In this document: one piece after another, positions 1-64,000 of the stretch | Position numbering within the stretch: position 1 is the stretch's first letter | Layout: each line of letters starts with the position of its first letter | Assembly (NCBI GenBank): GCA_964544585.1 | Contig: CAZJBV010000004.1 | Span: forward strand, 5,169-69,168 | Source: an uncultured Gammaproteobacteria bacterium | Lineage (GTDB): Bacteria; Patescibacteriota; Microgenomatia; 2-02-FULL-39-11 | Reading direction: 5' to 3' | Length of the DNA stretch: 64,000 nt | Program-made: the position numbers and the translations under genes | The notes under the pieces: model-generated | What the model saw: the letters and a program-made list of their open reading frames with translations, nothing else | What the model was told of the DNA's origin: nothing | Database searches by the model: none

Positions 1-294
1 ATCCCTACCGTCAAAGGTTACAACAGCACTTGAAAGTTGCCAGGTTCCGTCCCGCCCTTGACGCCTTTCGACAGGAAGCAGTAGTTTCTGAATCTCAAAA
101 GGAAAATTTTCTTTCTCCAATAATCCAACCGCTAATTTCCCCAAGTTTGTCTCTAATGCGTTTTGGAAATCAGGTGTTCGGATAAAATCAAAACTACCTT
201 CCCGTTTCGGTCTTCCACTACCAGCAGAAGTAATATCCACCTGAAATTGTTGAATATGCTGAGCTACATCTCTTTCTTGAATTTGTCCTGCCAT
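1..294 (-). CDS. Hypothetical protein, N-terminal part only (runs off window start); MAGQIQERDVAQ...
   Basis: Open reading frame on minus strand with ATG at 292-294 and no stop before the window edge; not in the ORF track because it is incomplete. Function not recognised. Confidence 0.25.
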   Translation of the reverse strand, partial: MAGQIQERDVAQHIQQFQVDITSAGSGRPKREGSFDFIRTPDFQNALETNLGKLAVGLLEKENFPFEIQKLLLPVERRQGRDGTWQLSSAVVTFDGRD

Positions 295-298
295 ATGG

Positions 299-326
299 TA
301 AAAAAAGCGTCCTATTTAGGACGCTG
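299..326 (-). terminator. Hairpin AGCGTCCTA-TTT-TAGGACGCT followed on the minus strand by a T7 run; rho-independent terminator-like
   Basis: Perfect 8-9 bp inverted repeat at 306-325 with an A/T run on its distal side. It lies ~190 bp downstream of the 513..2009(-) gene but also directly abuts the putative start of the 1..294(-) ORF, so its role is ambiguous. Confidence 0.3.
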
Positions 327-512
327 TCAAAAATTTATCCCGAATACTCGGGAAAATAAATAATTTAAATTTAAAGGCAGAGTATTTCATACTTGACTAT
401 ATTATATTGTATCATACTATATTTCATTTTGTCAACACTATAGGATAACATCCTGGATATCTGACTTCGACCGTAAGTATATCATATTACTTCAATGACA
501 ACAAGTTCGTAA

Positions 513-2009
513 TCATTTTGAAAGAATAAATCCATCAAGCATAGGACGAGTATAAGTACCTTCTACATACTGTCTCTCACCATCTGGAAGCGTATCTATT
601 CTTTTATTGACTACATAGTTTGTGTTAGTTTTTTTTAAACCTTCTGCAAGCGACGGCTTATATGGCAAAATCCTCCAATATTGCCCAAACGGTACACAGC
701 AATAGTAGTATGGATCTCTAAACTTTAATGCATAACCTGAAAGATCAAACACAAAACTCCCCGCGGGAATTTCTGCCTCGATTCGTACTATCTGCTCAAG
801 TTCATTTATATTAGTCCAGACGGCCTTTGGCAAGTTAGTTCTTTGTGCAGAGTAGAAAATTATTGCTAATATAACTAGATTAAACGCAATACCCAAAAAC
901 TTTGCCCTCCTCTGTAAAAATTCACCCGCAGAATTTATAAAATCAGCAAAGAATAGCGACACAAAAGGCACCAATGGCACCAGATACTGTGAATGTTTTA
1001 AAGGAAAAACGTACATAAATCCGTACAAATTAAAGAAAAAAGAGGATGCCAATAAAAGAACTGCCGCCTGCTTCTTAAAGCCATCTTCTGCTAAAAATCC
1101 CACCATTCGGAAAATCGCAAAAATCGACCCTGTTATCCAAATAAATAAATTTACATAATATTGAAAATTCATCCCACCCTCACCGTAAAATGTCTGATTC
1201 GGCCAGAAAAAATGAGTCGGGAACATATAAAACGAATGGTTGTAAATAGTCACAAGCTCAAGCGATGCATCCGATGCTATCTTCGTCATAAGGGAAAAGG
1301 CATACACAGGATTCCCGCTTGATACTGCAAAAAGAATAATACCCAAAACAGGAATCAAAAGCCCCAATGTCCATACCCCAAAAAACCTCAGTATTTGCTT
1401 CCATTCCTTTTTTTTAGTCAAATACCAAAAGCCAAACATCAAAAGGGCGGGAGGTATAAAAAAAATTGTTTTGGGGATTATCCCAAAACTAATTCCATAA
1501 AATAAACCAGATAAAAACAAAAACAAGTTCCGCAAGGCGAGACCCTGAGAAGCTAAAATGAGGAAAAATATCCCAACAAATGCTACTGCAGTTGCTGGAA
1601 GATCCGGTCGTATCTCTATCATTTTGTCATATGGAATTGGAATAAATGAAAGAAGAATAATAGCCAGAAGCCCCACCCAACTATTCCTTACTATTCGCCC
1701 AAAAAGAAAAACAACGGCAAGAAGTATTAAAAAAAATACAAATATTACTACTCGCGCTTCTGTAACTACCGTAACTGTCTCACCAAAAACTCTCCATAAA
1801 AATGAAAGAAGAAACAAAAAATAGGGCGGGAAAATATAAAAAAAATCCGTATACGGCATTTGTCCCGCAAAATAATTATGACCCCAATGTAGATGTGCCA
1901 ACTCATCCGCATCAAAATACCTAGTTAATCCAAACCTCAACCTCCAATAAAGAAAGTACACCAAAAGAACAGATCCAAACGCGAAAACTAATTTTTGTAA
2001 TAGCCGCAC
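513..2009 (-). CDS. Polytopic membrane protein, putative GT-C glycosyltransferase (ArnT/PMT_2-like; first-loop motif YFDADELAHLHW)
   Basis: ~12 predicted hydrophobic helices. The acidic DADE motif in the first extracytoplasmic loop resembles the ArnT 'PDETRY' motif. Confidence 0.5.
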   Translation of the reverse strand: MRLLQKLVFAFGSVLLVYFLYWRLRFGLTRYFDADELAHLHWGHNYFAGQMPYTDFFYIFPPYFLFLLSFLWRVFGETVTVVTEARVVIFVFFLILLAVVFLFGRIVRNSWVGLLAIILLSFIPIPYDKMIEIRPDLPATAVAFVGIFFLILASQGLALRNLFLFLSGLFYGISFGIIPKTIFFIPPALLMFGFWYLTKKKEWKQILRFFGVWTLGLLIPVLGIILFAVSSGNPVYAFSLMTKIASDASLELVTIYNHSFYMFPTHFFWPNQTFYGEGGMNFQYYVNLFIWITGSIFAIFRMVGFLAEDGFKKQAAVLLLASSFFFNLYGFMYVFPLKHSQYLVPLVPFVSLFFADFINSAGEFLQRRAKFLGIAFNLVILAIIFYSAQRTNLPKAVWTNINELEQIVRIEAEIPAGSFVFDLSGYALKFRDPYYYCCVPFGQYWRILPYKPSLAEGLKKTNTNYVVNKRIDTLPDGERQYVEGTYTRPMLDGFILSK

Positions 2010-2045
2010 ATTTGTGATTATACAAGAAATTGTTAGACTTAATGT

Positions 2046-3569
2046 ATGGACTTCACGACTCGTTTCTACATCCTCACTACACTCATCATCTTCTTTGCCA
2101 TCATCATCCGCATCTTACCTCTATTAAACAACAACTTTTACTTCACCATGGACCAAGGCTACGACGCCGTCAATGCCAGAGAAATTCTCCGAAGCAAAAA
2201 AATAATCTTAACCGGTCCAGAAACAAATGTAAAAAATATCTTTGCAGGCCCAGGTTGGTTTTATTTACTCTCCCTTGGTCTTGGCCTTTTTGCTGGCCAT
2301 CCTGCTGGAGGAATAATCCCATTGATCTCTCTTAACATCATTCTCACTTTAATTTTAATAATAATAGTATCCCATAAAGTCTCACCCCTCTGGGGTCTAC
2401 TAATAGGTTTGAGCCTACAAATTTACTGGTGGTTTTATGACACCTCACGGTATGCCTTCAATCCTTTCCCCAATGTATTCTTGACAGCCTTAACAATTCT
2501 GCTTCTTGCGGGAGAAACAGAAAAGAAAAAAGAACTTTTCATTATCTCAGCAATCCCAGTTGGTCTAGCTTTCCATTTTGAAGTAGCATTTACCGTCGTT
2601 TTAGGCTTGTTCTATTTAACTGTTGGAACCATTTTTTTACTCAGAAAATCAATACGGTTTCCTGACCTAATTTTTGGCCTATCTATGATAGTAGTTGTCA
2701 ATACGCCATTTATTCTCTATGAATTGAAAACCAATTTTTCTCAAATTAAAGCTTTTTCCAATCATATGTTTGCCGAAGGCGGTACATTTTCCCAAACTCA
2801 AGAAAGAATTATCATCAACGAATACAAAGAAATTGCCGGCCAATCGATCTTTCCTCAGCATTCAATCCTTGGTACAGGATTACTCCTTCTCTTAATTGTT
2901 AGCTACATTCGTCAAAAAGACACAAATGCATGGAGAAAAAGAATCGTTTTCTTTACTCTTTTACTAATTATTATTTCCTTCCTTTTTTTTCTCACCAACT
3001 CAGGCTGGAGACAGTGGCATACAGCACCAATTCCAGTAGTTATATTTTTTAGTATTCTTCTCATCTTCTCTACATTCTCATCAAAAACTTCCATTATCGC
3101 AACTCTAATCATATTTATTCTCCAAAGTATTTTCTTCTTCAATAGATATAAAGAATACCTTTATGTAAAATCGGATTCCGGTATTTTAAAAAACCAAATC
3201 GCGGCCATCGACTGGATATATAAAGAGTCAAAATTACAGGGTTTTTATGTCTATCATTATGTCCCCTCAGTATACGATTACAATTTTCAGTACACCATAT
3301 TTTGGCATGGTAAAAATGCATATGGATATGTTCCTTGTGAATACGCTACAAATCCAGGCGCACCGGAAGATCTCATTATTCCCGGTTGGTCTTATTACCA
3401 ACATCCCAAAAAGAAGTGTACGCCCCTTAGATTTCTTATTATGGAAAAGGACATAAATGGAGCAATCGATCAAAAATGGTACGCTGAAGTTATAAAAAAT
3501 ACCGATCTTTTAAAAACAGCAAAATTCGGCGATCTACTTGCGGAAAAAAGAATTATTAAAAATAATTGA
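2046..3569 (+). CDS. Polytopic membrane protein, putative GT-C-type glycosyltransferase
   Basis: 507 aa, multiple TM helices, DQGYDAVNARE motif after TM1, C-terminal soluble domain. Confidence 0.4.
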   Translation: MDFTTRFYILTTLIIFFAIIIRILPLLNNNFYFTMDQGYDAVNAREILRSKKIILTGPETNVKNIFAGPGWFYLLSLGLGLFAGHPAGGIIPLISLNIILTLILIIIVSHKVSPLWGLLIGLSLQIYWWFYDTSRYAFNPFPNVFLTALTILLLAGETEKKKELFIISAIPVGLAFHFEVAFTVVLGLFYLTVGTIFLLRKSIRFPDLIFGLSMIVVVNTPFILYELKTNFSQIKAFSNHMFAEGGTFSQTQERIIINEYKEIAGQSIFPQHSILGTGLLLLLIVSYIRQKDTNAWRKRIVFFTLLLIIISFLFFLTNSGWRQWHTAPIPVVIFFSILLIFSTFSSKTSIIATLIIFILQSIFFFNRYKEYLYVKSDSGILKNQIAAIDWIYKESKLQGFYVYHYVPSVYDYNFQYTIFWHGKNAYGYVPCEYATNPGAPEDLIIPGWSYYQHPKKKCTPLRFLIMEKDINGAIDQKWYAEVIKNTDLLKTAKFGDLLAEKRIIKNN

Positions 3570-3577
3570 TCCCAAAC

Positions 3578-4156
3578 TTATTCCACTTTGTATATGTAAT
3601 AATTCATCTTCTCTCCTCTAAAATTAAAACTTTTCTCCAAATTACAACCCATTTTTTTATAAAAAAAATTTGCTCCTATATCTTTTTCGTATGTACTCAC
3701 CCGAAAATATTTTATTCCTTTTTTCCTAAATTCTCTTTTTACTTTTTGAAATATTTTTTTTCCCCAACCCTTTCTTTGATGTGATGAATCAACAGCCATA
3801 GAAAGTAGTTCTGCTCCACCATTAGAAAATCCGGAATAAGAAAGTGTTTCCCAAATTTTACCTATGCTCGTAGGATGTAAAAATAAATGCTCAATTAGAG
3901 CCTTAAAAATTCCCCAAAAATTATTTCTTATTACCCGCAAATGCAATCTTTCTATTTCATCTGTTAACGAAACAAAACCTACTATTCTATCGTTATTTTT
4001 TGCCACAAATACAAATATACCTGGGGTCTTTAATAGTGATTTTGAATATTCATAAAGAAATTTTTTCCCTAATTTACTTAAGAGACCAGATGAAAGTTCC
4101 TTATATCTTATATTTACTACCTCATCTATATCTTCGTATTTAAAGGGCACAATCAT
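3578..4156 (-). CDS. GNAT family N-acetyltransferase (WecD-like sugar N-acetyltransferase candidate)
   Basis: Acetyl-CoA binding motif HQRKGWGKKIF (R/Q-x-x-G-x-G/A); size 192 aa. Confidence 0.6.
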   Translation of the reverse strand: MIVPFKYEDIDEVVNIRYKELSSGLLSKLGKKFLYEYSKSLLKTPGIFVFVAKNNDRIVGFVSLTDEIERLHLRVIRNNFWGIFKALIEHLFLHPTSIGKIWETLSYSGFSNGGAELLSMAVDSSHQRKGWGKKIFQKVKREFRKKGIKYFRVSTYEKDIGANFFYKKMGCNLEKSFNFRGEKMNYYIYKVE

Positions 4157-5427
4157 ACAAAATATTTAAACTTTATAATCGTTTTTACTATTTGACAAAT
4201 CCCATATCCCGCAAATAAAAAAACAATGGGATACACTGGCAATGTATAACGCTCTGCCCCCACCGAGAAAAGATGTATAAATGTTGTATAGATAAGAAGA
4301 TACATACACAAAAAATAAAACCGATAATCTACCTCTTTTTTACTTTTATATAGACCAAATCCGCAAAGAAAAATAATTATTAAATTTGACCAATATATAA
4401 ATGATAAAAGGAGTTTATTTTCTAACGTGTAATAAGGAAAAATTTGATATTTCTCCCAGATATATTTCATCTTCCGAAGGCGACTCAACAAAAACTCTCC
4501 AGGATCATTTTTGACCTTTTCCATACTTAGCTTTAAATATTTTGTATCCAAATCATACTTAGTCACATCTCTCCATTTATTTCCATACTCAAAATACATA
4601 TTGTTTAACTCAGGCGGATAAGCGGTAGTCTTTAAAAGATCGTCCGTGTAAAGTGAGGCATAAAATTCCTTTACTGCTAAATTATCAATTGTCACCAAAG
4701 ATATTTTTCTGTACACTTTAAAATTTGCGATTAGGCTGTACAAAAAGGGAATTATAAAAAGCAAACCCCCAAAAAAATATATAAAAAACTTTTTATTAGT
4801 CCTCTTTTTTCTCATAATTAAAAATGCAATAAAAATAATCGAAAGTGAAAAATACAAAAAACCTGGCCTCACTTGAGGAAGAAAACCTGCAAATAAAGCC
4901 AATAAAAAAAGACTCCTTTTTTCCTCAAGTTTAATAAATAATAAATAAAGAGTTACCAATAAAGTCAGAAAAAAAATGGCATAAATCTCGCTCAAACGTA
5001 CTCCCACATATGCCGCCGTAAAAGGATTGAATAAATATAATATAAACCCTAACCAAGCCACCAATTTATTCCCAAAAATGCGCCAGCCAATATAAAATAT
5101 CATCAGTGATACCAGGGCATCCAAAACTGCTTGTAAATAAATCCAAACAATCGTATTTTCTGTTCCAAAAATTGAATAGATCATTGCAAGAACTATCGGA
5201 AAACCATATTGCCTATATGGATGAGCTGCAATAAAAAACGGAGAATCTTTTATTTTAACGGCTAACTCATGATATTCTGTCTGATCCAATATGAAAGACT
5301 GGGGGGAAAAATACGCTAGTAAAAGGCGAAAGATTATGCCTCCCAAAAATAAAAAAACTATTAAAAATATAGAAAATATTTGCCTTGGCATAAGATCAAT
5401 CATAGAAATCCACCACACTCTTTGCAA
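4153..5427 (-). CDS. ArnT/PMT_2-like GT-C glycosyltransferase (first-loop motif ILDQTEYHELA)
   Basis: 424 aa polytopic membrane protein. It is a paralog of 33959..35215, 35212..36444 and the N-terminus of 10853..12487. Confidence 0.5.
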   Translation of the reverse strand: MQRVWWISMIDLMPRQIFSIFLIVFLFLGGIIFRLLLAYFSPQSFILDQTEYHELAVKIKDSPFFIAAHPYRQYGFPIVLAMIYSIFGTENTIVWIYLQAVLDALVSLMIFYIGWRIFGNKLVAWLGFILYLFNPFTAAYVGVRLSEIYAIFFLTLLVTLYLLFIKLEEKRSLFLLALFAGFLPQVRPGFLYFSLSIIFIAFLIMRKKRTNKKFFIYFFGGLLFIIPFLYSLIANFKVYRKISLVTIDNLAVKEFYASLYTDDLLKTTAYPPELNNMYFEYGNKWRDVTKYDLDTKYLKLSMEKVKNDPGEFLLSRLRKMKYIWEKYQIFPYYTLENKLLLSFIYWSNLIIIFLCGFGLYKSKKEVDYRFYFLCMYLLIYTTFIHLFSVGAERYTLPVYPIVFLFAGYGICQIVKTIIKFKYFV

Positions 5428-6508
5428 TCTGTAAAACTTCTTTATTTGTCATTTCAGGATAAAGAGGCAAAGAAAGTATCTCTTGCGATGCCCTTTCTGC
5501 CTCGGGAAAATCTCCCTTTTTGTATCTCAAATTTTTAAACGATGACACTAAGTGTATCGGCACTGGATAATGTATCGCCGTCTGTATCCCCTTCCTATCC
5601 AGATACTCTTTCAACTCATCTCTCTTTTTTGTCCTAATCACAAACAAATGATAAACATGCTTAGAATAAGAAGATTCAAAAGGCAATATTATTTGATATT
5701 TGATATTTGATATTTGATATTTGATATTCTCTGATATCTCTCTTCTCCTCTCAATCCATCTATCCAAATATTTCAATTTCACCAAGAGAAATGCCGCCTG
5801 TAATTCGTCAAGCCTTGAATTCTTCCCCACCAAAACACTTTTATATCTTTCTTTCTCACCATACATTCTCAAAAGTCTTAGTTTTTCATAAAGCCTTGTA
5901 TCATTCGTCACCACCATTCCCCCGTCACCAAATGCACCCAAATTCTTGGTCGGATAAAATGAGAAACAACCTATATCTCCAAAAGATCCAACTTTTTTTC
6001 CATTTATTTCAGCCCCTACTGCTTGAGCACAATCTTCCACCACAGGAATACTCCATTTTCTCGCTATCGCTAAAATTTGGTTCATCTCGGCAGGATTTCC
6101 ATACAAATGTACCGGTATTATTGCTTTTGTTTTTTTATTTATCGCCCTTTCCAATTTCGTTGGATCAATATTGTAAGTTTTTCGATCTATATCCACCAAA
6201 ACTAGTTTTGCACCAGTTGCTGCTAAACCAAATGCACTAGGATAACTATTTGCAGGCATTATGACTTCGTCTCCTTCCCCTATCCCTAATGCTAAAAGTG
6301 ATAGAGTCAAAGCATCCGTCCCCGACGCCACTCCCAACGCGTATTTGACTCCTATGTATTCGGCAAATTTCTTCTCAAACTCTTCTACTTTTTCACCGAG
6401 AATAAATAGTCCTTGCCGCAAAACATCCTGAAAAATCTCTATATATTCTCTCTCAAGTTCTTTATTTTGCCTTTTTAAATCAAAAACAGGAATCATATTG
6501 ACTATCAT
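5396..6508 (-). CDS. DegT/DnrJ/EryC1/StrS family PLP-dependent sugar aminotransferase
   Basis: Family-typical blocks GVASGTDALTLSL, AIIPVHLYGNPAEM, VVEDCAQAVGAE, GDIGCFSFYPTKNLGAFGDGGMVVTND. The true start may be the internal MIPVFDLK (6496). Confidence 0.85.
   Translation of the reverse strand: MIVNMIPVFDLKRQNKELEREYIEIFQDVLRQGLFILGEKVEEFEKKFAEYIGVKYALGVASGTDALTLSLLALGIGEGDEVIMPANSYPSAFGLAATGAKLVLVDIDRKTYNIDPTKLERAINKKTKAIIPVHLYGNPAEMNQILAIARKWSIPVVEDCAQAVGAEINGKKVGSFGDIGCFSFYPTKNLGAFGDGGMVVTNDTRLYEKLRLLRMYGEKERYKSVLVGKNSRLDELQAAFLLVKLKYLDRWIERRREISENIKYQISNIKYQIILPFESSYSKHVYHLFVIRTKKRDELKEYLDRKGIQTAIHYPVPIHLVSSFKNLRYKKGDFPEAERASQEILSLPLYPEMTNKEVLQIAKSVVDFYD
5691..5735. repeat. Heptanucleotide tandem repeat (ATTTGAT)x5.4 plus variant unit, inside the DegT CDS
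   Basis: Read directly: atttgat x5 + att + ctctgat. It translates as a repeated ISNIKYQ peptide and the current copy number keeps the frame. Confidence 0.85.
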
Positions 6509-6637
6509 TTTTCCTTATATTACAACATTAGAACTAATATCGAAATCCACTTTCGTCACGAAAGACTTCAGGTTCGAGAGAAACTGGTGAGAATCGACGA
6601 CGGAGTATATGGCAATATACTTCTAGGAGATTCGAAC

Positions 6638-6657
6638 CCTGCCTGCCGGCAGGCAGG
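6638..6657. repeat. GC-rich 20-bp perfect palindrome CCTGCCTGCCGGCAGGCAGG (copy 1), abutting T-arm-like GATTCGAACC
   Basis: Perfect palindrome in a 197-bp divergent intergenic region. The identical 20-mer recurs at 59803-59822. Confidence 0.85.
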
Positions 6658-6705
6658 CAGTTGCAGCCGAATCCTGAAGGCTTGCAGTAGAAAGGGGATT
6701 TTGAT

Positions 6706-8007
6706 ATGAGTTCTTATACGTTGAAAAACTACCTCAAATTATCTCCTTTTATCATACTCATGGCTGCCTTGGCCATCCGTATATTATTTTTTCTCTCTAC
6801 TCCAAACTACACCCTCCATCCAGATACTTTTGGTTATTTTGAAGTTGGAGATGATATCTTAAAATTTCCCGCAAAATATTTCTTCAATGAAAGGCGGACA
6901 CCTGTCTATCCACTATTTGTCAGTATTATTAAAGTAGCTACCCCAGACGCGATTTACTTCTGGATAATATTTATCCAAACCCTTTTAGGATTACTCACTC
7001 TTTACATCCTCTATAAAATCATGTCCCTTTTAAATACATCCCCAAAGTTTAAATTATTTTTACTCCTTTTCTTCTCTCTAAATCCCCTCATCTTTGCCTG
7101 GGAACAAGTACTCCTCACAGAATCACTTTCTATATTTTTACTTACGCTATCTTCCTACATTCTACTTCTTTTTATAAAAAAGCCAGATTTTTATCATCTC
7201 CTTCTTCTTTCTTTATCCTCAATTTTTCTATTTCTATTAAAACCCATATTTTCCTATTTTCCCATCATATCGGCCATATCAATTCTTCTTTATAAACCGA
7301 CAAAACAGAAATTAGTTTCGGGAATAATTTTTCTTACTATTTTCATTTTAGTTTTGATTACATATATCAATCACAATAAAACATATTTTTCTTATTCTGG
7401 CATAAATAGGACTACTGATATTAATCTTCTCGGTATGATAATCAAATTTAATTTAGATACCGAAAAAGCTAAAAATATCGGCGGTTTCCATCAAAAACTT
7501 ACGGAATATAAAAAAATAAATATTGAGCCTCAACCATACCGTTTCCTTGAATATTATGATCCGCAAATTTATGCCAAAAATGAAATATTCCAAAATCTGC
7601 AACAATTCAATAAGGAGGTGCTTCTTAGTAATCTACCTATTTATATCAAAAAATCTCTTTTACAATATTCGGAAGCCACTCTTGAGATAAGTCATACCAT
7701 TCCCAAGCCAAAAGATGAATCGATTTTCCGTCCGTTTTTCATCATTTTGGAAAATATCGCCGCAAAAACACTTTTTATAAACTTCCTCACATTTCCATTA
7801 TTAATCTTTTCCCTCTACCGCTTTTTAAAAATAAAATCTCTAAAAAACTTTGCCATATTTACAATCGGTGTAATATGCACCCTCCATATCCTCACTTCCA
7901 TCTTTTTTTCCTACAATGAATTTGGTCGCCTCATTACTCCCACCCTTCCCCTTCTCTATCTTTTTAATTTTTATTCACTCCAATATCTTTTTTTATTTCT
8001 TTTATAA
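6706..8007 (+). CDS. Polytopic membrane protein, putative GT-C-type glycosyltransferase
   Basis: 433 aa, >10 hydrophobic helices, HPDTFGYFEVGDD acidic first-loop motif. Confidence 0.4.
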   Translation: MSSYTLKNYLKLSPFIILMAALAIRILFFLSTPNYTLHPDTFGYFEVGDDILKFPAKYFFNERRTPVYPLFVSIIKVATPDAIYFWIIFIQTLLGLLTLYILYKIMSLLNTSPKFKLFLLLFFSLNPLIFAWEQVLLTESLSIFLLTLSSYILLLFIKKPDFYHLLLLSLSSIFLFLLKPIFSYFPIISAISILLYKPTKQKLVSGIIFLTIFILVLITYINHNKTYFSYSGINRTTDINLLGMIIKFNLDTEKAKNIGGFHQKLTEYKKINIEPQPYRFLEYYDPQIYAKNEIFQNLQQFNKEVLLSNLPIYIKKSLLQYSEATLEISHTIPKPKDESIFRPFFIILENIAAKTLFINFLTFPLLIFSLYRFLKIKSLKNFAIFTIGVICTLHILTSIFFSYNEFGRLITPTLPLLYLFNFYSLQYLFLFLL

Positions 8008-8951
8008 AACTCAATCGTCTGTCTAATTCCTTCTCCTAATGAAACTTTTGGCTTCCAACCAAAAGTCTTGGTCATTTTAGAATAATCCGCTATATAGTCT
8101 CCTATTTCTATATCTTTTCTATCTTTAGGGAAAGGGACCTTTTTATACGCTCCTTTTCCTAGTATTTTTATTACCTTTTTGACAAAATCTTCCAAAGAAA
8201 CAGGTTTCCCTCCTAAATTGTAAGCTTCTCCCCATCCCTTCAAGCTTCTTCCTACCATTAAAAGTGCCTCCACCACATCATCTATATAATTCACATCTCT
8301 TATTTGCTTTCCGCTGCCGTATAGAGTCACTTTTTGCCCGTCCATAATCTGCCTTATAAACCAGTTTAATACCCCTTGCCTCGGATGTTTCATTTGATGC
8401 CGAGGTCCATAAGTATTGGTCATCCGCAAGGATATTGTCGGTATTCCATACACACTTGTATACATTAAATGATATTTTTCGGCTGCGATATTATTGATTC
8501 CATTAATATCCGTTGGCTCCATCGGATGATCCTCAGTCACTGGCAAAAATTTAGCTTTTCCATATTGATTCCTCGTCCCTGCAAATATAATCCTAGTTTT
8601 TGGATTGTATTTTCTCACCGATTCCAAAAGCGACAATTGTGCACGGCAATTTATCTCGAGATCAGTCATCGGATCATTCATACTATCGATATGAGACAAA
8701 GTTCCAGCCAAATTAAAAATGATATCCTTCCCCCTCACCAGTCGATCGATAAGATCCTTATCTCTCACATCACCCTTCACCCACCTCACTTTATCTTTAA
8801 TAGCGTCTATATTAAAAAGATTCCCGCCATATGAAGAAATCAAGGCATCAATCAAAGTAACCCTTGCTCCACTTTCGACCAATCTAATTGCCAAGCTACT
8901 TCCTATAAACCCCAAACCCCCCGTGATTAAAATTCGTGTATTCTTATACAT
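7971..8951 (-). CDS. NAD-dependent epimerase/dehydratase (extended SDR; UDP-sugar 4-epimerase/decarboxylase-like)
   Basis: N-terminal Rossmann ILITGGLGFIGSSLA, catalytic YGxxK (YGKAK), 326 aa. Confidence 0.8.
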   Translation of the reverse strand: MYKNTRILITGGLGFIGSSLAIRLVESGARVTLIDALISSYGGNLFNIDAIKDKVRWVKGDVRDKDLIDRLVRGKDIIFNLAGTLSHIDSMNDPMTDLEINCRAQLSLLESVRKYNPKTRIIFAGTRNQYGKAKFLPVTEDHPMEPTDINGINNIAAEKYHLMYTSVYGIPTISLRMTNTYGPRHQMKHPRQGVLNWFIRQIMDGQKVTLYGSGKQIRDVNYIDDVVEALLMVGRSLKGWGEAYNLGGKPVSLEDFVKKVIKILGKGAYKKVPFPKDRKDIEIGDYIADYSKMTKTFGWKPKVSLGEGIRQTIEFYKRNKKRYWSE

Positions 8952-8957
8952 AATACG

Positions 8958-10856
8958 CTAATAAAAAGGGTAAAATACCCATTCTATAAAAATATTATTT
9001 TCAAAAGGTTGAGGACCATTGTGGCGAAACCGTATCTCCAAAACGTCCTCTCCTTCCAAATTCTTTGAAAGCTTCTCAATATAAGGATCAACCCATACAC
9101 CAGAAGACATATTATCTACAACCAATCTATGAGTCACCTCACGATTTTGCAAACGATAATCTATATACGCTTCTGTTTCCTTCCAAATATATCTCAAAAG
9201 TCTACCAAAAGGCGTATATCCGGCGTAAACGTTTGCTCTTAAAACTCCCTGGTCAACCTCTTTAACTTTAATCCACTCATTCCACAACCCTAAAGTTCTC
9301 CCGATAATAACGGGCTTCTTAAAATGCAGAAAATTGTTTTTTTTCAAAAGAGCCACTGAAGAATCAATCAATTCTACATTATAATTATTAAAAATCGCCA
9401 TTATTGTATTTGGCTCATCATTTAATATATATCTTCCGTCGATACTTTCCATTTTCCCATATGTCTCCCAATTGTAGTGAAAAATGACAAATTCAGGCGC
9501 GACAGGCGAGGTAAAAAATGCTTCATTGCGTTTATCAAGCCAAGGCGTACTGACAATATACGACTGAAATACAGGACGTGGTTTCCAGGACAAATTATTT
9601 GCAGGTATGTATGATAACTCAAAGGGATAAGTATCAACTTCTTTATTTTTGATTCCTTCTTTGATTTGATCTGAAAGAACTGATTGAGGTAAGTTAACAA
9701 TACTAATATTTTGTAAGAAAGCAAAACGTTCATTATACTTAATTACAGATTCATAAAAATTGATAAATCCATTAAGATGTAAAAATCTATCTGCAATTTT
9801 AGATAAATCAAAAGGATAAGCTGGAAAAGTTACCAGAATATTAGCAAAAAGAATCACCAAAGATAAAATAATTAAACTTAAAACTTTTAATGCAACCCTC
9901 CCTATATAAATCAAAAATAGGAAAAAAAATATTAATATAAAATCCCAAAAATATAATACATGGTGAATATCTTCCCTCGAATATCCATATTTTGCTATTG
10001 CATACAATGTTGGAATAAATAAAAGATAATAAAAGATAACTTTCTTAGATCGCCATAAAAAAGGAACTCCGAAAAAAGATACTACGAACAGAAGATGCAA
10101 AAACCAATTTTCATTCTGACTTATTGTCATCGCCGAAGAATTACTTGAAGCTATTTCAAACCTGCTTAGGATAAAAGTTCCAATTCCAGAAAAAGTCCTG
10201 TTGGAAACTACCCAAAATATTAAAAAAAAGTAAATAAATCCTACAATTATAAATATCAACTCAATTATTTTCCGCCTCTTTCTAAAATGAGGAATAATCT
10301 CAAACAAAATAAAACTAAGAAGTATTAAAATCGATGAGACTGCAGAAGGCATCATGGTAAGAGTCGCAAATGCACTAACTCCAGTTCCAATCACTAAATA
10401 CCGTATTGATCCTGTCTCTTTGTAATACAATAAAGCCATAGCTACAGTGAACGGCAGCATGTACATGAAAAGATAGCGAAATTCTACAAATGACGAAAGT
10501 ATCAATACTAAAACGGCCAGAATTATCACGCGAATAGGTGTACCTTCGTTTGCTTCACCCAATTTAAGAGCCAAATAAATAAAAATTATTTTAATTATGC
10601 TAAATACAGCAATTGCAATGACTAAATTATTTCCTATAGCTTGAGGAAACATAAGAAACCCAAGTGGACCATAAGAAAAAATAATATCCTTTCCAACTAC
10701 CGCACCCTGATCAAATAAATAATTCAATGCCCATATATAAGAATGATCCAAACCTGGCTGAGCCGAAAAACCAATTAATGGAAAAGTCAAAAAAAAGATA
10801 ACTATTGTAGCTAAAAATAAAAAATTTCTTTTAAAAGCCAATAAAATTTGCTTCAT
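8958..10856 (-). CDS. Large membrane protein with N-terminal multi-TM region and ~250-aa C-terminal soluble domain; putative glycosyltransferase/polymerase
   Basis: 632 aa. TM-rich first ~380 aa then a hydrophilic domain. Family not recognised. Confidence 0.35.
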   Translation of the reverse strand: MKQILLAFKRNFLFLATIVIFFLTFPLIGFSAQPGLDHSYIWALNYLFDQGAVVGKDIIFSYGPLGFLMFPQAIGNNLVIAIAVFSIIKIIFIYLALKLGEANEGTPIRVIILAVLVLILSSFVEFRYLFMYMLPFTVAMALLYYKETGSIRYLVIGTGVSAFATLTMMPSAVSSILILLSFILFEIIPHFRKRRKIIELIFIIVGFIYFFLIFWVVSNRTFSGIGTFILSRFEIASSNSSAMTISQNENWFLHLLFVVSFFGVPFLWRSKKVIFYYLLFIPTLYAIAKYGYSREDIHHVLYFWDFILIFFFLFLIYIGRVALKVLSLIILSLVILFANILVTFPAYPFDLSKIADRFLHLNGFINFYESVIKYNERFAFLQNISIVNLPQSVLSDQIKEGIKNKEVDTYPFELSYIPANNLSWKPRPVFQSYIVSTPWLDKRNEAFFTSPVAPEFVIFHYNWETYGKMESIDGRYILNDEPNTIMAIFNNYNVELIDSSVALLKKNNFLHFKKPVIIGRTLGLWNEWIKVKEVDQGVLRANVYAGYTPFGRLLRYIWKETEAYIDYRLQNREVTHRLVVDNMSSGVWVDPYIEKLSKNLEGEDVLEIRFRHNGPQPFENNIFIEWVFYPFY

Positions 10857-12487
10857 TTGGTAAACTTATAAATCCGAAACTCTTCAAGAGATGTGGTCAA
10901 TATCGCCCAAGGAAGAAAGCGATCGCCAGTTGCATAGTATCCCCTCGGAGCAACTAACGAATCCGTCAAAGTCCGAAATACGGTCAAAATATTATGTGGT
11001 ACTTCTTCCGGGGTTATATATTGTAAATATTGCTGATGATTTGGATTTATATACTGCGTTTCAGTAGATGGTAAGACTAAATAGTCTCCGTTTAAAAATT
11101 CAGACCTCCACGTATCATATTGCATCATACCCTCTTTTCTTGCATACCACTGCCATCCCCAATGACCGGCAAAAAATATAGAAGTAAAATCTCCTTTTTG
11201 TTGTTGAAACGTCTTTACAGATTGCAATAATCTAGGCGCATAATTTCTGTATACATCAGCAGTAATCCAGTCAGAAATTGCCAATATTATTCCCAAAAAT
11301 AAAGTCAGAAAACATGCGAAAAGCACCACTGGTTTCGACAAATGAACATAAAGAACACTTCCTAAAATAAGAAGAACTACTGGAATCACGATAAGTACAT
11401 GCCGTACCGCCATAAAGGGAACAAAAATACTCATCACAATCGATCCTCCCAAAAACCAGAAAAAAAGGATAATATATGGGATATTCTTTTCTTCAGAGAA
11501 ATGGGATTTGATCCGCCGGAATATAAAGAAAAAGTAATACAATAAAAGACTAATAAGAAAAATACCATTTGCAAGGAATGCAAGACGAAGAATATAACTT
11601 GAAGTTGGCTCCCCACTAAATATCCAGTTAGCTTGGGAATAAAATATTGAAAAAACGATACTTCCAATAAGTATTATTGCGCGTCTATCAAAAAGACAAA
11701 ATGGTACCAATACAAGCGTAAAAGGACTCATTGATCCTATTGTTACCACAAAGAGAACTACCCATTGTCTTATCCTCTCAATTGAAATAGGTGTATTTTG
11801 TGATCCCAAAATATGTATCCCGCCATACTCCCAGTAATTAAATAAAGACCAACCAATTATAATTGCGATTGGTATCAATATAACCCAAAAAAGACTCCAT
11901 CGCCGGCGAAGAATAATATCTAAACAAAGTATTGGTACAAGAATAAAACCAGAGTATTTTGTCATTGTTGCAAAACCAATCATCAAGGCTGCAAAAACGT
12001 ATCTTTTCAATGCTCCTGATTGTCCGTATGGCGTCAAAAGTGCCCAGAAAAATGCTAGCCAAAAGGCAACATTTGGCACATCCAGCATCAAATTTTGGCC
12101 TGGCAAGAAAGACGGCCCCAATATAAACATCGCCGTAAATATAAATCTATATTTGAACACAAACTGCTTTGCTAAAAGATAAAAGAATATAATGGATCCG
12201 AGAGTAAATATTGACATCAGTAGATGCATTCCAAATTCAGATATGCCAAAAATTCGAATGACAAAAGCATAAAGATATGGAATAAAAAGAGGATGATACC
12301 TATATCTAATTTGCTCGAGAGTATCAAACCAATTCAACCATCCAGACATAGGATGAAGTGGATCTTGTGCTATATGAATTGCTTCTTCGATATATGCAGT
12401 ATCATCAATATGAAGCGCTTTAGTCAGATTAAATACGGTTGCCAGAAGCCATATAAAAAAGAGTATCAGTAGGGTTTTATTAATCAT
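10853..12487 (-). CDS. ArnT/PMT_2-like GT-C glycosyltransferase (first-loop motif LHIDDTAYIEEA)
   Basis: 544 aa polytopic membrane protein with acidic D-D-T-x-Y loop motif and C-terminal soluble domain. Confidence 0.5.
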   Translation of the reverse strand: MINKTLLILFFIWLLATVFNLTKALHIDDTAYIEEAIHIAQDPLHPMSGWLNWFDTLEQIRYRYHPLFIPYLYAFVIRIFGISEFGMHLLMSIFTLGSIIFFYLLAKQFVFKYRFIFTAMFILGPSFLPGQNLMLDVPNVAFWLAFFWALLTPYGQSGALKRYVFAALMIGFATMTKYSGFILVPILCLDIILRRRWSLFWVILIPIAIIIGWSLFNYWEYGGIHILGSQNTPISIERIRQWVVLFVVTIGSMSPFTLVLVPFCLFDRRAIILIGSIVFSIFYSQANWIFSGEPTSSYILRLAFLANGIFLISLLLYYFFFIFRRIKSHFSEEKNIPYIILFFWFLGGSIVMSIFVPFMAVRHVLIVIPVVLLILGSVLYVHLSKPVVLFACFLTLFLGIILAISDWITADVYRNYAPRLLQSVKTFQQQKGDFTSIFFAGHWGWQWYARKEGMMQYDTWRSEFLNGDYLVLPSTETQYINPNHQQYLQYITPEEVPHNILTVFRTLTDSLVAPRGYYATGDRFLPWAILTTSLEEFRIYKFTK

Positions 12488-13079
12488 TAATTTTTTCCAA
12501 ATTATACCTCAAAATAATAGAGTCCAACACAGCCTTTTGCACTCGAAACCCAATTCTTTTATAAAAGCCAAAAGCGTCTTTGTTACTTTTTAAAGTATCG
12601 ACATAGAGATATCTCACTCGGAGAATAATATATTGTTTCATTATTTTATTTATCAAACTTTTTCCTACTCCCTTTTTTTGATAGTCATTTGCAACAAAAA
12701 GTGTCAGAATCGTCGCATATGGTTTAGTAAATTTAGTGACCAGAATTTTCTCGAAATGGAATTTACGATATAGCTCTGAAAGAGAAATCTTGCCCAAAAA
12801 AGTCGCCTTTAGTATCAATAAAACTGTTTTAAATGTAATCAGTGTCTTTAAAAAACTCTGCGTTTTATTCAAGTCAACAGTAGAAGTAACAACGCCAACT
12901 ATCTTCCTGTCTACTTCCGCTACATACAAGGCGTGGATATCTTCATGTTTCAATAAAGTAACATAAAGTAACTCGAGGTAGGATTCTCCTATTTTAGATG
13001 ACAATGTATTTGGCAATATCTCCAAATGAAGTCTGACTACATCCTCCAAATCTCGTATCCTAAGCAAACGGATTATCAT
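12480..13079 (-). CDS. GNAT family N-acetyltransferase
   Basis: Motif YQKKGVGKSLI (acetyl-CoA P-loop-like), 199 aa. Confidence 0.55.
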   Translation of the reverse strand: MIIRLLRIRDLEDVVRLHLEILPNTLSSKIGESYLELLYVTLLKHEDIHALYVAEVDRKIVGVVTSTVDLNKTQSFLKTLITFKTVLLILKATFLGKISLSELYRKFHFEKILVTKFTKPYATILTLFVANDYQKKGVGKSLINKIMKQYIILRVRYLYVDTLKSNKDAFGFYKRIGFRVQKAVLDSIILRYNLEKIND

Positions 13080-13822
13080 GGCATCGTACGCAAAATATGT
13101 TTTTCGGTAAGAAGTTGCATCGTCATCATCATATACTTACTTCCTCGCCGAAGATACTGCAATAGATTTTGCCCTGTCTTAGAAATGCCTTTTCTCCGAG
13201 GTAAACAAATATATGGAATTTCTACTATTTTAAATCCGTATGCAAATGATTTATATATAAAATCGATAAAGTATTCACCATAATCGCCTCGTAGCCTTAT
13301 CTTTCGAAAAACATTTTTCCTTACTGCCACAAAACCGCTCGTATAATCTCGAAAATGCCTACCCAATAAAATCTGTATGGAATAATTCATTAACCGACTC
13401 AAGAAAACCGCCAGGAGAGAATCCTTCATTCCTTCAGCCTGCTTCTTAAAAGCCCCGCCTTTCACAAATCTTGATCCGACAGCAATATCAAAACCTTTAT
13501 CTATTTTTTTCAATAACTCATTTATTAAAGATGGTGGCATGGAAAAATCACAATCCATCCAGACAATAATATTTCCTCTGGCAATATCGATTCCTCTTTG
13601 AATACTGTTTGTCAATCCCCTATTTTTTACACGCATCTCCACTAGTACGTTTTTTATTCCATATTTGTTGATATAATTGCCGACAATATTTGCCGTCCCA
13701 TCCGGAGAATTATCATCAACCACAATAATCTCTTTTTTTATTTTCACCATCTTCGTAATTTCTTTAATTAAGGGAATAATATTTTCCGCTTCATTATAAG
13801 TAGGAAGAATGATAGAAATCAT
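13076..13822 (-). CDS. Family 2 glycosyltransferase (polyprenyl-phosphate sugar synthase, DPM1/CsbB-like)
   Basis: MISIILPTYNEAENI ... VVDDNSPDGT ... D-x-D region; 248 aa without TM tail. Confidence 0.8.
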   Translation of the reverse strand: MISIILPTYNEAENIIPLIKEITKMVKIKKEIIVVDDNSPDGTANIVGNYINKYGIKNVLVEMRVKNRGLTNSIQRGIDIARGNIIVWMDCDFSMPPSLINELLKKIDKGFDIAVGSRFVKGGAFKKQAEGMKDSLLAVFLSRLMNYSIQILLGRHFRDYTSGFVAVRKNVFRKIRLRGDYGEYFIDFIYKSFAYGFKIVEIPYICLPRRKGISKTGQNLLQYLRRGSKYMMMTMQLLTEKHILRTMP

Positions 13823-14958
13823 GAAAGTATTTTTTTTATAGCCGCAACTACTGATCTTATTTGTCTTTCTGTAATTGCCAAACCCGACGGTATATAAAAA
13901 CCTCTTCGCGATAAATCATCAGATATAGGACATTTCTCCTTCTTAAAAAATCCCAAATTTCGCAAAATAGGCTGTCTATGCAAGGGTATAAAATAATCTC
14001 TTGTATCTATTCCACTCATTCGCAGTCTATTGCAAAGTTCGTCTCGAGTAATATATAATTTTTTAGTAACACGCGGCGCATACATCCAGTAAACATTTAT
14101 CACTCCCGGCAAAGAGGATGGTAGCTCTAAATTTTCTATATTTTGAAGACCTCTATTATAAAGTTGCGCCATCCAGAGCTTTTTTTTTATATAACTTTCG
14201 ACTTCTTCAAGCTGAGCCAAACCCAATGCTGCCTGTAAATTAGTCATCCTGTAATTAAAACCCAATTCTTCATGGTAAAATCGCCTTTTGGGAGAATGAG
14301 CTAAATCTTTAAGAAGTCTTGCTTTTTTTGCTATGTCTGGATTATTTGTCACAACCATTCCGCCCTCTCCTGTCGTCACAATTTTATTTCCATAAAATGA
14401 AAAACATCCAATATCTCCCAACGATCCCACTTTTTTCCATTCATACATCCTTGCATTCTCCATTTTTTTCATTTGTATTTCCGCTCCGTGCGCCTCTGCC
14501 GCATCCTCAACCACATAAAGATTATGCTTTTTAGCAATTCGGATAATTTCATTCATCTTTGCCGGATGTCCATAAAGATGGACTACCATAATTGCTTTTG
14601 TTTTCCTTGTAATTTTTTCTTCTATTAAATTTGGATCAATATTTCCAGTTGTACTTTCCACATCAACTACAACCGGATTTGCTCCCGTATATAAAACCGC
14701 ATAAGCACAAGATATGATTGTTAGATCAGGAAGTATTACTTCATCGCCTTTTCCAATACCTAAAGAAGCAAGAGCCAAGTGGAGCGCGGCAGTCCCATTT
14801 GTCGTGGAGACTCCATATTTTGTCCCTATATATGAAGAAAATGCTTCTTCAAATTCTCCTATATATTTTCCTGCAGAAGATACCCACCCTGTCTTTATAC
14901 AGTCACTAACATATCTTTGCGCATTTTTACCAATAAGAGGCTCATTTACGGGAATCAT
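13819..14958 (-). CDS. DegT/DnrJ/EryC1 family PLP-dependent sugar aminotransferase (second copy)
   Basis: Blocks TNGTAALHLAL, AIMVVHLYGHPAKM, VVEDAAEAHGAE, GDIGCFSFYGNKIVTTGEGGMVVTNN. Confidence 0.85.
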   Translation of the reverse strand: MIPVNEPLIGKNAQRYVSDCIKTGWVSSAGKYIGEFEEAFSSYIGTKYGVSTTNGTAALHLALASLGIGKGDEVILPDLTIISCAYAVLYTGANPVVVDVESTTGNIDPNLIEEKITRKTKAIMVVHLYGHPAKMNEIIRIAKKHNLYVVEDAAEAHGAEIQMKKMENARMYEWKKVGSLGDIGCFSFYGNKIVTTGEGGMVVTNNPDIAKKARLLKDLAHSPKRRFYHEELGFNYRMTNLQAALGLAQLEEVESYIKKKLWMAQLYNRGLQNIENLELPSSLPGVINVYWMYAPRVTKKLYITRDELCNRLRMSGIDTRDYFIPLHRQPILRNLGFFKKEKCPISDDLSRRGFYIPSGLAITERQIRSVVAAIKKILS

Positions 14959-14970
14959 AATAACTAAAAA

Positions 14971-15399
14971 TTAAGATCGAAAATATATCTTGGCGTGCTC
15001 TGTACCAGGGTAAGGACCCTGTTTTACCTCAAATATCTTTGTATTGGCAAGGACCTTTATTCCATGTCCCTCTTTCATCAGAAGAATGCTATCACCCGTC
15101 TTTAAAATCTTACGTGTTATGGTAAAACCCTCTTTAGTATAAAGAGTTACCAATATTTTACCTTCTTGAATTACTAAAACTTCTTGAATAGTATCTATAT
15201 TTAAAGACTTTTGCATTTTATGTATATGCGGGGAAAGAACGGTACCTTTTTTTCGCTGATGGATACCTATTTGAAAAGGATTAGAAACATCCGTAAAAAA
15301 CTTCACGCCTAATACTTGAATATTTCTTCTCAAAACCAAAGCCACAATCTGCTTTTTATGTCTTACAAACTCTACGCCTTTCATAACATATATATTCAA
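14971..15399 (-). CDS. Small cupin-fold protein (sugar ketoisomerase/epimerase-like, FdtA/RmlC-type candidate)
   Basis: 142 aa. Cupin motif 2-like G-x5-M-K-E-G-H-G-x3-L-x-N and His-rich SPHIHK. Assignment by context. Confidence 0.35.
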   Translation of the reverse strand: MNIYVMKGVEFVRHKKQIVALVLRRNIQVLGVKFFTDVSNPFQIGIHQRKKGTVLSPHIHKMQKSLNIDTIQEVLVIQEGKILVTLYTKEGFTITRKILKTGDSILLMKEGHGIKVLANTKIFEVKQGPYPGTEHAKIYFRS

Positions 15400-16361
15400 A
15401 ACCTATGCCTATATATTAACGGTTCTTTTGACAATTTATCCCAATTTTGATTCACCCACTCCACCACTTCATCGATTCCCTTCTCCAATGTAATTTCTGG
15501 CATCCATCCCAAATGTCTGATTTTACTAGAATCCAAAACATATGCTTTATCCTGCCCCAACCGATCAGAAGCAATATTGGCTGAATTTTTGAATGACACC
15601 CCCATCTTCTCACAAATCATTCTAACCAAATCTCTTATCGAAATACTTCTATCCGGTGAAATATGATATATCTCTCCATCCTTTCCCTTCAAAAGAGCAA
15701 TTAGTTCTCCGTGGCTTACATCTTTTATATGAATATATGACTTAATCGCCCTCCCACCCCCTTCAAGCGGGATTTTTATCTTTTTCTTTATTGAAATAAT
15801 TGTTTTTGGAATAATTCTAAAAGCTTGTTGACCAGGTCCATACACATTTGTTGATCTAATAAAAATAACGGGAAAATTATAATTTTTATTTATGGTCATT
15901 AAATACAAATCTACCGCAGCCTTTGATGCCGCATAAGGAGTACTTGGATTCAATTTAGTATCCTCTTTTGCTCTCCCGATTGTTGTTCCATACACTTCCG
16001 GCGTCGAAATGTGTACATATCTCTTCAAATATTTCTTCTCCTTCAAAAAATTAGCCAATGAAACGATCGCAAAACAATTAGTTTGAAAATAATGTTCGGG
16101 ATAATTCCAGCTTGAGGATACCTCCACCAATCCGGCAAAATTAATTATATACTCCGGCCGAAAATCATCAAAAAGTTCAAATAACTTTTTCCGCTGGGAA
16201 TTAAGGTCAATCTGTGCAAAACGAAAATTTTGATTTTTGATTTTTGATTTTTCTTTCGACCTGCTTACTCCGACCACTTCCCAATCCCCCTCATTTAATA
16301 AAAGATCCACAAAATGACTTCCAGAAAACGAATTACTCCCCAATACAACAATCTTTTTCAT
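15396..16361 (-). CDS. NAD-dependent epimerase/dehydratase (extended SDR; 4,6-dehydratase/reductase-like)
   Basis: Rossmann VVLGSNSFSGSHFVDLLL, YAASKAAVD (YxxxK), 321 aa. Confidence 0.75.
   Translation of the reverse strand: MKKIVVLGSNSFSGSHFVDLLLNEGDWEVVGVSRSKEKSKIKNQNFRFAQIDLNSQRKKLFELFDDFRPEYIINFAGLVEVSSSWNYPEHYFQTNCFAIVSLANFLKEKKYLKRYVHISTPEVYGTTIGRAKEDTKLNPSTPYAASKAAVDLYLMTINKNYNFPVIFIRSTNVYGPGQQAFRIIPKTIISIKKKIKIPLEGGGRAIKSYIHIKDVSHGELIALLKGKDGEIYHISPDRSISIRDLVRMICEKMGVSFKNSANIASDRLGQDKAYVLDSSKIRHLGWMPEITLEKGIDEVVEWVNQNWDKLSKEPLIYRHRF
16232..16252. repeat. (GATTTTT)x3 heptanucleotide repeat inside the SDR CDS
   Basis: Read directly; encodes KSKIKNQN. Confidence 0.8.
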
Positions 16362-17434
16362 TAAAACGGCCCTTTAAATCTTAAATCTGGCACATCCGAC
16401 GGTATTTCTTTCTTTTTTTCGATTTCCGCAGCCAAAATTCTTTTTGCTTTATCGCTTTGTACTCCCATTAAACGTAAAGCTTTCTCTAAAATATCTATAT
16501 GAGTTGGATAATAATATTCTGCCAATTTCCATGAAGTCGGAGTAGGACTATCCGGCAATGTTAGCGTCACCGGCGCCATTTTCAGGCTCGAAAAGGCATT
16601 TTTATACACCCTCGCCAAAATCTCTGAAGCAGTCCCAAAAGAAGAAAATCCTGTATCACAGACGATCAGTCTCCCGGTTTTCTTTATCGATTTTAATAAA
16701 GACTTCTCATCCAAGGGTTTAACCGTCCTTAAATCTATGACTTCTGCCTCAATACCCTCTTTTTTCAAGACATCCGCTACTCTCATACATTCTACTACCA
16801 TATATGATGTACCAACTAACGTGATATCGTTTCCCAATTTCGCTAGTCGTACGCGACCAATGTGCTCGGTATAATATTTCTCAGGCACCGCGCCTTTTAT
16901 CCCATGTAGCCATCTATGTTCTATAAAAATGACAGGATTAGGATCAACGAGAGCTGAAATTAGCATTCCCTTAGCATCAGCAGGAGTCACTGGCATAACC
17001 ACTTTCAGTCCCGGAAAATGCCCATACATCGCCTGTAAACTCTGCGAATGTTGTGCTCCCTGTCCCCATCCTCGCCCCACTATCATTCTTATAACAATTG
17101 GCACACTTTGTATTTCCCCAAACATCGAATACCACTTTGCCGCCACATTGACTATCTGATCTACAGAATATATCGAAAAGTCGACCCTCTGGTGCGTTAG
17201 GAGTGGGCGCAAACCGCGAAGTGCAGCCCCTATGCATACTCCCGTTATTCCACTCTCTGAAACAGGCATATCCATTACCCTTTTTTTGCCATATTTTTTT
17301 TGCAAACCCAATGTCGTCCCAAATATTCCCTTTGGATCAGGCACTCCTTCACCTATCACAAAGATTCTTTTATCTCGTGCCATCGCCTGATCCGTTGCTT
17401 CATAAATTGCTTGAGCGTATGTTATATTTCTCAT
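16361..17434 (-). CDS. Thiamine-diphosphate-dependent 2-oxoacid dehydrogenase E1 component, beta subunit (transketolase C-terminal-like)
   Basis: Strong collinear similarity to PdhB/AcoB: GEGV, PVSESGITGVCIGAALRGLRP, GLKVVMPVTPADAKGML, NPVIFIEH, VIDLRTVKPLD. Confidence 0.8.
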   Translation of the reverse strand: MRNITYAQAIYEATDQAMARDKRIFVIGEGVPDPKGIFGTTLGLQKKYGKKRVMDMPVSESGITGVCIGAALRGLRPLLTHQRVDFSIYSVDQIVNVAAKWYSMFGEIQSVPIVIRMIVGRGWGQGAQHSQSLQAMYGHFPGLKVVMPVTPADAKGMLISALVDPNPVIFIEHRWLHGIKGAVPEKYYTEHIGRVRLAKLGNDITLVGTSYMVVECMRVADVLKKEGIEAEVIDLRTVKPLDEKSLLKSIKKTGRLIVCDTGFSSFGTASEILARVYKNAFSSLKMAPVTLTLPDSPTPTSWKLAEYYYPTHIDILEKALRLMGVQSDKAKRILAAEIEKKKEIPSDVPDLRFKGPF

Positions 17435-18387
17435 GCGTAAACCTTTCTTAACATTTTCTTATCCGGGTACGGACTATTCTTTGCAAATTCAAAGGCTTTT
17501 TCAATCTCTCCTCCTATTTCCTTTTTCATTTCTTCAATTTCCAAAGTAGTTAAAATTTTTTTTTCAAGAATATAGTTAGTAAAAAGTTTAATTGGGTCCT
17601 TTTTTTGCCACAATCTGATTTCTTTCTCTGGCCTATATCCAGGTGGATCATAAAGATGGCCACAGTGCTCCAAATATCTATACGTTGTCAACTCTACAAA
17701 CACCGGCTTTTTTTCTTTTTTTACATAAGCCAAAGCCTTCCCACCCACGTTATAGACCTCCATTACATCATTTCCGTCTCCCGAAAAAGTTTTTATTCCC
17801 ATGCCTTTAGCCCGTGGCCAAATGGAAATGCTTGGCTGCCTATCCAAAATATGAGTCGATATGGAATATAAATTATTCTCGCAAATAAAAAGAATTGGAA
17901 TATTTCTTAAAACTGCAAAATTGACGCTCTCAAAAAATACCCCTTGTTCAGTCGCCGCATCGCCAAAAAAGACGGCTCCTACAGTGTCATTTCCCTTCAA
18001 TGTCTCCGCCCAAACGGCTCCGACTGCCAAAGGTATAGTTTCGGAAACAATAGGAATCGCCCCACAAAAATTAACCGAAAGATCAATCAGGTGTTGCGAC
18101 CCTCCTATCCCCCCACTACAACCAGTTGCCTTTCCATAAAGTTCCGCAACCATCGCCTTAAGGTCTCCACCTTTTGCCAAATAATGGCCATGCGATCTGT
18201 GATAAGAAAAAACAATGTCCTTTTGCCGAAGGTGGAAAGAGATTCCAGTAGCTATTGCTTCTTGTCCTATATACAAATGGGTCGGGCATCTTATTTCCTG
18301 TTTTTTATATTCCTCGGCAATTCCCTCTTCCACCATCCTTATCCTGAGAAGCTGATAAAAAAGTTTTTTAATAATTTTATTTGTCAT
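17431..18387 (-). CDS. Thiamine-diphosphate-dependent dehydrogenase E1 component, alpha subunit
   Basis: E1_dh motifs YRSHGHYLAKG, GGSQH, FFGDAATEQGVFFESVNFA, ICENNLYSIST. It overlaps the beta subunit by 4 nt. Confidence 0.8.
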   Translation of the reverse strand: MTNKIIKKLFYQLLRIRMVEEGIAEEYKKQEIRCPTHLYIGQEAIATGISFHLRQKDIVFSYHRSHGHYLAKGGDLKAMVAELYGKATGCSGGIGGSQHLIDLSVNFCGAIPIVSETIPLAVGAVWAETLKGNDTVGAVFFGDAATEQGVFFESVNFAVLRNIPILFICENNLYSISTHILDRQPSISIWPRAKGMGIKTFSGDGNDVMEVYNVGGKALAYVKKEKKPVFVELTTYRYLEHCGHLYDPPGYRPEKEIRLWQKKDPIKLFTNYILEKKILTTLEIEEMKKEIGGEIEKAFEFAKNSPYPDKKMLRKVYA

Positions 18388-19016
18388 TTAAATGGTACAG
18401 CTCTATTTTTACTTCTCTTTCCTTCATGTTTAACGAGCGAAATCCAAGAAGTCATAATATGGTCAACCACAAGCTGTATGTCCTCACATGGACCATAATG
18501 ACGACTTTTAGTAATAATTGCCTCATCAACCATCTTCCCCAATTTTCCTCCGGTAGTAAACCCCAAAATTCCTACCGTCGTCGCTCGACACTTTTTGGCA
18601 TATTTTATTGCCCGGATTAGATTCGGACTATTTCCTGATCCTGATAGAGCCAAAACCACATCCCCCCTCTCTATCAGATTTCTAAGTTGCTGCACAAAAA
18701 TATCCTCAAACGAAAGATCATTGCCATACGCAGTCAACGTCGCCACATTATCAGTCAGACTATAGACTCTCAAACGCTTTTCTTTCTGATCATAAACTCG
18801 CCTCAATGTTCCTTTGGAAAGATCACACGCCATATGAGACGCAGTTGCTGCACTCCCGCCGTTTCCTATTATAAATACCTTTTTATCTCCTTTATAAGCT
18901 CTTAAAAGTATATTAATTACTTTCTCAATCTGTTTTTTATCAAGACTATCAAGCGTCTTCTTCAATTCTTCTATATACCTGTCAATAAAAGTCACAAGTC
19001 TTAATTTCTTTGGCAT
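18384..19016 (-). CDS. gmhA: SIS-domain sedoheptulose-7-phosphate isomerase (GmhA-like)
   Basis: FIIGNGGSAATASHMACDL and ALSGSGNSPNLIRAIKYAKK match the GmhA signature; 210 aa. Confidence 0.7.
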   Translation of the reverse strand: MPKKLRLVTFIDRYIEELKKTLDSLDKKQIEKVINILLRAYKGDKKVFIIGNGGSAATASHMACDLSKGTLRRVYDQKEKRLRVYSLTDNVATLTAYGNDLSFEDIFVQQLRNLIERGDVVLALSGSGNSPNLIRAIKYAKKCRATTVGILGFTTGGKLGKMVDEAIITKSRHYGPCEDIQLVVDHIMTSWISLVKHEGKRSKNRAVPFK

Positions 19017-19040
19017 ACATAAGGCAGGATCTTAAATTAA

Positions 19041-20027
19041 TTATTGAATTTTTCTATTCTTCATCATCTTCACATTGTAGTATTGTATACTTTCCATTGG
19101 ATTTGGTATCTGCCCTTTTTCATATGCTCTCTTCAAATCCATAATCGCCTCTTCAACCGTATGCTTCGGCTTAAACCCCAATTCTTTATAAATTTTCTTT
19201 GAAGAAATATGATAAGATCTCAAATCGTGAGTCCGAGTAAAAATGATCTTTATCCCGCTATCTCCTATTACCTTTTTTATCATTAAAGCTATTTCTTTGA
19301 GCGTATAATTTTCATATCCAGCATTAAATATTTTTCCCGCAATTTTCTTATCATCATACTCTAGAGTTTTTATATAAAGACCAGTCATATCCTCAATATG
19401 AATATTTGGTCGCTTCTGACTTCCTCCAAAAACTGTAATTTTTTTATTGACCAAAGCCTGCATACTAAGCATATTGACAGTCAGATCAAGTCTAAGCCTC
19501 TTTGAATAACCACACACGGTAGCTGGTCGAAGAACCAAAACTATAAAATCATGGTTTCCCTTTTTCAAAGTATATTCCTCCGACATTGCCTTATATTTCG
19601 AATAATCTGTTAAAGGTTCAAGAGACAACTCTTCGTGAACTTCTTTTTCCTTCTTTATCCCATACACGCTAGACGATGAAGCATAAATAAATCTCTTGAC
19701 TCCAGCATTCTTTGCCAAATCAGTTAGAAGTACAGTTGCATCATAATTTATAGATTTCCCTAAATTTGGGTCAAGCTCAAAACTCGGATCATTGGATATA
19801 CATGCTAAATGAATTACCGCATCGATCCCTTTTAATTCTCTTTGCAAAAGTCTCTTATCCCTTATATCTCCCTTTATCTCTCTTAATTTCCTATGTTTTT
19901 TAAAAACGGTTGGGTTATATAGATACCAATCGATAACCTTCACCTCATACCCTTTTTTCAAGAGTTTTGGCACAAGTACAGCCCCTACATACCCCGCTCC
20001 GCCCGTCACCAACACACGTTTTATCAT
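19041..20027 (-). CDS. NAD-dependent epimerase/dehydratase (extended SDR; heptose 6-epimerase/4-epimerase candidate)
   Basis: VLVTGGAGYVG Rossmann, SSSVYG, YxxxK; 328 aa. Adjacent to GmhA and the HldE-like gene. Confidence 0.7.
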   Translation of the reverse strand: MIKRVLVTGGAGYVGAVLVPKLLKKGYEVKVIDWYLYNPTVFKKHRKLREIKGDIRDKRLLQRELKGIDAVIHLACISNDPSFELDPNLGKSINYDATVLLTDLAKNAGVKRFIYASSSSVYGIKKEKEVHEELSLEPLTDYSKYKAMSEEYTLKKGNHDFIVLVLRPATVCGYSKRLRLDLTVNMLSMQALVNKKITVFGGSQKRPNIHIEDMTGLYIKTLEYDDKKIAGKIFNAGYENYTLKEIALMIKKVIGDSGIKIIFTRTHDLRSYHISSKKIYKELGFKPKHTVEEAIMDLKRAYEKGQIPNPMESIQYYNVKMMKNRKIQ

Positions 20028-20046
20028 AATAAAGTTTTAAAATTAG

Positions 20047-20099
20047 AAATTTAAAAATTTAAAATTGATTAAAAATTTAAAATTTAAAATTTAAAATTA
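20047..20099. repeat. Intergenic AAAATTT-type heptanucleotide array (3 perfect units at 20072-20092 plus degenerate units)
   Basis: Read directly. It lies between the stop of 20097..21644(-) and the start of 19041..20027(-), in the promoter/5' region of the latter. Confidence 0.8.
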
Positions 20100-21644
20100 T
20101 TTTAACAGTCTATTTATCATAATATGCATATCATCAAATGTAATCGATCTACTATTTCCAATAACCTGTACTTGTAAAGCTCCAGCTATATTTCCCAAAA
20201 AAGAAACCAACTCCACCGGCATCTGGCTGTAAACGCCTGGACTGGTAATCGCAAACAACGCATCCCCGGCTCCGACCCTATCTATCACACGCTGTGTCAA
20301 TGCCGGTGACAGCATGAAACCATCTTTTTCAGTGTAACTTATCGCCCCATTATAGCCTCTTGTTACTATAATTACCTGACACTTCATCTTTTTATATATC
20401 CGCCGAATTAGATCCTCTATATCCCCATATTTATCATGCATCGCCAGTCTCATTTCTTGCTCATCAATACACACATAATGCGCCCGTGGATATTTCGTAA
20501 TTACATTAAATCCATAGTTTGCGCTGTTTGCCTGGACATTCAATGCAATGTACTTTCCGTATTTGCAAATAGTTTTAACCAAAGCTTCGGTCAAAAATCC
20601 ATGTCCAAAATCATTAACAATAACCATGTCATACTTTAGTAATTCCTGTTTGAGTAATTTCTTTATACTCCGCTCTAATTTTCCTTCAATCTCATCATCA
20701 TCGATATAGCTTACCTGGAAAAGTTTCTGCTTCGTGTCAATATCCACGAATCGCCTCTTGATAACTGTATGCGTGCCTGATCTTATAAAAAAAGTATGAC
20801 GAATGGGCCTTTTTAGCCTCTTTTCTATAAATGATTGAAAAGAATTTTTCTCTCCCAAAAGACTAATAAGACTAATACGCTTTGATAATGACACCACATG
20901 ATTTGCAGTGGCGAGAGCCCCCCCCAAGTATGATTCTTCTGATAAAAATTTGTTGACAATCACAGGTTCTTTAGAAGATTTCCCCACCGGTTTAGAATAG
21001 TGATACTGATCAATGATCGCATCACCTATGATAAGTATTTTTATATCCTCCAATTTCCGCATCCAGTCAACCACATCGTCAGTAGTATAGTCACGCCTCA
21101 AATTCTCTAAATATCGCCTCGTGCGAGCGGGATAGACATCGATATATGAATTAATAAGTTTGGTCGAGGAAAAAACAATATCATCGGTAAACTCGAGCTT
21201 ACCCCCCACTTTTTTGACCGCCTCCTCTTCTTCCAGAAGCCTTTTATATATGGAAGTATCCTTCCTTATTCCTCTATAATCCGGGCCTTTCAGGTATACA
21301 TCAGGTTTAATAGCCATTATTGCCGCCACCGCGCTCTCTGACCTATCTATAGAAACATAATCAACAAAAGATATAGAAGATAAAAACTCTGCCCGGAGTC
21401 TCTCATGAAAAATAGGTCTTCCCGGACCTTTTTTGACAAAAACATCAGCCGTGATCGTCACAACGACTATATCTCCCCTTTTTTTCGCCTCCTCAAAATA
21501 GCGGATATGCCCCGGATGAATAAGATCAAATACTCCATGACAATGTATTATCTTTTTTCCCTCCTTTTTCAACCTGGATATTATTTTAGATAAATCCGAA
21601 ATTCTTTTTACCTTTTTTCTTGGATTGATTTCCATGTGTGGCAA
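20097..21644 (-). CDS. Bifunctional heptose-phosphate kinase / nucleotidyltransferase, HldE(RfaE)-like but with reversed domain order (N-terminal cytidylyltransferase-like, C-terminal PfkB kinase)
   Basis: N-terminus HCHGVFDLIHPGHIRYFEEAKKRGDIVVVTITAD matches HldE domain II (GVFDILHAGH...AVNSD). C-terminus IKILIIGDAIIDQY...GGALATANHV...VIDRVGAGDALFA matches the ribokinase-like domain I. Confidence 0.7.
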   Translation of the reverse strand: MPHMEINPRKKVKRISDLSKIISRLKKEGKKIIHCHGVFDLIHPGHIRYFEEAKKRGDIVVVTITADVFVKKGPGRPIFHERLRAEFLSSISFVDYVSIDRSESAVAAIMAIKPDVYLKGPDYRGIRKDTSIYKRLLEEEEAVKKVGGKLEFTDDIVFSSTKLINSYIDVYPARTRRYLENLRRDYTTDDVVDWMRKLEDIKILIIGDAIIDQYHYSKPVGKSSKEPVIVNKFLSEESYLGGALATANHVVSLSKRISLISLLGEKNSFQSFIEKRLKRPIRHTFFIRSGTHTVIKRRFVDIDTKQKLFQVSYIDDDEIEGKLERSIKKLLKQELLKYDMVIVNDFGHGFLTEALVKTICKYGKYIALNVQANSANYGFNVITKYPRAHYVCIDEQEMRLAMHDKYGDIEDLIRRIYKKMKCQVIIVTRGYNGAISYTEKDGFMLSPALTQRVIDRVGAGDALFAITSPGVYSQMPVELVSFLGNIAGALQVQVIGNSRSITFDDMHIMINRLLK

Positions 21645-21707
21645 TAATAACGGGGGAACTCAAAGAATTCAAGAGGACCAATTGATTTACTCATATTCAG
21701 CATATCC

Positions 21708-21736
21708 TTGACAACTAATAGTTCTTATTGTATCAT
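21708..21736 (+). promoter_or_regulatory. Sigma70-like promoter TTGACA-N17-TATCAT upstream of brnT
   Basis: -35 at 21708-21713, -10 at 21731-21736, ATG at 21748. Confidence 0.45.
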
Positions 21737-21747
21737 ACAGTATATAC

Positions 21748-22059
21748 ATGGATGTGATTGATGATGTTACAGAATTTGAATGGGATAAAGGAAATAAAGA
21801 TAAAAACTGGATAAAACATAAAGTACGCCAAGAAGAAGCAGAACAAGCTTTCTTTGATAAAAATAAAGTAATATCAGATAACCTATCGCGCTCACAAAAG
21901 GAGAAAAGATATATTTTACTAGGCAAGACAAAAGAAGAAAGACTTTTATATATTGTCTGTACTGTAAGAAAACAAAAAATTAGAGTTATTTCTGCTCGAG
22001 ATATAAATAAAAAGGAGGTAAAATTATATGAAAAAACCACTAAAAATACCAAAATTTAA
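21748..22059 (+). CDS. brnT: BrnT-family (DUF497) type II toxin
   Basis: FEWDKGNKDKNWIKHKV...EAEQAF...RYILLGKT...RLLYIVCTVR..IRVISARD matches the BrnT consensus. Confidence 0.65.
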   Translation: MDVIDDVTEFEWDKGNKDKNWIKHKVRQEEAEQAFFDKNKVISDNLSRSQKEKRYILLGKTKEERLLYIVCTVRKQKIRVISARDINKKEVKLYEKTTKNTKI

Positions 22060-22294
22060 AACAGAGGACGAGGAAAGGGATTTCTGGGCTCGGCTTGATT
22101 TAGCGGAATACTTTGAGCCTGCTGATTTCCATAGAGTTTCATTTCCCAACCTAAAACCAACTACCAGACCTATCTCCATAAGACTTCCAGAGTATTTAAT
22201 AAATATGGTCAAAGAAAAAGCCAACGAACTCTCTATCCCCTATCAAAGCCTGATTAAACAATACATTAAAAAAGGAGTAATGTCAGAATTATAA
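22028..22294 (+). CDS. brnA: BrnA-type (CopG/RHH-like) antitoxin
   Basis: RPISIRLPEYLINMVKEKANELSIPYQSLIKQYIKKGV matches the BrnA C-terminus. Preceded by an AGGAGG Shine-Dalgarno. Confidence 0.6.
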   Translation: MKKPLKIPKFKTEDEERDFWARLDLAEYFEPADFHRVSFPNLKPTTRPISIRLPEYLINMVKEKANELSIPYQSLIKQYIKKGVMSEL

Positions 22295-22300
22295 TTTACT

Positions 22301-23284
22301 TTAGGTTAGATACCTAAACCACTCCCTTGTTTCTTTTCTTATTTTTTTTGGAGTCCATACAGGAGCTTTTTTCCAATAATCAATATTTTCCAGCATAATT
22401 TTTACCCCCTCCGCAAAAATCACTTTCGGTCTCCAACCTAAGGCTTTCTGAATTTTTCTAATATCCGCTTGTGTTTTATCCGGTTCTCCAGGTCGCTTGG
22501 GTATATACGTCACTTTTCCACCTAAAAGCTTAACCAATGTATTTACACTCTGAGGCTTTCCAGTTCCCACATTAAAAACTTCTCCACTCACTTTGGATTC
22601 CACAGCTTTTATAAATGCATCTATAACATCAGTCACAAAAGTAAAATCTCGAACTTGGGTCCCATCTCCTACTACAGTAAAAGGACAACCAGCAAGCTTT
22701 TGCGCCAAAAAAACTCCAAACACGGCCCCATATGTACCTGATGTCCTCGATCGCGGCCCATATACATTAAAAAGCCTCAACGAAATAAGCGGAAGTTTAT
22801 ATATATGCGCCCAGGAAAGAGCATAAATTTCTCCAGCATATTTTGTCAGTGCATAAGGATATCGAGGATCGATTTCTGCCACTTCACTGGTCGGATATGT
22901 TTTGGGAATTCCATAACAAGACGATGATGCAGTATAAATAAATCTTTTTATTCCTGCCTGTCTCGCTGCCTCAAGTACATTAAACGTTCCATCCACATTA
23001 GCCCGATGATAATCCAATGGCCTTATTATCGAAGGTACAATGTCGGCTAGGGCCGCCAAATGAAAAACCCAATCTACTTTCTGAAAATATTTGTCGAGTT
23101 TCTCAACATTTTTTGAAATATCTACTCGGAAAAAGCTTAATTTGTCACTTTTAATATATGAAAGATTCTCTCTTCTTCCAGTTGCCAGATTATCCAAGAC
23201 AATTACACTATGACCATCCCTAATAAGACGCTCAACCAAATGGCTTCCTATAAATCCCGCTCCTCCGGTAACAAGTGTTTTCAT
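22301..23284 (-). CDS. NAD-dependent epimerase/dehydratase (UDP-glucuronate decarboxylase/4-epimerase-like)
   Basis: LVTGGAGFIGSHLVERL, ASSSSCYG, YALTKYAGE; 327 aa. Confidence 0.8.
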   Translation of the reverse strand: MKTLVTGGAGFIGSHLVERLIRDGHSVIVLDNLATGRRENLSYIKSDKLSFFRVDISKNVEKLDKYFQKVDWVFHLAALADIVPSIIRPLDYHRANVDGTFNVLEAARQAGIKRFIYTASSSCYGIPKTYPTSEVAEIDPRYPYALTKYAGEIYALSWAHIYKLPLISLRLFNVYGPRSRTSGTYGAVFGVFLAQKLAGCPFTVVGDGTQVRDFTFVTDVIDAFIKAVESKVSGEVFNVGTGKPQSVNTLVKLLGGKVTYIPKRPGEPDKTQADIRKIQKALGWRPKVIFAEGVKIMLENIDYWKKAPVWTPKKIRKETREWFRYLT

Positions 23285-24855
23285 AATTTTAATTCATATA
23301 AACTAATGTTTTCTCTCTCATAAATCTTTTTAATAAACGTATATTTCTCAAAACCTCCTCCACCAGCCGCTAAAATATGGCTTATATTGTTTTTCTGTAT
23401 TAAATCTTTTGCTTCAACTTCTGTTAAAACTCCATCCAATATTTGTAAAGCTTCTTGCGTTTTTTTATTCCCATCTATTGTCATATGAGAAATGGGGTCT
23501 CCATAATATACCCTTCTCCCCGTTATAGCCGGAAATGACTCATTATATGGCCATCTGACAAGAAAAATACTTTCGGCAGATGTATTTTTCTTTGCAAAAT
23601 GATACGTTTCATAAACATCTTTTGGTAGATAAATTAGTCCCCTATCATTAGTCTTTGCTACAAGATCATCTTCAAGTTGTCCTAAATAAGATGCTGCTGT
23701 CAAAGATGCATAAATTAAAATAATTGTTATTATCACCCATACTCTCCATTTTTTAAAAAATGATGAGATAAAAATTATTCCCTCAGTCGCCACTGCGGCA
23801 ATGAAAATATAAATAGCTTGGGGCCAAAATCGCACATTCATAATTCCCAATGAAAAATGTAATTTACTTACAAATAGGGTAAAACAAATAATGATAAATA
23901 TTAGACCAAATATTCTTTCATGCTTTAGACTCTTTATAAATGGAAAAATACCTAAAATAGCAAATAAAGACACGGGCCCGTTCGCATAAAAGAACGAAAT
24001 AAAGTCCATTGGTAGCCTCTGATAAGATTCCCAAGTTAAAATAGTACTGTAGGGGATAGTTTTATATATTTCCTGGATATAAAAAGCCGGAAATACTCCA
24101 CCGAAAAAGTATACAACAAGTGGCACAAACAACTTAAATCCCCCCCGAATACCTGCAATTAATCCCGCTCCCAAAACTAGCACCCAGAAAATAGGACTAA
24201 TACTAGCTAAAAGAAAACCAGAAAGACTAAGTAATAATAGATGCCTTTTATATAAAATACGCAATCGACCTATTATTAACAAATAAAAAAAGAAAGAAAA
24301 GGCAAGAAGTGCGCTTGCCAAAAGATGATTCGGAGTAGGCCCAAATCTCGAGAAAAAATTTCCCGTGTTATACCAGAAGTAATGATACCCAAAATCTAAA
24401 CCTTGCTTTGATATTTCCACAATTGGCCATGCGGTAGAAGAGGCAAATAAAAAGAATGATAAAATTCTCTTCAATCTGGAATCAGGAAAAATAAGCCGAA
24501 GAACTAAATAGGATGCAATAAAAAATAATATCCTAAAAAGAAATACTCCTACATGATAAATACCAATCGGTCCAAAGCCAAATTTTGTCAGTATAAAGCC
24601 AAGAAGTACAAATTCCCATCTAGATAAATTTTTAGGCACATTTTCTGCCGTATACAAAAGTGCAGAAGACAAAATATTATTTTCTCCTTGTACAATCCAC
24701 GATATATAATTGAAATAGTCAGGCGCATAATGAATAGTCCCCAGGTAGATATTCCCAGGCTGTGTCCGTATCCAGTCGGCAATAAATCCTAGAGTTAACA
24801 GAAAAACGCAAGCAGTAGTTATTCCCAAAATCGAAATCCATTCCCTTTTGTTCAT
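23281..24855 (-). CDS. Member of 7-copy paralogous ~540-aa polytopic membrane protein family (putative GT-C glycosyltransferase)
   Basis: Shares the N-terminal loop pattern H-x-(A/N)-x-D-(Y/F)-x-x-Y-x-S-x-x-Q-G-E and the C-terminal Y-x-G pattern with the other six copies. Confidence 0.45.
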   Translation of the reverse strand: MNKREWISILGITTACVFLLTLGFIADWIRTQPGNIYLGTIHYAPDYFNYISWIVQGENNILSSALLYTAENVPKNLSRWEFVLLGFILTKFGFGPIGIYHVGVFLFRILFFIASYLVLRLIFPDSRLKRILSFFLFASSTAWPIVEISKQGLDFGYHYFWYNTGNFFSRFGPTPNHLLASALLAFSFFFYLLIIGRLRILYKRHLLLLSLSGFLLASISPIFWVLVLGAGLIAGIRGGFKLFVPLVVYFFGGVFPAFYIQEIYKTIPYSTILTWESYQRLPMDFISFFYANGPVSLFAILGIFPFIKSLKHERIFGLIFIIICFTLFVSKLHFSLGIMNVRFWPQAIYIFIAAVATEGIIFISSFFKKWRVWVIITIILIYASLTAASYLGQLEDDLVAKTNDRGLIYLPKDVYETYHFAKKNTSAESIFLVRWPYNESFPAITGRRVYYGDPISHMTIDGNKKTQEALQILDGVLTEVEAKDLIQKNNISHILAAGGGGFEKYTFIKKIYERENISLYELKL

Positions 24856-25757
24856 ACGAGCACTCTATTTATACCCTCGGCAAGAGATATTTTTGGCTTC
24901 CAACCAGTATAGTTAAATATTTTTGATATATCCGCAAGAGTTAAATGTGGCTCCTTTTCAATCATCGGAACATATTTAATTTTACCGCCAAGAAGCTTGG
25001 TGAGTTCGTTCATGCTGTATGCTTTTCCATTTCCAATATTAAAAACTTCTCCCGTATATTTTGCATAAGCCAAATATAAAAATGCATCATAAACATCATC
25101 TACATATGTAAAATCTCTTTTCTGCCTTCCATCCCCTCGTATTGTCAGTGGCTTTCCCTCTCGTAATTGATTTATAAAAATTGAAAGCGTCGGACCATAA
25201 TATCCTGATATCCTATTTTTAAACCCATATACGTTAAAAAGCCGGGTTATAACAACTGGAAGCTTATATACCCTGAAATAATGGAGGCAATATTTCTCTC
25301 CAATATATTTCGTCACAGAGTATGGATAATCCAGACTAATCTTGGCACTTTCAGGAGTCGGATATAGTAAAGGCGTACCATAGACAGACGCAGTTGAAAC
25401 GTAAATAAACTTCTTTATATTCATTTGCCTGGCTAACTCCAAAACATTGACCGTCCCATTGACATTGACTAAGTGATATCCCACCGGATCAAGTTTTGAA
25501 ACCGCATTACCAATTTTTGCCGCAAGATGAAAAACCCAATCTACTTCTCCAATACTTTTTTTGTTTAAATTAGAAGCATTCGAAATATCAGCTTTAATGA
25601 GAGTTAATTTATCTTTATATTTCTTGTTTGCATTCAAATGTTCTTCCAACCCCAGCCGAAATTTGTCTATTCCAATTACAGTATGCCCATCTACAAGCAG
25701 CCTATCTATAAAATGGCTTCCAATAAACCCCGCCGCCCCAGTAACCAAAACTTTCAT
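24852..25757 (-). CDS. NAD-dependent epimerase/dehydratase
   Basis: VLVTGAAGFIGSHFIDRL, STASVYG, YSVTKYIGE; 301 aa. Confidence 0.75.
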   Translation of the reverse strand: MKVLVTGAAGFIGSHFIDRLLVDGHTVIGIDKFRLGLEEHLNANKKYKDKLTLIKADISNASNLNKKSIGEVDWVFHLAAKIGNAVSKLDPVGYHLVNVNGTVNVLELARQMNIKKFIYVSTASVYGTPLLYPTPESAKISLDYPYSVTKYIGEKYCLHYFRVYKLPVVITRLFNVYGFKNRISGYYGPTLSIFINQLREGKPLTIRGDGRQKRDFTYVDDVYDAFLYLAYAKYTGEVFNIGNGKAYSMNELTKLLGGKIKYVPMIEKEPHLTLADISKIFNYTGWKPKISLAEGINRVLV

Positions 25758-25760
25758 AAG

Positions 25761-26279
25761 TTATGTGTACAGCTTCTTAAATATCATAAACAAGCTGTGA
25801 TGCAATCGAAATATAGAAAATCTATTAACCAAGTTATAAATATCTCCCTGTACTTTTACCTCTCCACTTTTTAAAAGTCTTTTCAGGCGTTCATCAACAA
25901 TCATTCTCTCATTATATTTTTCAATGATTGATTTTTTGTTTATTCCATTACTACCCGCAATATATATTTCCCTCAAAATCCTCACTCTCAAAGAAGCAAC
26001 CATCATCCCAAAAAAACCCAATATATAAGACGCCGCCAGTAAGTTGAAAAGAATAAAACTTATTAGAAGTAAAACAAAATAAACTCCAATCGTTTGGTTT
26101 AAGAGAAATAAAAATATTGAAATAAAGATTAAAGAAATTATGTTGCCACCGACAAAAGTGAATAAAAGACCTCTAATTACACTATGTTTATCAATGCTTC
26201 GAAAAACTAAAAAATGAATAAATACAAATAAAAAAAGCGATATAAAAGAAGCAAATATAACAGCAAAATCCACTTTCAA
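25761..26279 (-). CDS. Small membrane protein (3-4 TM) with C-terminal winged-helix-like soluble tail
   Basis: 172 aa. It has the same architecture as its neighbour 26276..26788. Function unknown (GtrA-like flippase or membrane-tethered regulator are guesses). Confidence 0.3.
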   Translation of the reverse strand: MKVDFAVIFASFISLFLFVFIHFLVFRSIDKHSVIRGLLFTFVGGNIISLIFISIFLFLLNQTIGVYFVLLLISFILFNLLAASYILGFFGMMVASLRVRILREIYIAGSNGINKKSIIEKYNERMIVDERLKRLLKSGEVKVQGDIYNLVNRFSIFRLHHSLFMIFKKLYT

Positions 26280-26788
26280 CCTCCTTTATTCCATCTAAAA
26301 AAATTCCTATACTTTTCAAATATAAACATAATTAATCTACCTCTATTGGTTATAATATAAACTCCACTTTTTTCAATTACCATTCCCGCATCAATCAAGT
26401 TCCTGAGCCTTATATGAACAAGCGATGCATCCGAAAAATAAGAAATTATCTGCTCATAAGACTTTGCTCCACCCTCAAGATGATAAAAAATACGCGATGA
26501 AGGGCTATCCTCCCCAAGATAGGCATTGGCAAAATATAAAAAGTATAAAAAAGACAAAAGGGCATAAATTAAACTTGCCGTGATTGGTAACGAGACATTC
26601 CACCAAGAGATAGATGTGATTTTAGTTGAAAGGTAAAGCAATAAGAGTAATGTTGCTATAAATCCAAAACCCAAAATATAAATGCTTCGATAAGTTTTAA
26701 CTCCGTAAGATAAAAGAAATCGATGAAGAAAAATGTGTCCTATTACACTCAATAGGAAAAAAAATAAACTTAATAAAACATATATCAT
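26276..26788 (-). CDS. Small membrane protein (3-4 TM) with C-terminal winged-helix-like soluble tail (paralog of 25761..26279)
   Basis: 170 aa; C-terminal LVHIRLRNLIDAGMVIEKSGVYIITNRG. Confidence 0.3.
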   Translation of the reverse strand: MIYVLLSLFFFLLSVIGHIFLHRFLLSYGVKTYRSIYILGFGFIATLLLLLYLSTKITSISWWNVSLPITASLIYALLSFLYFLYFANAYLGEDSPSSRIFYHLEGGAKSYEQIISYFSDASLVHIRLRNLIDAGMVIEKSGVYIITNRGRLIMFIFEKYRNFFRWNKGG

Positions 26789-26800
26789 GGAATTATAAAA

Positions 26801-27517
26801 TTAAGAAAAATATACTCTCCTATATAAGGATATAGTATTTCCTAAAGCTTGCAAAACGCCTCTTACTGTTAAAATTTTAGAAGACCCATGCTGTCGCGGG
26901 GTATGCTCAAATGGTATCTCTTTAATCGTCGCATTTTTTTTTAGAAGTAATACCTTTATCTCACCTAATATTGCAATACTTTCCGAGGCAAGCCTTAGAT
27001 TCTTAATAAGTTTTGTTTTACAAACAAAATAACCGGTGAAATAATGCAATCTTAAACCAAAAAGAAGATTCATCAAAAGTACATAACTTCTAGAGGCAAT
27101 ACGCCGGAAAAATGTCCTAGCAGATGGATTACTCATATAAGACGAAATAATATCAGTATTCCTCGCCTCCTTCATCAAGAAAAGAAGCGATTTCCAAGAC
27201 ATATCATTATCTCCAGGAAATCCTCCAAAGTATTCTTTTGATGCCTTTCTGATTCCTCTTCTAAACGCATATCCAAATCCTTTATTCACCTCATTATGCA
27301 AAACAATTATATGTGTGTCTTTCTTTGCCAGGTCTTCCATTATTCTCCCCGTAGAGTCATCGCTTCCATCATCAACTAAAATTACCTCATAGTTACTAGT
27401 CACATTCTCACAGGCTTTTTGCACACTTTCCCAAGCATCCTTAATATTTTTCTCTTCATTATATGCACAGACTACAATCGAAAAACTCATGTATAAAACT
27501 CTCTTATCTTTTTGCAC
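26801..27517 (-). CDS. Family 2 glycosyltransferase (polyprenyl-phosphate sugar synthase, GtrB/DPM1-like catalytic domain)
   Basis: FSIVVCAYNEEKNI...VILVDDGSDDST... Confidence 0.8.
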   Translation of the reverse strand: MQKDKRVLYMSFSIVVCAYNEEKNIKDAWESVQKACENVTSNYEVILVDDGSDDSTGRIMEDLAKKDTHIIVLHNEVNKGFGYAFRRGIRKASKEYFGGFPGDNDMSWKSLLFLMKEARNTDIISSYMSNPSARTFFRRIASRSYVLLMNLLFGLRLHYFTGYFVCKTKLIKNLRLASESIAILGEIKVLLLKKNATIKEIPFEHTPRQHGSSKILTVRGVLQALGNTISLYRRVYFS

Positions 27518-28620
27518 ACATACTTGACTTGTTCTTTTGAAAGATACTGATTACAAGGTAGCGTAATTATGGTTTCTGCCTGTCTTTCTGTAACCGGAAA
27601 ACTTCCTTTTTTATAACCCAAGTACTTGGCAGCTTTCTGCATATGAATAGGAATCGGATAGTGTATTTTTACCTCGACTCCATTTTCAATAAGATATTTA
27701 TATAACCCATCACGCTTTTTAACTTGGACGACATAATTTGTATATGTAGGCAAGGTAGGTCTAGCACACACAGTACGTGAAGGAATATGCACAAACTCTT
27801 CTAAACCTGAAAGACCTTTATCATACCAACCAGCTACCTGCTTCCTTTTTCTTAGGAGTTTATCATGTTCAGAAAGCAGAGTATCGACAATTACTGCCTG
27901 CACGCTATCCAGTCTACTGTTATGAGCAAAAAATTCGACATGATCACGATCAACTAAACCGTGATTTCGCATTAGCCTAAGTTTTGCTGCCAATTTATCA
28001 TCATTTATTGAAATTGCTCCACCATCTCCCCATACATTCAGAATCTTCAATGGATGAAAAGAAAAACATCCGGCTGTTCCAAAACTGCCAGCACATTTCC
28101 CATCATATTTTGCCAAAGCCGCCTGCGCCACATCCTCAATCACATGGAGCTTATATTTCTTCGCAATATCTAAAATTGGATACATATCCGCCAAATTTCC
28201 AATAAGATGTACCGGAATAATTGCTCGTGTTTTTGAGGTTATTGCCTTTTCCAAAAGATCCGGATCCATTGTATAGTCATCTCTGACATCGACAAATCTG
28301 GGAGTTGCTCCAACCAAAGCTATCACCGATGCGCTCGCCACAAAGCTGTTTGGCGCCGTGATTACCTCATCCCCTGGCCCAATACCGAGCGCCAAAAGAG
28401 ACAGAAACAAAGCATCCGTCCCATTGGCCACCCCAATCACATGTTTAACCCCCAATTTCTTGGCAAATCGCTTTTCGAAGTCCCCAACCCTTTTTCCAAG
28501 CGTAAAATCCCCCTTGTCTACAACCTCTTTTATCCCCTGTAAATACTTTCCTATCTCTGGATAAAACTGCTCATGAAGATAAACATAGGGTACTTTAAAT
28601 TTCTTATTCGCCTTTTTCAT
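27487..28620 (-). CDS. DegT/DnrJ/EryC1 family PLP-dependent sugar aminotransferase (third copy)
   Basis: Blocks GVANGTDALFLSL, AIIPVHLIGNLADM, VIEDVAQAALAK, GTAGCFSFHPLKILNVWGDGGAISIND. The start is trimmed to the internal Met because the full ORF (to 28707) leaves no intergenic space before the divergent gene at 28708. Confidence 0.75.
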   Translation of the reverse strand: MKKANKKFKVPYVYLHEQFYPEIGKYLQGIKEVVDKGDFTLGKRVGDFEKRFAKKLGVKHVIGVANGTDALFLSLLALGIGPGDEVITAPNSFVASASVIALVGATPRFVDVRDDYTMDPDLLEKAITSKTRAIIPVHLIGNLADMYPILDIAKKYKLHVIEDVAQAALAKYDGKCAGSFGTAGCFSFHPLKILNVWGDGGAISINDDKLAAKLRLMRNHGLVDRDHVEFFAHNSRLDSVQAVIVDTLLSEHDKLLRKRKQVAGWYDKGLSGLEEFVHIPSRTVCARPTLPTYTNYVVQVKKRDGLYKYLIENGVEVKIHYPIPIHMQKAAKYLGYKKGSFPVTERQAETIITLPCNQYLSKEQVKYVCKKIREFYT

Positions 28621-28671
28621 GCAGCTAGTGTAAATGCTTTCTTCAAAAAAAACAACCGGAATTCTGCTATT

Positions 28672-28700
28672 GACAAGTCCTTTACCTTTTAATAAAATGT
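28672..28700 (+). promoter_or_regulatory. Sigma70-like promoter TTGACA-N17-TAAAAT for the vapB-like gene
   Basis: Read directly. It sits inside the extended DegT ORF's 5' region. Confidence 0.4.
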
Positions 28701-28707
28701 AAGACAT

Positions 28708-28968
28708 ATGAATTATTTACAAAGCACTCTAAGCCGCAAATATCAGACCGTTATCCCTTCTCAGATTCGAAGACTCCTCCAGTTAAAAGCAGGAGATACT
28801 ATCATCTGGCAAATTACTCAATATAAAAATCAAACCCAAGCCATTGCTTCTCCCAAACCCCAAAAATGGACAGAGTATACACGCGGGCTCGGAAAAAGTA
28901 TCTGGAAAGATGTCAATATAGAAGACTATATAAGGAAGCTACGTTCCGAATGGCAAAACCGCGACTAA
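28708..28968 (+). CDS. AbrB/MazE(SpoVT_AbrB)-fold antitoxin
   Basis: KYQTVIPSQIRRLLQLKAGDTI swapped-hairpin motif; 86 aa. It overlaps the downstream PIN gene. Confidence 0.5.
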   Translation: MNYLQSTLSRKYQTVIPSQIRRLLQLKAGDTIIWQITQYKNQTQAIASPKPQKWTEYTRGLGKSIWKDVNIEDYIRKLRSEWQNRD

Positions 28969-29414
28969 ACAAATTCCAAAAGGATCTTCTCACGTACGGG
29001 AATATTGGTGTTGACTCGATGATTTTCATCTATCATTTTGCCGATCATCCTCAATACGCACCGCTTACAAATATTTTTTTTGATGCTCTCGAAAATAATA
29101 AAATAACGGCGGTTACATCAATAATATCCCTTATCGAAATACTTATAAAACCGGAAAGAGAGAAGGAATTAGCCTTAGTAGAAGAGTATGAAAAAATACT
29201 CTATAATTTCCCAAATCTGGAAATACTACCAATAGATGAATCTGTAGCCAGGCTTGGAGCAAAACTGCGAGGACACTATTCCTTTCTCAAGACTCCAGAC
29301 GCCATTCAGTTAAGCGTCGCACTTCTGAAAGACTGCAAAGCATTTCTCACCAATGATGAAAAACTCAAGAGAATAAAAGAAATTCATACCATTGTCCTCC
29401 AAAACTACCTCTAA
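28950..29414 (+). CDS. PIN-domain (VapC-like) toxin
   Basis: IGVDSMIFIY (N-terminal catalytic Asp), LTNDEKL (C-terminal D). The start is trimmed to Met29 of the track ORF. Confidence 0.55.
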   Translation: MAKPRLNKFQKDLLTYGNIGVDSMIFIYHFADHPQYAPLTNIFFDALENNKITAVTSIISLIEILIKPEREKELALVEEYEKILYNFPNLEILPIDESVARLGAKLRGHYSFLKTPDAIQLSVALLKDCKAFLTNDEKLKRIKEIHTIVLQNYL

Positions 29415-29420
29415 CACCCA

Positions 29421-29687
29421 TCATTCCAGTAAATCACGCAGTGCCTTGTAAATATCTTTTCTATGCCCTATGAGAACCACATAAAAAAAGGAAGCTGTCT
29501 TTTTATAGACAATACGATAATCGCCTATTCTAATTCTATATATATCTTTGAAGCCTTGTAATTTCTCCTCATTAGGTACCTTGTTCTCGTCTCGAATTTT
29601 TCTTATTTTTTGAACAATCGCTATTTGATCTATTTTGGGAATTCGACGAAGTTTCTTTTCCGCATGTGGGGATAAAATGACTTTCAT
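29421..29687 (-). CDS. RelE/ParE-family type II toxin
   Basis: 88 aa; YRIRIGDYRIVYKK...VVLIGHRKDIY is typical of RelE/ParE. Confidence 0.6.
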   Translation of the reverse strand: MKVILSPHAEKKLRRIPKIDQIAIVQKIRKIRDENKVPNEEKLQGFKDIYRIRIGDYRIVYKKTASFFYVVLIGHRKDIYKALRDLLE

Positions 29688-29923
29688 ATTCCCAATTCTC
29701 TAGCTACACTCTCAAAATCTCTTCCCTTTTTGAAATCGGAAGCTTCAACTGCTTTCCTATCTATAAAATTTTCGATATAAGAAACAAGTTTATCATATAT
29801 ATCTTTCCCAATAAGATACGCTTTCACTTCATTTCTTTTTTCCACCGCAACAGGATAGTCTCCCGCGCTTTCAATATATTTCGCTGGACTAGTTTTAAGC
29901 TGAGATATAGAAACTGTAGTCAT
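29684..29923 (-). CDS. Phd/YefM-like antitoxin
   Basis: 79 aa; N-terminal TVSISQLKTSPAKYIE pattern. It overlaps the toxin by 4 nt. Confidence 0.5.
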   Translation of the reverse strand: MTTVSISQLKTSPAKYIESAGDYPVAVEKRNEVKAYLIGKDIYDKLVSYIENFIDRKAVEASDFKKGRDFESVARELGI

Positions 29924-29985
29924 AAAAAAATGATATCAAATCATAGGTCTCTTGTCAAGACCTATATTTAGGTCTCTCTTCGTCC

Positions 29986-30014
29986 TTGACAAAAGCCTCT
30001 AAATTAGCTAGACT
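29986..30014 (+). promoter_or_regulatory. Sigma70-like promoter TTGACA-N17-TAGACT, with upstream operator-like inverted repeats (29944-29965 TAGGTCTCTTGTCAAGACCTA)
   Basis: Read directly. It lies 28 nt upstream of the ATG at 30042. Confidence 0.4.
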
Positions 30015-30041
30015 AGACTTAGTCAAGTTTAACCTACATCT

Positions 30042-30272
30042 ATGATGACCAATATTTACCAAGCAAAAACTCAGCTCTCCAAGCTCATCGAGAAAGTCAC
30101 CAAAGGTGAAGAGGTCATCATCGCCAAAGCAGGAAAACCCGTAGCAAAATTAGTGGCTTTTGAAAAGAAACTACAACCCAGAAAACCCGGCCTCTTAAAA
30201 GGAAAAATTTTTGTACCTGATAATTTCAATGATGAAGATGAAGAAATAAATAAGATGTTTTATGGTGAATAG
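30042..30272 (+). CDS. Phd/YefM-family antitoxin (partner of downstream PIN)
   Basis: MTNIYQAKTQLSKLIEKVTKGEEVIIAKAGKPVAKLV matches the Phd/YefM consensus. Confidence 0.6.
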   Translation: MMTNIYQAKTQLSKLIEKVTKGEEVIIAKAGKPVAKLVAFEKKLQPRKPGLLKGKIFVPDNFNDEDEEINKMFYGE

Positions 30273-30660
30273 GATAAACAGCACAGGCTTCCTCCTCGAT
30301 ACAAATATCTTCCTTTGGTGGCTCAATGACGACAAAAAGCTAAAATCGGCAATAAGAGAAACTATGGCAGATCCCCAAAATATACTCTATATATCTGTAG
30401 TTTCTGCATGGGAAATAAGCTTAAAGCATAAAATTGGAAAATTGCCATTGAAAACAACTCTCAAAAGATGTTTTGAAATTTCTCCATTTCCTATATTAAC
30501 TCTGCGCCTTGAACATATTCTAAACTTAGACAAATTGCCACTTTTCCACAAAGACCCATTTGACCGTCTTTTGATTACTCAATCAAAAGTAGAAAACCTA
30601 ACACTCATCACGTCAGATCAACAGATGAGAAAATACAACATAAGCTTATTAAAAGCTTAA
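30262..30660 (+). CDS. vapC: PIN-domain VapC toxin
   Basis: LLDTNIFLW, SVVSAWEIS, DPFDRLLITQS: classic PIN acidic residues. Confidence 0.7.
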   Translation: MVNRINSTGFLLDTNIFLWWLNDDKKLKSAIRETMADPQNILYISVVSAWEISLKHKIGKLPLKTTLKRCFEISPFPILTLRLEHILNLDKLPLFHKDPFDRLLITQSKVENLTLITSDQQMRKYNISLLKA

Positions 30661-31700
30661 AACTCAATTACTACTCTTCCCAAGCTTCTATTTTGCTCTA
30701 CTTCATCAAGTGCTTCATTTACTTGATTTAAACGATATTTCTTCGGAATAAGTTTTCCCATATCCAATTCTGCCGAAATATATTTTTCTGCATAATAAGG
30801 TATATCGCGATCGATATCAGTCTCCCCTCCCCATGTACCTATAATTTGCTTCCCCAAAATAAAGTCATAAGGCACAATGCATATTTTCTCTCCCTTTTTG
30901 AGATTTCCCGCAATCACCAGTTTTCCTGAAATATTAAGGGCCGCAAACGCAGTTTCCATCGCTTCTTTCACTCCTGCTGCTTCAATTGCATAATCCAAAC
31001 CACCAGAAGTCTTCTCTTTTATCTTCACCAGAACATTTTCTTCTTTTGCATTTATTACGTTGGTTGCTCCCAGATGTTTTGCAAAATCAAGTTTTTCTTT
31101 TGTTATATCAATAGCTATAATTATTTTGCATTTGGTAAGCACTGCACCCAAAATGGAGGCACTTCCCACTCCCCCCACTCCAAAAATTGCAATAGAAGTT
31201 CCTTTCCTTACTTTTAGTGTATTTAAAACAACTCCCATTCCCGTTGGGACAGCACATCCTAGAATCGATGCGATATCAGGCGGTACTTTTTTAGGAATTT
31301 TTACTAGTCTATTCTCTGAAATGACTGCATATTCACTAAATGTAGTTATTGGACCGGCATTGATGATCCTTCCTCTACATTTATACTGACTTGCTCCTCC
31401 CTCCAATCCTTTTCCTTTTATCCATGTACAAACGACATAAACTCCCCTTTTTACCTTGGTTACTCCCCCCCCTACCTCCATTACCTCCCCCGCGCCTTCA
31501 TGGCCCAAAAGATGAGGCAAAAACCTGTCAGGTCCTTTTAAAGCCTTCCTTTCATTCACCTGTGCCCGACAAACACCCGTTGCCAATATCTTAACCAGCA
31601 CCTGTCCTCTCTTAAGCTTAGGAATCTCTACCTCTTCTATAGCAAGGGGATCGTTTGTTTTGTATAAAACCGCCGCCCTAGTCTTCATGGAATAAACCAA
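30657..31700 (-). CDS. Zn-dependent medium-chain alcohol dehydrogenase (MDR; polyol/threonine dehydrogenase or TarJ-like reductase candidate)
   Basis: GHEGAGEV (catalytic Zn), C-x-x-C-x-x-C structural Zn region, GVGGVGS Rossmann. Confidence 0.75.
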   Translation of the reverse strand: MVYSMKTRAAVLYKTNDPLAIEEVEIPKLKRGQVLVKILATGVCRAQVNERKALKGPDRFLPHLLGHEGAGEVMEVGGGVTKVKRGVYVVCTWIKGKGLEGGASQYKCRGRIINAGPITTFSEYAVISENRLVKIPKKVPPDIASILGCAVPTGMGVVLNTLKVRKGTSIAIFGVGGVGSASILGAVLTKCKIIIAIDITKEKLDFAKHLGATNVINAKEENVLVKIKEKTSGGLDYAIEAAGVKEAMETAFAALNISGKLVIAGNLKKGEKICIVPYDFILGKQIIGTWGGETDIDRDIPYYAEKYISAELDMGKLIPKKYRLNQVNEALDEVEQNRSLGRVVIEF

Positions 31701-32341
31701 TAAAAGTCTCCTGTATAATCCATTTCCTTAAATAACTTCTTCCATTCGGAAACACTCATATACGTCAAGGCAGTCAGATTCCACATTGCCATTCTTCTCC
31801 TTTCTTCCTCATTTCTATATGCATCGACGGTTATAAATGCATCTTTTCTTGTCACCCTCTGAATTTCTCTTATGGCCTCTTTGCAGTCCTCCAAAGGTAA
31901 ATTATGGACAGTATTTACTGAAATGACTAAATCAAAAGATTTATCCTTATAAGGAAGTTTTTTTGCATTACCAACTCTCAAAAATGGTTTTACCTCAGGC
32001 ATAGCGTTTTCAATTGCATACGTTGAAATATCTATCCCGGCTAGTTTTATACCAGGAATTAATCGCTGAAAATCATACAACATAAATCCCTTTCCGCATC
32101 CCACATCCAAAATTGAACTTTTCGCTGTTAAGTTGTAATGCTTTTGAAAATCGCCAACCACTCCTGTCCAAAATCTCGGATGATAATTATATCCTCCATA
32201 TCCATATTTCCTCTCTCCATCAAAAAACTCTCTCCCAAATTGTCTCGCAATTTTTCTTACTTCTTCCGTTTTTTCCTCAAATCTCGCATCGAGATTTCTT
32301 TTTGCCTGCGGATATTTTTTTAAAAGATTAATTTCTGCCAT
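31685..32341 (-). CDS. Class I SAM-dependent methyltransferase
   Basis: Motif I ILDVGCGKGFML, motif post-I DIS, motif II FDLVISV. Confidence 0.7.
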   Translation of the reverse strand: MAEINLLKKYPQAKRNLDARFEEKTEEVRKIARQFGREFFDGERKYGYGGYNYHPRFWTGVVGDFQKHYNLTAKSSILDVGCGKGFMLYDFQRLIPGIKLAGIDISTYAIENAMPEVKPFLRVGNAKKLPYKDKSFDLVISVNTVHNLPLEDCKEAIREIQRVTRKDAFITVDAYRNEEERRRMAMWNLTALTYMSVSEWKKLFKEMDYTGDFYWFIP

Positions 32342-33962
32342 CCGTTTTCAATTTATATATTCTAACATCTTTGTTCTCGTATACAACTTCGAGAAAATCA
32401 TACTCCCTAAACCCTCCCCCACCTATATTTTTTTCATAAGGACCATAAAGTACATAATCTATACCATTATCAGTCAATATTTTTCCCATCGTATTTTCTT
32501 TCAATCCTTCACTATAAAATTCCCTTGTTAGACTAAGCTTACTTTCAAAATTATAAGTCTCAAGTACATGCCCAATAAAGCTTATAAAAGGTCCATATGC
32601 TGGAATAATAATACCCGATTCTTGCGAACTCATTACTCGAGTATCTTTAGGAAAGTTGTCTCTCATGAATAAAAATGCATTATGCAAATTAAGTGGAATT
32701 CTAAAAGAATTTACCGGATTATTCTTTAAAAAATAGTGAATCGAATTAAATTTTATAAGAGTATATTCTGCCAAAGAAATAATATAAAAACCTAAAACCA
32801 GTGCCATAATAAAATATCTCAATAATCTATTTTTGAAATAATCAAAAAAATAAACGGCCAAAATTGCAAGTGGTATAAATGATGTCGCGTTAATAAGTCT
32901 TATTTTTGGGATACTCAATATATGAACAAATAGAAGAAGCAAAAAAGGCATAAAAGCCCAAAAAAATAAGAAAATTTTTTTAAAATCCAAAGTTCTCCAT
33001 TCTATAAAAACCACTGGAAACGCCAAAATTATAGGTACAAAGAAAGAAATTAATAATTCATAATTAAATGATTTTAAATAATTCCAATATCCCAGCTCAT
33101 AATTCTTACTTTCCGACCAAGGATATCCAAAGGTCTGTTGGAAATAAATAAGCCCCACTACAAATAGACTTACAAGACAAATAAACATTATTGGAAAAAG
33201 ATAGCCTTTATAGTCATGGAAAGTTTTCCTCGATTGAAAACTTCTAACTAATAAATATAAAAAACTTGCCATTGGAACGATCAGCATGGGTAATACAATC
33301 GGAGGATACGCCAAGGCCCCTATCAATAAAACAATGCCACTAAAAATTGGCCAGTTCCTTCTCTTTTTTTCAATATATTGGAAGAAAAAAATAAGCGAAA
33401 ACAAAAGCATCGCTTGACCAAAAATATGGTGTGGTGGCATATATAATCTTTCAAGTAAGTCAAAACCAAAATACCACGGATAGTCAAAGGGATACCTCGT
33501 CACATCTATCTTTATGCCATAAAAAAAAGTCAAAGGTATAGTCGCAATTAAAGACAAGATTCCAGCAAGAAGAAAGTTCTTTTTGGCAAATAATATACAA
33601 ATAAGAATAACGCCAAAAATAAAAAGTTCAACCGAAATAATCCTCGCAATGTGGTAAATATATATGGCATCAATATCAAATAACCCTCCAATTTTTCCAA
33701 TCATCAAGTAGTAAAAATGAAGTATTCCGGGTGTGGTTTTTTCTGTAGTATAAGGATCTCTTTTTAACCAATGCCCATATTTTCCTTCGGTAGTGTATGC
33801 CAGATAGCTAAAATAATCATTCGTCGCTTCTCTATGTATTAAAGGATAAATATATCCTGTGGTCGTATATGAAAGATTTATAAAAAGGTGTAAATTGGAT
33901 AGAACTACAATAATATTCGCCAGGATTAAATAAATAATAAATTGTGGCAAAACCTTCCTCAT
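32328..33962 (-). CDS. Member of 7-copy paralogous ~540-aa polytopic membrane protein family
   Basis: YPLIHREATNDYFSYLAYTTEGKYGHWL...TTEKT N-terminal pattern; C-terminal FIGH...YGP pattern. Confidence 0.45.
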   Translation of the reverse strand: MRKVLPQFIIYLILANIIVVLSNLHLFINLSYTTTGYIYPLIHREATNDYFSYLAYTTEGKYGHWLKRDPYTTEKTTPGILHFYYLMIGKIGGLFDIDAIYIYHIARIISVELFIFGVILICILFAKKNFLLAGILSLIATIPLTFFYGIKIDVTRYPFDYPWYFGFDLLERLYMPPHHIFGQAMLLFSLIFFFQYIEKKRRNWPIFSGIVLLIGALAYPPIVLPMLIVPMASFLYLLVRSFQSRKTFHDYKGYLFPIMFICLVSLFVVGLIYFQQTFGYPWSESKNYELGYWNYLKSFNYELLISFFVPIILAFPVVFIEWRTLDFKKIFLFFWAFMPFLLLLFVHILSIPKIRLINATSFIPLAILAVYFFDYFKNRLLRYFIMALVLGFYIISLAEYTLIKFNSIHYFLKNNPVNSFRIPLNLHNAFLFMRDNFPKDTRVMSSQESGIIIPAYGPFISFIGHVLETYNFESKLSLTREFYSEGLKENTMGKILTDNGIDYVLYGPYEKNIGGGGFREYDFLEVVYENKDVRIYKLKTDGRN

Positions 33963-35215
33963 GACTGCCTCTTCATAAATAAATATCTAAATCCACTTCT
34001 TAAATAGCCTCGGAAGTAATAAATCCCAAGGGGTGTAAAAAGGCTAAGCGCCGGATAAACAGGCATAGTAATTCTTTCTTCAGGAGTAAGTAAACTCAAG
34101 GGAAGAGTAAAATATAATATAAGTAAAATTATAAAAAAAAGTAATCTTTTCTCTCCAATATTTTTATTTTTTTTACGCCAAACATAATTTATTCCCACAA
34201 TCGAGAAAAAAATAAACAAAATATTACCTATTCGGACAATATATTTATCGTTAGGGTAAAAGGGATCAGTGTAGAAATATAAATGGCTTTTATCCCAGAA
34301 TAAAAATACATTGCGGACGCGCGTAGCAATAAAAGGCCCAGGATTGTTTTGTATCTCCTCAATTGCCGCATTTAGTCTCGGTCTTACTTTCTCCATAAAA
34401 ATGTCTTTATCTTCACCAAATATTTTAGGATGCTCGGATGAAACCGAAATCGGCACTTCTCTAAAATATTCCTCGTTATAAAGCCCTGGCCAGCGGGCAA
34501 TCTCAAGGCTATGTAAAAAATCAAGATAAACAAAAGGAACGGAAGGAATAGGACTCAGATTTTTAAAAAATCTCCAGTTTGCCGATATCGGATAAATAAC
34601 AGTAATTAAAAATCCCAAAAAAATTATTAACCATTTTAGCGAAAACTTCTTTCTTTCAAAATAAATATTAAATAAAGGGATTGATATTAATAAAATTAAG
34701 GTAAACCACCACAGCATTATTCTCGTATATGTAAGCCACCCGATAACTAACCCCAAAATAAATTGTCCCAATTTATTTTTATAACTTATAAATAGGTAAA
34801 TTACTAAAGACATTAAAAATAATGCTAAAACTTCAGAAAGAAAAAGACCTGTATATGAGGAGGATAATGGATTGAATATATAAATTAGAAAAGTTAGCAA
34901 ACTTAATTTTTCATTAGCAAAAACTTTACGAGACGTCACAAGCAAAACAAAAGCTGTTAAAACATCAATTAACGCCTGAAAAACAACAACTGCATATAAA
35001 TTTCCTTGTCCAAATAATCTGAAAATAAATGACAAAAATAAAGGATATCCATAGGTTTTCGCACAACAATCAGCATACCAAAAACTATTATTTATTACAT
35101 TGGCAAAAGAAATATAATCTGTCTCATCAAACATCGGCTGGTGAGGAAAAAGAGATGCCATCCACATCCTAAATATAAATCCCAAAACTAGTAAAATAAA
35201 AATTATTTTTTTCAT
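33959..35215 (-). CDS. ArnT/PMT_2-like GT-C glycosyltransferase (first-loop FDETDY)
   Basis: 418 aa. It is a tandem paralog of 35212..36444; both share the CC pair after the D-E-T-x-Y loop. Confidence 0.55.
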   Translation of the reverse strand: MKKIIFILLVLGFIFRMWMASLFPHQPMFDETDYISFANVINNSFWYADCCAKTYGYPLFLSFIFRLFGQGNLYAVVVFQALIDVLTAFVLLVTSRKVFANEKLSLLTFLIYIFNPLSSSYTGLFLSEVLALFLMSLVIYLFISYKNKLGQFILGLVIGWLTYTRIMLWWFTLILLISIPLFNIYFERKKFSLKWLIIFLGFLITVIYPISANWRFFKNLSPIPSVPFVYLDFLHSLEIARWPGLYNEEYFREVPISVSSEHPKIFGEDKDIFMEKVRPRLNAAIEEIQNNPGPFIATRVRNVFLFWDKSHLYFYTDPFYPNDKYIVRIGNILFIFFSIVGINYVWRKKNKNIGEKRLLFFIILLILYFTLPLSLLTPEERITMPVYPALSLFTPLGIYYFRGYLRSGFRYLFMKRQS

Positions 35216-36444
35216 GACTTAAGACTTTTTATTGAAAGTATCCCTAAGGGTAAAAATAAAAGTAATATAGGATAAGCAGGCATCGTATGACGCTCTTCAG
35301 GAACGCGCAAGGTTAAAGCTGTAGTCAGATATAAAAGGAGAACAATGACAAAAATTATCCCTATTTTTTGCTCTAAAAATTTATTTTTCAAAAAAATAAA
35401 TCTCAAAATTCCTAAGGTGCAAATACTTAAAAATAATATATTACCTATCCTTATAAAAGGCCTATCAAATGGAAAAAATGGATCATCATAACAGCAAAAA
35501 CTTCTCTTATCCCATAAAGTAGGTATATGCCCCAAACGAGATAAAGCAAAAGGCCAAGGATTTTTGATTATCTCCTTTTTAACTTCTTCAATCCTTCTAC
35601 CAGTATCCGCAAGAAATGCTTCTCTATCATTAAAATTAATTTGATAATACCGAAGCAAAATCGGTTCTACCTCCCTTTTGTGCTCTTCAACCAAAATTGG
35701 CCATCGATGAACCCTAAAGCTTACCAAAAAATCATAATTACCACCCGGTATATAAGGCATAGGAGAAATAGTCTTATACTTTAAATAGTTTGCCGTTGAT
35801 GGATACAATACAATCAACAAAACTCCGAGAGAAATAGGTATTACAAAACTGAAAAATTGCCTCCTTTTTAGAATTAAATAAACTGCTAGAATAAAAATTA
35901 ATAATATCCCCCAATAAACAAAAATTAGCCTCGTAAACATTAAAAGTCCTAAAATTATACCCGCCACAAATCTACCTAATACACCGTGATAAGAAGCAAG
36001 TAAAAATAAAAACGATACTAAAAGAAAAAAAGTCAGTGTCTCCGTCAAAATCATTCCCGTATATGTTGCGGTTAGAGGGTTAAATAAATAGACAATTAAC
36101 ACAACCCAACTACCCCATTCTGGTTTTTCTATAAACTTCCTATAAATTAAAAATAGGATGAGTCCAATCAGAGAATCCATCACCGCCTGAGTAAAAAAGA
36201 GAAAAAAATGATTCTGCTCACCAAATATCCCAAGAATAATTCTTAAAAACATGGGGTAAACAAATCCCCTCGTACAACATTCAGCTACCCAAAATTCCCT
36301 TTTTATAATATCCGCCATTTCAAGGTACGTTTTTTCATCAGCAATAACTTCATGCCTAAAAATATTGGCCAGAATTAACCTAAACAAAATTCCAGCTAAC
36401 AAAAAAAATAGTATTAAAACAATTTTTTTATTATTCGACTGCAT
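35212..36444 (-). CDS. ArnT/PMT_2-like GT-C glycosyltransferase (first-loop ADEKTY)
   Basis: 410 aa. It aligns collinearly with 33959..35215. Confidence 0.55.
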   Translation of the reverse strand: MQSNNKKIVLILFFLLAGILFRLILANIFRHEVIADEKTYLEMADIIKREFWVAECCTRGFVYPMFLRIILGIFGEQNHFFLFFTQAVMDSLIGLILFLIYRKFIEKPEWGSWVVLIVYLFNPLTATYTGMILTETLTFFLLVSFLFLLASYHGVLGRFVAGIILGLLMFTRLIFVYWGILLIFILAVYLILKRRQFFSFVIPISLGVLLIVLYPSTANYLKYKTISPMPYIPGGNYDFLVSFRVHRWPILVEEHKREVEPILLRYYQINFNDREAFLADTGRRIEEVKKEIIKNPWPFALSRLGHIPTLWDKRSFCCYDDPFFPFDRPFIRIGNILFLSICTLGILRFIFLKNKFLEQKIGIIFVIVLLLYLTTALTLRVPEERHTMPAYPILLLFLPLGILSIKSLKS

Positions 36445-38047
36445 AGATAATAGTTTGATTATTTTTATTTTTTTGCTTCAAAAAGGGATATCTTAAATCA
36501 CCTCCATCAGTTAAATTTTTTCTCTCCCCGTCCCCAAAAAAGACATAGGAAATACGATTTCTTTTTAAAAACTCTAGAGCCTCTAAATTATCCATATTAT
36601 GTGAGTAGAAACGATTAACCAACGTTGAGGTCGTATTTATATTTGGCGGACTCATAATATAGTGCCACCAGCTCGTATATACATAATTTCCGGAAAAAGC
36701 TGGTATTAAAGTCCCTGCGTAAAATCCTGAAAGCACAATATTACTTTCCTCTGTATTCTTCCTCAGCCAGAAAAGTGCATCCATCACCTCTTTTTTGGGA
36801 TACCCATAATCATAGACAGAAGAAACCAAACAAAAACATACGCGTTGACTGATCATACTCGTCTCATAGGAATAATATCCGGAAGCAAGAACAATAATAG
36901 TAATAACAACTGCAAAACTAACTCGTTTTACAATCCAAAATATCCCAACCGTCGCCAAAATTGCAAATACTAGAAAATAAGGTGTCAGGAAAAATCTAAT
37001 ACTATTTATGCCCAAAATATACGACACAATAAAAATACTTAGTGGATGGATTACAATCCAAGGAATCAAAAGTAGAAAAAAAGTTTTTCCGCTTTTTAAA
37101 ATTGGAATATATGCAATTAGTGAAAATATATATACTAGTCCAATTGCTTGAATATACTCAAAAGGCAAAATCGTAAAAGGGACGATAAGTTCAGTTTTTG
37201 ATAGCGCATTGAAATCCCAAAAAGAAGATGCATAGCGAAAATAAAGAAGTGGAATAAAAGAAACAATTATATATACACCTAAAAATAATATTTCAGTTTT
37301 CAATAGACTAAAAGATTTTAGAAGAAGTCTGAGGCGTATAATTTTTAAAATAAGATAGAGCGGTAATGATAATACAACTAAAACCATCCCTGCTGGATAT
37401 ATCAGTGTTGCTAAAAACCCAAACAGACCAGCAATAAAAATATATTTCCACCGTTTAGAATCTATTCCTAAAGACAAAAAATAAATTGAAAGGATAGTAA
37501 AAAATCCACTTAAAAGATAATGGTGGGCAGAAAGAGTCAGCCTTTGAAAAACTAAAGAGTCTAAAGGCAATCTATGCATAATACCCATTCCCTGTAAAGG
37601 ATTAATTATCCCCGTTGCAAATAGACACAATATGAAAGAAACAATCCGTTGACCTGGCGTCTTAAATACATTTCGCACAATAAAGTACAAAGAGAAAAGA
37701 AAAATTATGGATATTACAAAACGAGAAAGAAAATACATAAATAAAGGATCGATATGAAAAAGCCTTGCCGCTTGCCCTATCAAAATATATTCCATCTTTA
37801 AAAAAGTAGCTTTTGCCTCTATCGTTGTGGTTGCCTTGGGCATCCTCATCCAATGACCCAAATATCCCTCTTGTACTGTCGACAAACTCCCCATCAAATC
37901 TAATGGATACTCGCTTGCGCCATAATAATAGCGATCGGCTGTCTTATTCTTAAAATTGTCATAAATTGGCTTGTAGGAAAATATAAGAAGAACGAGGATA
38001 GAAAGCAAAACAACTAAAACCTCAAAAAATGACTTCTTCTTTATCAT
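36431..38047 (-). CDS. Divergent member of the ~540-aa paralogous membrane protein family
   Basis: N-terminal SEYPLDLMGSLSTVQEGYLGHWMRMPKATTT and C-terminal YVYTSWW...YVFFGDGE fit the family pattern more loosely. Confidence 0.4.
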   Translation of the reverse strand: MIKKKSFFEVLVVLLSILVLLIFSYKPIYDNFKNKTADRYYYGASEYPLDLMGSLSTVQEGYLGHWMRMPKATTTIEAKATFLKMEYILIGQAARLFHIDPLFMYFLSRFVISIIFLFSLYFIVRNVFKTPGQRIVSFILCLFATGIINPLQGMGIMHRLPLDSLVFQRLTLSAHHYLLSGFFTILSIYFLSLGIDSKRWKYIFIAGLFGFLATLIYPAGMVLVVLSLPLYLILKIIRLRLLLKSFSLLKTEILFLGVYIIVSFIPLLYFRYASSFWDFNALSKTELIVPFTILPFEYIQAIGLVYIFSLIAYIPILKSGKTFFLLLIPWIVIHPLSIFIVSYILGINSIRFFLTPYFLVFAILATVGIFWIVKRVSFAVVITIIVLASGYYSYETSMISQRVCFCLVSSVYDYGYPKKEVMDALFWLRKNTEESNIVLSGFYAGTLIPAFSGNYVYTSWWHYIMSPPNINTTSTLVNRFYSHNMDNLEALEFLKRNRISYVFFGDGERKNLTDGGDLRYPFLKQKNKNNQTIIYAVE

Positions 38048-38086
38048 GAGATTGACTTATAATTCATAAAATTATAGCATCTCCTC

Positions 38087-39562
38087 ATGCGTTTTCCTTC
38101 TCTCTCTTTAGTCATTTTTCTTATATCTTTTATAATCAATCTTTATTTTTCAAGTCTCGGACTTGACTTTCCCCTCGCCGACCCCCATGGCTTTCGCCAA
38201 GCCCAAACCGCCATCGCCACTTATTATTTTCTCAAAGACGGCTTACGGCTAGATTATTGGACCCCAGCCCTTGGTCCCCCTTGGTCTATCCCTATGGAAT
38301 TCCCTCTCTTCCAAAGTTTTGTGGCTATTTTTGTCAGTCTGACAAATATTCCACTAGATATCTCTGGACGACTTGTTTCTTTAATCTTTTTTTATACCAT
38401 GCTTCCTATCCTTTATGCTATATTAGCTAAACTTAAGATCCCTCAAAACCACCGCTTTTTACTTTTATCCTTTCTCCTCCTCTCCCCCATTTATCTTTTT
38501 TGGTCGCGCGCATTTCTCATCGAATCCCTCGGCCTCATTTTATCTCTTCTCTACTTCTTTTTTGCAATGAAAATGCGGGAAGAGAATTATAAATTGCTAT
38601 TTATTTTATTAGCCGTCTTTGTCGGAACACTAGCCGCCATAGTAAAAATAACTACATTTGTTTTAATAATAATCCCTCTAATTTGTTACTTTATTTATAG
38701 TTTTCCCAAAAAAGCTCGCTTTCTCCATCTCTACCAGAAAGCAATTATTCTTTTGGTCATCATAGCAATCCCTCTCCTTATCAATCTTATCTGGGTTTCT
38801 TATGCCGATTCCTTAAAAGAGTTAAATCCAATTGCAAATGGATTACTCACTTCAGAGGATATGTCAGAATGGAATTATGGCACGCTTTCACAAAAACTTT
38901 CCTGGTCAACGTGGGATGGCATTTTCTTACATATCAAGCGCTCTTTAATAGGTATTCCCCAACTTTTACTAATCCCACTTTTGTCAATTTTTATAAAACA
39001 TCGATATAGAGCTTTTGCACTCATTTCTTTTATAACATTCCTCTTAGGACCCATCATCTTCACCAATCTCTATTTCGTCCACGATTACTATTATTATGCC
39101 AATACCATTTATCTTCTTCTTGCTTTAGGCTTCACCATTCTTGGAATTCTAACTAAACCATTTATGTACATCCTTGCCACCATTTTTTTTCTAATTCTTT
39201 TTTTAAAAACTTACAAAAACACATATTATCAGTATCAAGTTTATCCAAACTATGAACTTGTTGAGATCGGAAATGCGATCCAAAATAATACAAATGAGGA
39301 AGATATAATTCTCATTTACGGTCACAGCTGGAGTCCCGAAATCCCCTATTATGCTCAAAGAAAAGCAATTACTGATATGTGGGGTCTAACTCTACAAAAT
39401 TCCAAGATTTCCCAAAGTATCAATCTCGCCGGTAAAGAAAATATTAAAGCAATGTTTATAGTCTACTATCCTGAATCTTTTATAAAAGAACGCGTTGCCT
39501 ATTTCAATTTTAAAAATGATCCCGTATTCGTAAATTCCCGAGGTCTTCTTTACATAAAATAA
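38087..39562 (+). CDS. Polytopic membrane protein, putative glycosyltransferase (family unassigned)
   Basis: 491 aa, >10 TM helices, locally GC-rich 5' region. Confidence 0.35.
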   Translation: MRFPSLSLVIFLISFIINLYFSSLGLDFPLADPHGFRQAQTAIATYYFLKDGLRLDYWTPALGPPWSIPMEFPLFQSFVAIFVSLTNIPLDISGRLVSLIFFYTMLPILYAILAKLKIPQNHRFLLLSFLLLSPIYLFWSRAFLIESLGLILSLLYFFFAMKMREENYKLLFILLAVFVGTLAAIVKITTFVLIIIPLICYFIYSFPKKARFLHLYQKAIILLVIIAIPLLINLIWVSYADSLKELNPIANGLLTSEDMSEWNYGTLSQKLSWSTWDGIFLHIKRSLIGIPQLLLIPLLSIFIKHRYRAFALISFITFLLGPIIFTNLYFVHDYYYYANTIYLLLALGFTILGILTKPFMYILATIFFLILFLKTYKNTYYQYQVYPNYELVEIGNAIQNNTNEEDIILIYGHSWSPEIPYYAQRKAITDMWGLTLQNSKISQSINLAGKENIKAMFIVYYPESFIKERVAYFNFKNDPVFVNSRGLLYIK

Positions 39563-40314
39563 TGTACGATTTTTTTTACCAAAAAAGACACCCTGCCTTC
39601 TTAGAAAAAATCTTCCTCCGTTCAAGTCTAAATATACTTTCCGTCCTCCTCCAAGAATTTCCCTTAAAAAAATCTCTCTCCTTCCTAGAATTAGGTCCAG
39701 GTAAAGGATATTTTTTAAAAGCTATAAAAGAATCAAAAATAAAAATTTCGTATACTGCGGTTGATCAAAATGAATTAGTTCTCAAAAATATTACCACACT
39801 CAAAAAATATAAATCGACTCTTCCTAAACTGCCTAAATTCTATCAAAAGTTCGACTGTATCTATGGAGCCTATCTCATAGAACATCTTAAATCGGGAGAC
39901 GAGCTTTACGAACTCATCCTAAACTGCAAAAAATACTTAAAAAAGGGAGGAATTATCTCTTTTCTTGCCCCCGATGTACTAGATCAAAAATTTGAATTCT
40001 ACGCAGCAGATTATACTCATCAGTATCCAGTCACCAAAAGAAATGTTTCTCTCATTTTTCAAGATATTGGCTTCACAAATCTCGTCATTTATGAGGGTAG
40101 TGATCTTTGCTTTTATCTCACCTCCAATCCGTCTTTTTGGAAACCCATTTTGTGGCTCTCCAAATTACTATTATTTTTCTACAACTACCATCTATTTTCA
40201 TTCATCTTTTCCCCTATTTATAAAAATAAAGACTATGAACTCGATAATTGGTTTTATCGCTTTTACTCTTTTACCAAAGTAAAAAACCTTCTCTTTATTG
40301 CCAAAAATGAATAA
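39562..40314 (+). CDS. SAM-dependent methyltransferase with C-terminal hydrophobic segment
   Basis: Motif I LELGPGKGYFL; acidic D at the end of beta2 (AVDQNE). Confidence 0.5.
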   Translation: MYDFFYQKRHPAFLEKIFLRSSLNILSVLLQEFPLKKSLSFLELGPGKGYFLKAIKESKIKISYTAVDQNELVLKNITTLKKYKSTLPKLPKFYQKFDCIYGAYLIEHLKSGDELYELILNCKKYLKKGGIISFLAPDVLDQKFEFYAADYTHQYPVTKRNVSLIFQDIGFTNLVIYEGSDLCFYLTSNPSFWKPILWLSKLLLFFYNYHLFSFIFSPIYKNKDYELDNWFYRFYSFTKVKNLLFIAKNE

Positions 40315-41443
40315 AAAAATAGTTTCCGTCATCATGCCTTGTCTCAATGAAGAGCAAACGATAAAAACGAGCATCAAATGGGCAAAAATTGGCCTTTCTA
40401 AACTTCCTAAGAGTTACTCAGGTGAAATTATTGTTGTCGATAATGGCTCAACTGATAAATCGAAAAAGTTGGCAAAGAAAGAAAAAGTCAAAGTATTTTC
40501 CCAAGATATCAAAGGTTATGGCAGGGCTTATATTACAGGTTTAAATAAGTCTTCTGGCCAATACATTGTCATAGGAGATAGCGACGCAACCTACGACTTC
40601 AGACTCCTACCCCTTTTTATTAAAAAACTTGAACAGGGATACGAACTCGTCTTGGGCTCACGCTTAAAAGGTCACGCCAAACCTCGTAAAATGTCTTTTA
40701 CTCATCAATATATCGGCAACCCTATCTTGACTTTTTTGCTCAATCTATTTTATGGAAGCCAAATAACAGACGCCCATACCGGCATGAGAGCATTTACCAA
40801 ACATACCTACCATAAATTAAATATGAAAGGCAAAGGCATGGAATTTGCCTCAGAAATGATCATCAAAGCCATTTATCATAATCTAAAAATTGCCGAAATT
40901 CCTATCCCTTATTACAAAAGGCTTGGCAAATCAAAGCTCCTTCCCTTACCCGACGCCTATAGACACATTAAATATATTCTTCTTTACTCACCAACCTACG
41001 TTTTCGTCATGCCGGGACTTATTTTATTCTTAACTGGCTCAATTATTTCAATTGCCCTTTTGCCCGGAGGGCTTATATTTTTGGGCAGGTTTTTCGATAT
41101 TCATACCATGAGTATAGGAATACTCTTTGCCAGCCTTGGTGTTCAACTTATTCTTTTGGGAGTTTTTTCCAGGCTCTATACAAGATACACATTAAGCCTC
41201 CCTAGCGGCCCCTTAGGTAACTTTTTGACCAACAATCTCACTACGGGAAGACTCTTATTGTTTGGAAGCCTAATTATTTTGGTAGCCACAATCATAATCG
41301 GAACTATTACTCTAAATTGGATAGGAGCCAATTTTGGTGCCCTCTCCAAGGTTAGAGAATTCATATTTGCCATAGGACTATCTGTCATTGGCATACAAAT
41401 TCTTTTCTCCTCCTTTTTATTTGGACTACTTAAAGAAGAATAA
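40298..41443 (+). CDS. Family 2 glycosyltransferase with C-terminal TM helices (GtrB/ArnC-like polyprenyl-phosphate sugar synthase)
   Basis: VSVIMPCLNEEQTI...IIVVDNGSTDKS... then 2-4 TM helices at the C-terminus. Confidence 0.75.
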   Translation: MPKMNKKIVSVIMPCLNEEQTIKTSIKWAKIGLSKLPKSYSGEIIVVDNGSTDKSKKLAKKEKVKVFSQDIKGYGRAYITGLNKSSGQYIVIGDSDATYDFRLLPLFIKKLEQGYELVLGSRLKGHAKPRKMSFTHQYIGNPILTFLLNLFYGSQITDAHTGMRAFTKHTYHKLNMKGKGMEFASEMIIKAIYHNLKIAEIPIPYYKRLGKSKLLPLPDAYRHIKYILLYSPTYVFVMPGLILFLTGSIISIALLPGGLIFLGRFFDIHTMSIGILFASLGVQLILLGVFSRLYTRYTLSLPSGPLGNFLTNNLTTGRLLLFGSLIILVATIIIGTITLNWIGANFGALSKVREFIFAIGLSVIGIQILFSSFLFGLLKEE

Positions 41444-41444
41444 T

Positions 41445-42608
41445 ATGAGAATACTCATTACCATAGAATATTTTTATCCCCATATAGGCGGAGTCGAAAG
41501 AGCATTTCTAGAAATATCAAGACTACTTACTACCCGCGGTCATAAAGTATATATTTTAACCACTCAAGAAAACCCATCACTCAAAACAAAGTTTATAATT
41601 AAAGAAAAAATAAATGGCATCGAAGTAGTCCGACTCAATATACCCAATTTTGGCAGACGCTATATATTTCCACTTATTGTTTTTCCTCTCATGTTTATCC
41701 TTTTTAGTAAAGTAGACATAGTTCATTCCGCCAACAACTACACCATCTCTCTTCCCTCTTTTCTTTTTGCCCGCCTGACAGGAAAACCAATATCAATTAC
41801 AGTCTGGGAAATTTGGCACCATCTTTGGTTAGAGTTTTATCCTCCTTTTATAGGAATATTTTTTTGGGCATATGAAAGACTCACTCTCTCCCTTCCCTTT
41901 AATATGTTTATCTCACCCTCCAGATTTGTTTACAACCAATTAAAATCTATCCCAATCAATAAAAAGATAGTCATCTATCCCGCCGGAAAAAATCTTCATT
42001 TTAGTCAAAAAGCAAGAGCTAAGTTTAGAAAAAAATATAAAGCAGGCAAAAACTTTCTCTTTGTCTATTATGGACGATTCGCTCCAAATAAGGGTGTCGA
42101 AAACCTCATTCATGCACACTCAAAAGCTCTCAAAAAGTTAAAAAAAACAAAATTATTTCTCTTTATCCCCCAACCTGAGGAAAAAATTACTCATTCCATT
42201 CATAAAATCATTTCCAAAACACCAGCTAAAAACCTAATCTTTCTCTATCCCGGCATCCCAGAGCAGGATAATGAAACATTAACAGGCATCCTCTCTATGG
42301 CAGACGCCATTGTCATCCCAGATAAAACAGCAGCCTTTGGTCTTTCTGCACTCGAATCATCTGAGATGGAAAAACCCATCGTCATTACCAAAACAGGAGC
42401 ATTTCCAGAAGTCGTCTCAGGAAAAGTAGTTTTTGTTGATAAGGATTCTATCGAAAGTCTCAAAGATGGCTTAATAAAAGTTTATAATAAAAAATGGCAA
42501 ATTATTCCACCCAAAAAATTCTCTTGGAAAAAAACAGCAATTGAATATGAAAAAATATTTTTATCCCTTACTTCGCCAAAACCCACACTAAAGGCACAGT
42601 ATCAATAG
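41445..42608 (+). CDS. GT-B fold glycosyltransferase (GT4-like)
   Basis: MRILITIEYFYPHIGGVERAF N-terminus typical of GT4. C-terminal E-x7-E-like region (ALESSEMEKPIVITKTGAFPEVV). The start is trimmed to Met20. Confidence 0.6.
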   Translation: MRILITIEYFYPHIGGVERAFLEISRLLTTRGHKVYILTTQENPSLKTKFIIKEKINGIEVVRLNIPNFGRRYIFPLIVFPLMFILFSKVDIVHSANNYTISLPSFLFARLTGKPISITVWEIWHHLWLEFYPPFIGIFFWAYERLTLSLPFNMFISPSRFVYNQLKSIPINKKIVIYPAGKNLHFSQKARAKFRKKYKAGKNFLFVYYGRFAPNKGVENLIHAHSKALKKLKKTKLFLFIPQPEEKITHSIHKIISKTPAKNLIFLYPGIPEQDNETLTGILSMADAIVIPDKTAAFGLSALESSEMEKPIVITKTGAFPEVVSGKVVFVDKDSIESLKDGLIKVYNKKWQIIPPKKFSWKKTAIEYEKIFLSLTSPKPTLKAQYQ

Positions 42609-44085
42609 TTCTAGAATAGGCAATTTTTCCCCTCCCAATTTTTTCTGTCATAAATTTTTTTACCTCTTCATTCCAAAAAGAAGGCCGATTCAAGATCACA
42701 ACATAATCACTTTCCCAAAGATTCCTGGTATTTACTCTTTCCAAAAGATCATGTCTTAAATACATACTTGCAGAGCTTTGCGCCATAAAAATATTAATAG
42801 CTGAGCCCTTTTCAGCATTTTCATTTAACCATCCCACCGCTTCCTTCTGTGGAGTTCCCCAAAAGTCAATATCATATTTTCCGTTGGCTCCTCTTATACC
42901 TCCAACCAACAAATTATAGAAACTCGTCTGATAAGGATGATAAAAAACAATATTGTAGACAAGAGATCCAAAAATAAACAAAAGAAAAATTTTACTCTTT
43001 CTCAAATATGAATATACCACCATAAATCCGACAGCTGCTATTGCCGCAAGTGGAAAAAGTACTTCTAAAAAATGTCTTACCCCATCAATAACCGAAACAT
43101 TCGGCAGGAAAAATCTTAAAAGCGGAACAAAAAACCACAAAATTAAAAGTAAGTAAAAAGATCCCCTTTTAAGACTTATAAATAGACCAACTACAAAAAA
43201 AAGCAAAATAGATAGTGGAGTAGTAATTGCTAAATACAGATAAGGATAATAAAAAGGTATGTTTATCCCCGAACGATATGTTTCTCCCGAAAGTAGTACC
43301 GGCATATTAAATGTATTGTGAGAAAATGTATCCCGAAGTTCTATAAGTTTGGCAACTGGATCAGTCCAAAAAGGCCACCAGATAAAAAGCGCCGCCAAAG
43401 GAGCACTAATAAAATAAACCAAAACAATACGCATTGATTTATCCAATAGTTTTTTCCTCATCGAAATCAAAAGCCATAAGGCACAAATTATTGGAATATA
43501 AATGGCATTGACTTTTATAGAAAAAGCTATGCCAAAAAATAAAGAAGCCAAAAATAGGTCTATAAATTTTTTATTCCTCGAAAGTCTCCAAAAAAAGTAT
43601 ATTGATAAACAAAAAACGACTGCCACAGGAATATCCTTCATATTCACATGAAGATATCCAAAATAATTAGGCAAAAAACCTAAAATGAGAGCACCTATCA
43701 ATCCACCTCTCACTCCCAACGCCTGATATAAAAAAAAGTATAAAATCCCTACTCCAATAGAGCCATACAAAACAGAAGGCAAATTGTACGCCATATCAAA
43801 CGGAAGTAAATGAAGAGTCTCAAAGAGGATCTGATAAGAAAGTGCCGGAATTATTCCCATAATTGGACCAAATGGATCATCAATCGTCAATCGCGGATCA
43901 GGAGGAGTAAATGGCACCGGAGGAGGTTTATCTATCGAGGGAACGGCAATTCCTAATTGATGTAATCCTCCATAAAGATGGTAGTGAAAGTCCCAACTTA
44001 TTCCATAATCTTTCATTAAAAAAAGCTGGAGGACTAAATATAAAAAAGTAAAAAACAATCCAATTAAAATTTTATTTTTCTCCAT
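42568..44085 (-). CDS. PMT_2/GT39-like GT-C membrane glycosyltransferase
   Basis: 505 aa polytopic; first-loop GISWDFHYHLYGG. Confidence 0.45.
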   Translation of the reverse strand: MEKNKILIGLFFTFLYLVLQLFLMKDYGISWDFHYHLYGGLHQLGIAVPSIDKPPPVPFTPPDPRLTIDDPFGPIMGIIPALSYQILFETLHLLPFDMAYNLPSVLYGSIGVGILYFFLYQALGVRGGLIGALILGFLPNYFGYLHVNMKDIPVAVVFCLSIYFFWRLSRNKKFIDLFLASLFFGIAFSIKVNAIYIPIICALWLLISMRKKLLDKSMRIVLVYFISAPLAALFIWWPFWTDPVAKLIELRDTFSHNTFNMPVLLSGETYRSGINIPFYYPYLYLAITTPLSILLFFVVGLFISLKRGSFYLLLILWFFVPLLRFFLPNVSVIDGVRHFLEVLFPLAAIAAVGFMVVYSYLRKSKIFLLFIFGSLVYNIVFYHPYQTSFYNLLVGGIRGANGKYDIDFWGTPQKEAVGWLNENAEKGSAINIFMAQSSASMYLRHDLLERVNTRNLWESDYVVILNRPSFWNEEVKKFMTEKIGRGKIAYSRTIDTVPLVWVLAK

Positions 44086-46169
44086 ATGATATACAATCCC
44101 AGTCCACTTAATATACTTATGATAAGACCATATATATATATTCTTGGATAATAATAAAACTCTATTTCATGTTCTCCCTTTGGCACATAAATAGACCGGA
44201 AAGCATAATTACTCCTATAGACAGGAACATTTCTTCCATCAATAGTAGCCAACCATCCCGGGTAATAAATTTCAGACGAAGAAAGAAATCTTCCACAAGA
44301 TGAATTTGTCGTCAAAACAATTTTATTCGGTGTATGAAAAGATACCACCACACTCTCCCCCTTCTTATCCTCACAACCTAAATCAAAATTCTTTAAGTCT
44401 CCTATTTCTTTCCCTTCAAATAAAATAGTTTTTCCCAAATCAACTTTTCTTGCCAATATCGCCTCCTCTAATTCTTTCAAGTTGGGATAGACCATAGCTT
44501 GGCTTACAAGAAAAAATCTCGGTAAATATGATTTATTTTCATAAAGTCTGTATCTGTCACCCTCGGAAACTAGATTATAATTTTCTGTATTACCTCCTAT
44601 GGCATCAGCACTCTTATCCACTGTCACATATTTTACATTTAGAAAATCTATATAAGGAGAATCCGGTTGAGGCGGTGGTATCTCCACATTAAAGTATTGT
44701 GTCGAGGGATAAGAAGATCCATTAGACAAATCAATAAATCTGTAATATCGGGAAAGTATCATAGAATTATAATCACTCGTCGAATAAAATCTATACATGC
44801 TTGATGCACCGAAATCGATATCTCTTCTCACCGCTGAAATCACCGTAAAATCAGGCAATACTCTATAAAAATCTTTGCCATAAGAAATCTTTTTTACTAG
44901 TTGTTGATCAAATGTTTTTGTCGGAATATCAGCCAAACGAAAAAAATGGCGATCAACCAACAACAAATCTACCATCAAAACCACAATAAAAATTATCTTT
45001 ATAAATCGATATTTTATACTTCCCAAAATTATCCCAGACACCAAACTCAAAGAGAAAAAAACGACAAACATGTGTCTTACGGGAAATCTGTACGATGAAT
45101 AAAACGGAATATATTTCCATAAAATTTCATGAAGATTAATTGGAGAATTTATTCCCAAACTAATGATAAAAAAGAGAGGAACAACTAATACTAAAAAAAA
45201 CCAAACATCTTTCGATAATTTTTGTTTTTTGAACCTAAAAATAACAAACAAAACAAGCGTCAAAGGCAATATTCCCACATAATAAACGTACTCTGAAAGA
45301 TTAGGCCATGGCCCATTGTAGCTTTCCGGTAAACCAAAAATAAAAGGATTTACAAAAAGTTTGAATCCCTCATAAGGCATCGACCCGCTACTCGCCACTC
45401 CATAAGGTACACCCTCCGATCGAAGCGACAGTCTCAAAAATTCTAGTCTTGGTAAAACCTCCAATGCAGTAATACCCAATGAGAAGATAGCTATGACAAT
45501 AAGTAGCCCAAAATTTTTTATTAGAGTCCCCCATCTCCATCGCAAGCTAGTAAAAAAGAGAAACAAAATGTAAAGCCCCAGCAGTTCTAATGTGTAGAGA
45601 ATAAAAAGCTCATTGCCCGAAAGAAAAAGTAATCCAATCGATAATATCGCAAAAAGAATAGACTTCTTTTTATGATCAACAATTACTCGCTTTCCTAAAC
45701 CAAATGCCAGCGGCATCCATGCCGCCGTATCCATATATTCAGGATGTCCTGCATATAGACGCGCCGAAAAAAAGCTACCGAGACTATAAGAAATTGCGCA
45801 GAACAAGGCTCCATATCTATCTGTATATTGTCTGCCTAACCAATACATTGTTATACCAGCAATCACCATATGTAAAAACATGTAAATAGCAAAAGATTGA
45901 GATTGAGAAAATAAGATATAAATCCAATTTAGGGGATAAAATATATTTATATTTGGATGAGCCAAAAAAGGAGTCCCCGAAAAGTTATATGGATTCCAAA
46001 AGGGAATAGTCCCTGAGAGAAAACTCTCTCTCAGATATCCTTTCCAAAAATAATAAGCATCATAAATATCTCCGCCATAAATCATTTTTCCCTCTGGAGG
46101 ATTAAAATAAGGAAGAAAAAGGATAAAAGGTAAAATTAAAATTAAAAGAATTGGCAATAGTTTTTTCAC
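44064..46169 (-). CDS. YfhO-like large membrane protein (GT-C glycosyltransferase acting with a CsbB-like GT2)
   Basis: 701 aa; N-terminal GGDIYDAYYFWKGYLRESFLSGTIPFWNPYNFSGTPFLAHP resembles the YfhO family. It sits immediately downstream of a CsbB-like GT2. Confidence 0.4.
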   Translation of the reverse strand: MKKLLPILLILILPFILFLPYFNPPEGKMIYGGDIYDAYYFWKGYLRESFLSGTIPFWNPYNFSGTPFLAHPNINIFYPLNWIYILFSQSQSFAIYMFLHMVIAGITMYWLGRQYTDRYGALFCAISYSLGSFFSARLYAGHPEYMDTAAWMPLAFGLGKRVIVDHKKKSILFAILSIGLLFLSGNELFILYTLELLGLYILFLFFTSLRWRWGTLIKNFGLLIVIAIFSLGITALEVLPRLEFLRLSLRSEGVPYGVASSGSMPYEGFKLFVNPFIFGLPESYNGPWPNLSEYVYYVGILPLTLVLFVIFRFKKQKLSKDVWFFLVLVVPLFFIISLGINSPINLHEILWKYIPFYSSYRFPVRHMFVVFFSLSLVSGIILGSIKYRFIKIIFIVVLMVDLLLVDRHFFRLADIPTKTFDQQLVKKISYGKDFYRVLPDFTVISAVRRDIDFGASSMYRFYSTSDYNSMILSRYYRFIDLSNGSSYPSTQYFNVEIPPPQPDSPYIDFLNVKYVTVDKSADAIGGNTENYNLVSEGDRYRLYENKSYLPRFFLVSQAMVYPNLKELEEAILARKVDLGKTILFEGKEIGDLKNFDLGCEDKKGESVVVSFHTPNKIVLTTNSSCGRFLSSSEIYYPGWLATIDGRNVPVYRSNYAFRSIYVPKGEHEIEFYYYPRIYIYGLIISILSGLGLYIIWRKIKF

Positions 46170-46894
46170 TTATTGAATTCTTTTTTAACCATCAATTTCC
46201 ACCACAATTTTAAAAGATTAGTTCCTGTTTTATAAAGCCTATTAAAATTAAAAAACTGACTCTTCCCAGAAGTCCTCCAGAAGTGATGCACCGGTACCTC
46301 CGTAATAGTATATCCCGCATGATCTATCTTTTTCACCAATTCCACACAGATTGTTCCTGTATTTTCAAAGAGTTTTACTTTTGTAAATATTTCTCGCCGC
46401 ATAAGCCGAAAATCACAATCAGTATCGGCAATAGGAATTCCAAATGCTATCTTGACAATATAGTGATACATGCGCCCAGCAACAATTCTAAACCATGGAT
46501 CATTTCTTTTTATTTTATATCCATTTACCATTCCGATTCCGGGTTTCATTTTTTCATAAAGTAAAGCAAGTTCTCTAGGGTCATACTGGGCATCACAATC
46601 CGTATAGAAAATTAAGTCTTTCTTACAAGCACTAATACCGCTTCTTAAAGCCCCCCCATACCCCCTGTTTTTTTCGTGATGAACAATTCGAATTCTAGAT
46701 GAATTGAAAACTTCAACTACGGAATCAAGCGCAGCTGAATTTTCAGGCAAACTGCCATCATCAATGATTATCACTTCCCAATCATCCGTCAATTTTGAAA
46801 CATTTGATATCGAGAGTCCTACCAAGCTCCCCACCGTCCCCCAATCATTAAGAAAGGGAAAAAATATTGAAATAGAAGGTTTTTTTAACACCAT
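46166..46894 (-). CDS. Family 2 glycosyltransferase (CsbB/GtrB-like)
   Basis: IFFPFLND...VIIIDDGS...DCDAQYDP (DxD). Confidence 0.75.
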   Translation of the reverse strand: MVLKKPSISIFFPFLNDWGTVGSLVGLSISNVSKLTDDWEVIIIDDGSLPENSAALDSVVEVFNSSRIRIVHHEKNRGYGGALRSGISACKKDLIFYTDCDAQYDPRELALLYEKMKPGIGMVNGYKIKRNDPWFRIVAGRMYHYIVKIAFGIPIADTDCDFRLMRREIFTKVKLFENTGTICVELVKKIDHAGYTITEVPVHHFWRTSGKSQFFNFNRLYKTGTNLLKLWWKLMVKKEFNK

Positions 46895-46947
46895 TGTAAT
46901 GCCTGCATCATAGCAAATTTAAAAAGATAGTGTAATATAAAAGGAAA

Positions 46948-48582
46948 ATGCTAAAACTGTTAGAATCAAAAATCTTTTTTTTTCTGACTACAACCATCAT
47001 CATACTCTCATTAAACCTTACTCCATTAGTTCTTCAATATTCCCATTCTCCCCCCGGACGTACATTTGCCCTCATCCACAACAATACACAAGATTTCTTC
47101 TTCTACCAATCCCTTATGAATCAGGGGGCAGAAGGTAGCTTGTTGACTCGCGATTCCTACACCTCCGAACCACACCATTCTTCCATCATATTTTCCTATT
47201 TTCTTTGGTTTGGCAAAATAAGCAACCTACTCAATATACCCTATCCCATCATGTATCACTTAATTAGAATACTATTCGCCATCCTTTTTCTTCTTTCTGC
47301 CTACTTCCTCCTTTTTGCCTTTTCCGTCCCTCACCCACGATTAACTTACTTCCTCTTTCTCTTTGCCGCACCCCTCATGCATCAAATAGAAGATGGCGGA
47401 ACAACAAGAGAAGTTGAATATATGTACTGGTGGACCGGAATGGATCCAATAAGACGCGCCGCCTACCTTCCCCACCACGCAATCGGAGCTTTCCTCCTGG
47501 TTTTATCAATGATTCTCATAGTAAGGTTTATTAAAAAACCACAGCGCAAATATATCATTTGGCTTTCAATATTCGCCATAATCTTAGCATTTATCCATAC
47601 TCCTAGCTTATTTATCCTCTTAATCACCCTACCCGGAGCTCTCTTTATTTATAATTTAAATTTCATTAAAAATTTCAAATTTCAAATTTCAAATTATTTT
47701 CCTTTATTGGTTTATTGGTTTATTGGTTTACTAGCCTTATTGTTTATGGTCTCCCAAACCCAAAAAGGCTTTCCCTGGAGTCAATACATAGAATGGGAAA
47801 AAAGCCTCCAATTCCCTCTGGATAAAGAACTTATCGGTGCCTTTGGATTTCTTTTCCCCTTTTCTCTCGTAGGAATAGTAAAAGCACTAAAAACTAAAGA
47901 ATTTCCTTTTATTCTTGTCGCCACTTGGTTTATTTTTCCACTTTTTCTCATCCCTTTTTCTCCAATGTTAAATATCTCCAATATCCGCCTGATTCAGGGT
48001 ATTCCATATCTTCCACTTGCCATTCTGGGAGTTTTAGGCATGAAAACAATTGGTAATTTACTCCTAAAAACTCCCCTACCTTTTTTCTCGCGGCTCAAAA
48101 ATTGGCATATAATTTCAATTTGGTACGGGATTTTTACTATATTATTTATCATCTTTACCTTCCCTACCATAATCTGGAGTATTAAAGACCAAACTCGGGA
48201 ATTCTGGGCCATTTATGGCAATGTCTATTTTGACAATAGACTTATAGAAGCATTTAGTTTCATGAATCAGAAACTTCCCCAGAACACAGTCACAGTTGCC
48301 ACATTTTATGCTGGAAATTATATTCCCGCATTTACAAATACCACCAGTTTTATCGGTCACTCTGGTTACACATATAATCTTTCCCAAAAAGAGCCACTCG
48401 TCAAAAGATTTTTCGAGGGGAATATGTCCGACCAAGAAACCAGAGAGTTTATCTCTTCAAACAATATTGACGTAGTCTTCCAAGGTCCCGAAGAAATGAT
48501 TTTATTCGGTAGAGAACTCTACCCCAATGTTTTAAGACCCATTTTCAATAATGGGGTTGTCATTCTCTATAAAATGATATAG
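46948..48582 (+). CDS. Member of 7-copy paralogous ~540-aa polytopic membrane protein family
   Basis: ALIHNNTQDFFFYQSLMNQGAEGSLLTRDSYTSEPHH; C-terminal FIGHSGYTYN...VVFQGPEE. Confidence 0.45.
   Translation: MLKLLESKIFFFLTTTIIILSLNLTPLVLQYSHSPPGRTFALIHNNTQDFFFYQSLMNQGAEGSLLTRDSYTSEPHHSSIIFSYFLWFGKISNLLNIPYPIMYHLIRILFAILFLLSAYFLLFAFSVPHPRLTYFLFLFAAPLMHQIEDGGTTREVEYMYWWTGMDPIRRAAYLPHHAIGAFLLVLSMILIVRFIKKPQRKYIIWLSIFAIILAFIHTPSLFILLITLPGALFIYNLNFIKNFKFQISNYFPLLVYWFIGLLALLFMVSQTQKGFPWSQYIEWEKSLQFPLDKELIGAFGFLFPFSLVGIVKALKTKEFPFILVATWFIFPLFLIPFSPMLNISNIRLIQGIPYLPLAILGVLGMKTIGNLLLKTPLPFFSRLKNWHIISIWYGIFTILFIIFTFPTIIWSIKDQTREFWAIYGNVYFDNRLIEAFSFMNQKLPQNTVTVATFYAGNYIPAFTNTTSFIGHSGYTYNLSQKEPLVKRFFEGNMSDQETREFISSNNIDVVFQGPEEMILFGRELYPNVLRPIFNNGVVILYKMI
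47671..47730. repeat. (AATTTCA)x3 followed by (TTTATTGG)x3 tandem repeats inside the CDS
   Basis: Read directly: 47671-47691 and 47704-47727. They encode KFQISN and LVYWFIGL. Confidence 0.8.
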
Positions 48583-50190
48583 AGTGACACTTCCTTTTTG
48601 GTAAATCTTCCGCATGAATGGATAGACTTCTAATAATTCCTCTACCCCACCTAGCTCTTTTTCTTGGGGCCCAAAAAATATATATCTAATCCTATTGTCT
48701 TTTAATAATTTTCTTGCCTCATCGCTACTCATCTCCCCCTTAAAAAAACGAGCAACCACTATCTCCTTCCAATTTTCATCAGGCGTATTTGCGTGTCCAA
48801 TATAGACAAAATTTCCCGCATATGCCGGAATAAAATTTCCCGCAGTTACATAGGTCAAAACAACACTATTCTTATCAGTTGAATCGGCAAGATAATATAC
48901 CCCCTCCATAAAATCCGTCAGTGGGTAAGCAAGTTGAGCTCCAATTGGCACATTAAATGTCGCCACCCTTTTGGCAAAAATCTGATCGGTCAACCATCCT
49001 ACCATAGAAACCATCACTCCCAACCCCATAAGAATAATTAGACTGATAATTATACCCACTCCTATCCTTACGTACCTTAAGTGGCCTATGTAGCCCAAAA
49101 CCCAAACAAAAAAATAAGTCGCCAATATCCCAAGAGGTATATTCAAGGCCGCTTCCGTAAATCTCGAGGGTGACTGTTCCGGCACATTTTCAAAAATCAT
49201 AAAAAGGACAAAGACCGAGACAACCCATGAAATTAAGGGGTAAAAATTAATTTTCTTTTTTATTAAAACGAGAATCCCGCCCAATATCCCCAGAGGAAGT
49301 AATGGCCCCAAAGCCAAAAAATATTCCCCATATGGTAAAAGAATCCTATGTTCAATATCAAAGATGGCAAGAGCCTTCCATGGTTGGATTTGAAACATAA
49401 GTTTTAAATAAATCAAAGACGGAAACGAAAATATAAAAAAAATAATCCGAGGTATAATTTTTTTAACAATTCCCTTTTTTTCCAGGACAAATTCAAGTAC
49501 TGTCAACACCACAAAAAATACGTACATCACGATCAAAGTCGGCGGGAAAATAATCCCTATCAGAAAACCTAAAACTCCCATCATAAGTAACTTAAAAACC
49601 TCAAGTGACCTGCCCTCCGAAAACCACCGCAAGAAAAGCAATAACCCTATCTGCCCAATCAAAATATGCGGAATAAATGTTATCCGTTGAAGTGAATCTA
49701 TAGCCGACCACCATCCCATATGGGTTGCAAAGCGAGGAATACCATTTACAAAGACTAAAACAGGAAAACTCCCCATCGTCACTACAAACAGAAAGCAAAC
49801 CACTACCCACCATCCTTTAAAAAAATATTGACAATATCGACTAATCAAAAAAAGCAACACAAACCCAAAAATAAGCCGGGATACATGATAAACTGCAGTA
49901 GGAGAAAGACTAAACACTCCTCCCAGCTTTCCTAAATAAAGATAGACTATCTGGAAAAGACTCCCCCCATGTGGTTCACTGTAGTATTTTTCCACCACCA
50001 GCCACCTTCCCTCCATCCCTTGTCTAATCCGGGAAAGATAAAAGTTATAATCAAACATATAATTATGCTCAAGAACAAAAGTCCTATTAGTTGGTAGTTG
50101 ATTTCGACTTGCCAATTCGTACAGACTAGGAGAAAAGGAAAAAATAACAAATAGGAAAGAAAGCAAAATGAGTACAATTCTTAAATTCAT
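48532..50190 (-). CDS. Member of 7-copy paralogous ~540-aa polytopic membrane protein family
   Basis: FVLEHNYMFDYNFYLSRIRQGMEGRWLVVEKYYSEPHGG; C-terminal YIGHANTPDE...IFFGPQEKELGG. Confidence 0.45.
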   Translation of the reverse strand: MNLRIVLILLSFLFVIFSFSPSLYELASRNQLPTNRTFVLEHNYMFDYNFYLSRIRQGMEGRWLVVEKYYSEPHGGSLFQIVYLYLGKLGGVFSLSPTAVYHVSRLIFGFVLLFLISRYCQYFFKGWWVVVCFLFVVTMGSFPVLVFVNGIPRFATHMGWWSAIDSLQRITFIPHILIGQIGLLLFLRWFSEGRSLEVFKLLMMGVLGFLIGIIFPPTLIVMYVFFVVLTVLEFVLEKKGIVKKIIPRIIFFIFSFPSLIYLKLMFQIQPWKALAIFDIEHRILLPYGEYFLALGPLLPLGILGGILVLIKKKINFYPLISWVVSVFVLFMIFENVPEQSPSRFTEAALNIPLGILATYFFVWVLGYIGHLRYVRIGVGIIISLIILMGLGVMVSMVGWLTDQIFAKRVATFNVPIGAQLAYPLTDFMEGVYYLADSTDKNSVVLTYVTAGNFIPAYAGNFVYIGHANTPDENWKEIVVARFFKGEMSSDEARKLLKDNRIRYIFFGPQEKELGGVEELLEVYPFMRKIYQKGSVTLYHFIENDNPIIENGS

Positions 50191-50225
50191 AGAAGTATTA
50201 TAATTGCGAGTATATCATCCACAGC

Positions 50226-51827
50226 ATGAATAATAGAATTACTACTCTCATTCTTTTATTGTTTATAACCATCAGTCTCAGTATCAGTCTACTTCCTGAT
50301 ATTTTTAGAATTATCTCCACACCCGCAAATACCATTTTTCCTCTCATTCACAACAACGCTAGTGACTATTTCTACTATCTCTCACTTATAAGACAAGGAT
50401 ACGATGGAAATCTCCTTCTTACTTCTAGAATGACCCCAGAGCAATTTCACCCCGCCTTTACCCAAACTATATTCTCAATCATGGGATTGGTATCTCGGCT
50501 ATTTTCACTTTCTCTTCCCCTCACCTACCTTTTGGCACGAATCGTATTCGGCCTATTTCTTCTCTTTACCATCATCTATTGCGCCAAAATTCTATTTAGG
50601 AAAAATATCTATGTTGTCAGCGCCAGTTTCCTAGCAATTTTTACTACTGGTTTTTGGATAATTGGAGAAAATTATACCGGCCTACCCGTCAGACAATATC
50701 TCATCCACTGGACCAGACTAGATCCTATCATCCGCACCACCTATCTTCCACATCATCTTGCCTCTACAGTCATCGGACTATTTTCTCTTATTATTCTCTC
50801 GAAAAGTTTAGATCAAAAAAATATCAAAATGGGAGTCTTGGCTGCTATTTTGGCTTTACTATCAAGCTTCATCTATTTTGCTACCATGGTTAACATTCTA
50901 GGAGGATTGACGCTTGTCGTCTTATTAACTATAAGATCCCTTACATATCAAAATTTAAAAGACAAGTTGCCCATCGTCTGTATATACATCTTATTATCAT
51001 CTTTGCCCCTCTTCTATTTCCGCAGCCTTTCCCTCACCTCATTTCCCTGGTCCGCTTATGATAAAGTCGGCGAAAACTTCAATTTCTATTTGCCTTTCTT
51101 ACATTACTTATACTCATCAGGCCTAGTCTTTCCCCTTACTTTAGTAGGTTTACCCCTCATTTTTAAGACAAAAGAATTTCTTCCCAAATTCCTGTTAGGA
51201 TGGGCTCTCTTTCCTTTTATCGGCCTTTTTGTTGTGGCCAAAATATTTCCCCAATATGGAAATGTTTACTATCTAGAAGCTACATCTCATATACCCTTTG
51301 GATTACTTTCCCTTTACGGATTTATTTACATTAAAAATAGATTTTATTTGCATAAAAAAGTCCTACTTTTAATATTTATTCTCCTCGGATTATATTTCAT
51401 TCCCCCCACCCTCACGTCCATAGTCTACGAGTCAGGCAGACTCAAAACCAACTATTACAATTTTTTCATTCCCGAGGACATTTTTAAAGGCTTCTCCTGG
51501 TTAGATGGTAATACCCCCTCCGAATCTATAATTTTAGCAGGCGGATATTTTGGCAATGTTGTTCCTGCCTTCACCCACAACAGAGTCGTCTACGGCCATC
51601 GGGCAAATACTTACAAGCCAGAAGAAAAAAAAGCCGCACTAGATATATTTTTCAACCAAACAGATCTCACCCAATCCGCCAAAATATTAAAAAAATTTAA
51701 CGTCTCATATATATTTTTTAGCCTAGATACCAATAATCCAATCCCTCAATTCGAAACGAGTCTTCCTGTAATTAAAGTTTACCAGAATCCATCTGTATCT
51801 ATTTATAAAGTAACTACGCCTCAATGA
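50226..51827 (+). CDS. Member of 7-copy paralogous ~540-aa polytopic membrane protein family
   Basis: FPLIHNNASDYFYYLSLIRQGYDGNLLLTSRMTPEQFH; C-terminal VYGHRANTYKPEE...YIFFSLD. Confidence 0.45.
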   Translation: MNNRITTLILLLFITISLSISLLPDIFRIISTPANTIFPLIHNNASDYFYYLSLIRQGYDGNLLLTSRMTPEQFHPAFTQTIFSIMGLVSRLFSLSLPLTYLLARIVFGLFLLFTIIYCAKILFRKNIYVVSASFLAIFTTGFWIIGENYTGLPVRQYLIHWTRLDPIIRTTYLPHHLASTVIGLFSLIILSKSLDQKNIKMGVLAAILALLSSFIYFATMVNILGGLTLVVLLTIRSLTYQNLKDKLPIVCIYILLSSLPLFYFRSLSLTSFPWSAYDKVGENFNFYLPFLHYLYSSGLVFPLTLVGLPLIFKTKEFLPKFLLGWALFPFIGLFVVAKIFPQYGNVYYLEATSHIPFGLLSLYGFIYIKNRFYLHKKVLLLIFILLGLYFIPPTLTSIVYESGRLKTNYYNFFIPEDIFKGFSWLDGNTPSESIILAGGYFGNVVPAFTHNRVVYGHRANTYKPEEKKAALDIFFNQTDLTQSAKILKKFNVSYIFFSLDTNNPIPQFETSLPVIKVYQNPSVSIYKVTTPQ

Positions 51828-52579
51828 GAATCAATCTTAGCATCATTACTCCCGTCTACAATGAGGATAAATTACTATCAAAAAATATCAAAAATTTTGT
51901 TGATTTTTTCCAAAAAAGACCGGAAATAGACCATTTTGAAATCATCATCTCCGAAAACGGCTCGAAAGATAAAACACTCGCCATAGCCAAAAAAATCAAA
52001 AAAAAATATCAATTCATAGAGCTTATTAATTTGAACGAAAAAAGCCTAGGACTTGCCCTCAGCTACGCCATCAAGAAATCTAAATATCCATATCTATATT
52101 TTCTTCCCATCGACAATCCATTCCGCTTTATGGACTATTTTGGATCGATTAAAAATATAAATCGCTTTGACATTATCTTTTCCACCAAAAACCACCCACA
52201 ATCAGTCTATAAAAACAAACCACTCCGCAAAGTTGCCTCCCACATATTCTCATTTTTAGTCAAAGCAATATTTCACCTTCCGCTCACTGATACACAAGGA
52301 ACCTTCTTTGCAAAAAGAGAAAAACTTCTATCACTTCTTCATTATTCCACATCCAAAGGACCTTTTTTTCAAACCCAATTAGCAATCTATGCTTTCAAAA
52401 AAGGTATGCATATCCAAGAATTTCCCGTAAATTACACTACACCCTACAGACGCCGTTCAAAAATTTCCCTCATCAAAGATGGATCGATGCTTATTTTTGA
52501 GTTGCTAATAGAAAAGTTAAAAATTATGAAAGCTAGTCTAACACCTCGTAGAGAACATTTAGGCCGCTATTATAAATAA
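51824..52579 (+). CDS. Family 2 glycosyltransferase (polyprenyl-phosphate sugar synthase-like)
   Basis: LSIITPVYNEDKLL...IIISENGSKDKT... Confidence 0.7.
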   Translation: MRINLSIITPVYNEDKLLSKNIKNFVDFFQKRPEIDHFEIIISENGSKDKTLAIAKKIKKKYQFIELINLNEKSLGLALSYAIKKSKYPYLYFLPIDNPFRFMDYFGSIKNINRFDIIFSTKNHPQSVYKNKPLRKVASHIFSFLVKAIFHLPLTDTQGTFFAKREKLLSLLHYSTSKGPFFQTQLAIYAFKKGMHIQEFPVNYTTPYRRRSKISLIKDGSMLIFELLIEKLKIMKASLTPRREHLGRYYK

Positions 52580-54188
52580 CTTTCTTATTAGGTAATTTAT
52601 CAACACTTGTTTCCCATGGTCGAGGCGTATCAGGCCCAAAATATATATATTTAATTTTATATTTTCGGATTATATCCACCAACTCATCGCTTGAAAAAGT
52701 ATTAGAATAAAATTTGGTCATTATGTCCAACTTTTCATTGTAATTAAAAGTCGCATCTCCATGTCCTACCAATACTCTATTATGGGCAAATGAAGGCAAC
52801 ATTATCCCAGATGAATACCCTGCCAAAACCACCGACTCTGGGGGAGTATTGTTATCAAGGTAAGTAAAAAGAGACAAAGTATCTACAGGTATATGGCTAA
52901 AAAGATTAAAAGCATTAGTTTCTTCAAACTGTGTTTTCAACGAAAGGTAACAATTAAGAATAAAAAGCACCACAAGAAACATCGTGAGTAATATAGTAAT
53001 AAATTTTTTTCTTAAATTATCATAAACTATAAATATTCCCATGCTTCCAAGAATAGAAAGTGGTATAAATTGACTTAACTGAAGGAGTCGAAACATAGAA
53101 ATTTCTGGAATAAATTGCGATGCAAATACTCCGATAACTGGTCCAAAAGCCCATCCTACTATAAAATAATAAAGAATACCCTGTCGCTTTCGCCAAGTCA
53201 AAACTAAAACAGTAATGGCAAGCGGTAATGCTGGCCCCAAAACCATAATATATTCCCAAAATGGCCACCGCAAAGTAGCTATATCATTTCTTAAAAAATT
53301 GTCCCACGGAAATACAGTAAATAAATAAAATCGATAATAATAAACACTTATAACCAGAGGCAGCAAATATAAAACAAAATGACTACTCAAATAAAAAAAC
53401 TTTCTCTCCTGGAAAAAAATAAGAAAAAAAGCTAAAGGTAAAATAAATATCATCCCCGCCAGAGTAGCCGGATTTATAAGCACAGAAAAAAAGAGTAATA
53501 CTGAACCTATCAAAGAATATTTAAATTCATGATCTTTTATACCCTTATAAGCGCAAAAGAGAAAACCAATCATCAATATTGATGACGCTGTATGATGGGG
53601 TAGAAACGCAATTCTCCTTAAAACATCAAAATTTGTAATCCCCCACAGAAAATTTCCAAAAGAAGTTGTTACATCCCCCGTCCAATTAAATCTCAAAAAA
53701 CTGGACATTAAAACCACAGATAAAAAAGAAATTAATCTTCGCCATCGCCCCTGAACAAGTTTGATAATGAGAATATAAACCAAAAGAAGCCTTATAAATC
53801 CAAAAATAAATCGCGAAAATGTAAAACTTACCATTGGATTAAATCCTAAAGACCCTAAAGTAAAACCCAGAATAGAAAAAAAAGTATGTCCATATTTTCG
53901 CGGAAATATTTCAGGCGTAAAACGCGAAGTTAAAGCAATTTGACCTTCGCTACCATCCTTCATCCACGAAAGAAACTGATAATAATCAGGGTAAAAATTA
54001 AAAGCCATCGTATAAATTTTACCGGATGGCGTCCCAAGACTGTGATATAAAATCGGAAGAAAACCGATAAATATAGATATTAAAATGACTCCAACAATCA
54101 AAAAAAATTCATTTTTCCAAAAAACTGAAATCTTCATAAACAATTCTAATATATCACAATTATTTTTACCTACTTGACAAATAATCAA
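52533..54188 (-). CDS. Member of 7-copy paralogous ~540-aa polytopic membrane protein family
   Basis: MAFNFYPDYYQFLSWMKDGSEGQIALTSRFTPE; C-terminal VGHGDATFNYNE...YIYFGPDTPRPW. Confidence 0.45.
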   Translation of the reverse strand: MIICQVGKNNCDILELFMKISVFWKNEFFLIVGVILISIFIGFLPILYHSLGTPSGKIYTMAFNFYPDYYQFLSWMKDGSEGQIALTSRFTPEIFPRKYGHTFFSILGFTLGSLGFNPMVSFTFSRFIFGFIRLLLVYILIIKLVQGRWRRLISFLSVVLMSSFLRFNWTGDVTTSFGNFLWGITNFDVLRRIAFLPHHTASSILMIGFLFCAYKGIKDHEFKYSLIGSVLLFFSVLINPATLAGMIFILPLAFFLIFFQERKFFYLSSHFVLYLLPLVISVYYYRFYLFTVFPWDNFLRNDIATLRWPFWEYIMVLGPALPLAITVLVLTWRKRQGILYYFIVGWAFGPVIGVFASQFIPEISMFRLLQLSQFIPLSILGSMGIFIVYDNLRKKFITILLTMFLVVLFILNCYLSLKTQFEETNAFNLFSHIPVDTLSLFTYLDNNTPPESVVLAGYSSGIMLPSFAHNRVLVGHGDATFNYNEKLDIMTKFYSNTFSSDELVDIIRKYKIKYIYFGPDTPRPWETSVDKLPNKKVIYNSGLNVLYEVLD

Positions 54189-54204
54189 CCATAAGTGTTA
54201 ATAT
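54174..54204 (+). promoter_or_regulatory. Sigma70-like promoter TTGACA-N18-TTAATA upstream of 54217
   Basis: Read directly. Confidence 0.35.
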
Positions 54205-54216
54205 AGATTCCATCCT

Positions 54217-54933
54217 ATGGCAGAAGAACCCACAGAAGAGCAACTCGACATCAAAAAATTGGCTACGGCCACAATCGTCGGTATTGTTGTTCTCGGAGCC
54301 GTAGTCTATGGAGCATATACTTATTCTCAAAGAAAAAGCGGTAATATCGCTCTCCCAGGAGGAGTTACTTATTTAGGGGCAACACCCGCCGGGGATCAAC
54401 CGCCAACCGCTCCCCTTAGATTTACGGCAGATCCAAGTGTTTCCTGGACGATTTATGCTGGTAAAGAATATCCATATTCATTCTCCACACCCGCAACTTT
54501 ACCCCTCGTCTATTTCCCGGGAGACAGAAATGATCCAGTCGGCGTCGTCTGGGGAAATATTCCCCCTCAGGCAAATCTTCTTTTAAATATTGAGAGATTA
54601 TCCGAAAGAGAAGGCGACTATGAAAAAAAACCCAAAAGAACTTATGTCGAAGATTGGTATAAATTTTTTTCCGGACTATCAGGAATCGAATCCATTGCAG
54701 AATTTACCAATATCAAAGGTCTCAAAGGCTACAGAGTCCAGTATCTCACACCGACGGGAAAATCTCCCAACATCGATATATTTTTAGAGATACCAGGCAG
54801 AAACGACATCATGATCCACATGGGAAACGGTTCATTGGATCCTAGCGTGTTCGATCGCATCGTAGATAGCGTCGAATGGGGAAATGACATCTCTCCTACT
54901 ACAATTCCTCCGACACCTTCTACCACTCCCTAA
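54217..54933 (+). CDS. Membrane-anchored (single N-terminal TM) extracytoplasmic protein of unknown function with Pro/Thr-rich C-terminus
   Basis: 238 aa; hydrophobic helix at aa 15-33. Codon usage is less AT-biased than in neighbours. Confidence 0.45.
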   Translation: MAEEPTEEQLDIKKLATATIVGIVVLGAVVYGAYTYSQRKSGNIALPGGVTYLGATPAGDQPPTAPLRFTADPSVSWTIYAGKEYPYSFSTPATLPLVYFPGDRNDPVGVVWGNIPPQANLLLNIERLSEREGDYEKKPKRTYVEDWYKFFSGLSGIESIAEFTNIKGLKGYRVQYLTPTGKSPNIDIFLEIPGRNDIMIHMGNGSLDPSVFDRIVDSVEWGNDISPTTIPPTPSTTP

Positions 54934-54936
54934 TTA

Positions 54937-56723
54937 GTGTATATTCTGTTAAAATCCAAATTAGTCAGTATGCGTAATCTCCTCTATCTTCTTTTAATTG
55001 GTCTTCTAATTCGTCTTATTTTTATCCCCAACACCGGTTTTATCGCAGATATTTCCTTTTGGAAATCATGGGGCTTAGCAGCCAGAGACCATGGCATAGT
55101 CTGGACAGCCCACAATACCAATATCAATTATCCTCCCGGTTTTATTTATATCCTATGGTACATGGGTGAATCTTACAGTCTATTTGCCGATCCCCAAAAT
55201 TTCAATGAATTTTGGGATGCGGGAAACCTCCTCTTTCTTGCTATTTCCAAATTTCCTGCCATCCTCTCCGATCTGGGTATTGCAATTTTAATTTATATTT
55301 TTTCTAAAAATATATTAAAAGACGAAAAACAAAAAGAATCTCGCCTCCCTCTCATTCTTACCGGATTATTTCTATTTAATCCAGTCGTCATATTAGATAG
55401 CGCCATCTGGGGCCAAGTCGAATCATTCGGCATGCTCTTTACGATTCTGACAGTAATTCTCATACTCAAAGGCAAACCATCCCTGGCCATATTTATTTTT
55501 GTCGTCGGCTGCCTCATGAAGCTCCAGAATATTATTTATATACCCCTAATCTACCTTTTCATTTTTCGCTATCATGGTTTTGACGCGCTCATAAAAAGTA
55601 TTGCTACCTCCCTTCTTGCTTTTATCATAACCGTCTTCCCCTTTTTAATGGCAAACGATATAGAACGCGTCCTTCTCCTTTTGACCGTCAACAATGATTA
55701 CTTTCCCTGGCTCTCACTCCACGCCCACAATCCTTGGTGGATACTTTCAGGCGGAACAATGATTTCGTCCGACAAAATTTTAGTCTTGGGTATAGCAAAT
55801 GCCAAACAAGTTGGACTGATCCTTTTTGCCGGAATCTATCTTCTCCTAATGATTCTACTTTGGAAGAGTCCAAACCCTAAAAATTTTATCATTAGCCTGG
55901 GAATTTCCATCTTTGCCTTTTTCCTTTTTACCACCCAAAGCCATGAACGGTATTCTTATCCCGCGATCGTCTGGCTCCTTTTTTATATTCCTTTTATTCG
56001 TGAAATCCGTTGGAAAAAATATGCCTTTTTTTTATTTGCCCTATTGACTTCAGCAATTTTTTTCAATATGCACGAAGGTCTAGTCGCCAATTATCCCGAA
56101 AACGGATTTGCCCCTCTTACGGCAATCACAAATCAACTAACAAACAACATTAATTCCGTCTTTATGATCATACTCCTTTTTCTCCTTCTTCCATTTATTT
56201 TTAGACAAATATCCTATTTATATTTATTTATTCCAGCAATATTTATTTCTCTTGCTTTATTTGGCCTAAATGCCCAATACTTATTAAAAGGAAAAATCTT
56301 TTTATCATCTTTAAAGCCTACCAGCACATCCCTCGGCTTTGGCGTCTTGCAGAAAGATCGCTCCGTCAATTCTTTTGCCGGTCCCAAATCATGGAATTTT
56401 CTCTCCTCTGAATATTTCTTTTATGAAAAAGGCTTTGGCACCCATGCCAACTCCCTCCTCACTTTTGACCTCAATCGCAAATTTTCCCGCCTCAAAACTG
56501 ATGTTGGTGTAGACTCCGAGGGAGGTACAGACGCTTCAGTCGTCTTCAAAATTCACGGTGATGATAAATTACTTTACGAATCGGAAAAAATGGGCAGATT
56601 CGATTTCCCCAGACACATAGATGTAAATCTCAAAGGAGTAAAAACTTTGATACTTGAAGTAACCGACGGCGATGATGGTATAAACAATGATCACGCCGAT
56701 TGGCTAAATCCAATTTTATACAA

Positions 56724-56727
<4 letters not shown>
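54937..56727 (+). CDS. Polytopic membrane protein (GT-C-like N-terminal ~450 aa) fused to a C-terminal NPCBM-type carbohydrate-binding domain
   Basis: C-terminus GFGTHANSLLTFDLNRKFSRLKTDVGVDSEGG...VVFKIHGDDKLLYES...DHADWLNPILY matches the NPCBM consensus (…GxHAxS…DHADWADAxL). Confidence 0.5.
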
Positions 56728-58993
<2,266 letters not shown>

Positions 58994-59012
<19 letters not shown>

Positions 59013-59038
59013 AATTCACTCCCAGTGGGTTTCTAGGT
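58994..59038. terminator. Hairpin (AAACCCACCGG ... CCAGTGGGTTT, 10 bp with one mismatch) between convergent genes; possible bidirectional terminator
   Basis: Inverted repeat read directly. The downstream T-run is weak. Confidence 0.3.
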
Positions 59039-59056
59039 TTCAATTGAAAAAGACTA

Positions 59057-59368
59057 TTAAGCAGTCGAAGGTATACCACCGCTTTGTCTTTGATTTTGAA
59101 AACATTCTCGACAAAGTACACCTGTTCCCTTTCGGGGTACAAATGGTACTTCATCCTCTCGTCCACAATTAGAACACGTAATTTTAGTCATGACACGATT
59201 GGCCATCTTTTCAGCCTTTCGCTTTTGCCTATCCTCTGGACATCTTGATGGAGGGTTATCAAAACCCTTATCTTTATAGAACTGCTGTTCACCAGCAGTC
59301 CAAACAAACTGTTTACCACAGTCTTTACAAACTAATGTCTGATCTTGAAATTGAGATTGAGATTGCAT
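59057..59368 (-). CDS. Zinc-ribbon protein (two CxxC pairs x2; zf-trcl-like)
   Basis: CKDCGKQF...CPEDR and CSNCGRED...CRECF; 103 aa. Confidence 0.5.
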   Translation of the reverse strand: MQSQSQFQDQTLVCKDCGKQFVWTAGEQQFYKDKGFDNPPSRCPEDRQKRKAEKMANRVMTKITCSNCGREDEVPFVPRKGTGVLCRECFQNQRQSGGIPSTA

Positions 59369-59486
59369 CCTGGAATCACCCCCTTTTTACTGGCCTTTAT
59401 CCAGGATGCCTAAGAAGAATTTTCCCTAGGAAATACCATGGAATGAGGACCTTACTAAATTAAAGTATATCAACTAATGCTGTTAT

Positions 59487-59570
59487 AGTCAAATAAAGTG
59501 GAACGTAACAAATTGCCAAAGCAATTTGAACGTTCCCACCACGTTTAAATTTGCGTCAGCAAATTTATTA
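59487..59570 (-). terminator. Two consecutive strong hairpins in the tRNA-Ala(-) 3' trailer followed by a U-rich tract
   Basis: First hairpin CCACCACGT-TT-AAATTTGC / GCAAATTT-ATT-ACGTGGTGG. Second hairpin GGAACGTAACAAATTGC / GCAATTTGAACGTTCC. The first overlaps the encoded CCA end. Confidence 0.45.
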
Positions 59571-59571
59571 C

Positions 59572-59648
59572 GTGGTGGACCCGAGGGGACTCGAACCCCT
59601 TGCCTTCTGACTGCCAGCCAGATGTTCAACCAGCTAAACTTCGGGCCC
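59572..59648 (-). tRNA. tRNA-Ala (anticodon GGC), CCA encoded
   Basis: Manual fold gives acceptor GGGCCCG with a G3:U70 Ala identity pair, anticodon loop CUGGCAG and T-arm AGGGG-UUCGAGU-CCCCU. There is one extra nucleotide at the T-stem/acceptor junction (77 nt), so tRNAscan confirmation is needed. Confidence 0.55.
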
Positions 59649-59662
59649 GGGTGATCTAACAT

Positions 59663-59690
59663 TGTATCAAATCAATCTCAGATGTAAAAT
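59663..59690 (+). promoter_or_regulatory. Sigma70-like promoter TTGTAT-N17-TAAAAT for tRNA-Ala(+)
   Basis: Read directly. The -10 element ends 8 nt before the tRNA 5' end. Confidence 0.4.
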
Positions 59691-59698
59691 ACCAAAAA

Positions 59699-59769
59699 GG
59701 GCCTATGGTTCAACGGTAGAATACTGCTTTCGCATTGCAGAGATCCGAGTTCGATTCTCGGTAGGTCCA
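59699..59769 (+). tRNA. tRNA-Ala (anticodon CGC), no encoded CCA
   Basis: Acceptor GGGCCUA/UAGGUCC with G3:U70, D-arm GUUC-AACGGUA-GAAU, anticodon loop UUCGCAU, T-arm CCGAG-UUCGAUU-CUCGG. Confidence 0.6.
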
Positions 59770-59792
59770 CAGATCTTCTCACAGGTACTCCA

Positions 59793-59841
59793 ATCCGAGT
59801 TCCCTGCCTGCCGGCAGGCAGGGATTCTCGGTAGGTCCACA
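59793..59841 (+). other. Duplicated 3' fragment of tRNA-Ala(CGC) (ATCCGAGTTC ... GATTCTCGGTAGGTCCACA) interrupted in the T-loop by the 20-bp palindrome CCTGCCTGCCGGCAGGCAGG (copy 2, 59803-59822)
   Basis: Direct comparison with 59742-59770. The two flanks reproduce the tRNA from the variable region to the 3' end, and the palindrome sits exactly where the T-loop would be. Confidence 0.7.
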
Positions 59842-59843
59842 AA

Positions 59844-60950
59844 TTATCTCCCAAGATACCCCAGAGGATTTACAATTACTCCATTTATCCTCACCTCAAA
59901 ATGGATGTGGATTCCCGATGATCTTCCCGTCGCACCCATCTTACCGATTGCCTGACCTCTTAATACACCATTTCCACTTGAAACATACAATGCTTGCATA
60001 TGGGCATATAGTGTCTGCATTCCGTCTCCATGGTCAACAATTATGTGACATCCATAACCATAGCGAATACATCCCGAGTACACAACCGTCCCGCTTTCGG
60101 CAACAGCAATATCAGGAGCAGCATTATTCGCAATGTCAACTGCCATATGATATGAAACTGGATATTGCGTAATTTGTCCTGATGCCGGCCATAAAAGCCT
60201 TCCTCCCCCACCAGCAATAATCTTTGGTACCCGTTGAGCAATATAAACGGGGGCTGCCTCAGGAGCTACACCGTCAGGCACGATAAGGGTCTGCCCTACA
60301 GCTAAAGAAAATGTATCCAGGTCCGCAAAATCATTTGCCGGAAAATTGACTATTTTCTGTGCATCAGTTTTATAATATTTGGCTACAGAATAAATCGTAT
60401 CTCCCGGCTTTACCCTATGGACAATTCCCGTCACGGGCGGAACCCGAAGAATCTGACCAGTCACCAAACGATCAGATTTTAAGTTATTCGCCCACTTGAT
60501 CGTATCCACAGACACTCCAAATTTTTCCGCAATTGTTCCCAAGACATCTCCACCCTCAACTTCATATTCAAGAATTTCAAACCGTGGCTTATCAGATATT
60601 TGTGTTGCCGTTGACAGTTCCTGCGGTTGGTTGGAGACAAGATAAGATGAATCTGTTAAAGAAAGCGTCTCTTCCCGATTCACCGTAGGATAGTATTCTG
60701 CTACAACCGGCGCTCCCACAATTGCCCCCGTCACCAGAAAAAAAAGAGATAGATTAAGAAAGTGTTTTGAGTAGCGCCCCCTCTTGGCAATAAGAATATC
60801 AACCAAAACATCTTTAAAACGCTCAAAATGGGTAAAAAGAATAAGTACACGCTTTCTAAAGTAATTGTAAAGAAATCTTATCCAATCGGCCACATCATTT
60901 TTGAAAATGAAAAACCACTCAAAAGTGTCTTTCGAAATACTTATTTTCAT
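59844..60950 (-). CDS. M23-family metallopeptidase with two LysM domains and N-terminal membrane anchor
   Basis: LysM-like GDVLGTIAEKFGVSVDTIKWAN and GDTIYSVAKYY. M23 motifs HMAVDIA and GIHIHFEV. Confidence 0.8.
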   Translation of the reverse strand: MKISISKDTFEWFFIFKNDVADWIRFLYNYFRKRVLILFTHFERFKDVLVDILIAKRGRYSKHFLNLSLFFLVTGAIVGAPVVAEYYPTVNREETLSLTDSSYLVSNQPQELSTATQISDKPRFEILEYEVEGGDVLGTIAEKFGVSVDTIKWANNLKSDRLVTGQILRVPPVTGIVHRVKPGDTIYSVAKYYKTDAQKIVNFPANDFADLDTFSLAVGQTLIVPDGVAPEAAPVYIAQRVPKIIAGGGGRLLWPASGQITQYPVSYHMAVDIANNAAPDIAVAESGTVVYSGCIRYGYGCHIIVDHGDGMQTLYAHMQALYVSSGNGVLRGQAIGKMGATGRSSGIHIHFEVRINGVIVNPLGYLGR

Positions 60951-60967
60951 GGAGGAAAAAGTTTGTC

Positions 60968-62362
60968 CTATCCCTGACTAAGCGTTGCCAAAAAGTCTTT
61001 GTTGCTCTTCGTTTTAGAAAGCCTATCAATAAGGGCCATAGTTCTCTCCTGTCCTTCACCTAAGAGTGATAGCATGTGCCTTAAAGTCACAATCTTTTTT
61101 AGCGTTTCGGGAGTTAGTAAAAGTTCATCATGTCTCGTACCTGACTTTTCAATATCAATTGCCGGAAAAATTCTCTGCTCTTGTAAGAATCGGGAAAGAT
61201 GAAGCTCCATATTCCCCGTTCCCTTAAATTCTTCATAGATGAGGTCATCCATCCTGCTTCCCGTATCGACAAGAGCCGTACCTAAGATTGTCAACGATCC
61301 GCCTTTTTCACAATTTCGTGCCGCTCCCAAGAATCTTTTTGCTGGATACAATGCCGCCGGATCAAATCCGCCCGTCAACGTGCGTCCCGACGGAGTCACA
61401 GATAAATTATATGCCCGCGCCAGTCTTGTTATTGAATCAAGAAGAATGATTACATCTTTCTCCAATTCCACTAGTCTCTTTGCCCGATCCAATGCTACTT
61501 CGGCTACCCTTGTTTGCGCCTCCGGCGCCTCATCAAAATTTGAGGCAATCACCTCTCCTTTGACTGACCTGCTAATATCGGTTACTTCTTCCGGCCTCTC
61601 CCCAATCAAAACAGCCATCAAGTGGCTTTTAGGAAAATTTTCCGCAATCCCATGGGCAATCTCTTTAAGTATGGTCGTTTTTCCCGCCTTTGGAGGGGAA
61701 ACAATAAGTCCCCTCTGTCCAAAACCAATCGGAGAAATAAAATCAATTATCCTAGACGACAAAGGCTTTTGTTCCGTCTCAAGAGTAATTTGTTTATTTG
61801 GATATATAGGCGTCAGATCCTCAAACTTTGGCCTTTTTCCACTTTCATCAGCTGCCTTTCCATTCACCTTTTCTACTTTCAAAAGACCAAAATATCGTTC
61901 ATTATCTTTTGGTGGCCTAGCCTGACCGCTGACTTCGTCTCCGGGTCTAAGCGCGAACTTTCTTATCTGTGATTGCGATATATAAATATCTCCATCAGAA
62001 GGAATAAATTTCGGCCTTAAAAACCCGTGTCCCTCAGGCATCGTATCCAAAAACCCGCTTACACTCTGTGTCGGCGCATTTTGGGGATACCTTTCTTGCC
62101 CATTTTGATAGCCCTGATAGTAAGGAGTATACAGAGGAGTCCGAGGGGCAACCGGCTGACTGTATTCTCCCCCTCCCATCTGTTGTAAACCCGCACCCCT
62201 TGGCGGAGAATACGATGAAACAGGCGGAGGACTTGCAACTGGCGGAACTATTACTGGTGCCGATTGGGGTGGTATTTCGCCTCCGATGACATCATTGATA
62301 GTCAAACCAACATCTTTTGGCTTTATTTCCGGTTTCTTTACAATTCTAGAACGAATAGGCAT
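60968..62362 (-). CDS. rho: Transcription termination factor Rho with ~105-aa Pro/Tyr/Gln-rich N-terminal extension replacing the canonical N-terminal helical domain
   Basis: Collinear with E. coli Rho from the OB-fold (GFLRP...DIYIS..IRKFALRPGDEVSG) through the Walker A (SPPKAGKTT) and Q/R loops to the C-terminus (GTGNMELHLSR...FPAIDIEKSGTR). Confidence 0.9.
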   Translation of the reverse strand: MPIRSRIVKKPEIKPKDVGLTINDVIGGEIPPQSAPVIVPPVASPPPVSSYSPPRGAGLQQMGGGEYSQPVAPRTPLYTPYYQGYQNGQERYPQNAPTQSVSGFLDTMPEGHGFLRPKFIPSDGDIYISQSQIRKFALRPGDEVSGQARPPKDNERYFGLLKVEKVNGKAADESGKRPKFEDLTPIYPNKQITLETEQKPLSSRIIDFISPIGFGQRGLIVSPPKAGKTTILKEIAHGIAENFPKSHLMAVLIGERPEEVTDISRSVKGEVIASNFDEAPEAQTRVAEVALDRAKRLVELEKDVIILLDSITRLARAYNLSVTPSGRTLTGGFDPAALYPAKRFLGAARNCEKGGSLTILGTALVDTGSRMDDLIYEEFKGTGNMELHLSRFLQEQRIFPAIDIEKSGTRHDELLLTPETLKKIVTLRHMLSLLGEGQERTMALIDRLSKTKSNKDFLATLSQG

Positions 62363-62413
62363 GAAAAATAAAAGTTAAGTTTTGGGAACAAATATTAGGG
62401 GATAATTTTCCCT

Positions 62414-62442
62414 ATTTAATCATAAATGCTCTAATTTGTCAA
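62414..62442 (-). promoter_or_regulatory. Sigma70-like promoter (TTGACA-N17-TTAAAT on minus strand) for rho
   Basis: Read directly on the reverse complement; ~50-nt leader. Confidence 0.35.
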
Positions 62443-62749
62443 GTTTACCCAATCCAAAAAGGACGCCCTTTAGAAGAGATGGTTCGCCTGAGATTTTTCC
62501 CCAAAGGGAAAAATGGGGAAGCTGCTCCGTCCGCCAATGACGGACTGGAGACTCCGCCTCTTTGGGACGCGAGATTACATTTATTGTATCTCTTTCGCCC
62601 TACCCATAAAATTGGTTGTAGAGGAAAAAACTCTCAGGCTTTTCGTCTCGTTCCAAAGGGCAGTCTTATTGCACCACATTCAAATAGATTTGTCAATTGT
62701 CTAATTTATTTGACAATAAAGGATATATTTGTCAGAATGAGATAAACTA

Positions 62750-63166
62750 ATGGACAAGAAATTTATCATTCTCTCAAGCATTTTCTTTCTCCTGTTCATT
62801 TTTGGCATTGGGACTCTTATAGTCGAAAGACCAGTTTCTCAGTTTTTACGCGCCCAAACAGCGGAAGTTTCTCCTACAAAATCATTCTTTACCGCAGTCC
62901 CCCAAGTAGGAAATTCCGATATAAAAGTAGATGTCTATATTCGTGATCAGGACGGGAATGTCATGCCCGGAAAAACGGTCAAACTTTCAACCGATCTTTC
63001 ATCCGTTACTATCGAGCCCTCCGATTCTCAAAATACCGATAACCTAGGGAAAGCATCATTTAGCTTAAAATCAGATAGTCCCGGCACAGCCAATCTTACA
63101 GTCGTAGAAACTACAAGTAATGTTACCCTCACCCAAAAACTATCCGTCGAGTTCACCAATCAATAA
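62750..63166 (+). CDS. Secreted/membrane-anchored hypothetical protein with Ig-like (Big-type) beta domain
   Basis: N-terminal hydrophobic helix then a Thr/Ser-rich beta-strand pattern (KVDVYIRDQDGNVMPGKTVKLSTD...ANLTVVETTSNVTLTQKLSVEF). Confidence 0.35.
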   Translation: MDKKFIILSSIFFLLFIFGIGTLIVERPVSQFLRAQTAEVSPTKSFFTAVPQVGNSDIKVDVYIRDQDGNVMPGKTVKLSTDLSSVTIEPSDSQNTDNLGKASFSLKSDSPGTANLTVVETTSNVTLTQKLSVEFTNQ

Positions 63167-63175
63167 GATAAATAA

Positions 63176-64000
63176 ATGAAATCCCAGGAAATTGCTATTA
63201 TTGGTGCAGGATTTACTGGTCTGACCACCGCATATGAATTATCAAAAAAAGGCATACCCGTGACCATATTTGAAAAAGAGAGTAGTCCCGGAGGTTTAGC
63301 CGTAGGTTTCAATCTCCCCGACTCTCTTTGGACAATCGAAAAGCATTATCACCACATTTTTACCAATGATACTTTTATTATTAATCTTGCCAAAGAAATT
63401 GGTATGGAAAAAGATATTATTTTCCCCCACTCCGAAACCTCTCTCTACATCAATGGTCAAATTTTTCCCTTCAATACTCCAAAAGACATCCTCTCATTTC
63501 CTCCTCTACACTTTCCCGATAGGTTTCGGCTTGGAGCTGCCTCTATATTTCTAAAAATGATACCCCCAGAAGTTGCCATAAATTTTGAGAAATACACATC
63601 TAGCGCTTTTACCAATATGCTCTTTGGCAAAAATATAAATCGCCTCATTTGGGACCCCCTTTTAAGCGGTAAATTTTCAGTATATAAAGATGTGGTAAAT
63701 GCAGCTTGGTTTTGGGCCAGAATCAAAAAACGCACCCTAACTCTTGGCTACATTGCCGGCGGCTTCCAGACTCTCGCCGAAAATCTTGCTCAAAAAATAC
63801 AAAAGCAAGGTGGAAAAATATTATATAAAACTCCATTCTCAAAAGAATTAATCAACCAATATGATAAAATTATTGTTACGACCCCTACGTTTGGTTTTCT
63901 TAAACTATTTCCCCATCTGCCCCAAAAATATAGACAAAATCTCGAGTCCATCCCTCACCTTCATGCCCTCAATCTTTTTCTTATCCTAAAAGACCAATTT
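63176..64000 (+). CDS. FAD/NAD(P)-binding oxidoreductase (amine-oxidase/protoporphyrinogen-oxidase-like), 5' part only; continues past window end
   Basis: Translating from ATG 63176 gives MKSQEIAIIGAGFTGLTTAYELSKKGIPVTIFEKESSPGGLA (GxGxxG + E + GG dinucleotide fold) with no stop before 64000. It is absent from the ORF track because it is incomplete. Confidence 0.6.
   Translation, partial: MKSQEIAIIGAGFTGLTTAYELSKKGIPVTIFEKESSPGGLAVGFNLPDSLWTIEKHYHHIFTNDTFIINLAKEIGMEKDIIFPHSETSLYINGQIFPFNTPKDILSFPPLHFPDRFRLGAASIFLKMIPPEVAINFEKYTSSAFTNMLFGKNINRLIWDPLLSGKFSVYKDVVNAAWFWARIKKRTLTLGYIAGGFQTLAENLAQKIQKQGGKILYKTPFSKELINQYDKIIVTTPTFGFLKLFPHLPQKYRQNLESIPHLHALNLFLILKDQF

Follow-up and report, generated by a model that had tools for sequence, protein, structure and literature searches.

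A 20-base perfect palindrome (CCTGCCTGCCGGCAGGCAGG, hereafter PAL) that occurs twice in a 64,000-nucleotide stretch of DNA (the window) is probably the hallmark cis element of a widespread family of tiny mobile cassettes, which lie inside tRNA genes and each encode an approximately 80-aa GIY-YIG nuclease. The two window copies would be relics of this PAL-tagged cassette family from which the nuclease ORF has been lost, an explanation that is favored here on the basis of sequence comparisons with other genomes, viruses, and metagenomes. Both window sites are records of past tRNA-gene invasions, not regulatory elements of the neighboring glycan-synthesis genes.

Exact copies of PAL were located at two intergenic sites of the window (Table 1), with zero copies expected by chance and no match obtained in 100 shuffles. 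These copies are the longest perfect palindromes of the window and the sole GC-rich ones among them, and at copy 2 the palindrome grows to 24 bp (TCCCTG...CAGGGA). A search of the window with up to 3 mismatches yielded no third copy, only a shifted self-match. An earlier note on this DNA had pointed to the GC-rich perfect palindrome in a divergent intergenic region, to a T-arm-like sequence beside it, and to the identical 20-mer within a duplicated tRNA 3' fragment; the palindrome was recovered as an exact match at both places, and the other observations held as well. The same note would have favored coincidence for a 20-mer confined to these two places, with unrelated flanks and no enzyme. 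That reading does not apply, because a wider search found many copies of PAL and an enzyme. The link between PAL and tRNA-derived DNA is not coincidence, and judged by its sequence context PAL is an insertion-type repeated palindrome.

Table 1. Positions of the features at the two palindrome sites of the window
Feature	Positions	Strand	Remarks
DegT aminotransferase gene	5396-6508	-	
Intergenic region holding PAL copy 1	6509-6705		flanking genes diverge
tRNA 3' relic GTTCGAATCTCCTAGAAGTA	6618-6637	-	T loop, T-stem 3' strand, and acceptor-like tail; abuts PAL
PAL copy 1	6638-6657	none	exact match to CCTGCCTGCCGGCAGGCAGG; zero expected by chance
Opposite T-arm half AGGATTCGG	6667-6675	-	complementary T-stem half on the other side of PAL
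433-aa ORF	6706-8007	+	no Pfam match
Intact tRNA-Ala(CGC)	59699-59770/59771	+	ARAGORN; Rfam tRNA model, 62 bits
Spacer X GATCTTCTCACAGGTACTCCA	59772-59792	+	21 nt, from intact tRNA to partial copy
Partial tRNA copy, left part ATCCGAGTTC	59793-59802	+	tRNA positions ~47-56; identical to 59743-59752
PAL copy 2	59803-59822	none	exact match; sits between C56 and G57 of the T loop
Partial tRNA copy, right part GATTCTCGGTAGGTCCACA	59823-59841	+	tRNA positions 57-76; identical to 59753-59771
Flank X'	59842-59863	+	diverged homologue of spacer X by alignment

At the second site, the last 29 nt of the intact tRNA-Ala(CGC) (59743-59771) are repeated in 29 of 29 bases by the two parts of the partial copy, and PAL is a clean 20-bp insert (C56|G57) between the TTC and GA of the T loop. 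Spacer X aligned with the DNA from 59842 in 15 matches, a score equaled by 0.6% of random 26-mers of the window (p ~0.006). Import from a diverged relative would produce this pattern of a diverged duplicate flank beside a perfectly matching tRNA part. Furthermore, spacer X occupies the place held by the downstream flank and the GIY-YIG ORF in four cassette-bearing loci (L189, L193, L194, and L206). Among the features that mark the cassette family, site 2 has the exact palindrome, the clean loop insert, and the adjoining intact tRNA but lacks the ORF, and site 1 has the exact palindrome but lacks both the adjoining intact tRNA and the ORF. No GIY-YIG sequence was detected in the window ORFs or in six-frame translations of either site; the window copies would therefore be ORF-less relics, recognizable as such by architecture alone. 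ORF-less relics of the window type are also present in L030, L015, L039, and L029, the last of which holds an array of fragments.

At the first site, the T-arm-like sequence GAGATTCGAAC beside PAL matched a tRNA profile over positions 50-64 with 4.8 bits, a score that only 3 of 1132 control windows also reached. Read on the minus strand, the sequence after PAL is GTTCGAATCTCCT. Folding of the DNA pairs the opposite T-arm half with the tRNA 3' relic across PAL (-18.5 kcal/mol, z = -3.4), and the two halves presumably derive from the same tRNA. Nine nt (GCTGCAACT) that the cassette model does not account for separate the opposite half from PAL. The arrangement resembles that of L186 and L233, in which PAL variants stand right before TTCGAATC, as PAL stands before GTTCGAATC here. 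ARAGORN found no tRNA in the intergenic region, so there is no adjoining intact tRNA. With only T-arm halves as flanks and 9 extra nt, site 1 is weaker than site 2 as a case of clean insertion; it is best read as a T-arm relic only, in all likelihood older and more decayed than site 2.

Several other candidates at site 1 were rejected. Deletion of PAL did not uncover a hidden tRNA with ARAGORN, and a relaxed threshold gave only a poor 77-nt 'tRNA-Gly' in which PAL was taken as the anticodon arm, which was rejected as a gene. A possible GIY-YIG start (VYCHILRRR, minus strand, after PAL) gave no signal with a profile of PAL-linked ORFs. The next-best homologue of the adjacent DegT protein is 71% identical and comes from Gottesmanbacteria-like MAGs.

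The exact 20-mer was found in at least 120 genome stretches of many phyla, isolates included, and in at least 35 viral stretches, counts that are lower bounds and do not represent random samples. In order to identify proteins associated with PAL, unbiased clustering of ORFs within 2 kb was performed. The top recurrent family among the 155 loci listed was a small GIY-YIG protein (Pfam PF01541, E = 1e-14 to 1e-17), and this approximately 80-aa stand-alone nuclease (UPF0213/SLX1-like) was the only protein family to recur beside PAL in that set. Its ORF was present at 9 of the at least 120 genome loci, within 150 bp of PAL in 6 of those. In the reverse test, a protein-only query retrieved at least 80 metagenome loci. 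PAL with up to 4 edits lay within 200 nt of the ORF in 67 of the 80 listed, a proportion that holds for this subfamily and not for all GIY-YIG proteins because the query was built from PAL-adjacent ORFs; the palindrome was exact in 38 of the 80. Away from the ORF, the same 80 loci held 6 PAL-like matches in 220 kb. The closest solved structures by sequence are the UPF0213 proteins 1ZG2 (E = 4e-12) and 1YWL (8e-12), followed by SLX1 (3e-4) and I-TevI, and the cassette protein has no obvious DNA-binding domain. In one Rhizobium phage that was inspected, a GIY-YIG relative had no annotated tRNA beside its gene.

The cassettes have a recurrent architecture. At 55 of the 80 listed loci an intact tRNA starts within 140 nt after the ORF, mostly within 40 nt, and a 5' partial copy of it lies upstream; these tRNAs are specific for Leu (27), Arg (14), Lys (4), Asn (4), Gly (3), Gln, Thr, and Met. 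The commonest layout is a tRNA 5' piece with PAL, then the ORF, then the intact tRNA, or its mirror image, in which the intact tRNA is followed by the ORF and a 3' partial copy with PAL (L189, L193, L194, L199, L186, L206, and L233). In L206 a PAL-like hairpin stands at GAGTTC|GAATCTCG, the same T-loop position as at window site 2, and L029 uses this position as well. The duplications consist mostly of tRNA 5' parts and often run into flanking DNA. The intact tRNA beside each fragment served as the 'empty site' reference, and by this measure 38 loci have a clean insert with contiguous tRNA coordinates on both sides, 20 nt long in 33 and 19 nt in 5. In 13 loci it comes after raw tRNA coordinates 14-16 and in 19 loci after 21-23, within the D-loop region, and 39 of the 46 distinct junctions have an A just before PAL. 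Like window site 2, L106, L037, and L118 contain a clean addition of 20 bp relative to the intact tRNA without target duplication; L030 has a net gain of 20 with one junction base changed. Tandem cassette arrays are present in L223, L224, and L183.

A mechanism can be proposed in which the nuclease, presumed to be the maker of the break, would cut a cassette-free tRNA allele at a loop, and repair would copy the cassette from an occupied allele. The cassette would bring its own copy of the displaced tRNA segment, and for this reason the host would keep an intact tRNA; the displaced native segment would remain adjacent as the partial copy, with PAL at the exact break point, a loop position of the cloverleaf. 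We likewise infer which copy is native and which is imported. Breaks would usually fall at about the D loop (raw coordinates 14-16 or 21-23, interpreted as following the conserved A14 or A21) and less often in the anticodon arm, variable loop, or T loop. Site 2 would then represent the layout of intact tRNA, cargo, and 3' partial copy with PAL, its cargo shrunk to 21 nt. The homing logic in which insertion destroys the target does not hold for these cassettes, since the intact tRNA beside each one keeps the presumed target. PAL may serve as a handle for the nuclease or as an insert that stabilizes the cassette. Selection could keep it on one or more of the following grounds: the palindrome or its hairpin may be bound or cut by the SLX1-like nuclease, it may protect the partial copy from re-cutting, and it may prevent loss of the cassette through recombination between the partial copy and the intact tRNA. 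PAL may also land alone at other breaks, a proposal that would account for its many solo copies, in-frame ones included.

The solo copies are one ground for a different reading, considered rather unlikely, in which PAL is a miniature non-autonomous mobile palindrome of 20 bp, mobilized in trans or captured at breaks, and the window copies are independent solo insertions. They would have landed in tRNA-derived DNA owing to a preference of PAL for hairpin loops or nuclease-made breaks, and its link to GIY-YIG would exist only because the nuclease makes breaks. Consistent with this, most copies stand alone across phyla and viruses: approximately 90% of the genome matches listed have no tRNA or nuclease nearby, and the flanks, when compared across genomes and viruses, were unrelated. 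In-frame copies within genes read LPAGRQ, as in a GatB loop (L104) and in ORFs of L013, L043, and L071. Direct repeats of at least 7 bp (mode 7 bp) flank 7.3% of PAL sites compared to 0.6% of controls, with repeats of 7 or 8 bp abutting PAL in 6 of 165 copies, and 14% of sites compared to 6% of controls lie in the loop of a pre-existing hairpin. PAL is nested within PAL in L018, L042, and L201, decayed variants stand beside exact copies, and a second palindrome common to several phyla (TCCGCCAGCTGGCGGA) behaves similarly.

Other observations argue against a free-standing miniature palindrome. No transposase family recurred near PAL at the 155 loci listed, no longer parent element ending in PAL halves was found, and target duplications are missing from approximately 80% of copies. 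In 49 of 55 cassettes the place of PAL in the layout is fixed, and in the 32 cassettes with an exact PAL upstream of the ORF the proteins have diverged to a median pairwise identity of 53% (minimum 36%), which points to a selected part of the cassette and not to a passenger. Both window copies, like the cassette PALs, lie in tRNA-derived DNA. The two readings are partly compatible; what divides them is whether a cassette brought the window copies. Moreover, the solo copies, the in-frame copies, and the 7-8-bp repeats suggest that PAL also spreads by a route outside the cassette model.

It is improbable that PAL is a functional hairpin or protein-binding site of the host, such as a terminator, a tRNA processing signal, an operator, or a parS-like site. 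This would agree with the intergenic position of both window copies, with the conservation of PAL across phyla, and with the very stable hairpin into which copy 2 and the T stem fold jointly (-17 kcal/mol, z = -5.7). However, no T-run follows PAL and no terminator-like site was called at either window locus, and PAL had no Rfam match, the window yielding only the two tRNAs and chance-level matches at gathering and permissive thresholds. The contexts of PAL, among them coding regions, tRNA fragments, and tandem repeats, are unrelated, and relative to intact copies it acts as an insertion. An asymmetric PAL variant is seen in either orientation with respect to the ORF, which gives no sign of an RNA role tied to one strand.

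The earlier note had further suggested that the repeated palindrome might be a small mobile element, a recombinase core site, or an IS200/IS605-like target. The repeated, insertion-type palindrome on tRNA-derived DNA stood, given its presence in many phyla and viruses, whereas the recombinase and IS200/IS605 part did not; the protein family associated with PAL is a stand-alone GIY-YIG nuclease. Integrase-mediated integration classically leaves a duplicated tRNA 3' end, and a palindrome could carry two inverted binding sites. Nevertheless, it is very improbable that a tyrosine or serine recombinase uses PAL as its att or core site, with the tRNA 3' duplication as attL/attR, or that PAL is a Y1-handled REP or IS200/IS605 hairpin. 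No integrase, recombinase, or transposase domain was detected in the window ORFs scanned, which were 50 of the 51 of at least 150 aa, and no such family recurs within 2 kb of PAL at the 155 loci listed. The predominance of duplicated 5' tRNA parts, often extending into flanks, is unlike a fixed recombinase core, and a perfect palindrome identical across phyla is unlike species-specific REPs. Only 21 nt separate the two tRNA-end copies at site 2, leaving no island between them. The approximately 53-kb glycan-synthesis cluster between the two PALs was also considered as an island and rejected: the tRNA relics at the two sites have different sequences and opposite orientations, and therefore the window PALs are not att repeats of one island.

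It is scarcely credible that PAL is a mini-intron removed at the RNA level or an assembly or sequencing artefact: although it splits otherwise full-length tRNAs in L085 and L145 and most PAL-bearing genome stretches are MAGs, ORFs of low-GC genomes read through it in frame, deletion of exactly 20 nt restores no ORF, the window copies lie in non-functional tRNA fragments, mutated and exact copies coexist, and PAL is present in isolates (Winogradskyella echinorum KCTC 22026, Flagellimonas yonaguniensis 334s03, Longitalea luteola, and Flavivirga sp.) and inside long contigs, including a 4.4-Mb record titled complete chromosome.

Within the cassette explanation, the constancy of a non-coding 20-mer beside a partner protein that drifts to approximately 50% identity is unusual and implies a precise molecular interaction. 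A broader model is offered tentatively, in which PAL and the approximately 80-aa SLX1-like GIY-YIG protein form a structure-guided mobile system of a previously undescribed type that reads DNA shape, breaks tRNA genes in the D-loop region, and has its cassette copied in with PAL at the break, PAL being also mobile alone. If this were true, the targets would be shapes, namely the PAL hairpin or cruciform and extruded tRNA-gene loops, and not long sequences, and PAL would be the smallest mobile DNA known and common to bacterial phyla and phages. A nuclease that reads DNA shape would, furthermore, be a very small candidate enzyme for structure-directed cutting.

The cassettes share features with several known systems. 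The free-standing GIY-YIG homing endonuclease SegB of phage T4, a member of the Seg family, is reported to act in a tRNA gene region (PMC13096335). Like the T4 Seg homing genes, the cassettes are small selfish nuclease genes in or between conserved genes with a target in a tRNA region and a GIY-YIG domain, and they share the presumed double-strand break, repair from the occupied allele, and co-conversion of flanks. In contrast to Seg, the cassette protein is an approximately 80-aa catalytic module without a DNA-binding domain, and the cassettes are found in cellular genomes of many phyla, duplicate part of the tRNA such that the gene stays intact, and carry an invariant 20-bp palindrome at the break point. 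To our knowledge, no invariant break-point palindrome has been described for Seg or Mob elements. SLX1 and the UPF0213 (YhbQ-like) proteins are the closest solved relatives of the cassette protein, whose nuclease activity is predicted. SLX1 cuts branched and stem-loop DNA as a repair enzyme with its partner SLX4 and is not itself mobile; its activity would fit an enzyme that works with a hairpin-forming palindrome and tRNA-gene loops.

Resemblances to known palindromic repeats concern PAL itself. The GC clusters of yeast mitochondria and the 'PstI palindromes' of Neurospora are short GC-rich palindromes of AT-rich genomes that lie near or in tRNA and other genes and nest within one another; the Neurospora ones flank mitochondrial tRNA genes. 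PAL is likewise short, GC-rich, scattered in and near tRNA and other genes, and nested, but the organelle palindromes differ in sequence and length, are restricted to a single organelle lineage, and are not known to go with any nuclease cassette, whereas PAL is the same in bacterial phyla and phages. Rickettsia palindromic elements (RPEs) and MITEs are, like PAL, non-coding palindromic inserts that occur in frame in protein genes and in RNA genes; they are approximately 50-150 bp or longer and lineage-specific, whereas PAL has 20 bp and usually no duplication. MITEs, moreover, have a defined target duplication and a parent transposon, while no parent transposon was found for PAL. With integrative elements that target tRNAs, an intact tRNA likewise ends up next to a partial copy, because the element carries the replacement segment. 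PAL cassettes differ from them in having no integrase, a cargo of approximately 0.3 kb, mostly 5' parts as duplications, and repeats interrupted by PAL.

A single 20-mer can serve to find nuclease cassettes that invade tRNA genes, together with their relics, a large and apparently undescribed population carried by Patescibacteria, Bacteroidota, Omnitrophota, Planctomycetota, proteobacterial lineages, and phages. No description of PAL or its sub-strings was found in the literature within reach, which does not by itself prove novelty. Many isolated tRNA fragments, unusual GC-rich hairpins, and 'LPAGRQ' protein inserts of low-GC genomes, each a possible source of error in tRNA and gene annotation, would be explained by the cassettes.

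Two minor observations concern sequence variation in PAL. Compensatory changes were considered as a sign of selection on the hairpin and were rejected, since the apparent covariations represent one asymmetric variant seen in both orientations, for which template-switch mutation is possible. Separately, a single case (L211) fits a cut at the center of PAL with a 2-nt stagger, an anecdotal observation.

A whole-window search located the 20-bp perfect palindrome CCTGCCTGCCGGCAGGCAGG (PAL) as two exact copies (table), confirming the exact repeated palindrome reported in the earlier note, and returned no match in shuffled sequences. Allowing up to three mismatches added one match, which is a shifted self-match of PAL. 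The two copies are the longest perfect palindromes of the window and its only GC-rich ones. The window is bacterial (G+C ~35%); besides Rho and an M23 peptidase, its genes include a long series for sugar-modifying enzymes and PMT_2/YfhO-type glycosyltransferases. Its nearest protein relatives are Gottesmanbacteria-type Patescibacteria, with 100% identity to one database entry, 71% to the next, and none close. Nearly all DNA between the PAL copies is one large surface-glycan cluster with three DegT aminotransferases, five epimerase/dehydratases, GT2 and GT4 enzymes, many PMT_2/YfhO-like membrane proteins and a single PIN-domain ORF. GC skew is negative in all 2-kb bins (-0.12 to -0.34) despite genes on both strands, and G+C is ~0.32-0.38, then 0.40-0.43 beyond 54 kb.

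Coordinates of features in the window
Feature	Position	Strand	Remark
PAL copy 1 (site 1)	6638-6657		exact
PAL copy 2 (site 2)	59803-59822		exact
tRNA-Ala(CGC)	59699-59770	+	intact gene
Repeated tRNA-Ala(CGC) 3' end	59743-59771		last 29 nt
Partial copy, first part	59793-59802		
Partial copy, second part	59823-59841		
tRNA-Ala pair	59573-59770	GGC minus, CGC plus	divergent, 50 nt apart
AT-rich hairpin	59546-59567		9-bp stem, after minus-strand tRNA-Ala(GGC)
Surface-glycan cluster	500-59000		
PIN-domain ORF	28866-29414		

At site 2, the 3' end of tRNA-Ala(CGC) is repeated in two parts with an identity of 29/29, and PAL is positioned exactly between them, at TTC / GA of the T loop (between C56 and G57), so that it forms a clean insert of 20 bp, without target duplication. 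The 21-nt spacer separating the intact gene from the partial copy (X) aligns with the DNA 3' of the partial copy (X') with 15 matches, a score equalled by 0.6% of random 26-mers, so the duplicated unit extends past the tRNA and has diverged there. PAL and the T stem are predicted to form a hairpin of -17 kcal/mol; no T-run follows PAL at this site and no terminator was called. Site 1 lies between a divergent pair, a DegT aminotransferase gene and an ORF of 433 aa without a Pfam match, in a spacer of 197 bp. On its minus strand, PAL is followed by GTTCGAATCTCCTAGAAGTA, and the tRNA profile matches positions 50-64 with 4.8 bits, a score equalled in 3 of 1132 control windows. On the other side of PAL, at a distance of 9 nt, lies the complementary T-stem half, AGGATTCGG, which pairs with it in the predicted fold, consistent with a decayed T arm. 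No intact tRNA, Rfam match, terminator or ORF remnant was found at site 1.

Among species-representative genomes, at least 120 stretches carry the exact 20-mer, as do at least 35 viral ones, where some contigs have three to six copies. Hosts include Patescibacteria, Bacteroidota, Omnitrophota, Planctomycetota, Bdellovibrionota, gamma- and deltaproteobacterial MAGs, Nitrospirota-type and other genomes, the isolates Winogradskyella echinorum KCTC 22026, Flagellimonas yonaguniensis, Longitalea luteola and Flavivirga sp., and a 4.4-Mb record whose title says complete chromosome. An artefact was excluded, as isolate genomes are among the matches and sites lie within long contigs, exact and mutated copies occur side by side, and intragenic copies keep the reading frame; PAL has a stop codon in no frame and is usually read as LPAGRQ within genes. 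Comparison of flanks, as envisaged in the earlier note, showed that the flanking sequences are mutually unrelated across loci. Among the 165-169 copies examined, target duplication was absent at ~80%, PAL was found in the loop of a pre-existing hairpin 2.4 times as often as controls, and ~8% of copies (0.3% of controls) were in tRNA-derived DNA. The flanking base pair was A...T in 33 of 125 copies.

When all ORFs within 2 kb of PAL were clustered with no prior assumption, a GIY-YIG family ranked first. The earlier note was right to propose a mobile palindrome associated with tRNA-like sequence and wrong about the enzymes: the linked protein is a GIY-YIG nuclease, no integrase or transposase recurs among the clustered ORFs, and a domain scan of 50 of the 51 window ORFs of at least 150 aa found no mobile-element gene in the glycan cluster. 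Several Patescibacteria and other loci (L106, L037, L118, L152) share a layout in which a tRNA 5' piece with PAL inside is followed by an ORF of ~80 aa and an intact tRNA. This ORF has a GIY-YIG catalytic domain; among solved structures, the UPF0213 proteins 1ZG2 and 1YWL come nearest to it, followed by SLX1 and I-TevI. Among the matches listed, it lies within 150 bp of PAL in six of the nine genome loci with a GIY-YIG ORF.

In the reverse test, 80 metagenome loci were retrieved with the GIY-YIG protein alone; the resulting figures describe the PAL-linked subfamily, because the query was seeded from PAL-adjacent ORFs. In 55 loci, an intact tRNA (Leu 27, Arg 14, Lys 4, Asn 4, Gly 3, and Gln, Thr and Met) began at most 140 nt, and usually no more than 40 nt, downstream of the ORF. 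In the same 55, the 5' part of the tRNA was found again 30-100 nt before the ATG. PAL with up to four edits was present within 200 nt of the ORF in 67 of the 80 loci (59 upstream, 16 downstream) and exact in 38; away from the ORF, the same loci had six matches in 220 kb. Consecutive tRNA positions bordered the insert on both sides in 38 loci, the insert being 20 nt in 33 and 19 nt in five. It followed raw tRNA coordinates 14-16 (13 loci), 21-23 (19), 32 (three) or others (three), which places it in the D-loop region or where the anticodon loop begins. In 39 of 46 distinct junctions, the base before the insert was A; we take these to be the conserved A14 and A21. In 32 cassettes, PAL is exact and lies upstream of the ORF; their proteins share a median identity of 53%, indicating that PAL is far better conserved than the accompanying gene. 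Whole cassettes form tandem arrays in L223, L224 and L183, and duplications often reach into the tRNA flanks, at cassette loci as at site 2.

A mirror layout starts with an intact tRNA and the flank downstream of it; the ORF comes next, and then a 3' partial copy with PAL or a variant. It was observed at L189, L193, L194, L199, L186, L206 and L233. The L206 insert, at GAGTTC|GAATCTCG, has the same position as that of site 2; in L186 and L233 it directly precedes TTCGAATC, close to site 1 with its PAL before GTTCGAATC. The flanks after the intact tRNA and after the partial copy are near-copies of one another in L189, like X and X'. Versions lacking the ORF also occur (L030, L015, L039), and in L029 decayed tRNA-Thr 3' pieces form an array whose last member has PAL in its T loop. 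Site 2 is thus probably the mirror layout minus its ORF and site 1 an older, more eroded relic; as relics, the copies would leave nothing active locally.

Building on the observed architecture, clean insertion at loop positions, tight PAL-ORF linkage and PAL conservation, we propose that the cassette would spread by breakage of a naive tRNA allele and copying from the occupied one, the highly conserved tRNA serving as its portable homology arm. The host tRNA gene would survive because the cassette brings a copy of the tRNA part that it displaces. PAL would mark where native DNA meets imported DNA. That its sequence is so conserved argues for a specific interaction, for which the nuclease itself may be the simplest partner, contacting PAL either as a symmetric site for a dimer or, in view of its relation to SLX1, as a hairpin or cruciform. 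Any insert at this place would split the direct repeat and turn recombination on one repeat side into a dead tRNA, which would stabilise the cassette.

The strongest rival, which overlaps with this model, regards PAL as an independently mobile or break-captured 20-bp palindrome. It accommodates the many solo copies, PAL nested in PAL, and the 7-bp flanking repeats (direct repeats of 7 bp or more show 12-fold enrichment, mode 7 bp), but we consider it unlikely, as the place of PAL is fixed and its sequence conserved in cassettes, and a parent transposon was not found. The readings of PAL as a host hairpin or binding site, an intron, an integrase att site, and a REP or IS200 hairpin each failed specific tests, the last two also lacking a recurrent integrase or transposase, respectively, within 2 kb of PAL.

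The cassette would work like free-standing GIY-YIG homing endonuclease genes of the T4 Seg family, of which SegB acts in a tRNA region, and, like integrative elements, leaves partial tRNA copies; PAL itself is reminiscent of the Rickettsia palindromic elements and, in fungal mitochondria, of GC clusters and PstI palindromes. In contrast to these systems, the cassette protein consists of a nuclease alone, the tRNA duplication is self-restoring, and one invariant 20-bp palindrome is common to phyla and phages. No description of PAL, its sequence included, or of the cassettes was found in the literature searched, which does not in itself prove novelty; the family appears to be new as a variant of homing-endonuclease cassettes.

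Other GC-rich hairpins replace or join PAL in L175, L187, L190, L209, L176 and L213. A second palindrome, TCCGCCAGCTGGCGGA, occurs at seven PAL loci of different phyla with unrelated flanks (L011, L015, L016, L032, L040, L108, L110). In the upstream fragments of L176 and L213, relatives of this second palindrome with the form TCCGCC-N4-GGCGGACAGGC are inserted just past the D-arm start (~positions 12-13), with PAL further on, at the D-loop end. In L152 (~830-1000), L185 and L195, the tRNA after the cassette continues past the anticodon region into a GC-rich insert of at least ~140 nt, possibly a group I intron; ARAGORN called none of these tRNAs. PAL is often at the unit boundary of short tandem arrays that repeat every 7 or 8 bp (L101, L082, L121, L144, L129), with units such as AATTACG, TCTAAAA and GTGAGAG in otherwise unrelated genomes. 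Viral contig IMGVR_UViG_3300025106_000007 (L154, 3913-4142) has at least ten tandem 21-bp units of the variant CCATGCCTACCGGCAGGCAGG, reaching the contig end, and several more variants within genes of the same 2.5 kb. In L211 (1190-1230), an 18-nt insert splits PAL, leaving a copy of the central CG on either side, a single case that would fit a 2-nt staggered cut at the PAL centre.

A sister group of GIY-YIG ORFs outside tRNA genes (L204, L214 and L231, at ~2501, 878 and 2122) is flanked by inverted repeats CCCGTTAGAGAAA...TTTCTCTAACGGG, placing these ORFs inside the loop of another palindromic repeat. A related GIY-YIG ORF in L093 (4700-5150) lies within what we take, from reading the sequence, to be a 23S rRNA gene, apparently in an rRNA insertion. 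In L060 (3861-4200), PAL and the GIY-YIG domain are in-frame, with PAL translated, in the linker of an HsdS-like ORF, presumably a type I restriction S subunit. Four-helix-bundle ORFs, which we judge to resemble the '23S rRNA intervening sequence protein' type, occur within 1.5 kb of PAL at five loci (L050, L102, L108, L125, L147), and reverse-transcriptase-like ORFs, presumably of retron or group-II type, are near PAL at three (L010, L038, L125).

Follow-up and report, generated by a model that had tools for sequence, protein, structure and literature searches.

To our knowledge, YerE of yersiniose A biosynthesis is the only biochemically proven case of an enzyme that uses thiamine diphosphate (ThDP) to transfer a pyruvate-derived C2 unit onto a 4-keto nucleotide sugar. 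YerE is a single-chain flavoprotein of the ALS family (TPP_enzyme_N/M/C). Pairs of proteins resembling the E1 subunits of pyruvate dehydrogenase (PDH), namely AviB1/AviB2 (avilamycin), Pau11/Pau12 (paulomycin) and EvdU5/EvdS3 (everninomicin), have been put forward as enzymes that use pyruvate to attach an acetyl group at C4 of a 4-keto nucleotide sugar, a role that is a proposal only, no such pair being known to have been assayed on a sugar nucleotide (PMC4753412; PMC10338323). In the capsular heptose pathway of Campylobacter jejuni, a nucleotide-heptose undergoes oxidation and the resulting keto intermediate is tailored by downstream enzymes, Cj1427 being the C4-dehydrogenase of the nucleotide-heptose (PMC10680097); this pathway draws on GDP-alpha-heptose and on epimerases and reductases, and it has no ThDP enzyme. 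The 'virenose' O-antigen region of Coxiella burnetii (cbu0664-cbu0704) encodes a GmhA-like protein, a GalE-like SDR, a second SDR, a reversed HldE and horizontally acquired E1 alpha and beta subunits (the genes concerned are CBU0674, CBU0676, CBU0677, CBU0678, CBU_0686 and CBU_0692/0693; PMC5843353; PMC13552124; PMC5423948). CBU0678, the HldE of reversed domain order (PMC5843353), is essential for phase I LPS and its function is called unknown in that literature, where the E1 genes are interpreted as fatty-acid or acetyl-CoA 'pyruvate dehydrogenases' (PMC5843353; PMC13552124; PMC5423948). A literature search for a cassette combining heptose and E1 genes returned no match.

We analyzed a 64-kb stretch of DNA (the window) from a Candidatus Gottesmanbacteria (CPR) bacterium, in which an E1 pair is embedded in a minus-strand glycan operon. 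The initial annotation had counted 12 genes in this operon, which was too low: about 21 co-directional genes run from 28707 down to 7971, and the run extends upstream past an inserted two-gene PIN unit. The two subunits were found as intact ORFs exactly where they had been placed (Table 1), with a GmhA-like gene upstream and an RmlB-like SDR gene downstream as described, and the proposed translational coupling could be read in the sequence as an ATGA overlap from alpha to beta. The same overlap joins the GmhA-like gene to alpha, and a TAATG overlap joins beta to the SDR gene. The absence of E2 and E3 from the vicinity of the pair was also borne out, as ORFs of at least 120 aa gave zero matches to E2, E3 or lipoyl families over the whole window. 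No GmhB-type phosphatase was found within the window, a point against the heptose route proposed below, and a promoter/terminator scan was uninformative (73 found vs 76 expected; 13 found vs 12 expected).

Table 1. Features of the E1-containing glycan operon, with positions counted from the first nucleotide of the window.
Feature	Position	Strand	Evidence
WbuC-like cupin, DegT aminotransferase, GT2, GNAT and PMT_2-type GT-C	10853..15399	-	Profile matches
SDR2, RmlB-like extended SDR, STPEVYG replacing STDEVYG	15396..16361	-	PDB 2hun, 3.5e-43
E1 beta-like subunit, 357 aa	16361..17434	-	PF02779 (Transket_pyr), 3.8e-31; PF02780 (Transketolase_C), 4.4e-31
Beta C-terminal extension, residues 324-357 (34 residues)	16364..16465	-	Alignment and AF2 monomer model
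Terminal motif of the extension	16364..16396	-	
E1 alpha-like ThDP subunit, 318 aa	17431..18387	-	PF00676 (E1_dh), 5.2e-69
GmhA-like SIS isomerase	18384..19016	-	PF13580, 1.6e-18
SDR1, Cj1427-like nucleotide-heptose dehydrogenase candidate	19041..20027	-	PDB 6vo6/6vo8, 3.7e-48
HldE-like bifunctional enzyme, reversed domain order	20097..21644	-	CTP_transf_like, 36-126; PfkB kinase, 202-499
SDR3, GalE-like epimerase or oxidoreductase, cassette member	22301..23284	-	PDB 7ys8, 1.3e-64

The pair has the domain set of a heterotetrameric 2-oxoacid dehydrogenase E1, complete with ThDP-Mg motif and catalytic Glu and His, and its E1_dh and transketolase-type domains represent a ThDP fold arrangement different from the single-chain TPP_enzyme_N/M/C architecture of YerE and ALS. 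It presumably assembles as alpha2beta2, like its structural relatives. The top PDB match of alpha was human PDH E1a (3.5e-45), and the AF2 model of beta (pLDDT 92) reached a TMq of 0.88 to human E1b over 329 columns. The pair belongs to a clade with >525 matches in species genomes from many bacterial and archaeal phyla. The catalytic equipment is intact: the ThDP motif, the ThDP-activating Glu (E60) and H129 of beta, both invariant, and H241 of alpha are all kept. The ThDP motif of alpha reads GDA...ENN, with GDA rather than GDG, and the alpha residues invariant in the clade include RCPxH, HRSHGH, C90 and E240-H241-(C242)-G243. The last of these lies in an active-site loop that aligns with YRYHGHS of human E1 and has been remodelled to YRxREHCGP.

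The clade is marked by a feature at the end of the beta chain. The extension begins where PDH beta stops (around residue 324-330) and consists of a helix (residues 327-340; pLDDT 95-98 in the monomer AF2 model) followed by the invariant D347-V-P-D-x-x-F-x-G-P-F357, with the final 17 residues modelled at a pLDDT of 60-70. Clade-wide the motif takes the form D-x-P-x-x-x-F-x-G-P-F, at the chain end, and it was present in all 200 clade members checked (120/120 protein matches and 80/80 genome loci); sequence comparison showed the tail to be absent from PDH, BCKDH and acetoin E1b. We take the normal C-terminus of E1 beta to form part of the E2-binding site (1W85 interface), and the tail may block binding of the E2 peripheral-subunit-binding domain. 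The motif provides an annotation signature by which these enzymes can be told from true PDH E1.

The E1 pair is part of a cassette made up of a GalE-like SDR (SDR3), a reversed HldE, a GmhA-like isomerase, a Cj1427-like SDR (SDR1), E1 alpha/beta and an RmlB-like SDR (SDR2), which has S-[ST]-P-E in place of T-D-E. Synteny was counted in 53 well-flanked loci, while the tail and neighbour-family scans covered 80 related loci. The core cassette, from the reversed HldE to SDR2, recurred in most of the 53 loci and in many phyla, which makes the link to heptose much stronger than the initial annotation could have known. The assignment of an E2/E3-independent pair to a sugar-nucleotide pathway is upheld. 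HldE-like genes, typically of around 508 aa, were present in 40 of the 53 loci, SDR1 in 38 (in 22 loci directly upstream of E1a), SDR2 in 37 (in 30 loci directly downstream of E1b), GmhA-like genes in 32 and SDR3 in 20. Copies of SDR3 from different phyla were 53-72% identical (most 57-69%), and S[ST]PE[VA]YG was retained in 41 of 42 SDR2 orthologues. The five tailoring and transfer genes downstream also occur in two close relatives (L003 and L005) and are not conserved across the wider clade, as judged from the 53 well-flanked loci.

The activation module of the cassette is HldE-like (PfkB kinase and cytidylyltransferase-like domain), unlike that of C. jejuni, and its order, with an N-terminal nucleotidyltransferase and a C-terminal kinase, is also the order reported for CBU0678. 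The HldE-like and GmhA-like genes are distant paralogues below equivalog cut-offs (for the GmhA-like one, 92-97 bits against GmhA models with cut-offs of 209-276), and their substrate may thus not be the canonical heptose. SDR1 aligned with 6vo6/6vo8 over residues 1-305, the next PDB match reaching only 3e-26. Going by the depositors' name, we take 6vo6 to be Cj1427, a GDP-heptose C4-dehydrogenase, and action at C4 is the favoured assignment for SDR1 on the basis of this homology. The sister cluster on S. magneticus pDMC1 contains an L-2-hydroxyglutarate oxidase, the enzyme that a ping-pong dehydrogenase of the Cj1427 type would be expected to need for recycling, and this counts in favour of the reading given below. 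In another locus (L007), a minimal SDR1-E1a-E1b-SDR2 core adjoins a gene of the GT9 heptosyltransferase family (weak Pfam match), which argues for E1 acting on a nucleotide sugar.

Our preferred reading, for which we see about an even chance, is that the E1 pair acts as an E2-independent carboligase in nucleotide-heptose tailoring and adds a C2 unit from pyruvate to a keto sugar. The C2 transfer is drawn by analogy with AviB1/AviB2, Pau11/Pau12 and EvdU5/EvdS3, where a split E1 pair without E2/E3 likewise lies among nucleotide-sugar SDRs and adjoins a putative source of a 4-keto sugar (here the candidate is SDR1, from its 6vo6 match). The likeness is one of gene setting, and those pairs come from antibiotic clusters of actinomycetes, where the sugars derive from hexoses or pentoses, whereas the present cassette serves a primary cell-surface glycan, has a heptose activation module and spans many phyla. 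In the proposed pathway, sedoheptulose-7-phosphate would be isomerised by the GmhA-like enzyme and the heptose activated by the reversed-order HldE-like kinase/nucleotidyltransferase, and SDR1 would turn the nucleotide-heptose into a keto sugar by oxidation, for which its homology favours C4. Pyruvate would be decarboxylated by the E1 pair to hydroxyethylidene-ThDP, and this acetyl-anion equivalent would be added to the sugar carbonyl, the same chemistry as that of YerE; the resulting sugar would have nine carbons and bear a C-acetyl or C-(1-hydroxyethyl) group. SDR2, of the S-S/T-P-E type rather than a canonical 4,6-dehydratase, could then reduce or re-tailor the product. In the Gottesmanbacterium, DegT would aminate the product, GNAT would N-acetylate it and GT2 would load it onto polyprenyl phosphate, with the PMT_2-type GT-C transferring it outside the cell. 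We infer the donor substrate, the acceptor, the position of attack and the order of steps, as well as the role of the tail.

One alternative is an ordinary E1 of pyruvate or acetoin dehydrogenase that happens to lie in a glycan operon, with E2 and E3 encoded elsewhere. It would account for the best named matches, which are to PDH E1 alpha and beta, and for the retention of every catalytic residue, the two histidines of reductive acylation among them, but we regard it as extremely improbable. Both subunits score under the NCBIfam PDH equivalog cut-offs (alpha, 302.4 bits against 393.85 for TIGR03182; beta, 301.8 against 321 for NF006667), and the pair is 39-43% identical to E2-adjacent PDH and acetoin E1b compared with 51-61% within the clade. 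The initial annotation had called for a phylogeny, and in a limited neighbour-joining tree the clade is monophyletic and the pair stands apart from E2-linked PDH and acetoin E1, with no placement inside housekeeping PDH. E2 adjoins E1 in two control loci (L092 and L093); among 235 otherwise unassigned neighbour ORFs of the 80 related loci, E2, E3 and lipoyl families were not among the top 25 families (at most two members per half), and the window contains neither E2 nor E3. A tail starting at the normal beta C-terminus and a cassette conserved from bacteria to archaea are further points against an ordinary E1. The host itself is another, since CPR bacteria, as far as we know, generally lack PDH complexes. 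Judged by these scores, the tree, the tail, the synteny and the missing E2/E3, the pair is not a housekeeping PDH, and an acetoin E1 was rejected on the same grounds. A further alternative is that the pair acts as a non-oxidative 2-oxoacid decarboxylase or supplies C2 or acyl units for a decoration instead of the sugar skeleton; it could, for instance, form an aldehyde or acyl unit destined for an N- or O-linked substituent, as stand-alone E1 pairs in Streptomyces secondary-metabolite clusters appear to do. The nearest relatives found outside the clade are encoded on Streptomyces plasmids, in PKS/NRPS-type clusters of a non-sugar kind, and share GRGWGQG..HSQSL and a C-terminal F-x-G-P-Y; GNAT and aminotransferase genes are close by in the window. 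We nevertheless consider such a role here quite improbable, as the partners that recur with the clade are nucleotide-sugar SDRs, with no conserved carrier protein, CoA-ligase or E2-like acyltransferase, and there is no UDP-sugar 6-dehydrogenase to form a sugar 2-oxoacid. The lack of a UDP-sugar 6-dehydrogenase-type gene accompanying the clade likewise makes the decarboxylation of a sugar 2-oxoacid (for example, 6-keto-hepturonate) an unlikely role.

Unlikely, if worth keeping in mind, is that the same enzyme class performs another C-C chemistry, in which the chain is extended or built instead of branched at C4. This could be a DXS-like addition of the pyruvate C2 unit to a nucleotide-heptose that carries an aldehyde at its end (C6 or C7); the product would be a linear 9-deoxy-nonose, whose new ketone could be transaminated. 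Alternatively, the pair could act on sugar phosphates, ahead of the dedicated GmhA-like and HldE-like paralogues. E1b shares homology with DXS and with split transketolase, and the new ketone would suit the tandem DegT aminotransferases found immediately after E1b in A. oryzae and around five other loci. A C4 branch would be impossible if the DegT that follows in the window aminates that sugar at C4. ALS/YerE-type ThDP enzymes, of the family proven for C4 acetyl branching, accompany the E1 pair in many related clusters and made up around 13-14 of the 235 scanned neighbour ORFs; these could do the branching in their clusters, so that the E1 pair may carry out a different C-C step. The dedicated GmhA and HldE paralogues with their sub-cut-off scores fit such a chemistry, and the presence of paralogues beside a canonical HldE in Coxiella hints at a non-canonical sugar (PMC5843353). 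Against chain extension, the pair's most constant flanking partners are two nucleotide-sugar SDRs, the minimal SDR1-E1ab-SDR2 core occurs without GmhA or HldE nearby, and the closest characterised relative of SDR1 oxidises C4, not C6 or C7. A synthase of sedoheptulose-7-phosphate or another ketose phosphate feeding GmhA was kept only as part of this alternative, as a pyruvate-derived 1-deoxy-ketose is not isomerisable by a GmhA-type enzyme and the cassette also occurs in taxa expected to have a full pentose-phosphate pathway.

Returning to carboligation on a nucleotide-heptose, the Coxiella region, by published annotation, matches the parts list of the cassette. We tentatively suggest, while rating it somewhat doubtful, that the tail-bearing clade and its cassette form an undescribed, horizontally mobile pathway, spread over many bacterial and archaeal phyla, in which an E2-free PDH-type enzyme makes a C-C bond on an activated heptose to yield a higher-carbon or C-branched surface sugar, that this pathway underlies the need of the Coxiella phase I O-antigen for CBU0678 and the adjoining E1 genes, and that the F-x-G-P-F peptide is an adaptation replacing the partnership with E2. 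Virenose itself has seven carbons and a C-methyl branch, which a simple heptose plus C2 scheme does not explain. If correct, a textbook enzyme of central metabolism would have been repurposed as a stand-alone sugar-nucleotide carboligase, and this in the primary cell-envelope biosynthesis of hundreds of lineages, not just in a few antibiotic producers. The cassette offers a defined set of enzymes for testing and points to a different interpretation of the O-antigen region of C. burnetii, the loss of which is what defines its avirulent phase II strains. Hosts of the clade include genome-reduced CPR bacteria, DPANN archaea and environmental Chlamydiae, and the enzyme set is also present in the cultured Azospirillum oryzae KACC 14407 and Lusitaniella coriacea LEGE 07167. 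In some genomes, alpha and beta are joined in one fused chain.

The initial annotation had described a thiamine-diphosphate (ThDP)-dependent E1 alpha/beta pair, translationally coupled and flanked by a GmhA-like gene and a short-chain dehydrogenase/reductase (SDR) gene, within a 12-gene operon devoid of lipoyl-E2 and E3. The positions of the open reading frames (ORFs), the Pfam identities of both subunits and the nature of their flanks were borne out, and the coupling is real, because the DNA contains start/stop overlaps (ATGA between the GmhA-like gene and alpha and between alpha and beta, and TAATG between beta and the SDR gene). The operon, however, had been drawn too short, as the co-directional run comprises around 21 genes, from 28707 down to 7971, and further glycan genes lie upstream of it, past two inserted PIN-domain genes. 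A Pfam scan of nearly all ORFs of at least 120 aa found no 2-oxoacid_dh, lipoyl or E3 family in the 64-kb window, as had been proposed.

Positions of the E1 pair, its neighbours and related genes in other genomes
Feature	Source	Position	Strand	Remarks
E1 alpha	window	17431-18387	-	318 aa; Pfam E1_dh, 5.2e-69
E1 beta	window	16361-17434	-	357 aa; Pfam Transket_pyr and Transketolase_C, ~4e-31 each
GmhA-like SIS protein	window	18384-19016		flanks the E1 pair
SDR2, RmlB-like extended SDR	window	15396-16361		flanks the E1 pair
HldE-like protein	window	20097-21644	-	nucleotidyltransferase domain first, PfkB kinase second
Gap between SDR3 and HldE-like genes	window	21645-22300		~650 bp
Sole ORF in this gap	window	21687-22052		121 aa; TTG start
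DegT	window	27487-28707		one side of the PIN genes
PIN-domain gene	window	28866-29414	+	between minus-strand glycan genes
PIN-domain gene	window	30262-30660	+	between minus-strand glycan genes
ADH_zinc and methyltransferase	window	30657-32341	-	other side of the PIN genes; methyltransferase of 218 aa
Alg6/8-like protein	window	54937-56727		fused to NPCBM domain
Rho	window	60968-62362
Triad (SDR, methyltransferase, YerE-type)	L017	10088-13416
E1 alpha-beta fusion	L036	6975-9065
E1 alpha-beta fusion	L038	6972-9065
E1 alpha-beta fusion	L061	6930-9065
Stand-alone E1 pair	L090, Streptomyces plasmid	10001-11035		PKS/NRPS-like non-sugar cluster
L-2-hydroxyglutarate oxidase gene (lhgO)	L091, S. magneticus pDMC1	18337-18930		end of a related E1 sugar cluster
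Stand-alone E1 pair	L094, Streptomyces plasmid	11995-13032		PKS/NRPS-like non-sugar cluster

Both subunits scored below the curated cut-offs of the NCBIfam PDH models (302 against 393.85 for alpha, 301.8 against 321 for beta), and E1 beta was only 39–43% identical to those of the comparison set (Shinella PDH, Azospirillum thermophilum acetoin, human and Geobacillus). The closest solved structures were human PDH E1 alpha (3.5e-45) and E1 beta (1.4e-71). The catalytic set is complete, with E60 and H129 retained in beta, H241 of alpha aligned to the human active-site histidine and a ThDP motif of the form GDA...ENN; the alpha loop reads YRxREHCGP, compared with YRYHGHS in human. The pair is not a housekeeping E1: a PDH or acetoin E1 was rejected in view of the sub-cut-off scores, the lack of E2/E3 in the window, a neighbour-joining tree, a C-terminal tail on E1 beta and synteny.

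In the alignment, this tail takes E1 beta 34 residues beyond where the beta chains of PDH, BCKDH and Geobacillus stop, and it is absent from E1 beta genes adjacent to an E2. An AlphaFold model of E1 beta (pLDDT 92) places a confident extra helix at residues 327–340, and the last 17 residues are of lower confidence, as would be expected if they bind another subunit. Superposition of the model onto human E1 beta (TMq 0.88) covered only ~329 columns. The 120 best beta homologues (351–392 aa) all cover the tail, which consists of a variable linker and an invariant end, D-[VI]-P-D-x-x-F-x-G-P-F, present in all 120 protein matches and in 80 of 80 genome loci. Scanning a single genome for each species retrieved more than 525 relatives, the best 80 of which are 51–61% identical and belong to CPR bacteria, DPANN and methanogen-related archaea, Chlamydiae/Simkaniaceae, Omnitrophota, Cyanobacteria (including the cultured Lusitaniella coriacea), Nitrospinota, Planctomycetota, Desulfovibrionaceae and others. 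Proteins bearing the tail were monophyletic in the neighbour-joining tree, where archaea nest among bacteria, indicating horizontal transfer. Three loci, from an Omnitrophota, a Woesearchaeota and a Planctomycetales genome, carry alpha-beta fusions of 696–711 aa, each of which keeps the C-terminal motif.

The nearest neighbours of the tail clade in the tree are other stand-alone pairs. One belongs to a Solidesulfovibrio magneticus sugar cluster (pDMC1) and its beta subunit has no tail; the others are the two Streptomyces plasmid pairs, which have the motif GRGWGQG..HSQSL in common and whose beta subunits end in F-A-G-P-Y and F-I-G-P-Y. Judging from these F-x-G-P-Y termini, a terminal aromatic-x-G-P-aromatic may mark E2-independent E1 enzymes more generally.

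Pairing the ORFs of the 80 loci with their best counterparts among the window proteins revealed a recurrent same-strand set: GalE-like SDR3, HldE-like, GmhA-like, Cj1427-like SDR1, E1 alpha, E1 beta and SDR2. In the 53 loci that had sufficient flanking DNA, the E1 pair was accompanied by the HldE-like gene in 40, SDR1 in 38, SDR2 in 37, the GmhA-like gene in 32 and SDR3 in 20; SDR2 lies directly 3' of E1 beta in 30 loci and SDR1 directly 5' of E1 alpha in 22. Two close relatives (L003 and L005) repeat the window operon almost whole, with 26 bp between SDR3 and the HldE-like gene in L003 compared with the far longer gap in the window, whose sole ORF matched no family. A distant relative (L007) has only SDR1-E1 alpha-E1 beta-SDR2, adjoining a weak GT9 (heptosyltransferase-family) match and a radical-SAM gene. 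In the cultured Azospirillum oryzae KACC 14407 the cassette is complete and plasmid-borne, with SDR1, the E1 pair and SDR2 at NZ_CP054615.1 212576-215649; after it come two genes for DegT and one each for radical-SAM and NUDIX proteins, and its E1 subunits bear only generic names in PGAP.

The 235 remaining ORFs near the E1 loci included 36 methyltransferases, 26 radical-SAM proteins (B12-binding was matched by 11 ORFs), 21 classical SDRs and 13–14 ALS/YerE-type ThDP enzymes. Other matches were to FkbM and to TylCIII-type (Methyltransf_13) C-methyltransferase families, and E2/E3 families were absent from the top of both Pfam family lists for these ORFs. A triad of classical SDR (~270 aa), class I methyltransferase (~230 aa) and ALS/YerE-type enzyme (~590 aa) follows the cassette in L017 and, downstream of SDR2, in L010, L014, L022, L029, L044, L057 and L065; many clusters therefore hold two different ThDP enzymes.

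For SDR1, one structural relative stands out, 6vo6/6vo8 (3.7e-48; next match 3e-26), which we take to be Cj1427, in agreement with the depositors' odd name. The lhgO gene of pDMC1 fits a Cj1427-type dehydrogenase making L-2-hydroxyglutarate. SDR2 resembles dTDP-glucose 4,6-dehydratases (2hun, 3.5e-43), but its S-[ST]-P-E-[VA]-Y-G motif, found in 41 of 42 orthologues, replaces the T-D-E of RmlB, and it is thus not a canonical dehydratase. The HldE-like and GmhA-like proteins score far under the equivalog cut-offs, and the window contains no GmhB-type phosphatase. Reversed HldE-like versions of ~508 aa recur in the cassette across phyla.

A matching parts list, likened here from published annotation rather than sequence, is found in Coxiella burnetii cbu0664-cbu0704, a region linked to virenose synthesis, part of which avirulent phase II strains have lost (PMC5843353, PMC13552124). 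It holds a phosphoheptose isomerase (CBU0674), a UDP-glucose 4-epimerase (CBU0676), an NAD-dependent epimerase/dehydratase (CBU0677) and CBU0678. The last of these, an HldE paralogue, is described as having an 'unconventional, reversed domain arrangement', is indispensable for phase I LPS and is called of unknown function (PMC5843353, PMC13552124); the reversal as described is that of the window HldE-like protein. The locus numbers of CBU_0692, CBU_0693 and CBU_0686, reportedly horizontally acquired 'pyruvate dehydrogenases' read as fatty-acid metabolism (PMC5423948), place them in the same region. On this literature annotation, a tie between the E1 cassette and the virulence-determining O-antigen of this pathogen is plausible.

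The best-supported reading of the E1 pair is an E2-independent ThDP carboligase. Enzymes of its kind are known but unproven; the pair bears a sequence signature that has so far gone unrecognised, and is very widely distributed. The pair would decarboxylate pyruvate to an acetyl-anion equivalent, to be added to a carbonyl on a nucleotide-heptose that SDR1 has oxidised. The C–C step would precede that of SDR2 and, in the window organism, the sugar would then be aminated, N-acetylated, moved to polyprenyl phosphate and transferred by a GT-C protein. The analysis demonstrates the gene identities, the lack of E2/E3 in the window, the distinctness of the clade, the synteny and the tail motif, whereas donor, acceptor, position of attack and order of steps are what we infer; the initial observation is confirmed, and its interpretation is partly supported.

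Branching at C4 is favoured by analogy, from the homology of SDR1 and from the proposals for AviB1/B2, Pau11/12 and EvdU5/S3, which were never tested (PMC4753412, PMC10338323). The pair may instead have a chain-extension or other C–C role, given how often the clusters also carry a YerE-type enzyme, or tandem aminotransferases directly after E1 beta. A redox-neutral version of C4 branching is attractive, if speculative, in which SDR1 would oxidise C4, E1 would add acetyl, and NADH retained by SDR1 would reduce the acetyl to 1-hydroxyethyl.

Taken as a whole, the window is a single large glycan island, with many PMT_2, YfhO and Alg6-like GT-C proteins along with GT2 and GT4 enzymes, three DegT aminotransferases, two GNATs and several methyltransferases. 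Its Rho protein is 100% identical to that of Candidatus Gottesmanbacteria (87% of the query aligned), identifying the host as a CPR bacterium. The two PIN genes, which split the glycan run, are probably a toxin-antitoxin insertion. Beyond them, the ADH_zinc and methyltransferase genes probably belong to the same pathway as the cassette despite their distance; their domain layouts are those of cassette-adjacent genes elsewhere, with counterparts in a 219-aa methyltransferase (L049) and the ADH genes starting L003 and L005. The island takes up nearly all of the window (positions 1-59000) and encodes more than 10 large membrane proteins (490–770 aa), several matching PMT_2, YfhO, Alg6/Alg8 or DUF6541 and several without any family; an Alg6/8-like region is fused to an NPCBM domain in one protein.

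Follow-up and report, generated by a model that had tools for sequence, protein, structure and literature searches.

The locus analysed here raises the question of what is made by a protein that carries the two domains of the heptose enzyme HldE in reverse order. The window, by which we mean the whole 64 kb stretch of DNA that was analysed, encodes a fusion gene (hereafter FUS) with the following parts:

20097..21635, minus strand: FUS, nucleotidyltransferase (NTase) first and kinase second, 512 aa from an ATG at 21635
20097-20099, minus strand: stop codon of FUS
21153..21584, minus strand: N-terminal nucleotidyltransferase domain, about aa 18-161
21060..21152, minus strand: conserved helical linker between the domains, about aa 162-192
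20130..21059, minus strand: C-terminal PfkB kinase domain, about aa 193-502

The mechanical open reading frame reaches a TTG at 21644 (20097..21644, minus strand, 515 codons) and is uninterrupted, while the database protein P0001 (512 aa) is identical to FUS from the ATG, three codons inside the TTG start. Both peptides quoted in the initial annotation, which had described an HldE-like gene with inverted domain order, were found in this frame. Pfam located PF01467 (CTP_transf_like) at residues 36-126 (E 2.9e-14, score 53.9 against a gathering threshold of 21) and PF00294 (PfkB) at residues 202-499 (E 3.2e-16, score 60 against a threshold of 25.8), and NCBIfam placed rfaE_dom_II at residues 21-164 and rfaE_dom_I at residues 196-505. 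The HMM boundaries, inspected for the canonical kinase-first order, show the NTase first instead. In BLASTP against E. coli HldE, residues 14-121 of FUS aligned with HldE 327-436 (33% identity, E 9e-18) and residues 192-495 with HldE 5-301 (22% identity, E 1.6e-15); because these coordinates cross, the two domains are swapped relative to HldE, and the three analyses together confirm the inverted order. In the AF2 model of FUS (mean pLDDT 82), the linker contains helices at residues 170-182 and 185-197, and the family alignment gives it the consensus VYPP.T.KYLE...KKY, with P169, T172, L176 and Y183 invariant.

The fusion is no isolated event: in an exhaustive search, FUS matched 1,388 cluster representatives at E<=1e-30. 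The best 150 of these 1,388 are collinear with FUS, the best 120 matches have both Pfam domains arranged as in FUS, and this order recurs in 64 of 69 full-length locus copies. Since the best 120 matches share the domain order and the best 150 representatives are collinear, FUS is not a frameshift or assembly artefact, and the description of the gene as one reading frame stands. The family is already present in public databases, unstudied, and has members in the cultured species Azospirillum oryzae (KACC 14407; protein WP_149200362.1) and Solidesulfovibrio carbinolicus (DSM 3852). Further natural fusions were identified: P0122 (TAL20625.1) joins a GmhB-like HAD domain to the NTase and PfkB domains, P0195 joins NTase and PfkB to a GmhA-like SIS domain, and in loci L006 and L081 a fusion of NTase and GmhB-like HAD adjoins FUS. 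Stand-alone copies of the FUS-family NTase occur in L057, in L007 and on one P. aeruginosa plasmid, and in the tree they cluster with the fusion family and not with HldC. A search of phages yielded canonical-type NTase matches in Synechococcus phages and no NTase-first fusion. Literature searches on the NTase-first fusion architecture, on heptose in CPR bacteria, and on gene clusters combining heptose and transketolase functions returned nothing relevant.

The NTase domain carries CHGVFDLIHPGH (HxGH), together with KKGPGRP, KGPDY and VFSSTK. The HxGH motif is kept in 66 of the 69 full-length relatives (HPGH in FUS), and an aromatic-SS[ST] phosphate-binding motif in 65 (FSST in FUS). The best PDB sequence matches of the domain are 3glv and HldC (5x9q), and rfaE_dom_II (TIGR02199) scored 101 bits on FUS, compared with 42 bits for glycerol-3-phosphate cytidylyltransferase and with a cut-off of 181.5. 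Weak similarity also extends to the glycerol-3-phosphate, ethanolamine-phosphate and choline-phosphate cytidylyltransferases and to the CyTase domain of Fom1. In the available text of PMC11573728 and PMC11461863, through which we cite Tang et al. (Science 2024), heptose nucleotidyltransferases (HENases) occur in three architectures (mono-domain NTase, kinase/NTase and isomerase/kinase/NTase) and nucleotide promiscuity (ADP, CDP, UDP) is known in the superfamily; the former gives a conserved (F/L)xxGxSTT as their defining motif. This motif was present in 0 of 69 FUS family members, and the FUS segment aligned to it reads D-I-V-F-S-S-T-K. The heptose-1-phosphate motifs of BpHldC (TNG, NSD, KG, EXTP, KGG) were predicted by docking, without a complex structure (PMC7993394); compared with these predicted motifs, FUS keeps KG, has KGP for KGG, an invariant CHG for TNG and T(A/G)D for NSD, and has lost EXTP.

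The kinase domain contains the GG dipeptide (LGGAL), DFGHG, the catalytic VGAGDA and a family-specific NVQANSANYGFNVITKY loop, which in an alignment of 76 FUS-family kinase domains is near-invariant and occupies the place of DPKGTDFERY in HldE. GAGD with its catalytic Asp is found in 67 of the 69 full-length relatives, and the NxxE motif is replaced by DexE in FUS. The top Foldseek matches are B. cenocepacia HldA (E 1e-20, TM 0.77-0.81), with the other PfkB kinases behind at 3.5e-16 or weaker, and HldA 4e84 is among the best PDB sequence matches of FUS. By NCBIfam, rfaE_dom_I (TIGR02198) scored 130 bits, well ahead of the next best kinase family (34 bits) and below its cut-off of 345; identity to canonical HldE in this domain is 20-22%.

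The HldE equivalog model NF008454 gave 160 against a cut-off of 521, so that FUS fails every curated HldE/rfaE cut-off (NF008454, TIGR02198 and TIGR02199). Per-domain trees, built by a fast distance method, placed both domains in clades apart from the canonical HldE/HldC enzymes (99/100 and 100/100 bootstraps). In L081, a canonical HldC scoring 198, above the 181.5 cut-off, is present besides FUS. Judged by its sequence, FUS is an HldE-like paralogous lineage and not an HldE, because the curated cut-offs are failed and the published heptose-NTase motif is absent. The label HldE-like of the initial annotation is thus kept insofar as both domains are closest to heptose kinases and NTases, but the failed cut-offs and the missing (F/L)xxGxSTT speak against identity with HldE. 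Its proposal of an independent, convergent fusion agrees with the separate placement of the two domains in the trees, but this placement falls short of proof, and given present sampling the order may instead stem from an ancient permutation by duplication and deletion.

The genes around FUS carry the argument further:

22301..23284, minus strand: SDRx, upstream SDR and conserved partner (PF01370, E 6e-62)
19041..20027, minus strand: SDRa, epimerase/dehydratase-family SDR directly downstream of FUS (PF01370, E 8e-40)
18384..19016, minus strand: SIS-domain GmhA-like sugar-phosphate isomerase (SIS_2, E 1.6e-18)
17431-18387, minus strand: thiamine-diphosphate enzyme, PDH-E1 alpha-like subunit (E1_dh, E 5e-69)
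16361-17434, minus strand: thiamine-diphosphate enzyme, beta-like subunit (Transket_pyr and Transketolase_C, E 4e-31 each)
15396-16361, minus strand: 4,6-dehydratase-like SDR
14971-15399, minus strand: WbuC-type cupin
13819-14958, minus strand: LegC/DegT aminotransferase
13076-13822, minus strand: GT2
12480-13079, minus strand: GNAT

The GmhA and SDR neighbours reported at the outset are therefore present, as the genes at 18384-19016 and 19041-20027. Locus counts were made over the 26 FUS loci flanked on each side by 4 kb or more. SDRs adjoin FUS in 24 of these, and the order SDRx>FUS holds in most loci; in the window, a BrnT/BrnA toxin-antitoxin insertion (Pfam) parts the two genes. The best NCBIfam match of SDRa is GalE (116 bits, under its cut-off), and SDRa as a candidate HldD was rejected at only 23.6 bits against E. 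coli HldD. A GmhA-like homologue lies <=10 kb from FUS in 18 of the 26 loci. The best NCBIfam models for the copy in the window are phosphoheptose isomerases (92-97 bits, under cut-off), and the FUS-linked GmhA-like proteins conserve the GmhA residues H61, D94, S119, S121, S124 and H180 and show systematic E65->D and Q172->E replacements. A two-subunit pair of E1 or transketolase type is found near FUS in 20 of 26 loci. Both thiamine-diphosphate subunits of the window score below the PDH equivalog cut-offs of NCBIfam, and the FUS-linked transketolase-type partners keep all catalytic residues, with H461->G and D469->L in 18 of 20. The downstream tailoring and transfer order (12480..16361) is the same in L002 and partly retained in L006 and in A. 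oryzae, whose cassette reads SDR-SDR-FUS-SIS-SDR-E1a-E1b-AT-AT. The 64 kb island is full of sugar-tailoring genes and glycosyltransferases (GT2, GT-C), and FUS is the only nucleotidyltransferase among its ORFs of at least 110 aa.

The absence of GmhB from the window, noted earlier, was borne out: phmmer --max with E. coli GmhB detected no GmhB/HAD phosphatase there (best E = 2), and a strict HAD motif regex gave no match. A match of FUS to a GmhB profile built from locus matches was spurious, the profile having been contaminated by NTase-HAD fusions. A GmhB-like gene occurs in 5 of the 26 loci, and in L068 the cut-offs for GmhB are exceeded (186 against 149.6; 180 against 178) by the gene directly upstream of FUS. 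Because gmhB is unlinked to hldE in E. coli as well, its absence from the FUS locus means little. A search for WaaC/WaaF (GT9) found nothing in the window and one marginal match (E 5e-4) across 89 related loci, whereas canonical hldE-type loci do show GT9 and rfaD. Since the conserved partners of FUS are SDRs, thiamine-diphosphate enzymes and aminotransferases, with no HldD-like SDR or GT9 nearby, this context suggests a downstream pathway other than that of LPS.

We consider it probable that FUS is a bifunctional enzyme of an NDP-heptose-type pathway, from a lineage paralogous and not orthologous to HldE. A nucleotide-heptose pathway, called plausible in the initial annotation, gains backing from the GmhA-like genes in 18 of 26 loci, from GmhB beside some members and from the natural fusions. 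To the observed architecture, motifs, relatives, context and fusions we add substrates, a nucleotide, an order of steps and a product fate that we infer. The adjacent GmhA-like isomerase would convert sedoheptulose 7-phosphate to heptose 7-phosphate, and the C-terminal PfkB domain would then phosphorylate the anomeric O-1, as HldA and domain I of HldE do. A GmhB-type phosphatase, presumably encoded elsewhere in the genome, would remove the 7-phosphate, and the N-terminal HxGH nucleotidyltransferase would join heptose 1-phosphate and an NTP into NDP-heptose. As the fused activities would be the second and fourth steps, which are not consecutive, the mechanism places no obvious constraint on domain order. 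With a CPR bacterium (Candidatus Gottesmanbacteria) as host, an LPS core is an improbable destination for the product; it would more likely be tailored by the neighbouring SDRs, thiamine-diphosphate enzyme, cupin, aminotransferase and acetyltransferase, and GT2 and GT-C enzymes of the 64 kb glycan island would then build the tailored sugar into a surface glycan.

Could FUS nevertheless be a true, functional HldE with swapped domains? Its closest HMMs and structures are those of ADP-heptose enzymes, and GmhA-like and sometimes GmhB genes are adjacent; against this, all equivalog cut-offs are failed, the adenine-stacking Phe/STT motif is not conserved, both domains fall in clades apart from HldE/HldC (99/100 and 100/100), L081 has a canonical HldC as well as FUS, and there is neither GT9 nor HldD near FUS in a CPR host without LPS. 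We regard this reading as quite unlikely. That FUS arose artefactually, by frameshift or chimeric assembly, or that it combines unrelated reactions such as those of a CDP-polyol cytidylyltransferase and an unrelated sugar kinase, is hardly credible. The weak NTase similarity to glycerol-3-phosphate, ethanolamine-phosphate and choline-phosphate cytidylyltransferases and to the Fom1 CyTase would favour such a combination, but the order is kept in the best 150 of 1,388 representatives and in 64 of 69 full-length copies, the linker is conserved, the two heptose enzymes are the nearest relatives of the domains, and fusions with GmhA and GmhB domains exist. The shared order and conserved linker effectively refute the artefact part.

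An unlikely alternative retains the same logic of isomerase, anomeric kinase, phosphatase and NTase and applies it to another ketose phosphate, such as an octulose phosphate or a different heptulose that the linked thiamine enzyme would supply; a parallel exists in how the lincosamide octose is made (LmbR/LmbN/LmbP/LmbK/LmbO). The linkage of a two-subunit ThDP enzyme in 20 of 26 loci is in line with this, as are the altered acceptor site of the transketolase type (H461->G and D469->L in 18 of 20, catalytic residues kept), the family-specific kinase loop and the E65->D and Q172->E changes of the GmhA-like proteins. However, the E1-type partners sit among dehydratase and aminotransferase genes, a location that suggests a late tailoring role, the L068 GmhB beside FUS passes the heptose-bisphosphate phosphatase cut-off, and the transketolase-like enzymes have changed phosphate-binding residues, which speaks against an acceptor that is a sugar phosphate. 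The linked transketolases are also unlikely to be housekeeping suppliers of sedoheptulose 7-phosphate, with H461 and D469 replaced in 18 of 20. A pathway that needs no phosphatase, in which a 1,7-bisphosphate would be turned into NDP-heptose 7-phosphate by the NTase, or the kinase substrate would be a sugar without phosphate, appears improbable: GmhB is missing from the window and about 80% of loci and the NTase has altered sugar-binding motifs, yet gmhB is unlinked to hldE in E. coli too, and the GmhB fusions and neighbours of the FUS family argue for a phosphatase step. Several observations do count against the NDP-heptose reading itself, namely a phosphatase that only about one locus in five has, the lack of GT9 and HldD-like genes nearby, scores far under the equivalog cut-offs, a kinase 20-22% identical to HldE, (F/L)xxGxSTT in 0 of 69, largely changed BpHldC docking motifs and the family-specific kinase loop. 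Among known heptose pathways we are aware of no parallel to the strong linkage with thiamine enzymes whose acceptor sites are remodelled.

NDP-heptoses are bacterial surface building blocks, and human ALPK1, an innate immune receptor, is potently activated by ADP-, CDP- and UDP-heptose; the catalogue of NDP-heptose-making enzymes therefore matters for predicting which microbes can yield ALPK1 agonists. Neither the published motif nor the curated HMM cut-offs capture the FUS family, and surveys based on these criteria would pass over hundreds of sequence clusters. Many of the clusters come from CPR bacteria, a group in which the cell envelope is, as far as we are aware, almost unknown. That thiamine enzymes with altered acceptor sites are tightly linked to FUS suggests sugar chemistry without characterised precedent, and the question is open to direct test because two cultured species, A. 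oryzae (KACC 14407) and S. carbinolicus (DSM 3852), carry the cassette. Tentatively, the NTase-first fusion could be a fourth heptose-activating architecture and the entry to a widespread, uncharacterised pathway. Its nucleotide-activated heptose, possibly CDP- or UDP- rather than ADP-linked, would undergo ThDP-dependent C-C bond formation by an E1-like or transketolase-like enzyme whose acceptor pocket has been rebuilt, and SDR, aminotransferase and in some cases radical-SAM enzymes would act next. The end product would be an amino sugar, either branched or extended in its chain, and CPR bacteria, some Proteobacteria and Desulfovibrionia would carry it on their surface glycans or glycoproteins.

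Tailored higher-sugar pathways include those to the GDP-6-deoxy-heptoses of Campylobacter and Yersinia, to the ADP-heptose-derived sugars of septacidin and hygromycin B and to the lincosamide octose, and AviB1/AviB2 are E1-like two-carbon branching enzymes. The proposed route resembles these pathways in activating a higher sugar with a nucleotide before tailoring by SDR, aminotransferase and acyltransferase, and AviB1/AviB2-type enzymes give ThDP enzymes a precedent in sugar branching; we know of none among these pathways that uses an NTase-first PfkB fusion or that pairs such a fusion with a split transketolase-like or E1-like pair. Like HldE, FUS unites a PfkB kinase fold and an HxGH NTase fold in one polypeptide, retains the catalytic motifs and is associated with a GmhA-type isomerase and, in some loci, with GmhB. 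It differs from HldE in its reversed order, in its low identity (33% for the NTase, 20-22% for the kinase) and scores far under the cut-offs, in having (I/V)(F/Y)SS(S/T)K for FEDGCSTT and CHG for TNG, in its own kinase loop, in the separate clade of each domain, and in lacking a GT9 or HldD context and a host with LPS. The separate kinase and adenylyltransferase of Burkholderia, HldA (4e84) and HldC (5x9q), are respectively the best structural match and among the best sequence matches, although only part of the docking-predicted substrate motifs of HldC is kept. With the HENases, as portrayed in the available text of PMC11573728 and PMC11461863, FUS shares the enzyme superfamily and the same four-step pathway logic, and to the architectures given there it adds the NTase/kinase order and, likewise outside them, the GmhB-NTase-kinase, NTase-kinase-GmhA and NTase-GmhB variants.

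The HldE-like gene described in the initial annotation proved to be a single gene, its product being identical to a 512-aa database protein (P0001) that begins at the ATG at 21635. A weak promoter-like match, by consensus alone, ends 9 nt 5' of this ATG.

20097..21644, minus strand: mechanical reading frame of the fusion gene, without interruption
aa 21-164 of the product: rfaE_dom_II, heptose nucleotidyltransferase domain (NCBIfam)
aa 36-126: CTP_transf_like (Pfam)
aa 196-505: rfaE_dom_I, heptose kinase domain (NCBIfam)
aa 202-499: PfkB (Pfam)

In the Pfam search, a PF01467-type nucleotidyltransferase domain precedes a PF00294-type PfkB kinase, the reverse of textbook HldE. By BLASTP, the N-terminal part aligns with residues 327-436 of E. 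coli HldE (from NC_000913.3; 33% identity) and the C-terminal part with residues 5-301 (22% identity). Since Pfam, NCBIfam, and the BLASTP coordinates agree, the inverted order is real.

Each domain is specifically closest to a heptose kinase or a heptose adenylyltransferase. The best model for the kinase domain was rfaE_dom_I (130 bits; next best family, 34 bits), and that for the nucleotidyltransferase domain was rfaE_dom_II (101 bits; next best, 42 bits). The top Foldseek match of the AlphaFold2 model (pLDDT 82) was B. cenocepacia HldA (E 1e-20, TM 0.77-0.81), ahead of every other PfkB kinase by about four orders of magnitude. The catalytic motifs are intact in the protein, and the family as a whole conserves them. 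However, the protein falls below every curated cut-off of the HldE/rfaE models; the published heptose-nucleotidyltransferase motif (F/L)xxGxSTT (PMC11573728, PMC11461863) occurs in none of 69 relatives; several docking-predicted heptose-1-P motifs of BpHldC (PMC7993394) are systematically replaced; and, unlike HldE, the family kinase carries its own near-invariant loop.

In neighbour-joining trees built from a small sample (four HldE, two HldC, no outgroup), the family nucleotidyltransferases split from canonical HldE, HldC, and phage enzymes in 99 of 100 bootstraps, and the family kinase domains split from canonical ones in 100 of 100. Stand-alone nucleotidyltransferases and nucleotidyltransferase-HAD fusions nested inside the family clade. 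The separate clades are compatible with the independent fusion proposed initially, which would have occurred in a paralogous lineage, but trees of this size would also fit an old permutation.

The gene is one of a family, not a one-off. A word-indexed search returned 4,173 matches, the best 120 of which are about 510 aa long, 50-100% identical, and all ordered PF01467 then PF00294. When 1.84 billion cluster representatives were searched exhaustively, 1,388 matched at E<=1e-30, and the top 150 of these share 32-53% identity and are all collinear with the query; because canonical HldE may add to the count near this boundary, we put the family at 150 to about 1,400 clusters (50% identity). A metagenome scan yielded more than 592 encoding stretches, with source names including Gottesmanbacteria, Aureabacteria, and Patescibacteria, and two cultured strains, Solidesulfovibrio carbinolicus DSM 3852 and Azospirillum oryzae KACC 14407, carry full-length members on plasmids. 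Relatives are annotated as 'rfaE bifunctional protein', 'cytidyltransferase', or 'PfkB family carbohydrate kinase', and no curated NCBIfam model claimed the family in our scan. It is thus a large lineage, visible in databases but unstudied, and HldE-like rather than HldE. The Rho protein of the window is 100% identical to that of Candidatus Gottesmanbacteria, so the host is a CPR bacterium; CPR bacteria are not known to have LPS.

Variants of the nucleotidyltransferase were also observed elsewhere. Fusion copies at L057:9986-12030, L060:3031-4554, and L086:806-1756 have a degenerate nucleotidyltransferase domain that lost the KGPGRP motif; at L057, the fusion is immediately preceded by an intact stand-alone enzyme of the same lineage, suggesting that the domain was duplicated and then decayed in the fused copy. 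A P. aeruginosa plasmid (NZ_CP147627.1; L097:2980-3462) encodes a stand-alone member of the family clade, WP_078451656.1, amid class-III aminotransferase, GNAT, SDR, and GH65 genes, with no kinase or SIS gene among these neighbours. Synechococcus phage Sf-CH8 (L098:1986-3117) and related cyanophages carry a short canonical-type heptose nucleotidyltransferase, which groups with HldC and not with the fusion family; it adjoins a 'cytidyltransferase-related protein' and, in S-CAM1, lies beside a carbamoyltransferase.

The GmhA and SDR epimerase genes initially noted beside the fusion gene were both recovered.

16361-18387, minus strand: two-subunit thiamine-diphosphate (ThDP) enzyme
18384-19016: SIS/GmhA-like isomerase gene
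19041-20027: SDR gene, adjoining the fusion gene

Among 26 related loci with 4 kb or more of flanking sequence on each side, phmmer (E<1e-5, up to 10 kb away) detected an SDR near the fusion gene in 24, a ThDP-enzyme beta subunit in 20, a GmhA-like SIS in 18, a DegT aminotransferase in nine, an APH-family kinase in seven, and a GmhB-like protein in five. The SIS proteins retain the GmhA active-site residues, but with E65->D and Q172->E. Natural fusions tie together all four predicted pathway activities: P0122 (TAL20625.1, Patescibacteria) joins a GmhB-like HAD, nucleotidyltransferase, and PfkB kinase; P0195 joins nucleotidyltransferase, PfkB kinase, and GmhA-like SIS; and nucleotidyltransferase-GmhB-like HAD fusions lie beside the fusion gene at L006 (7883-8959) and L081 (5282-6373).

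We consider it probable that the fusion protein serves an NDP-heptose route, in which the GmhA-like isomerase would form heptose 7-phosphate, the C-terminal kinase would attach the anomeric phosphate, an unlinked GmhB would strip the 7-phosphate, the N-terminal nucleotidyltransferase would yield NDP-heptose, and neighbouring genes would tailor it for a surface glycan. In line with the initial annotation, which saw no GmhB, sensitive searches of the full 64 kb found none, nor any other HAD phosphatase. This absence counts for little, since in E. coli, too, gmhB, gmhA, and hldE lie apart from one another; at locus L068, the protein directly upstream of the fusion passes the GmhB cut-offs, and a route dispensing with any phosphatase seems improbable. 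The proximity of both domains to heptose enzymes would also suit a strict ADP-heptose HldE, a reading that, with the missing motif and sub-threshold scores, we regard as unlikely. Marginally less so is the same enzymatic logic acting on a different ketose phosphate. That the gene is an artefact is effectively excluded, and two domains serving unrelated reactions would be very unlikely.

Nearly the whole window (1-59012) is a glycan island, and among all ORFs of 110 aa or more, the 64 kb encodes no nucleotidyltransferase besides the fusion protein.

21748-22294, plus strand: BrnT-toxin/CopG(BrnA)-antitoxin pair, between the upstream SDR and the fusion gene
22301-27517, minus strand: cassette of GT2, two small membrane proteins, SDR, 524-aa polytopic membrane protein, and SDR
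28866-29414, plus strand: PIN-domain protein, between two glycan gene blocks

The toxin-antitoxin pair is absent at the corresponding position in syntenic L002, L005, and L006, where the cassette order is the same; the PIN-domain protein may be another toxin-antitoxin remnant. The two small membrane proteins have no Pfam match, and the cassette, by analogy, resembles a polyprenyl-phosphate-sugar modification module of ArnC/ArnT logic. The island also holds several GT-C-type membrane proteins (PMT_2, YfhO, and an NPCBM fusion of an Alg6/Alg8-like protein), as well as four DegT aminotransferases, six SDRs, six GT2 genes, two GNATs, and about a dozen 400-630-aa frames without a Pfam match (e.g. 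32328-39562, 46948-54188). Every 2-kb bin of window 1-64000 shows negative GC skew (-0.12 to -0.34), regardless of the coding strand; one paper (PMC7143001), going by its title, reportedly describes a Microgenomates genome whose strand composition disparity is unusual.

The nucleotide-heptose pathway initially thought plausible is a reasonable guess, supported by the GmhA-like genes, the GmhB at L068, and the fusions, but its outcome appears to differ from that of LPS-type loci. Neither a GT9 heptosyltransferase nor an HldD-like epimerase accompanies the family, whereas the canonical loci compared here carry such genes (Sagittula, GmhA-HldE-GT9-HAD; A. brasilense, rfaD-hldE-SIS-HAD). Instead, the family is accompanied by a two-subunit thiamine enzyme (also at L005:15045-17059 and L092:5713-7481), either PDH-E1-like (window, L002, L006, A. 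oryzae) or split transketolase-like, the latter frequently just after an APH-family kinase. The transketolase-like partners keep all ThDP and catalytic residues, but H461->G and D469->L occur in 18 of 20 and S385 is lost (numbering and residue roles as in E. coli TktA); a housekeeping function limited to supplying sedoheptulose 7-phosphate is therefore unlikely for them. In S. carbinolicus, the fusion gene lies inside a glycosylation island of the pseudaminic-acid type that also has radical-SAM genes. These surroundings point to a downstream pathway other than that of LPS-type heptose loci.
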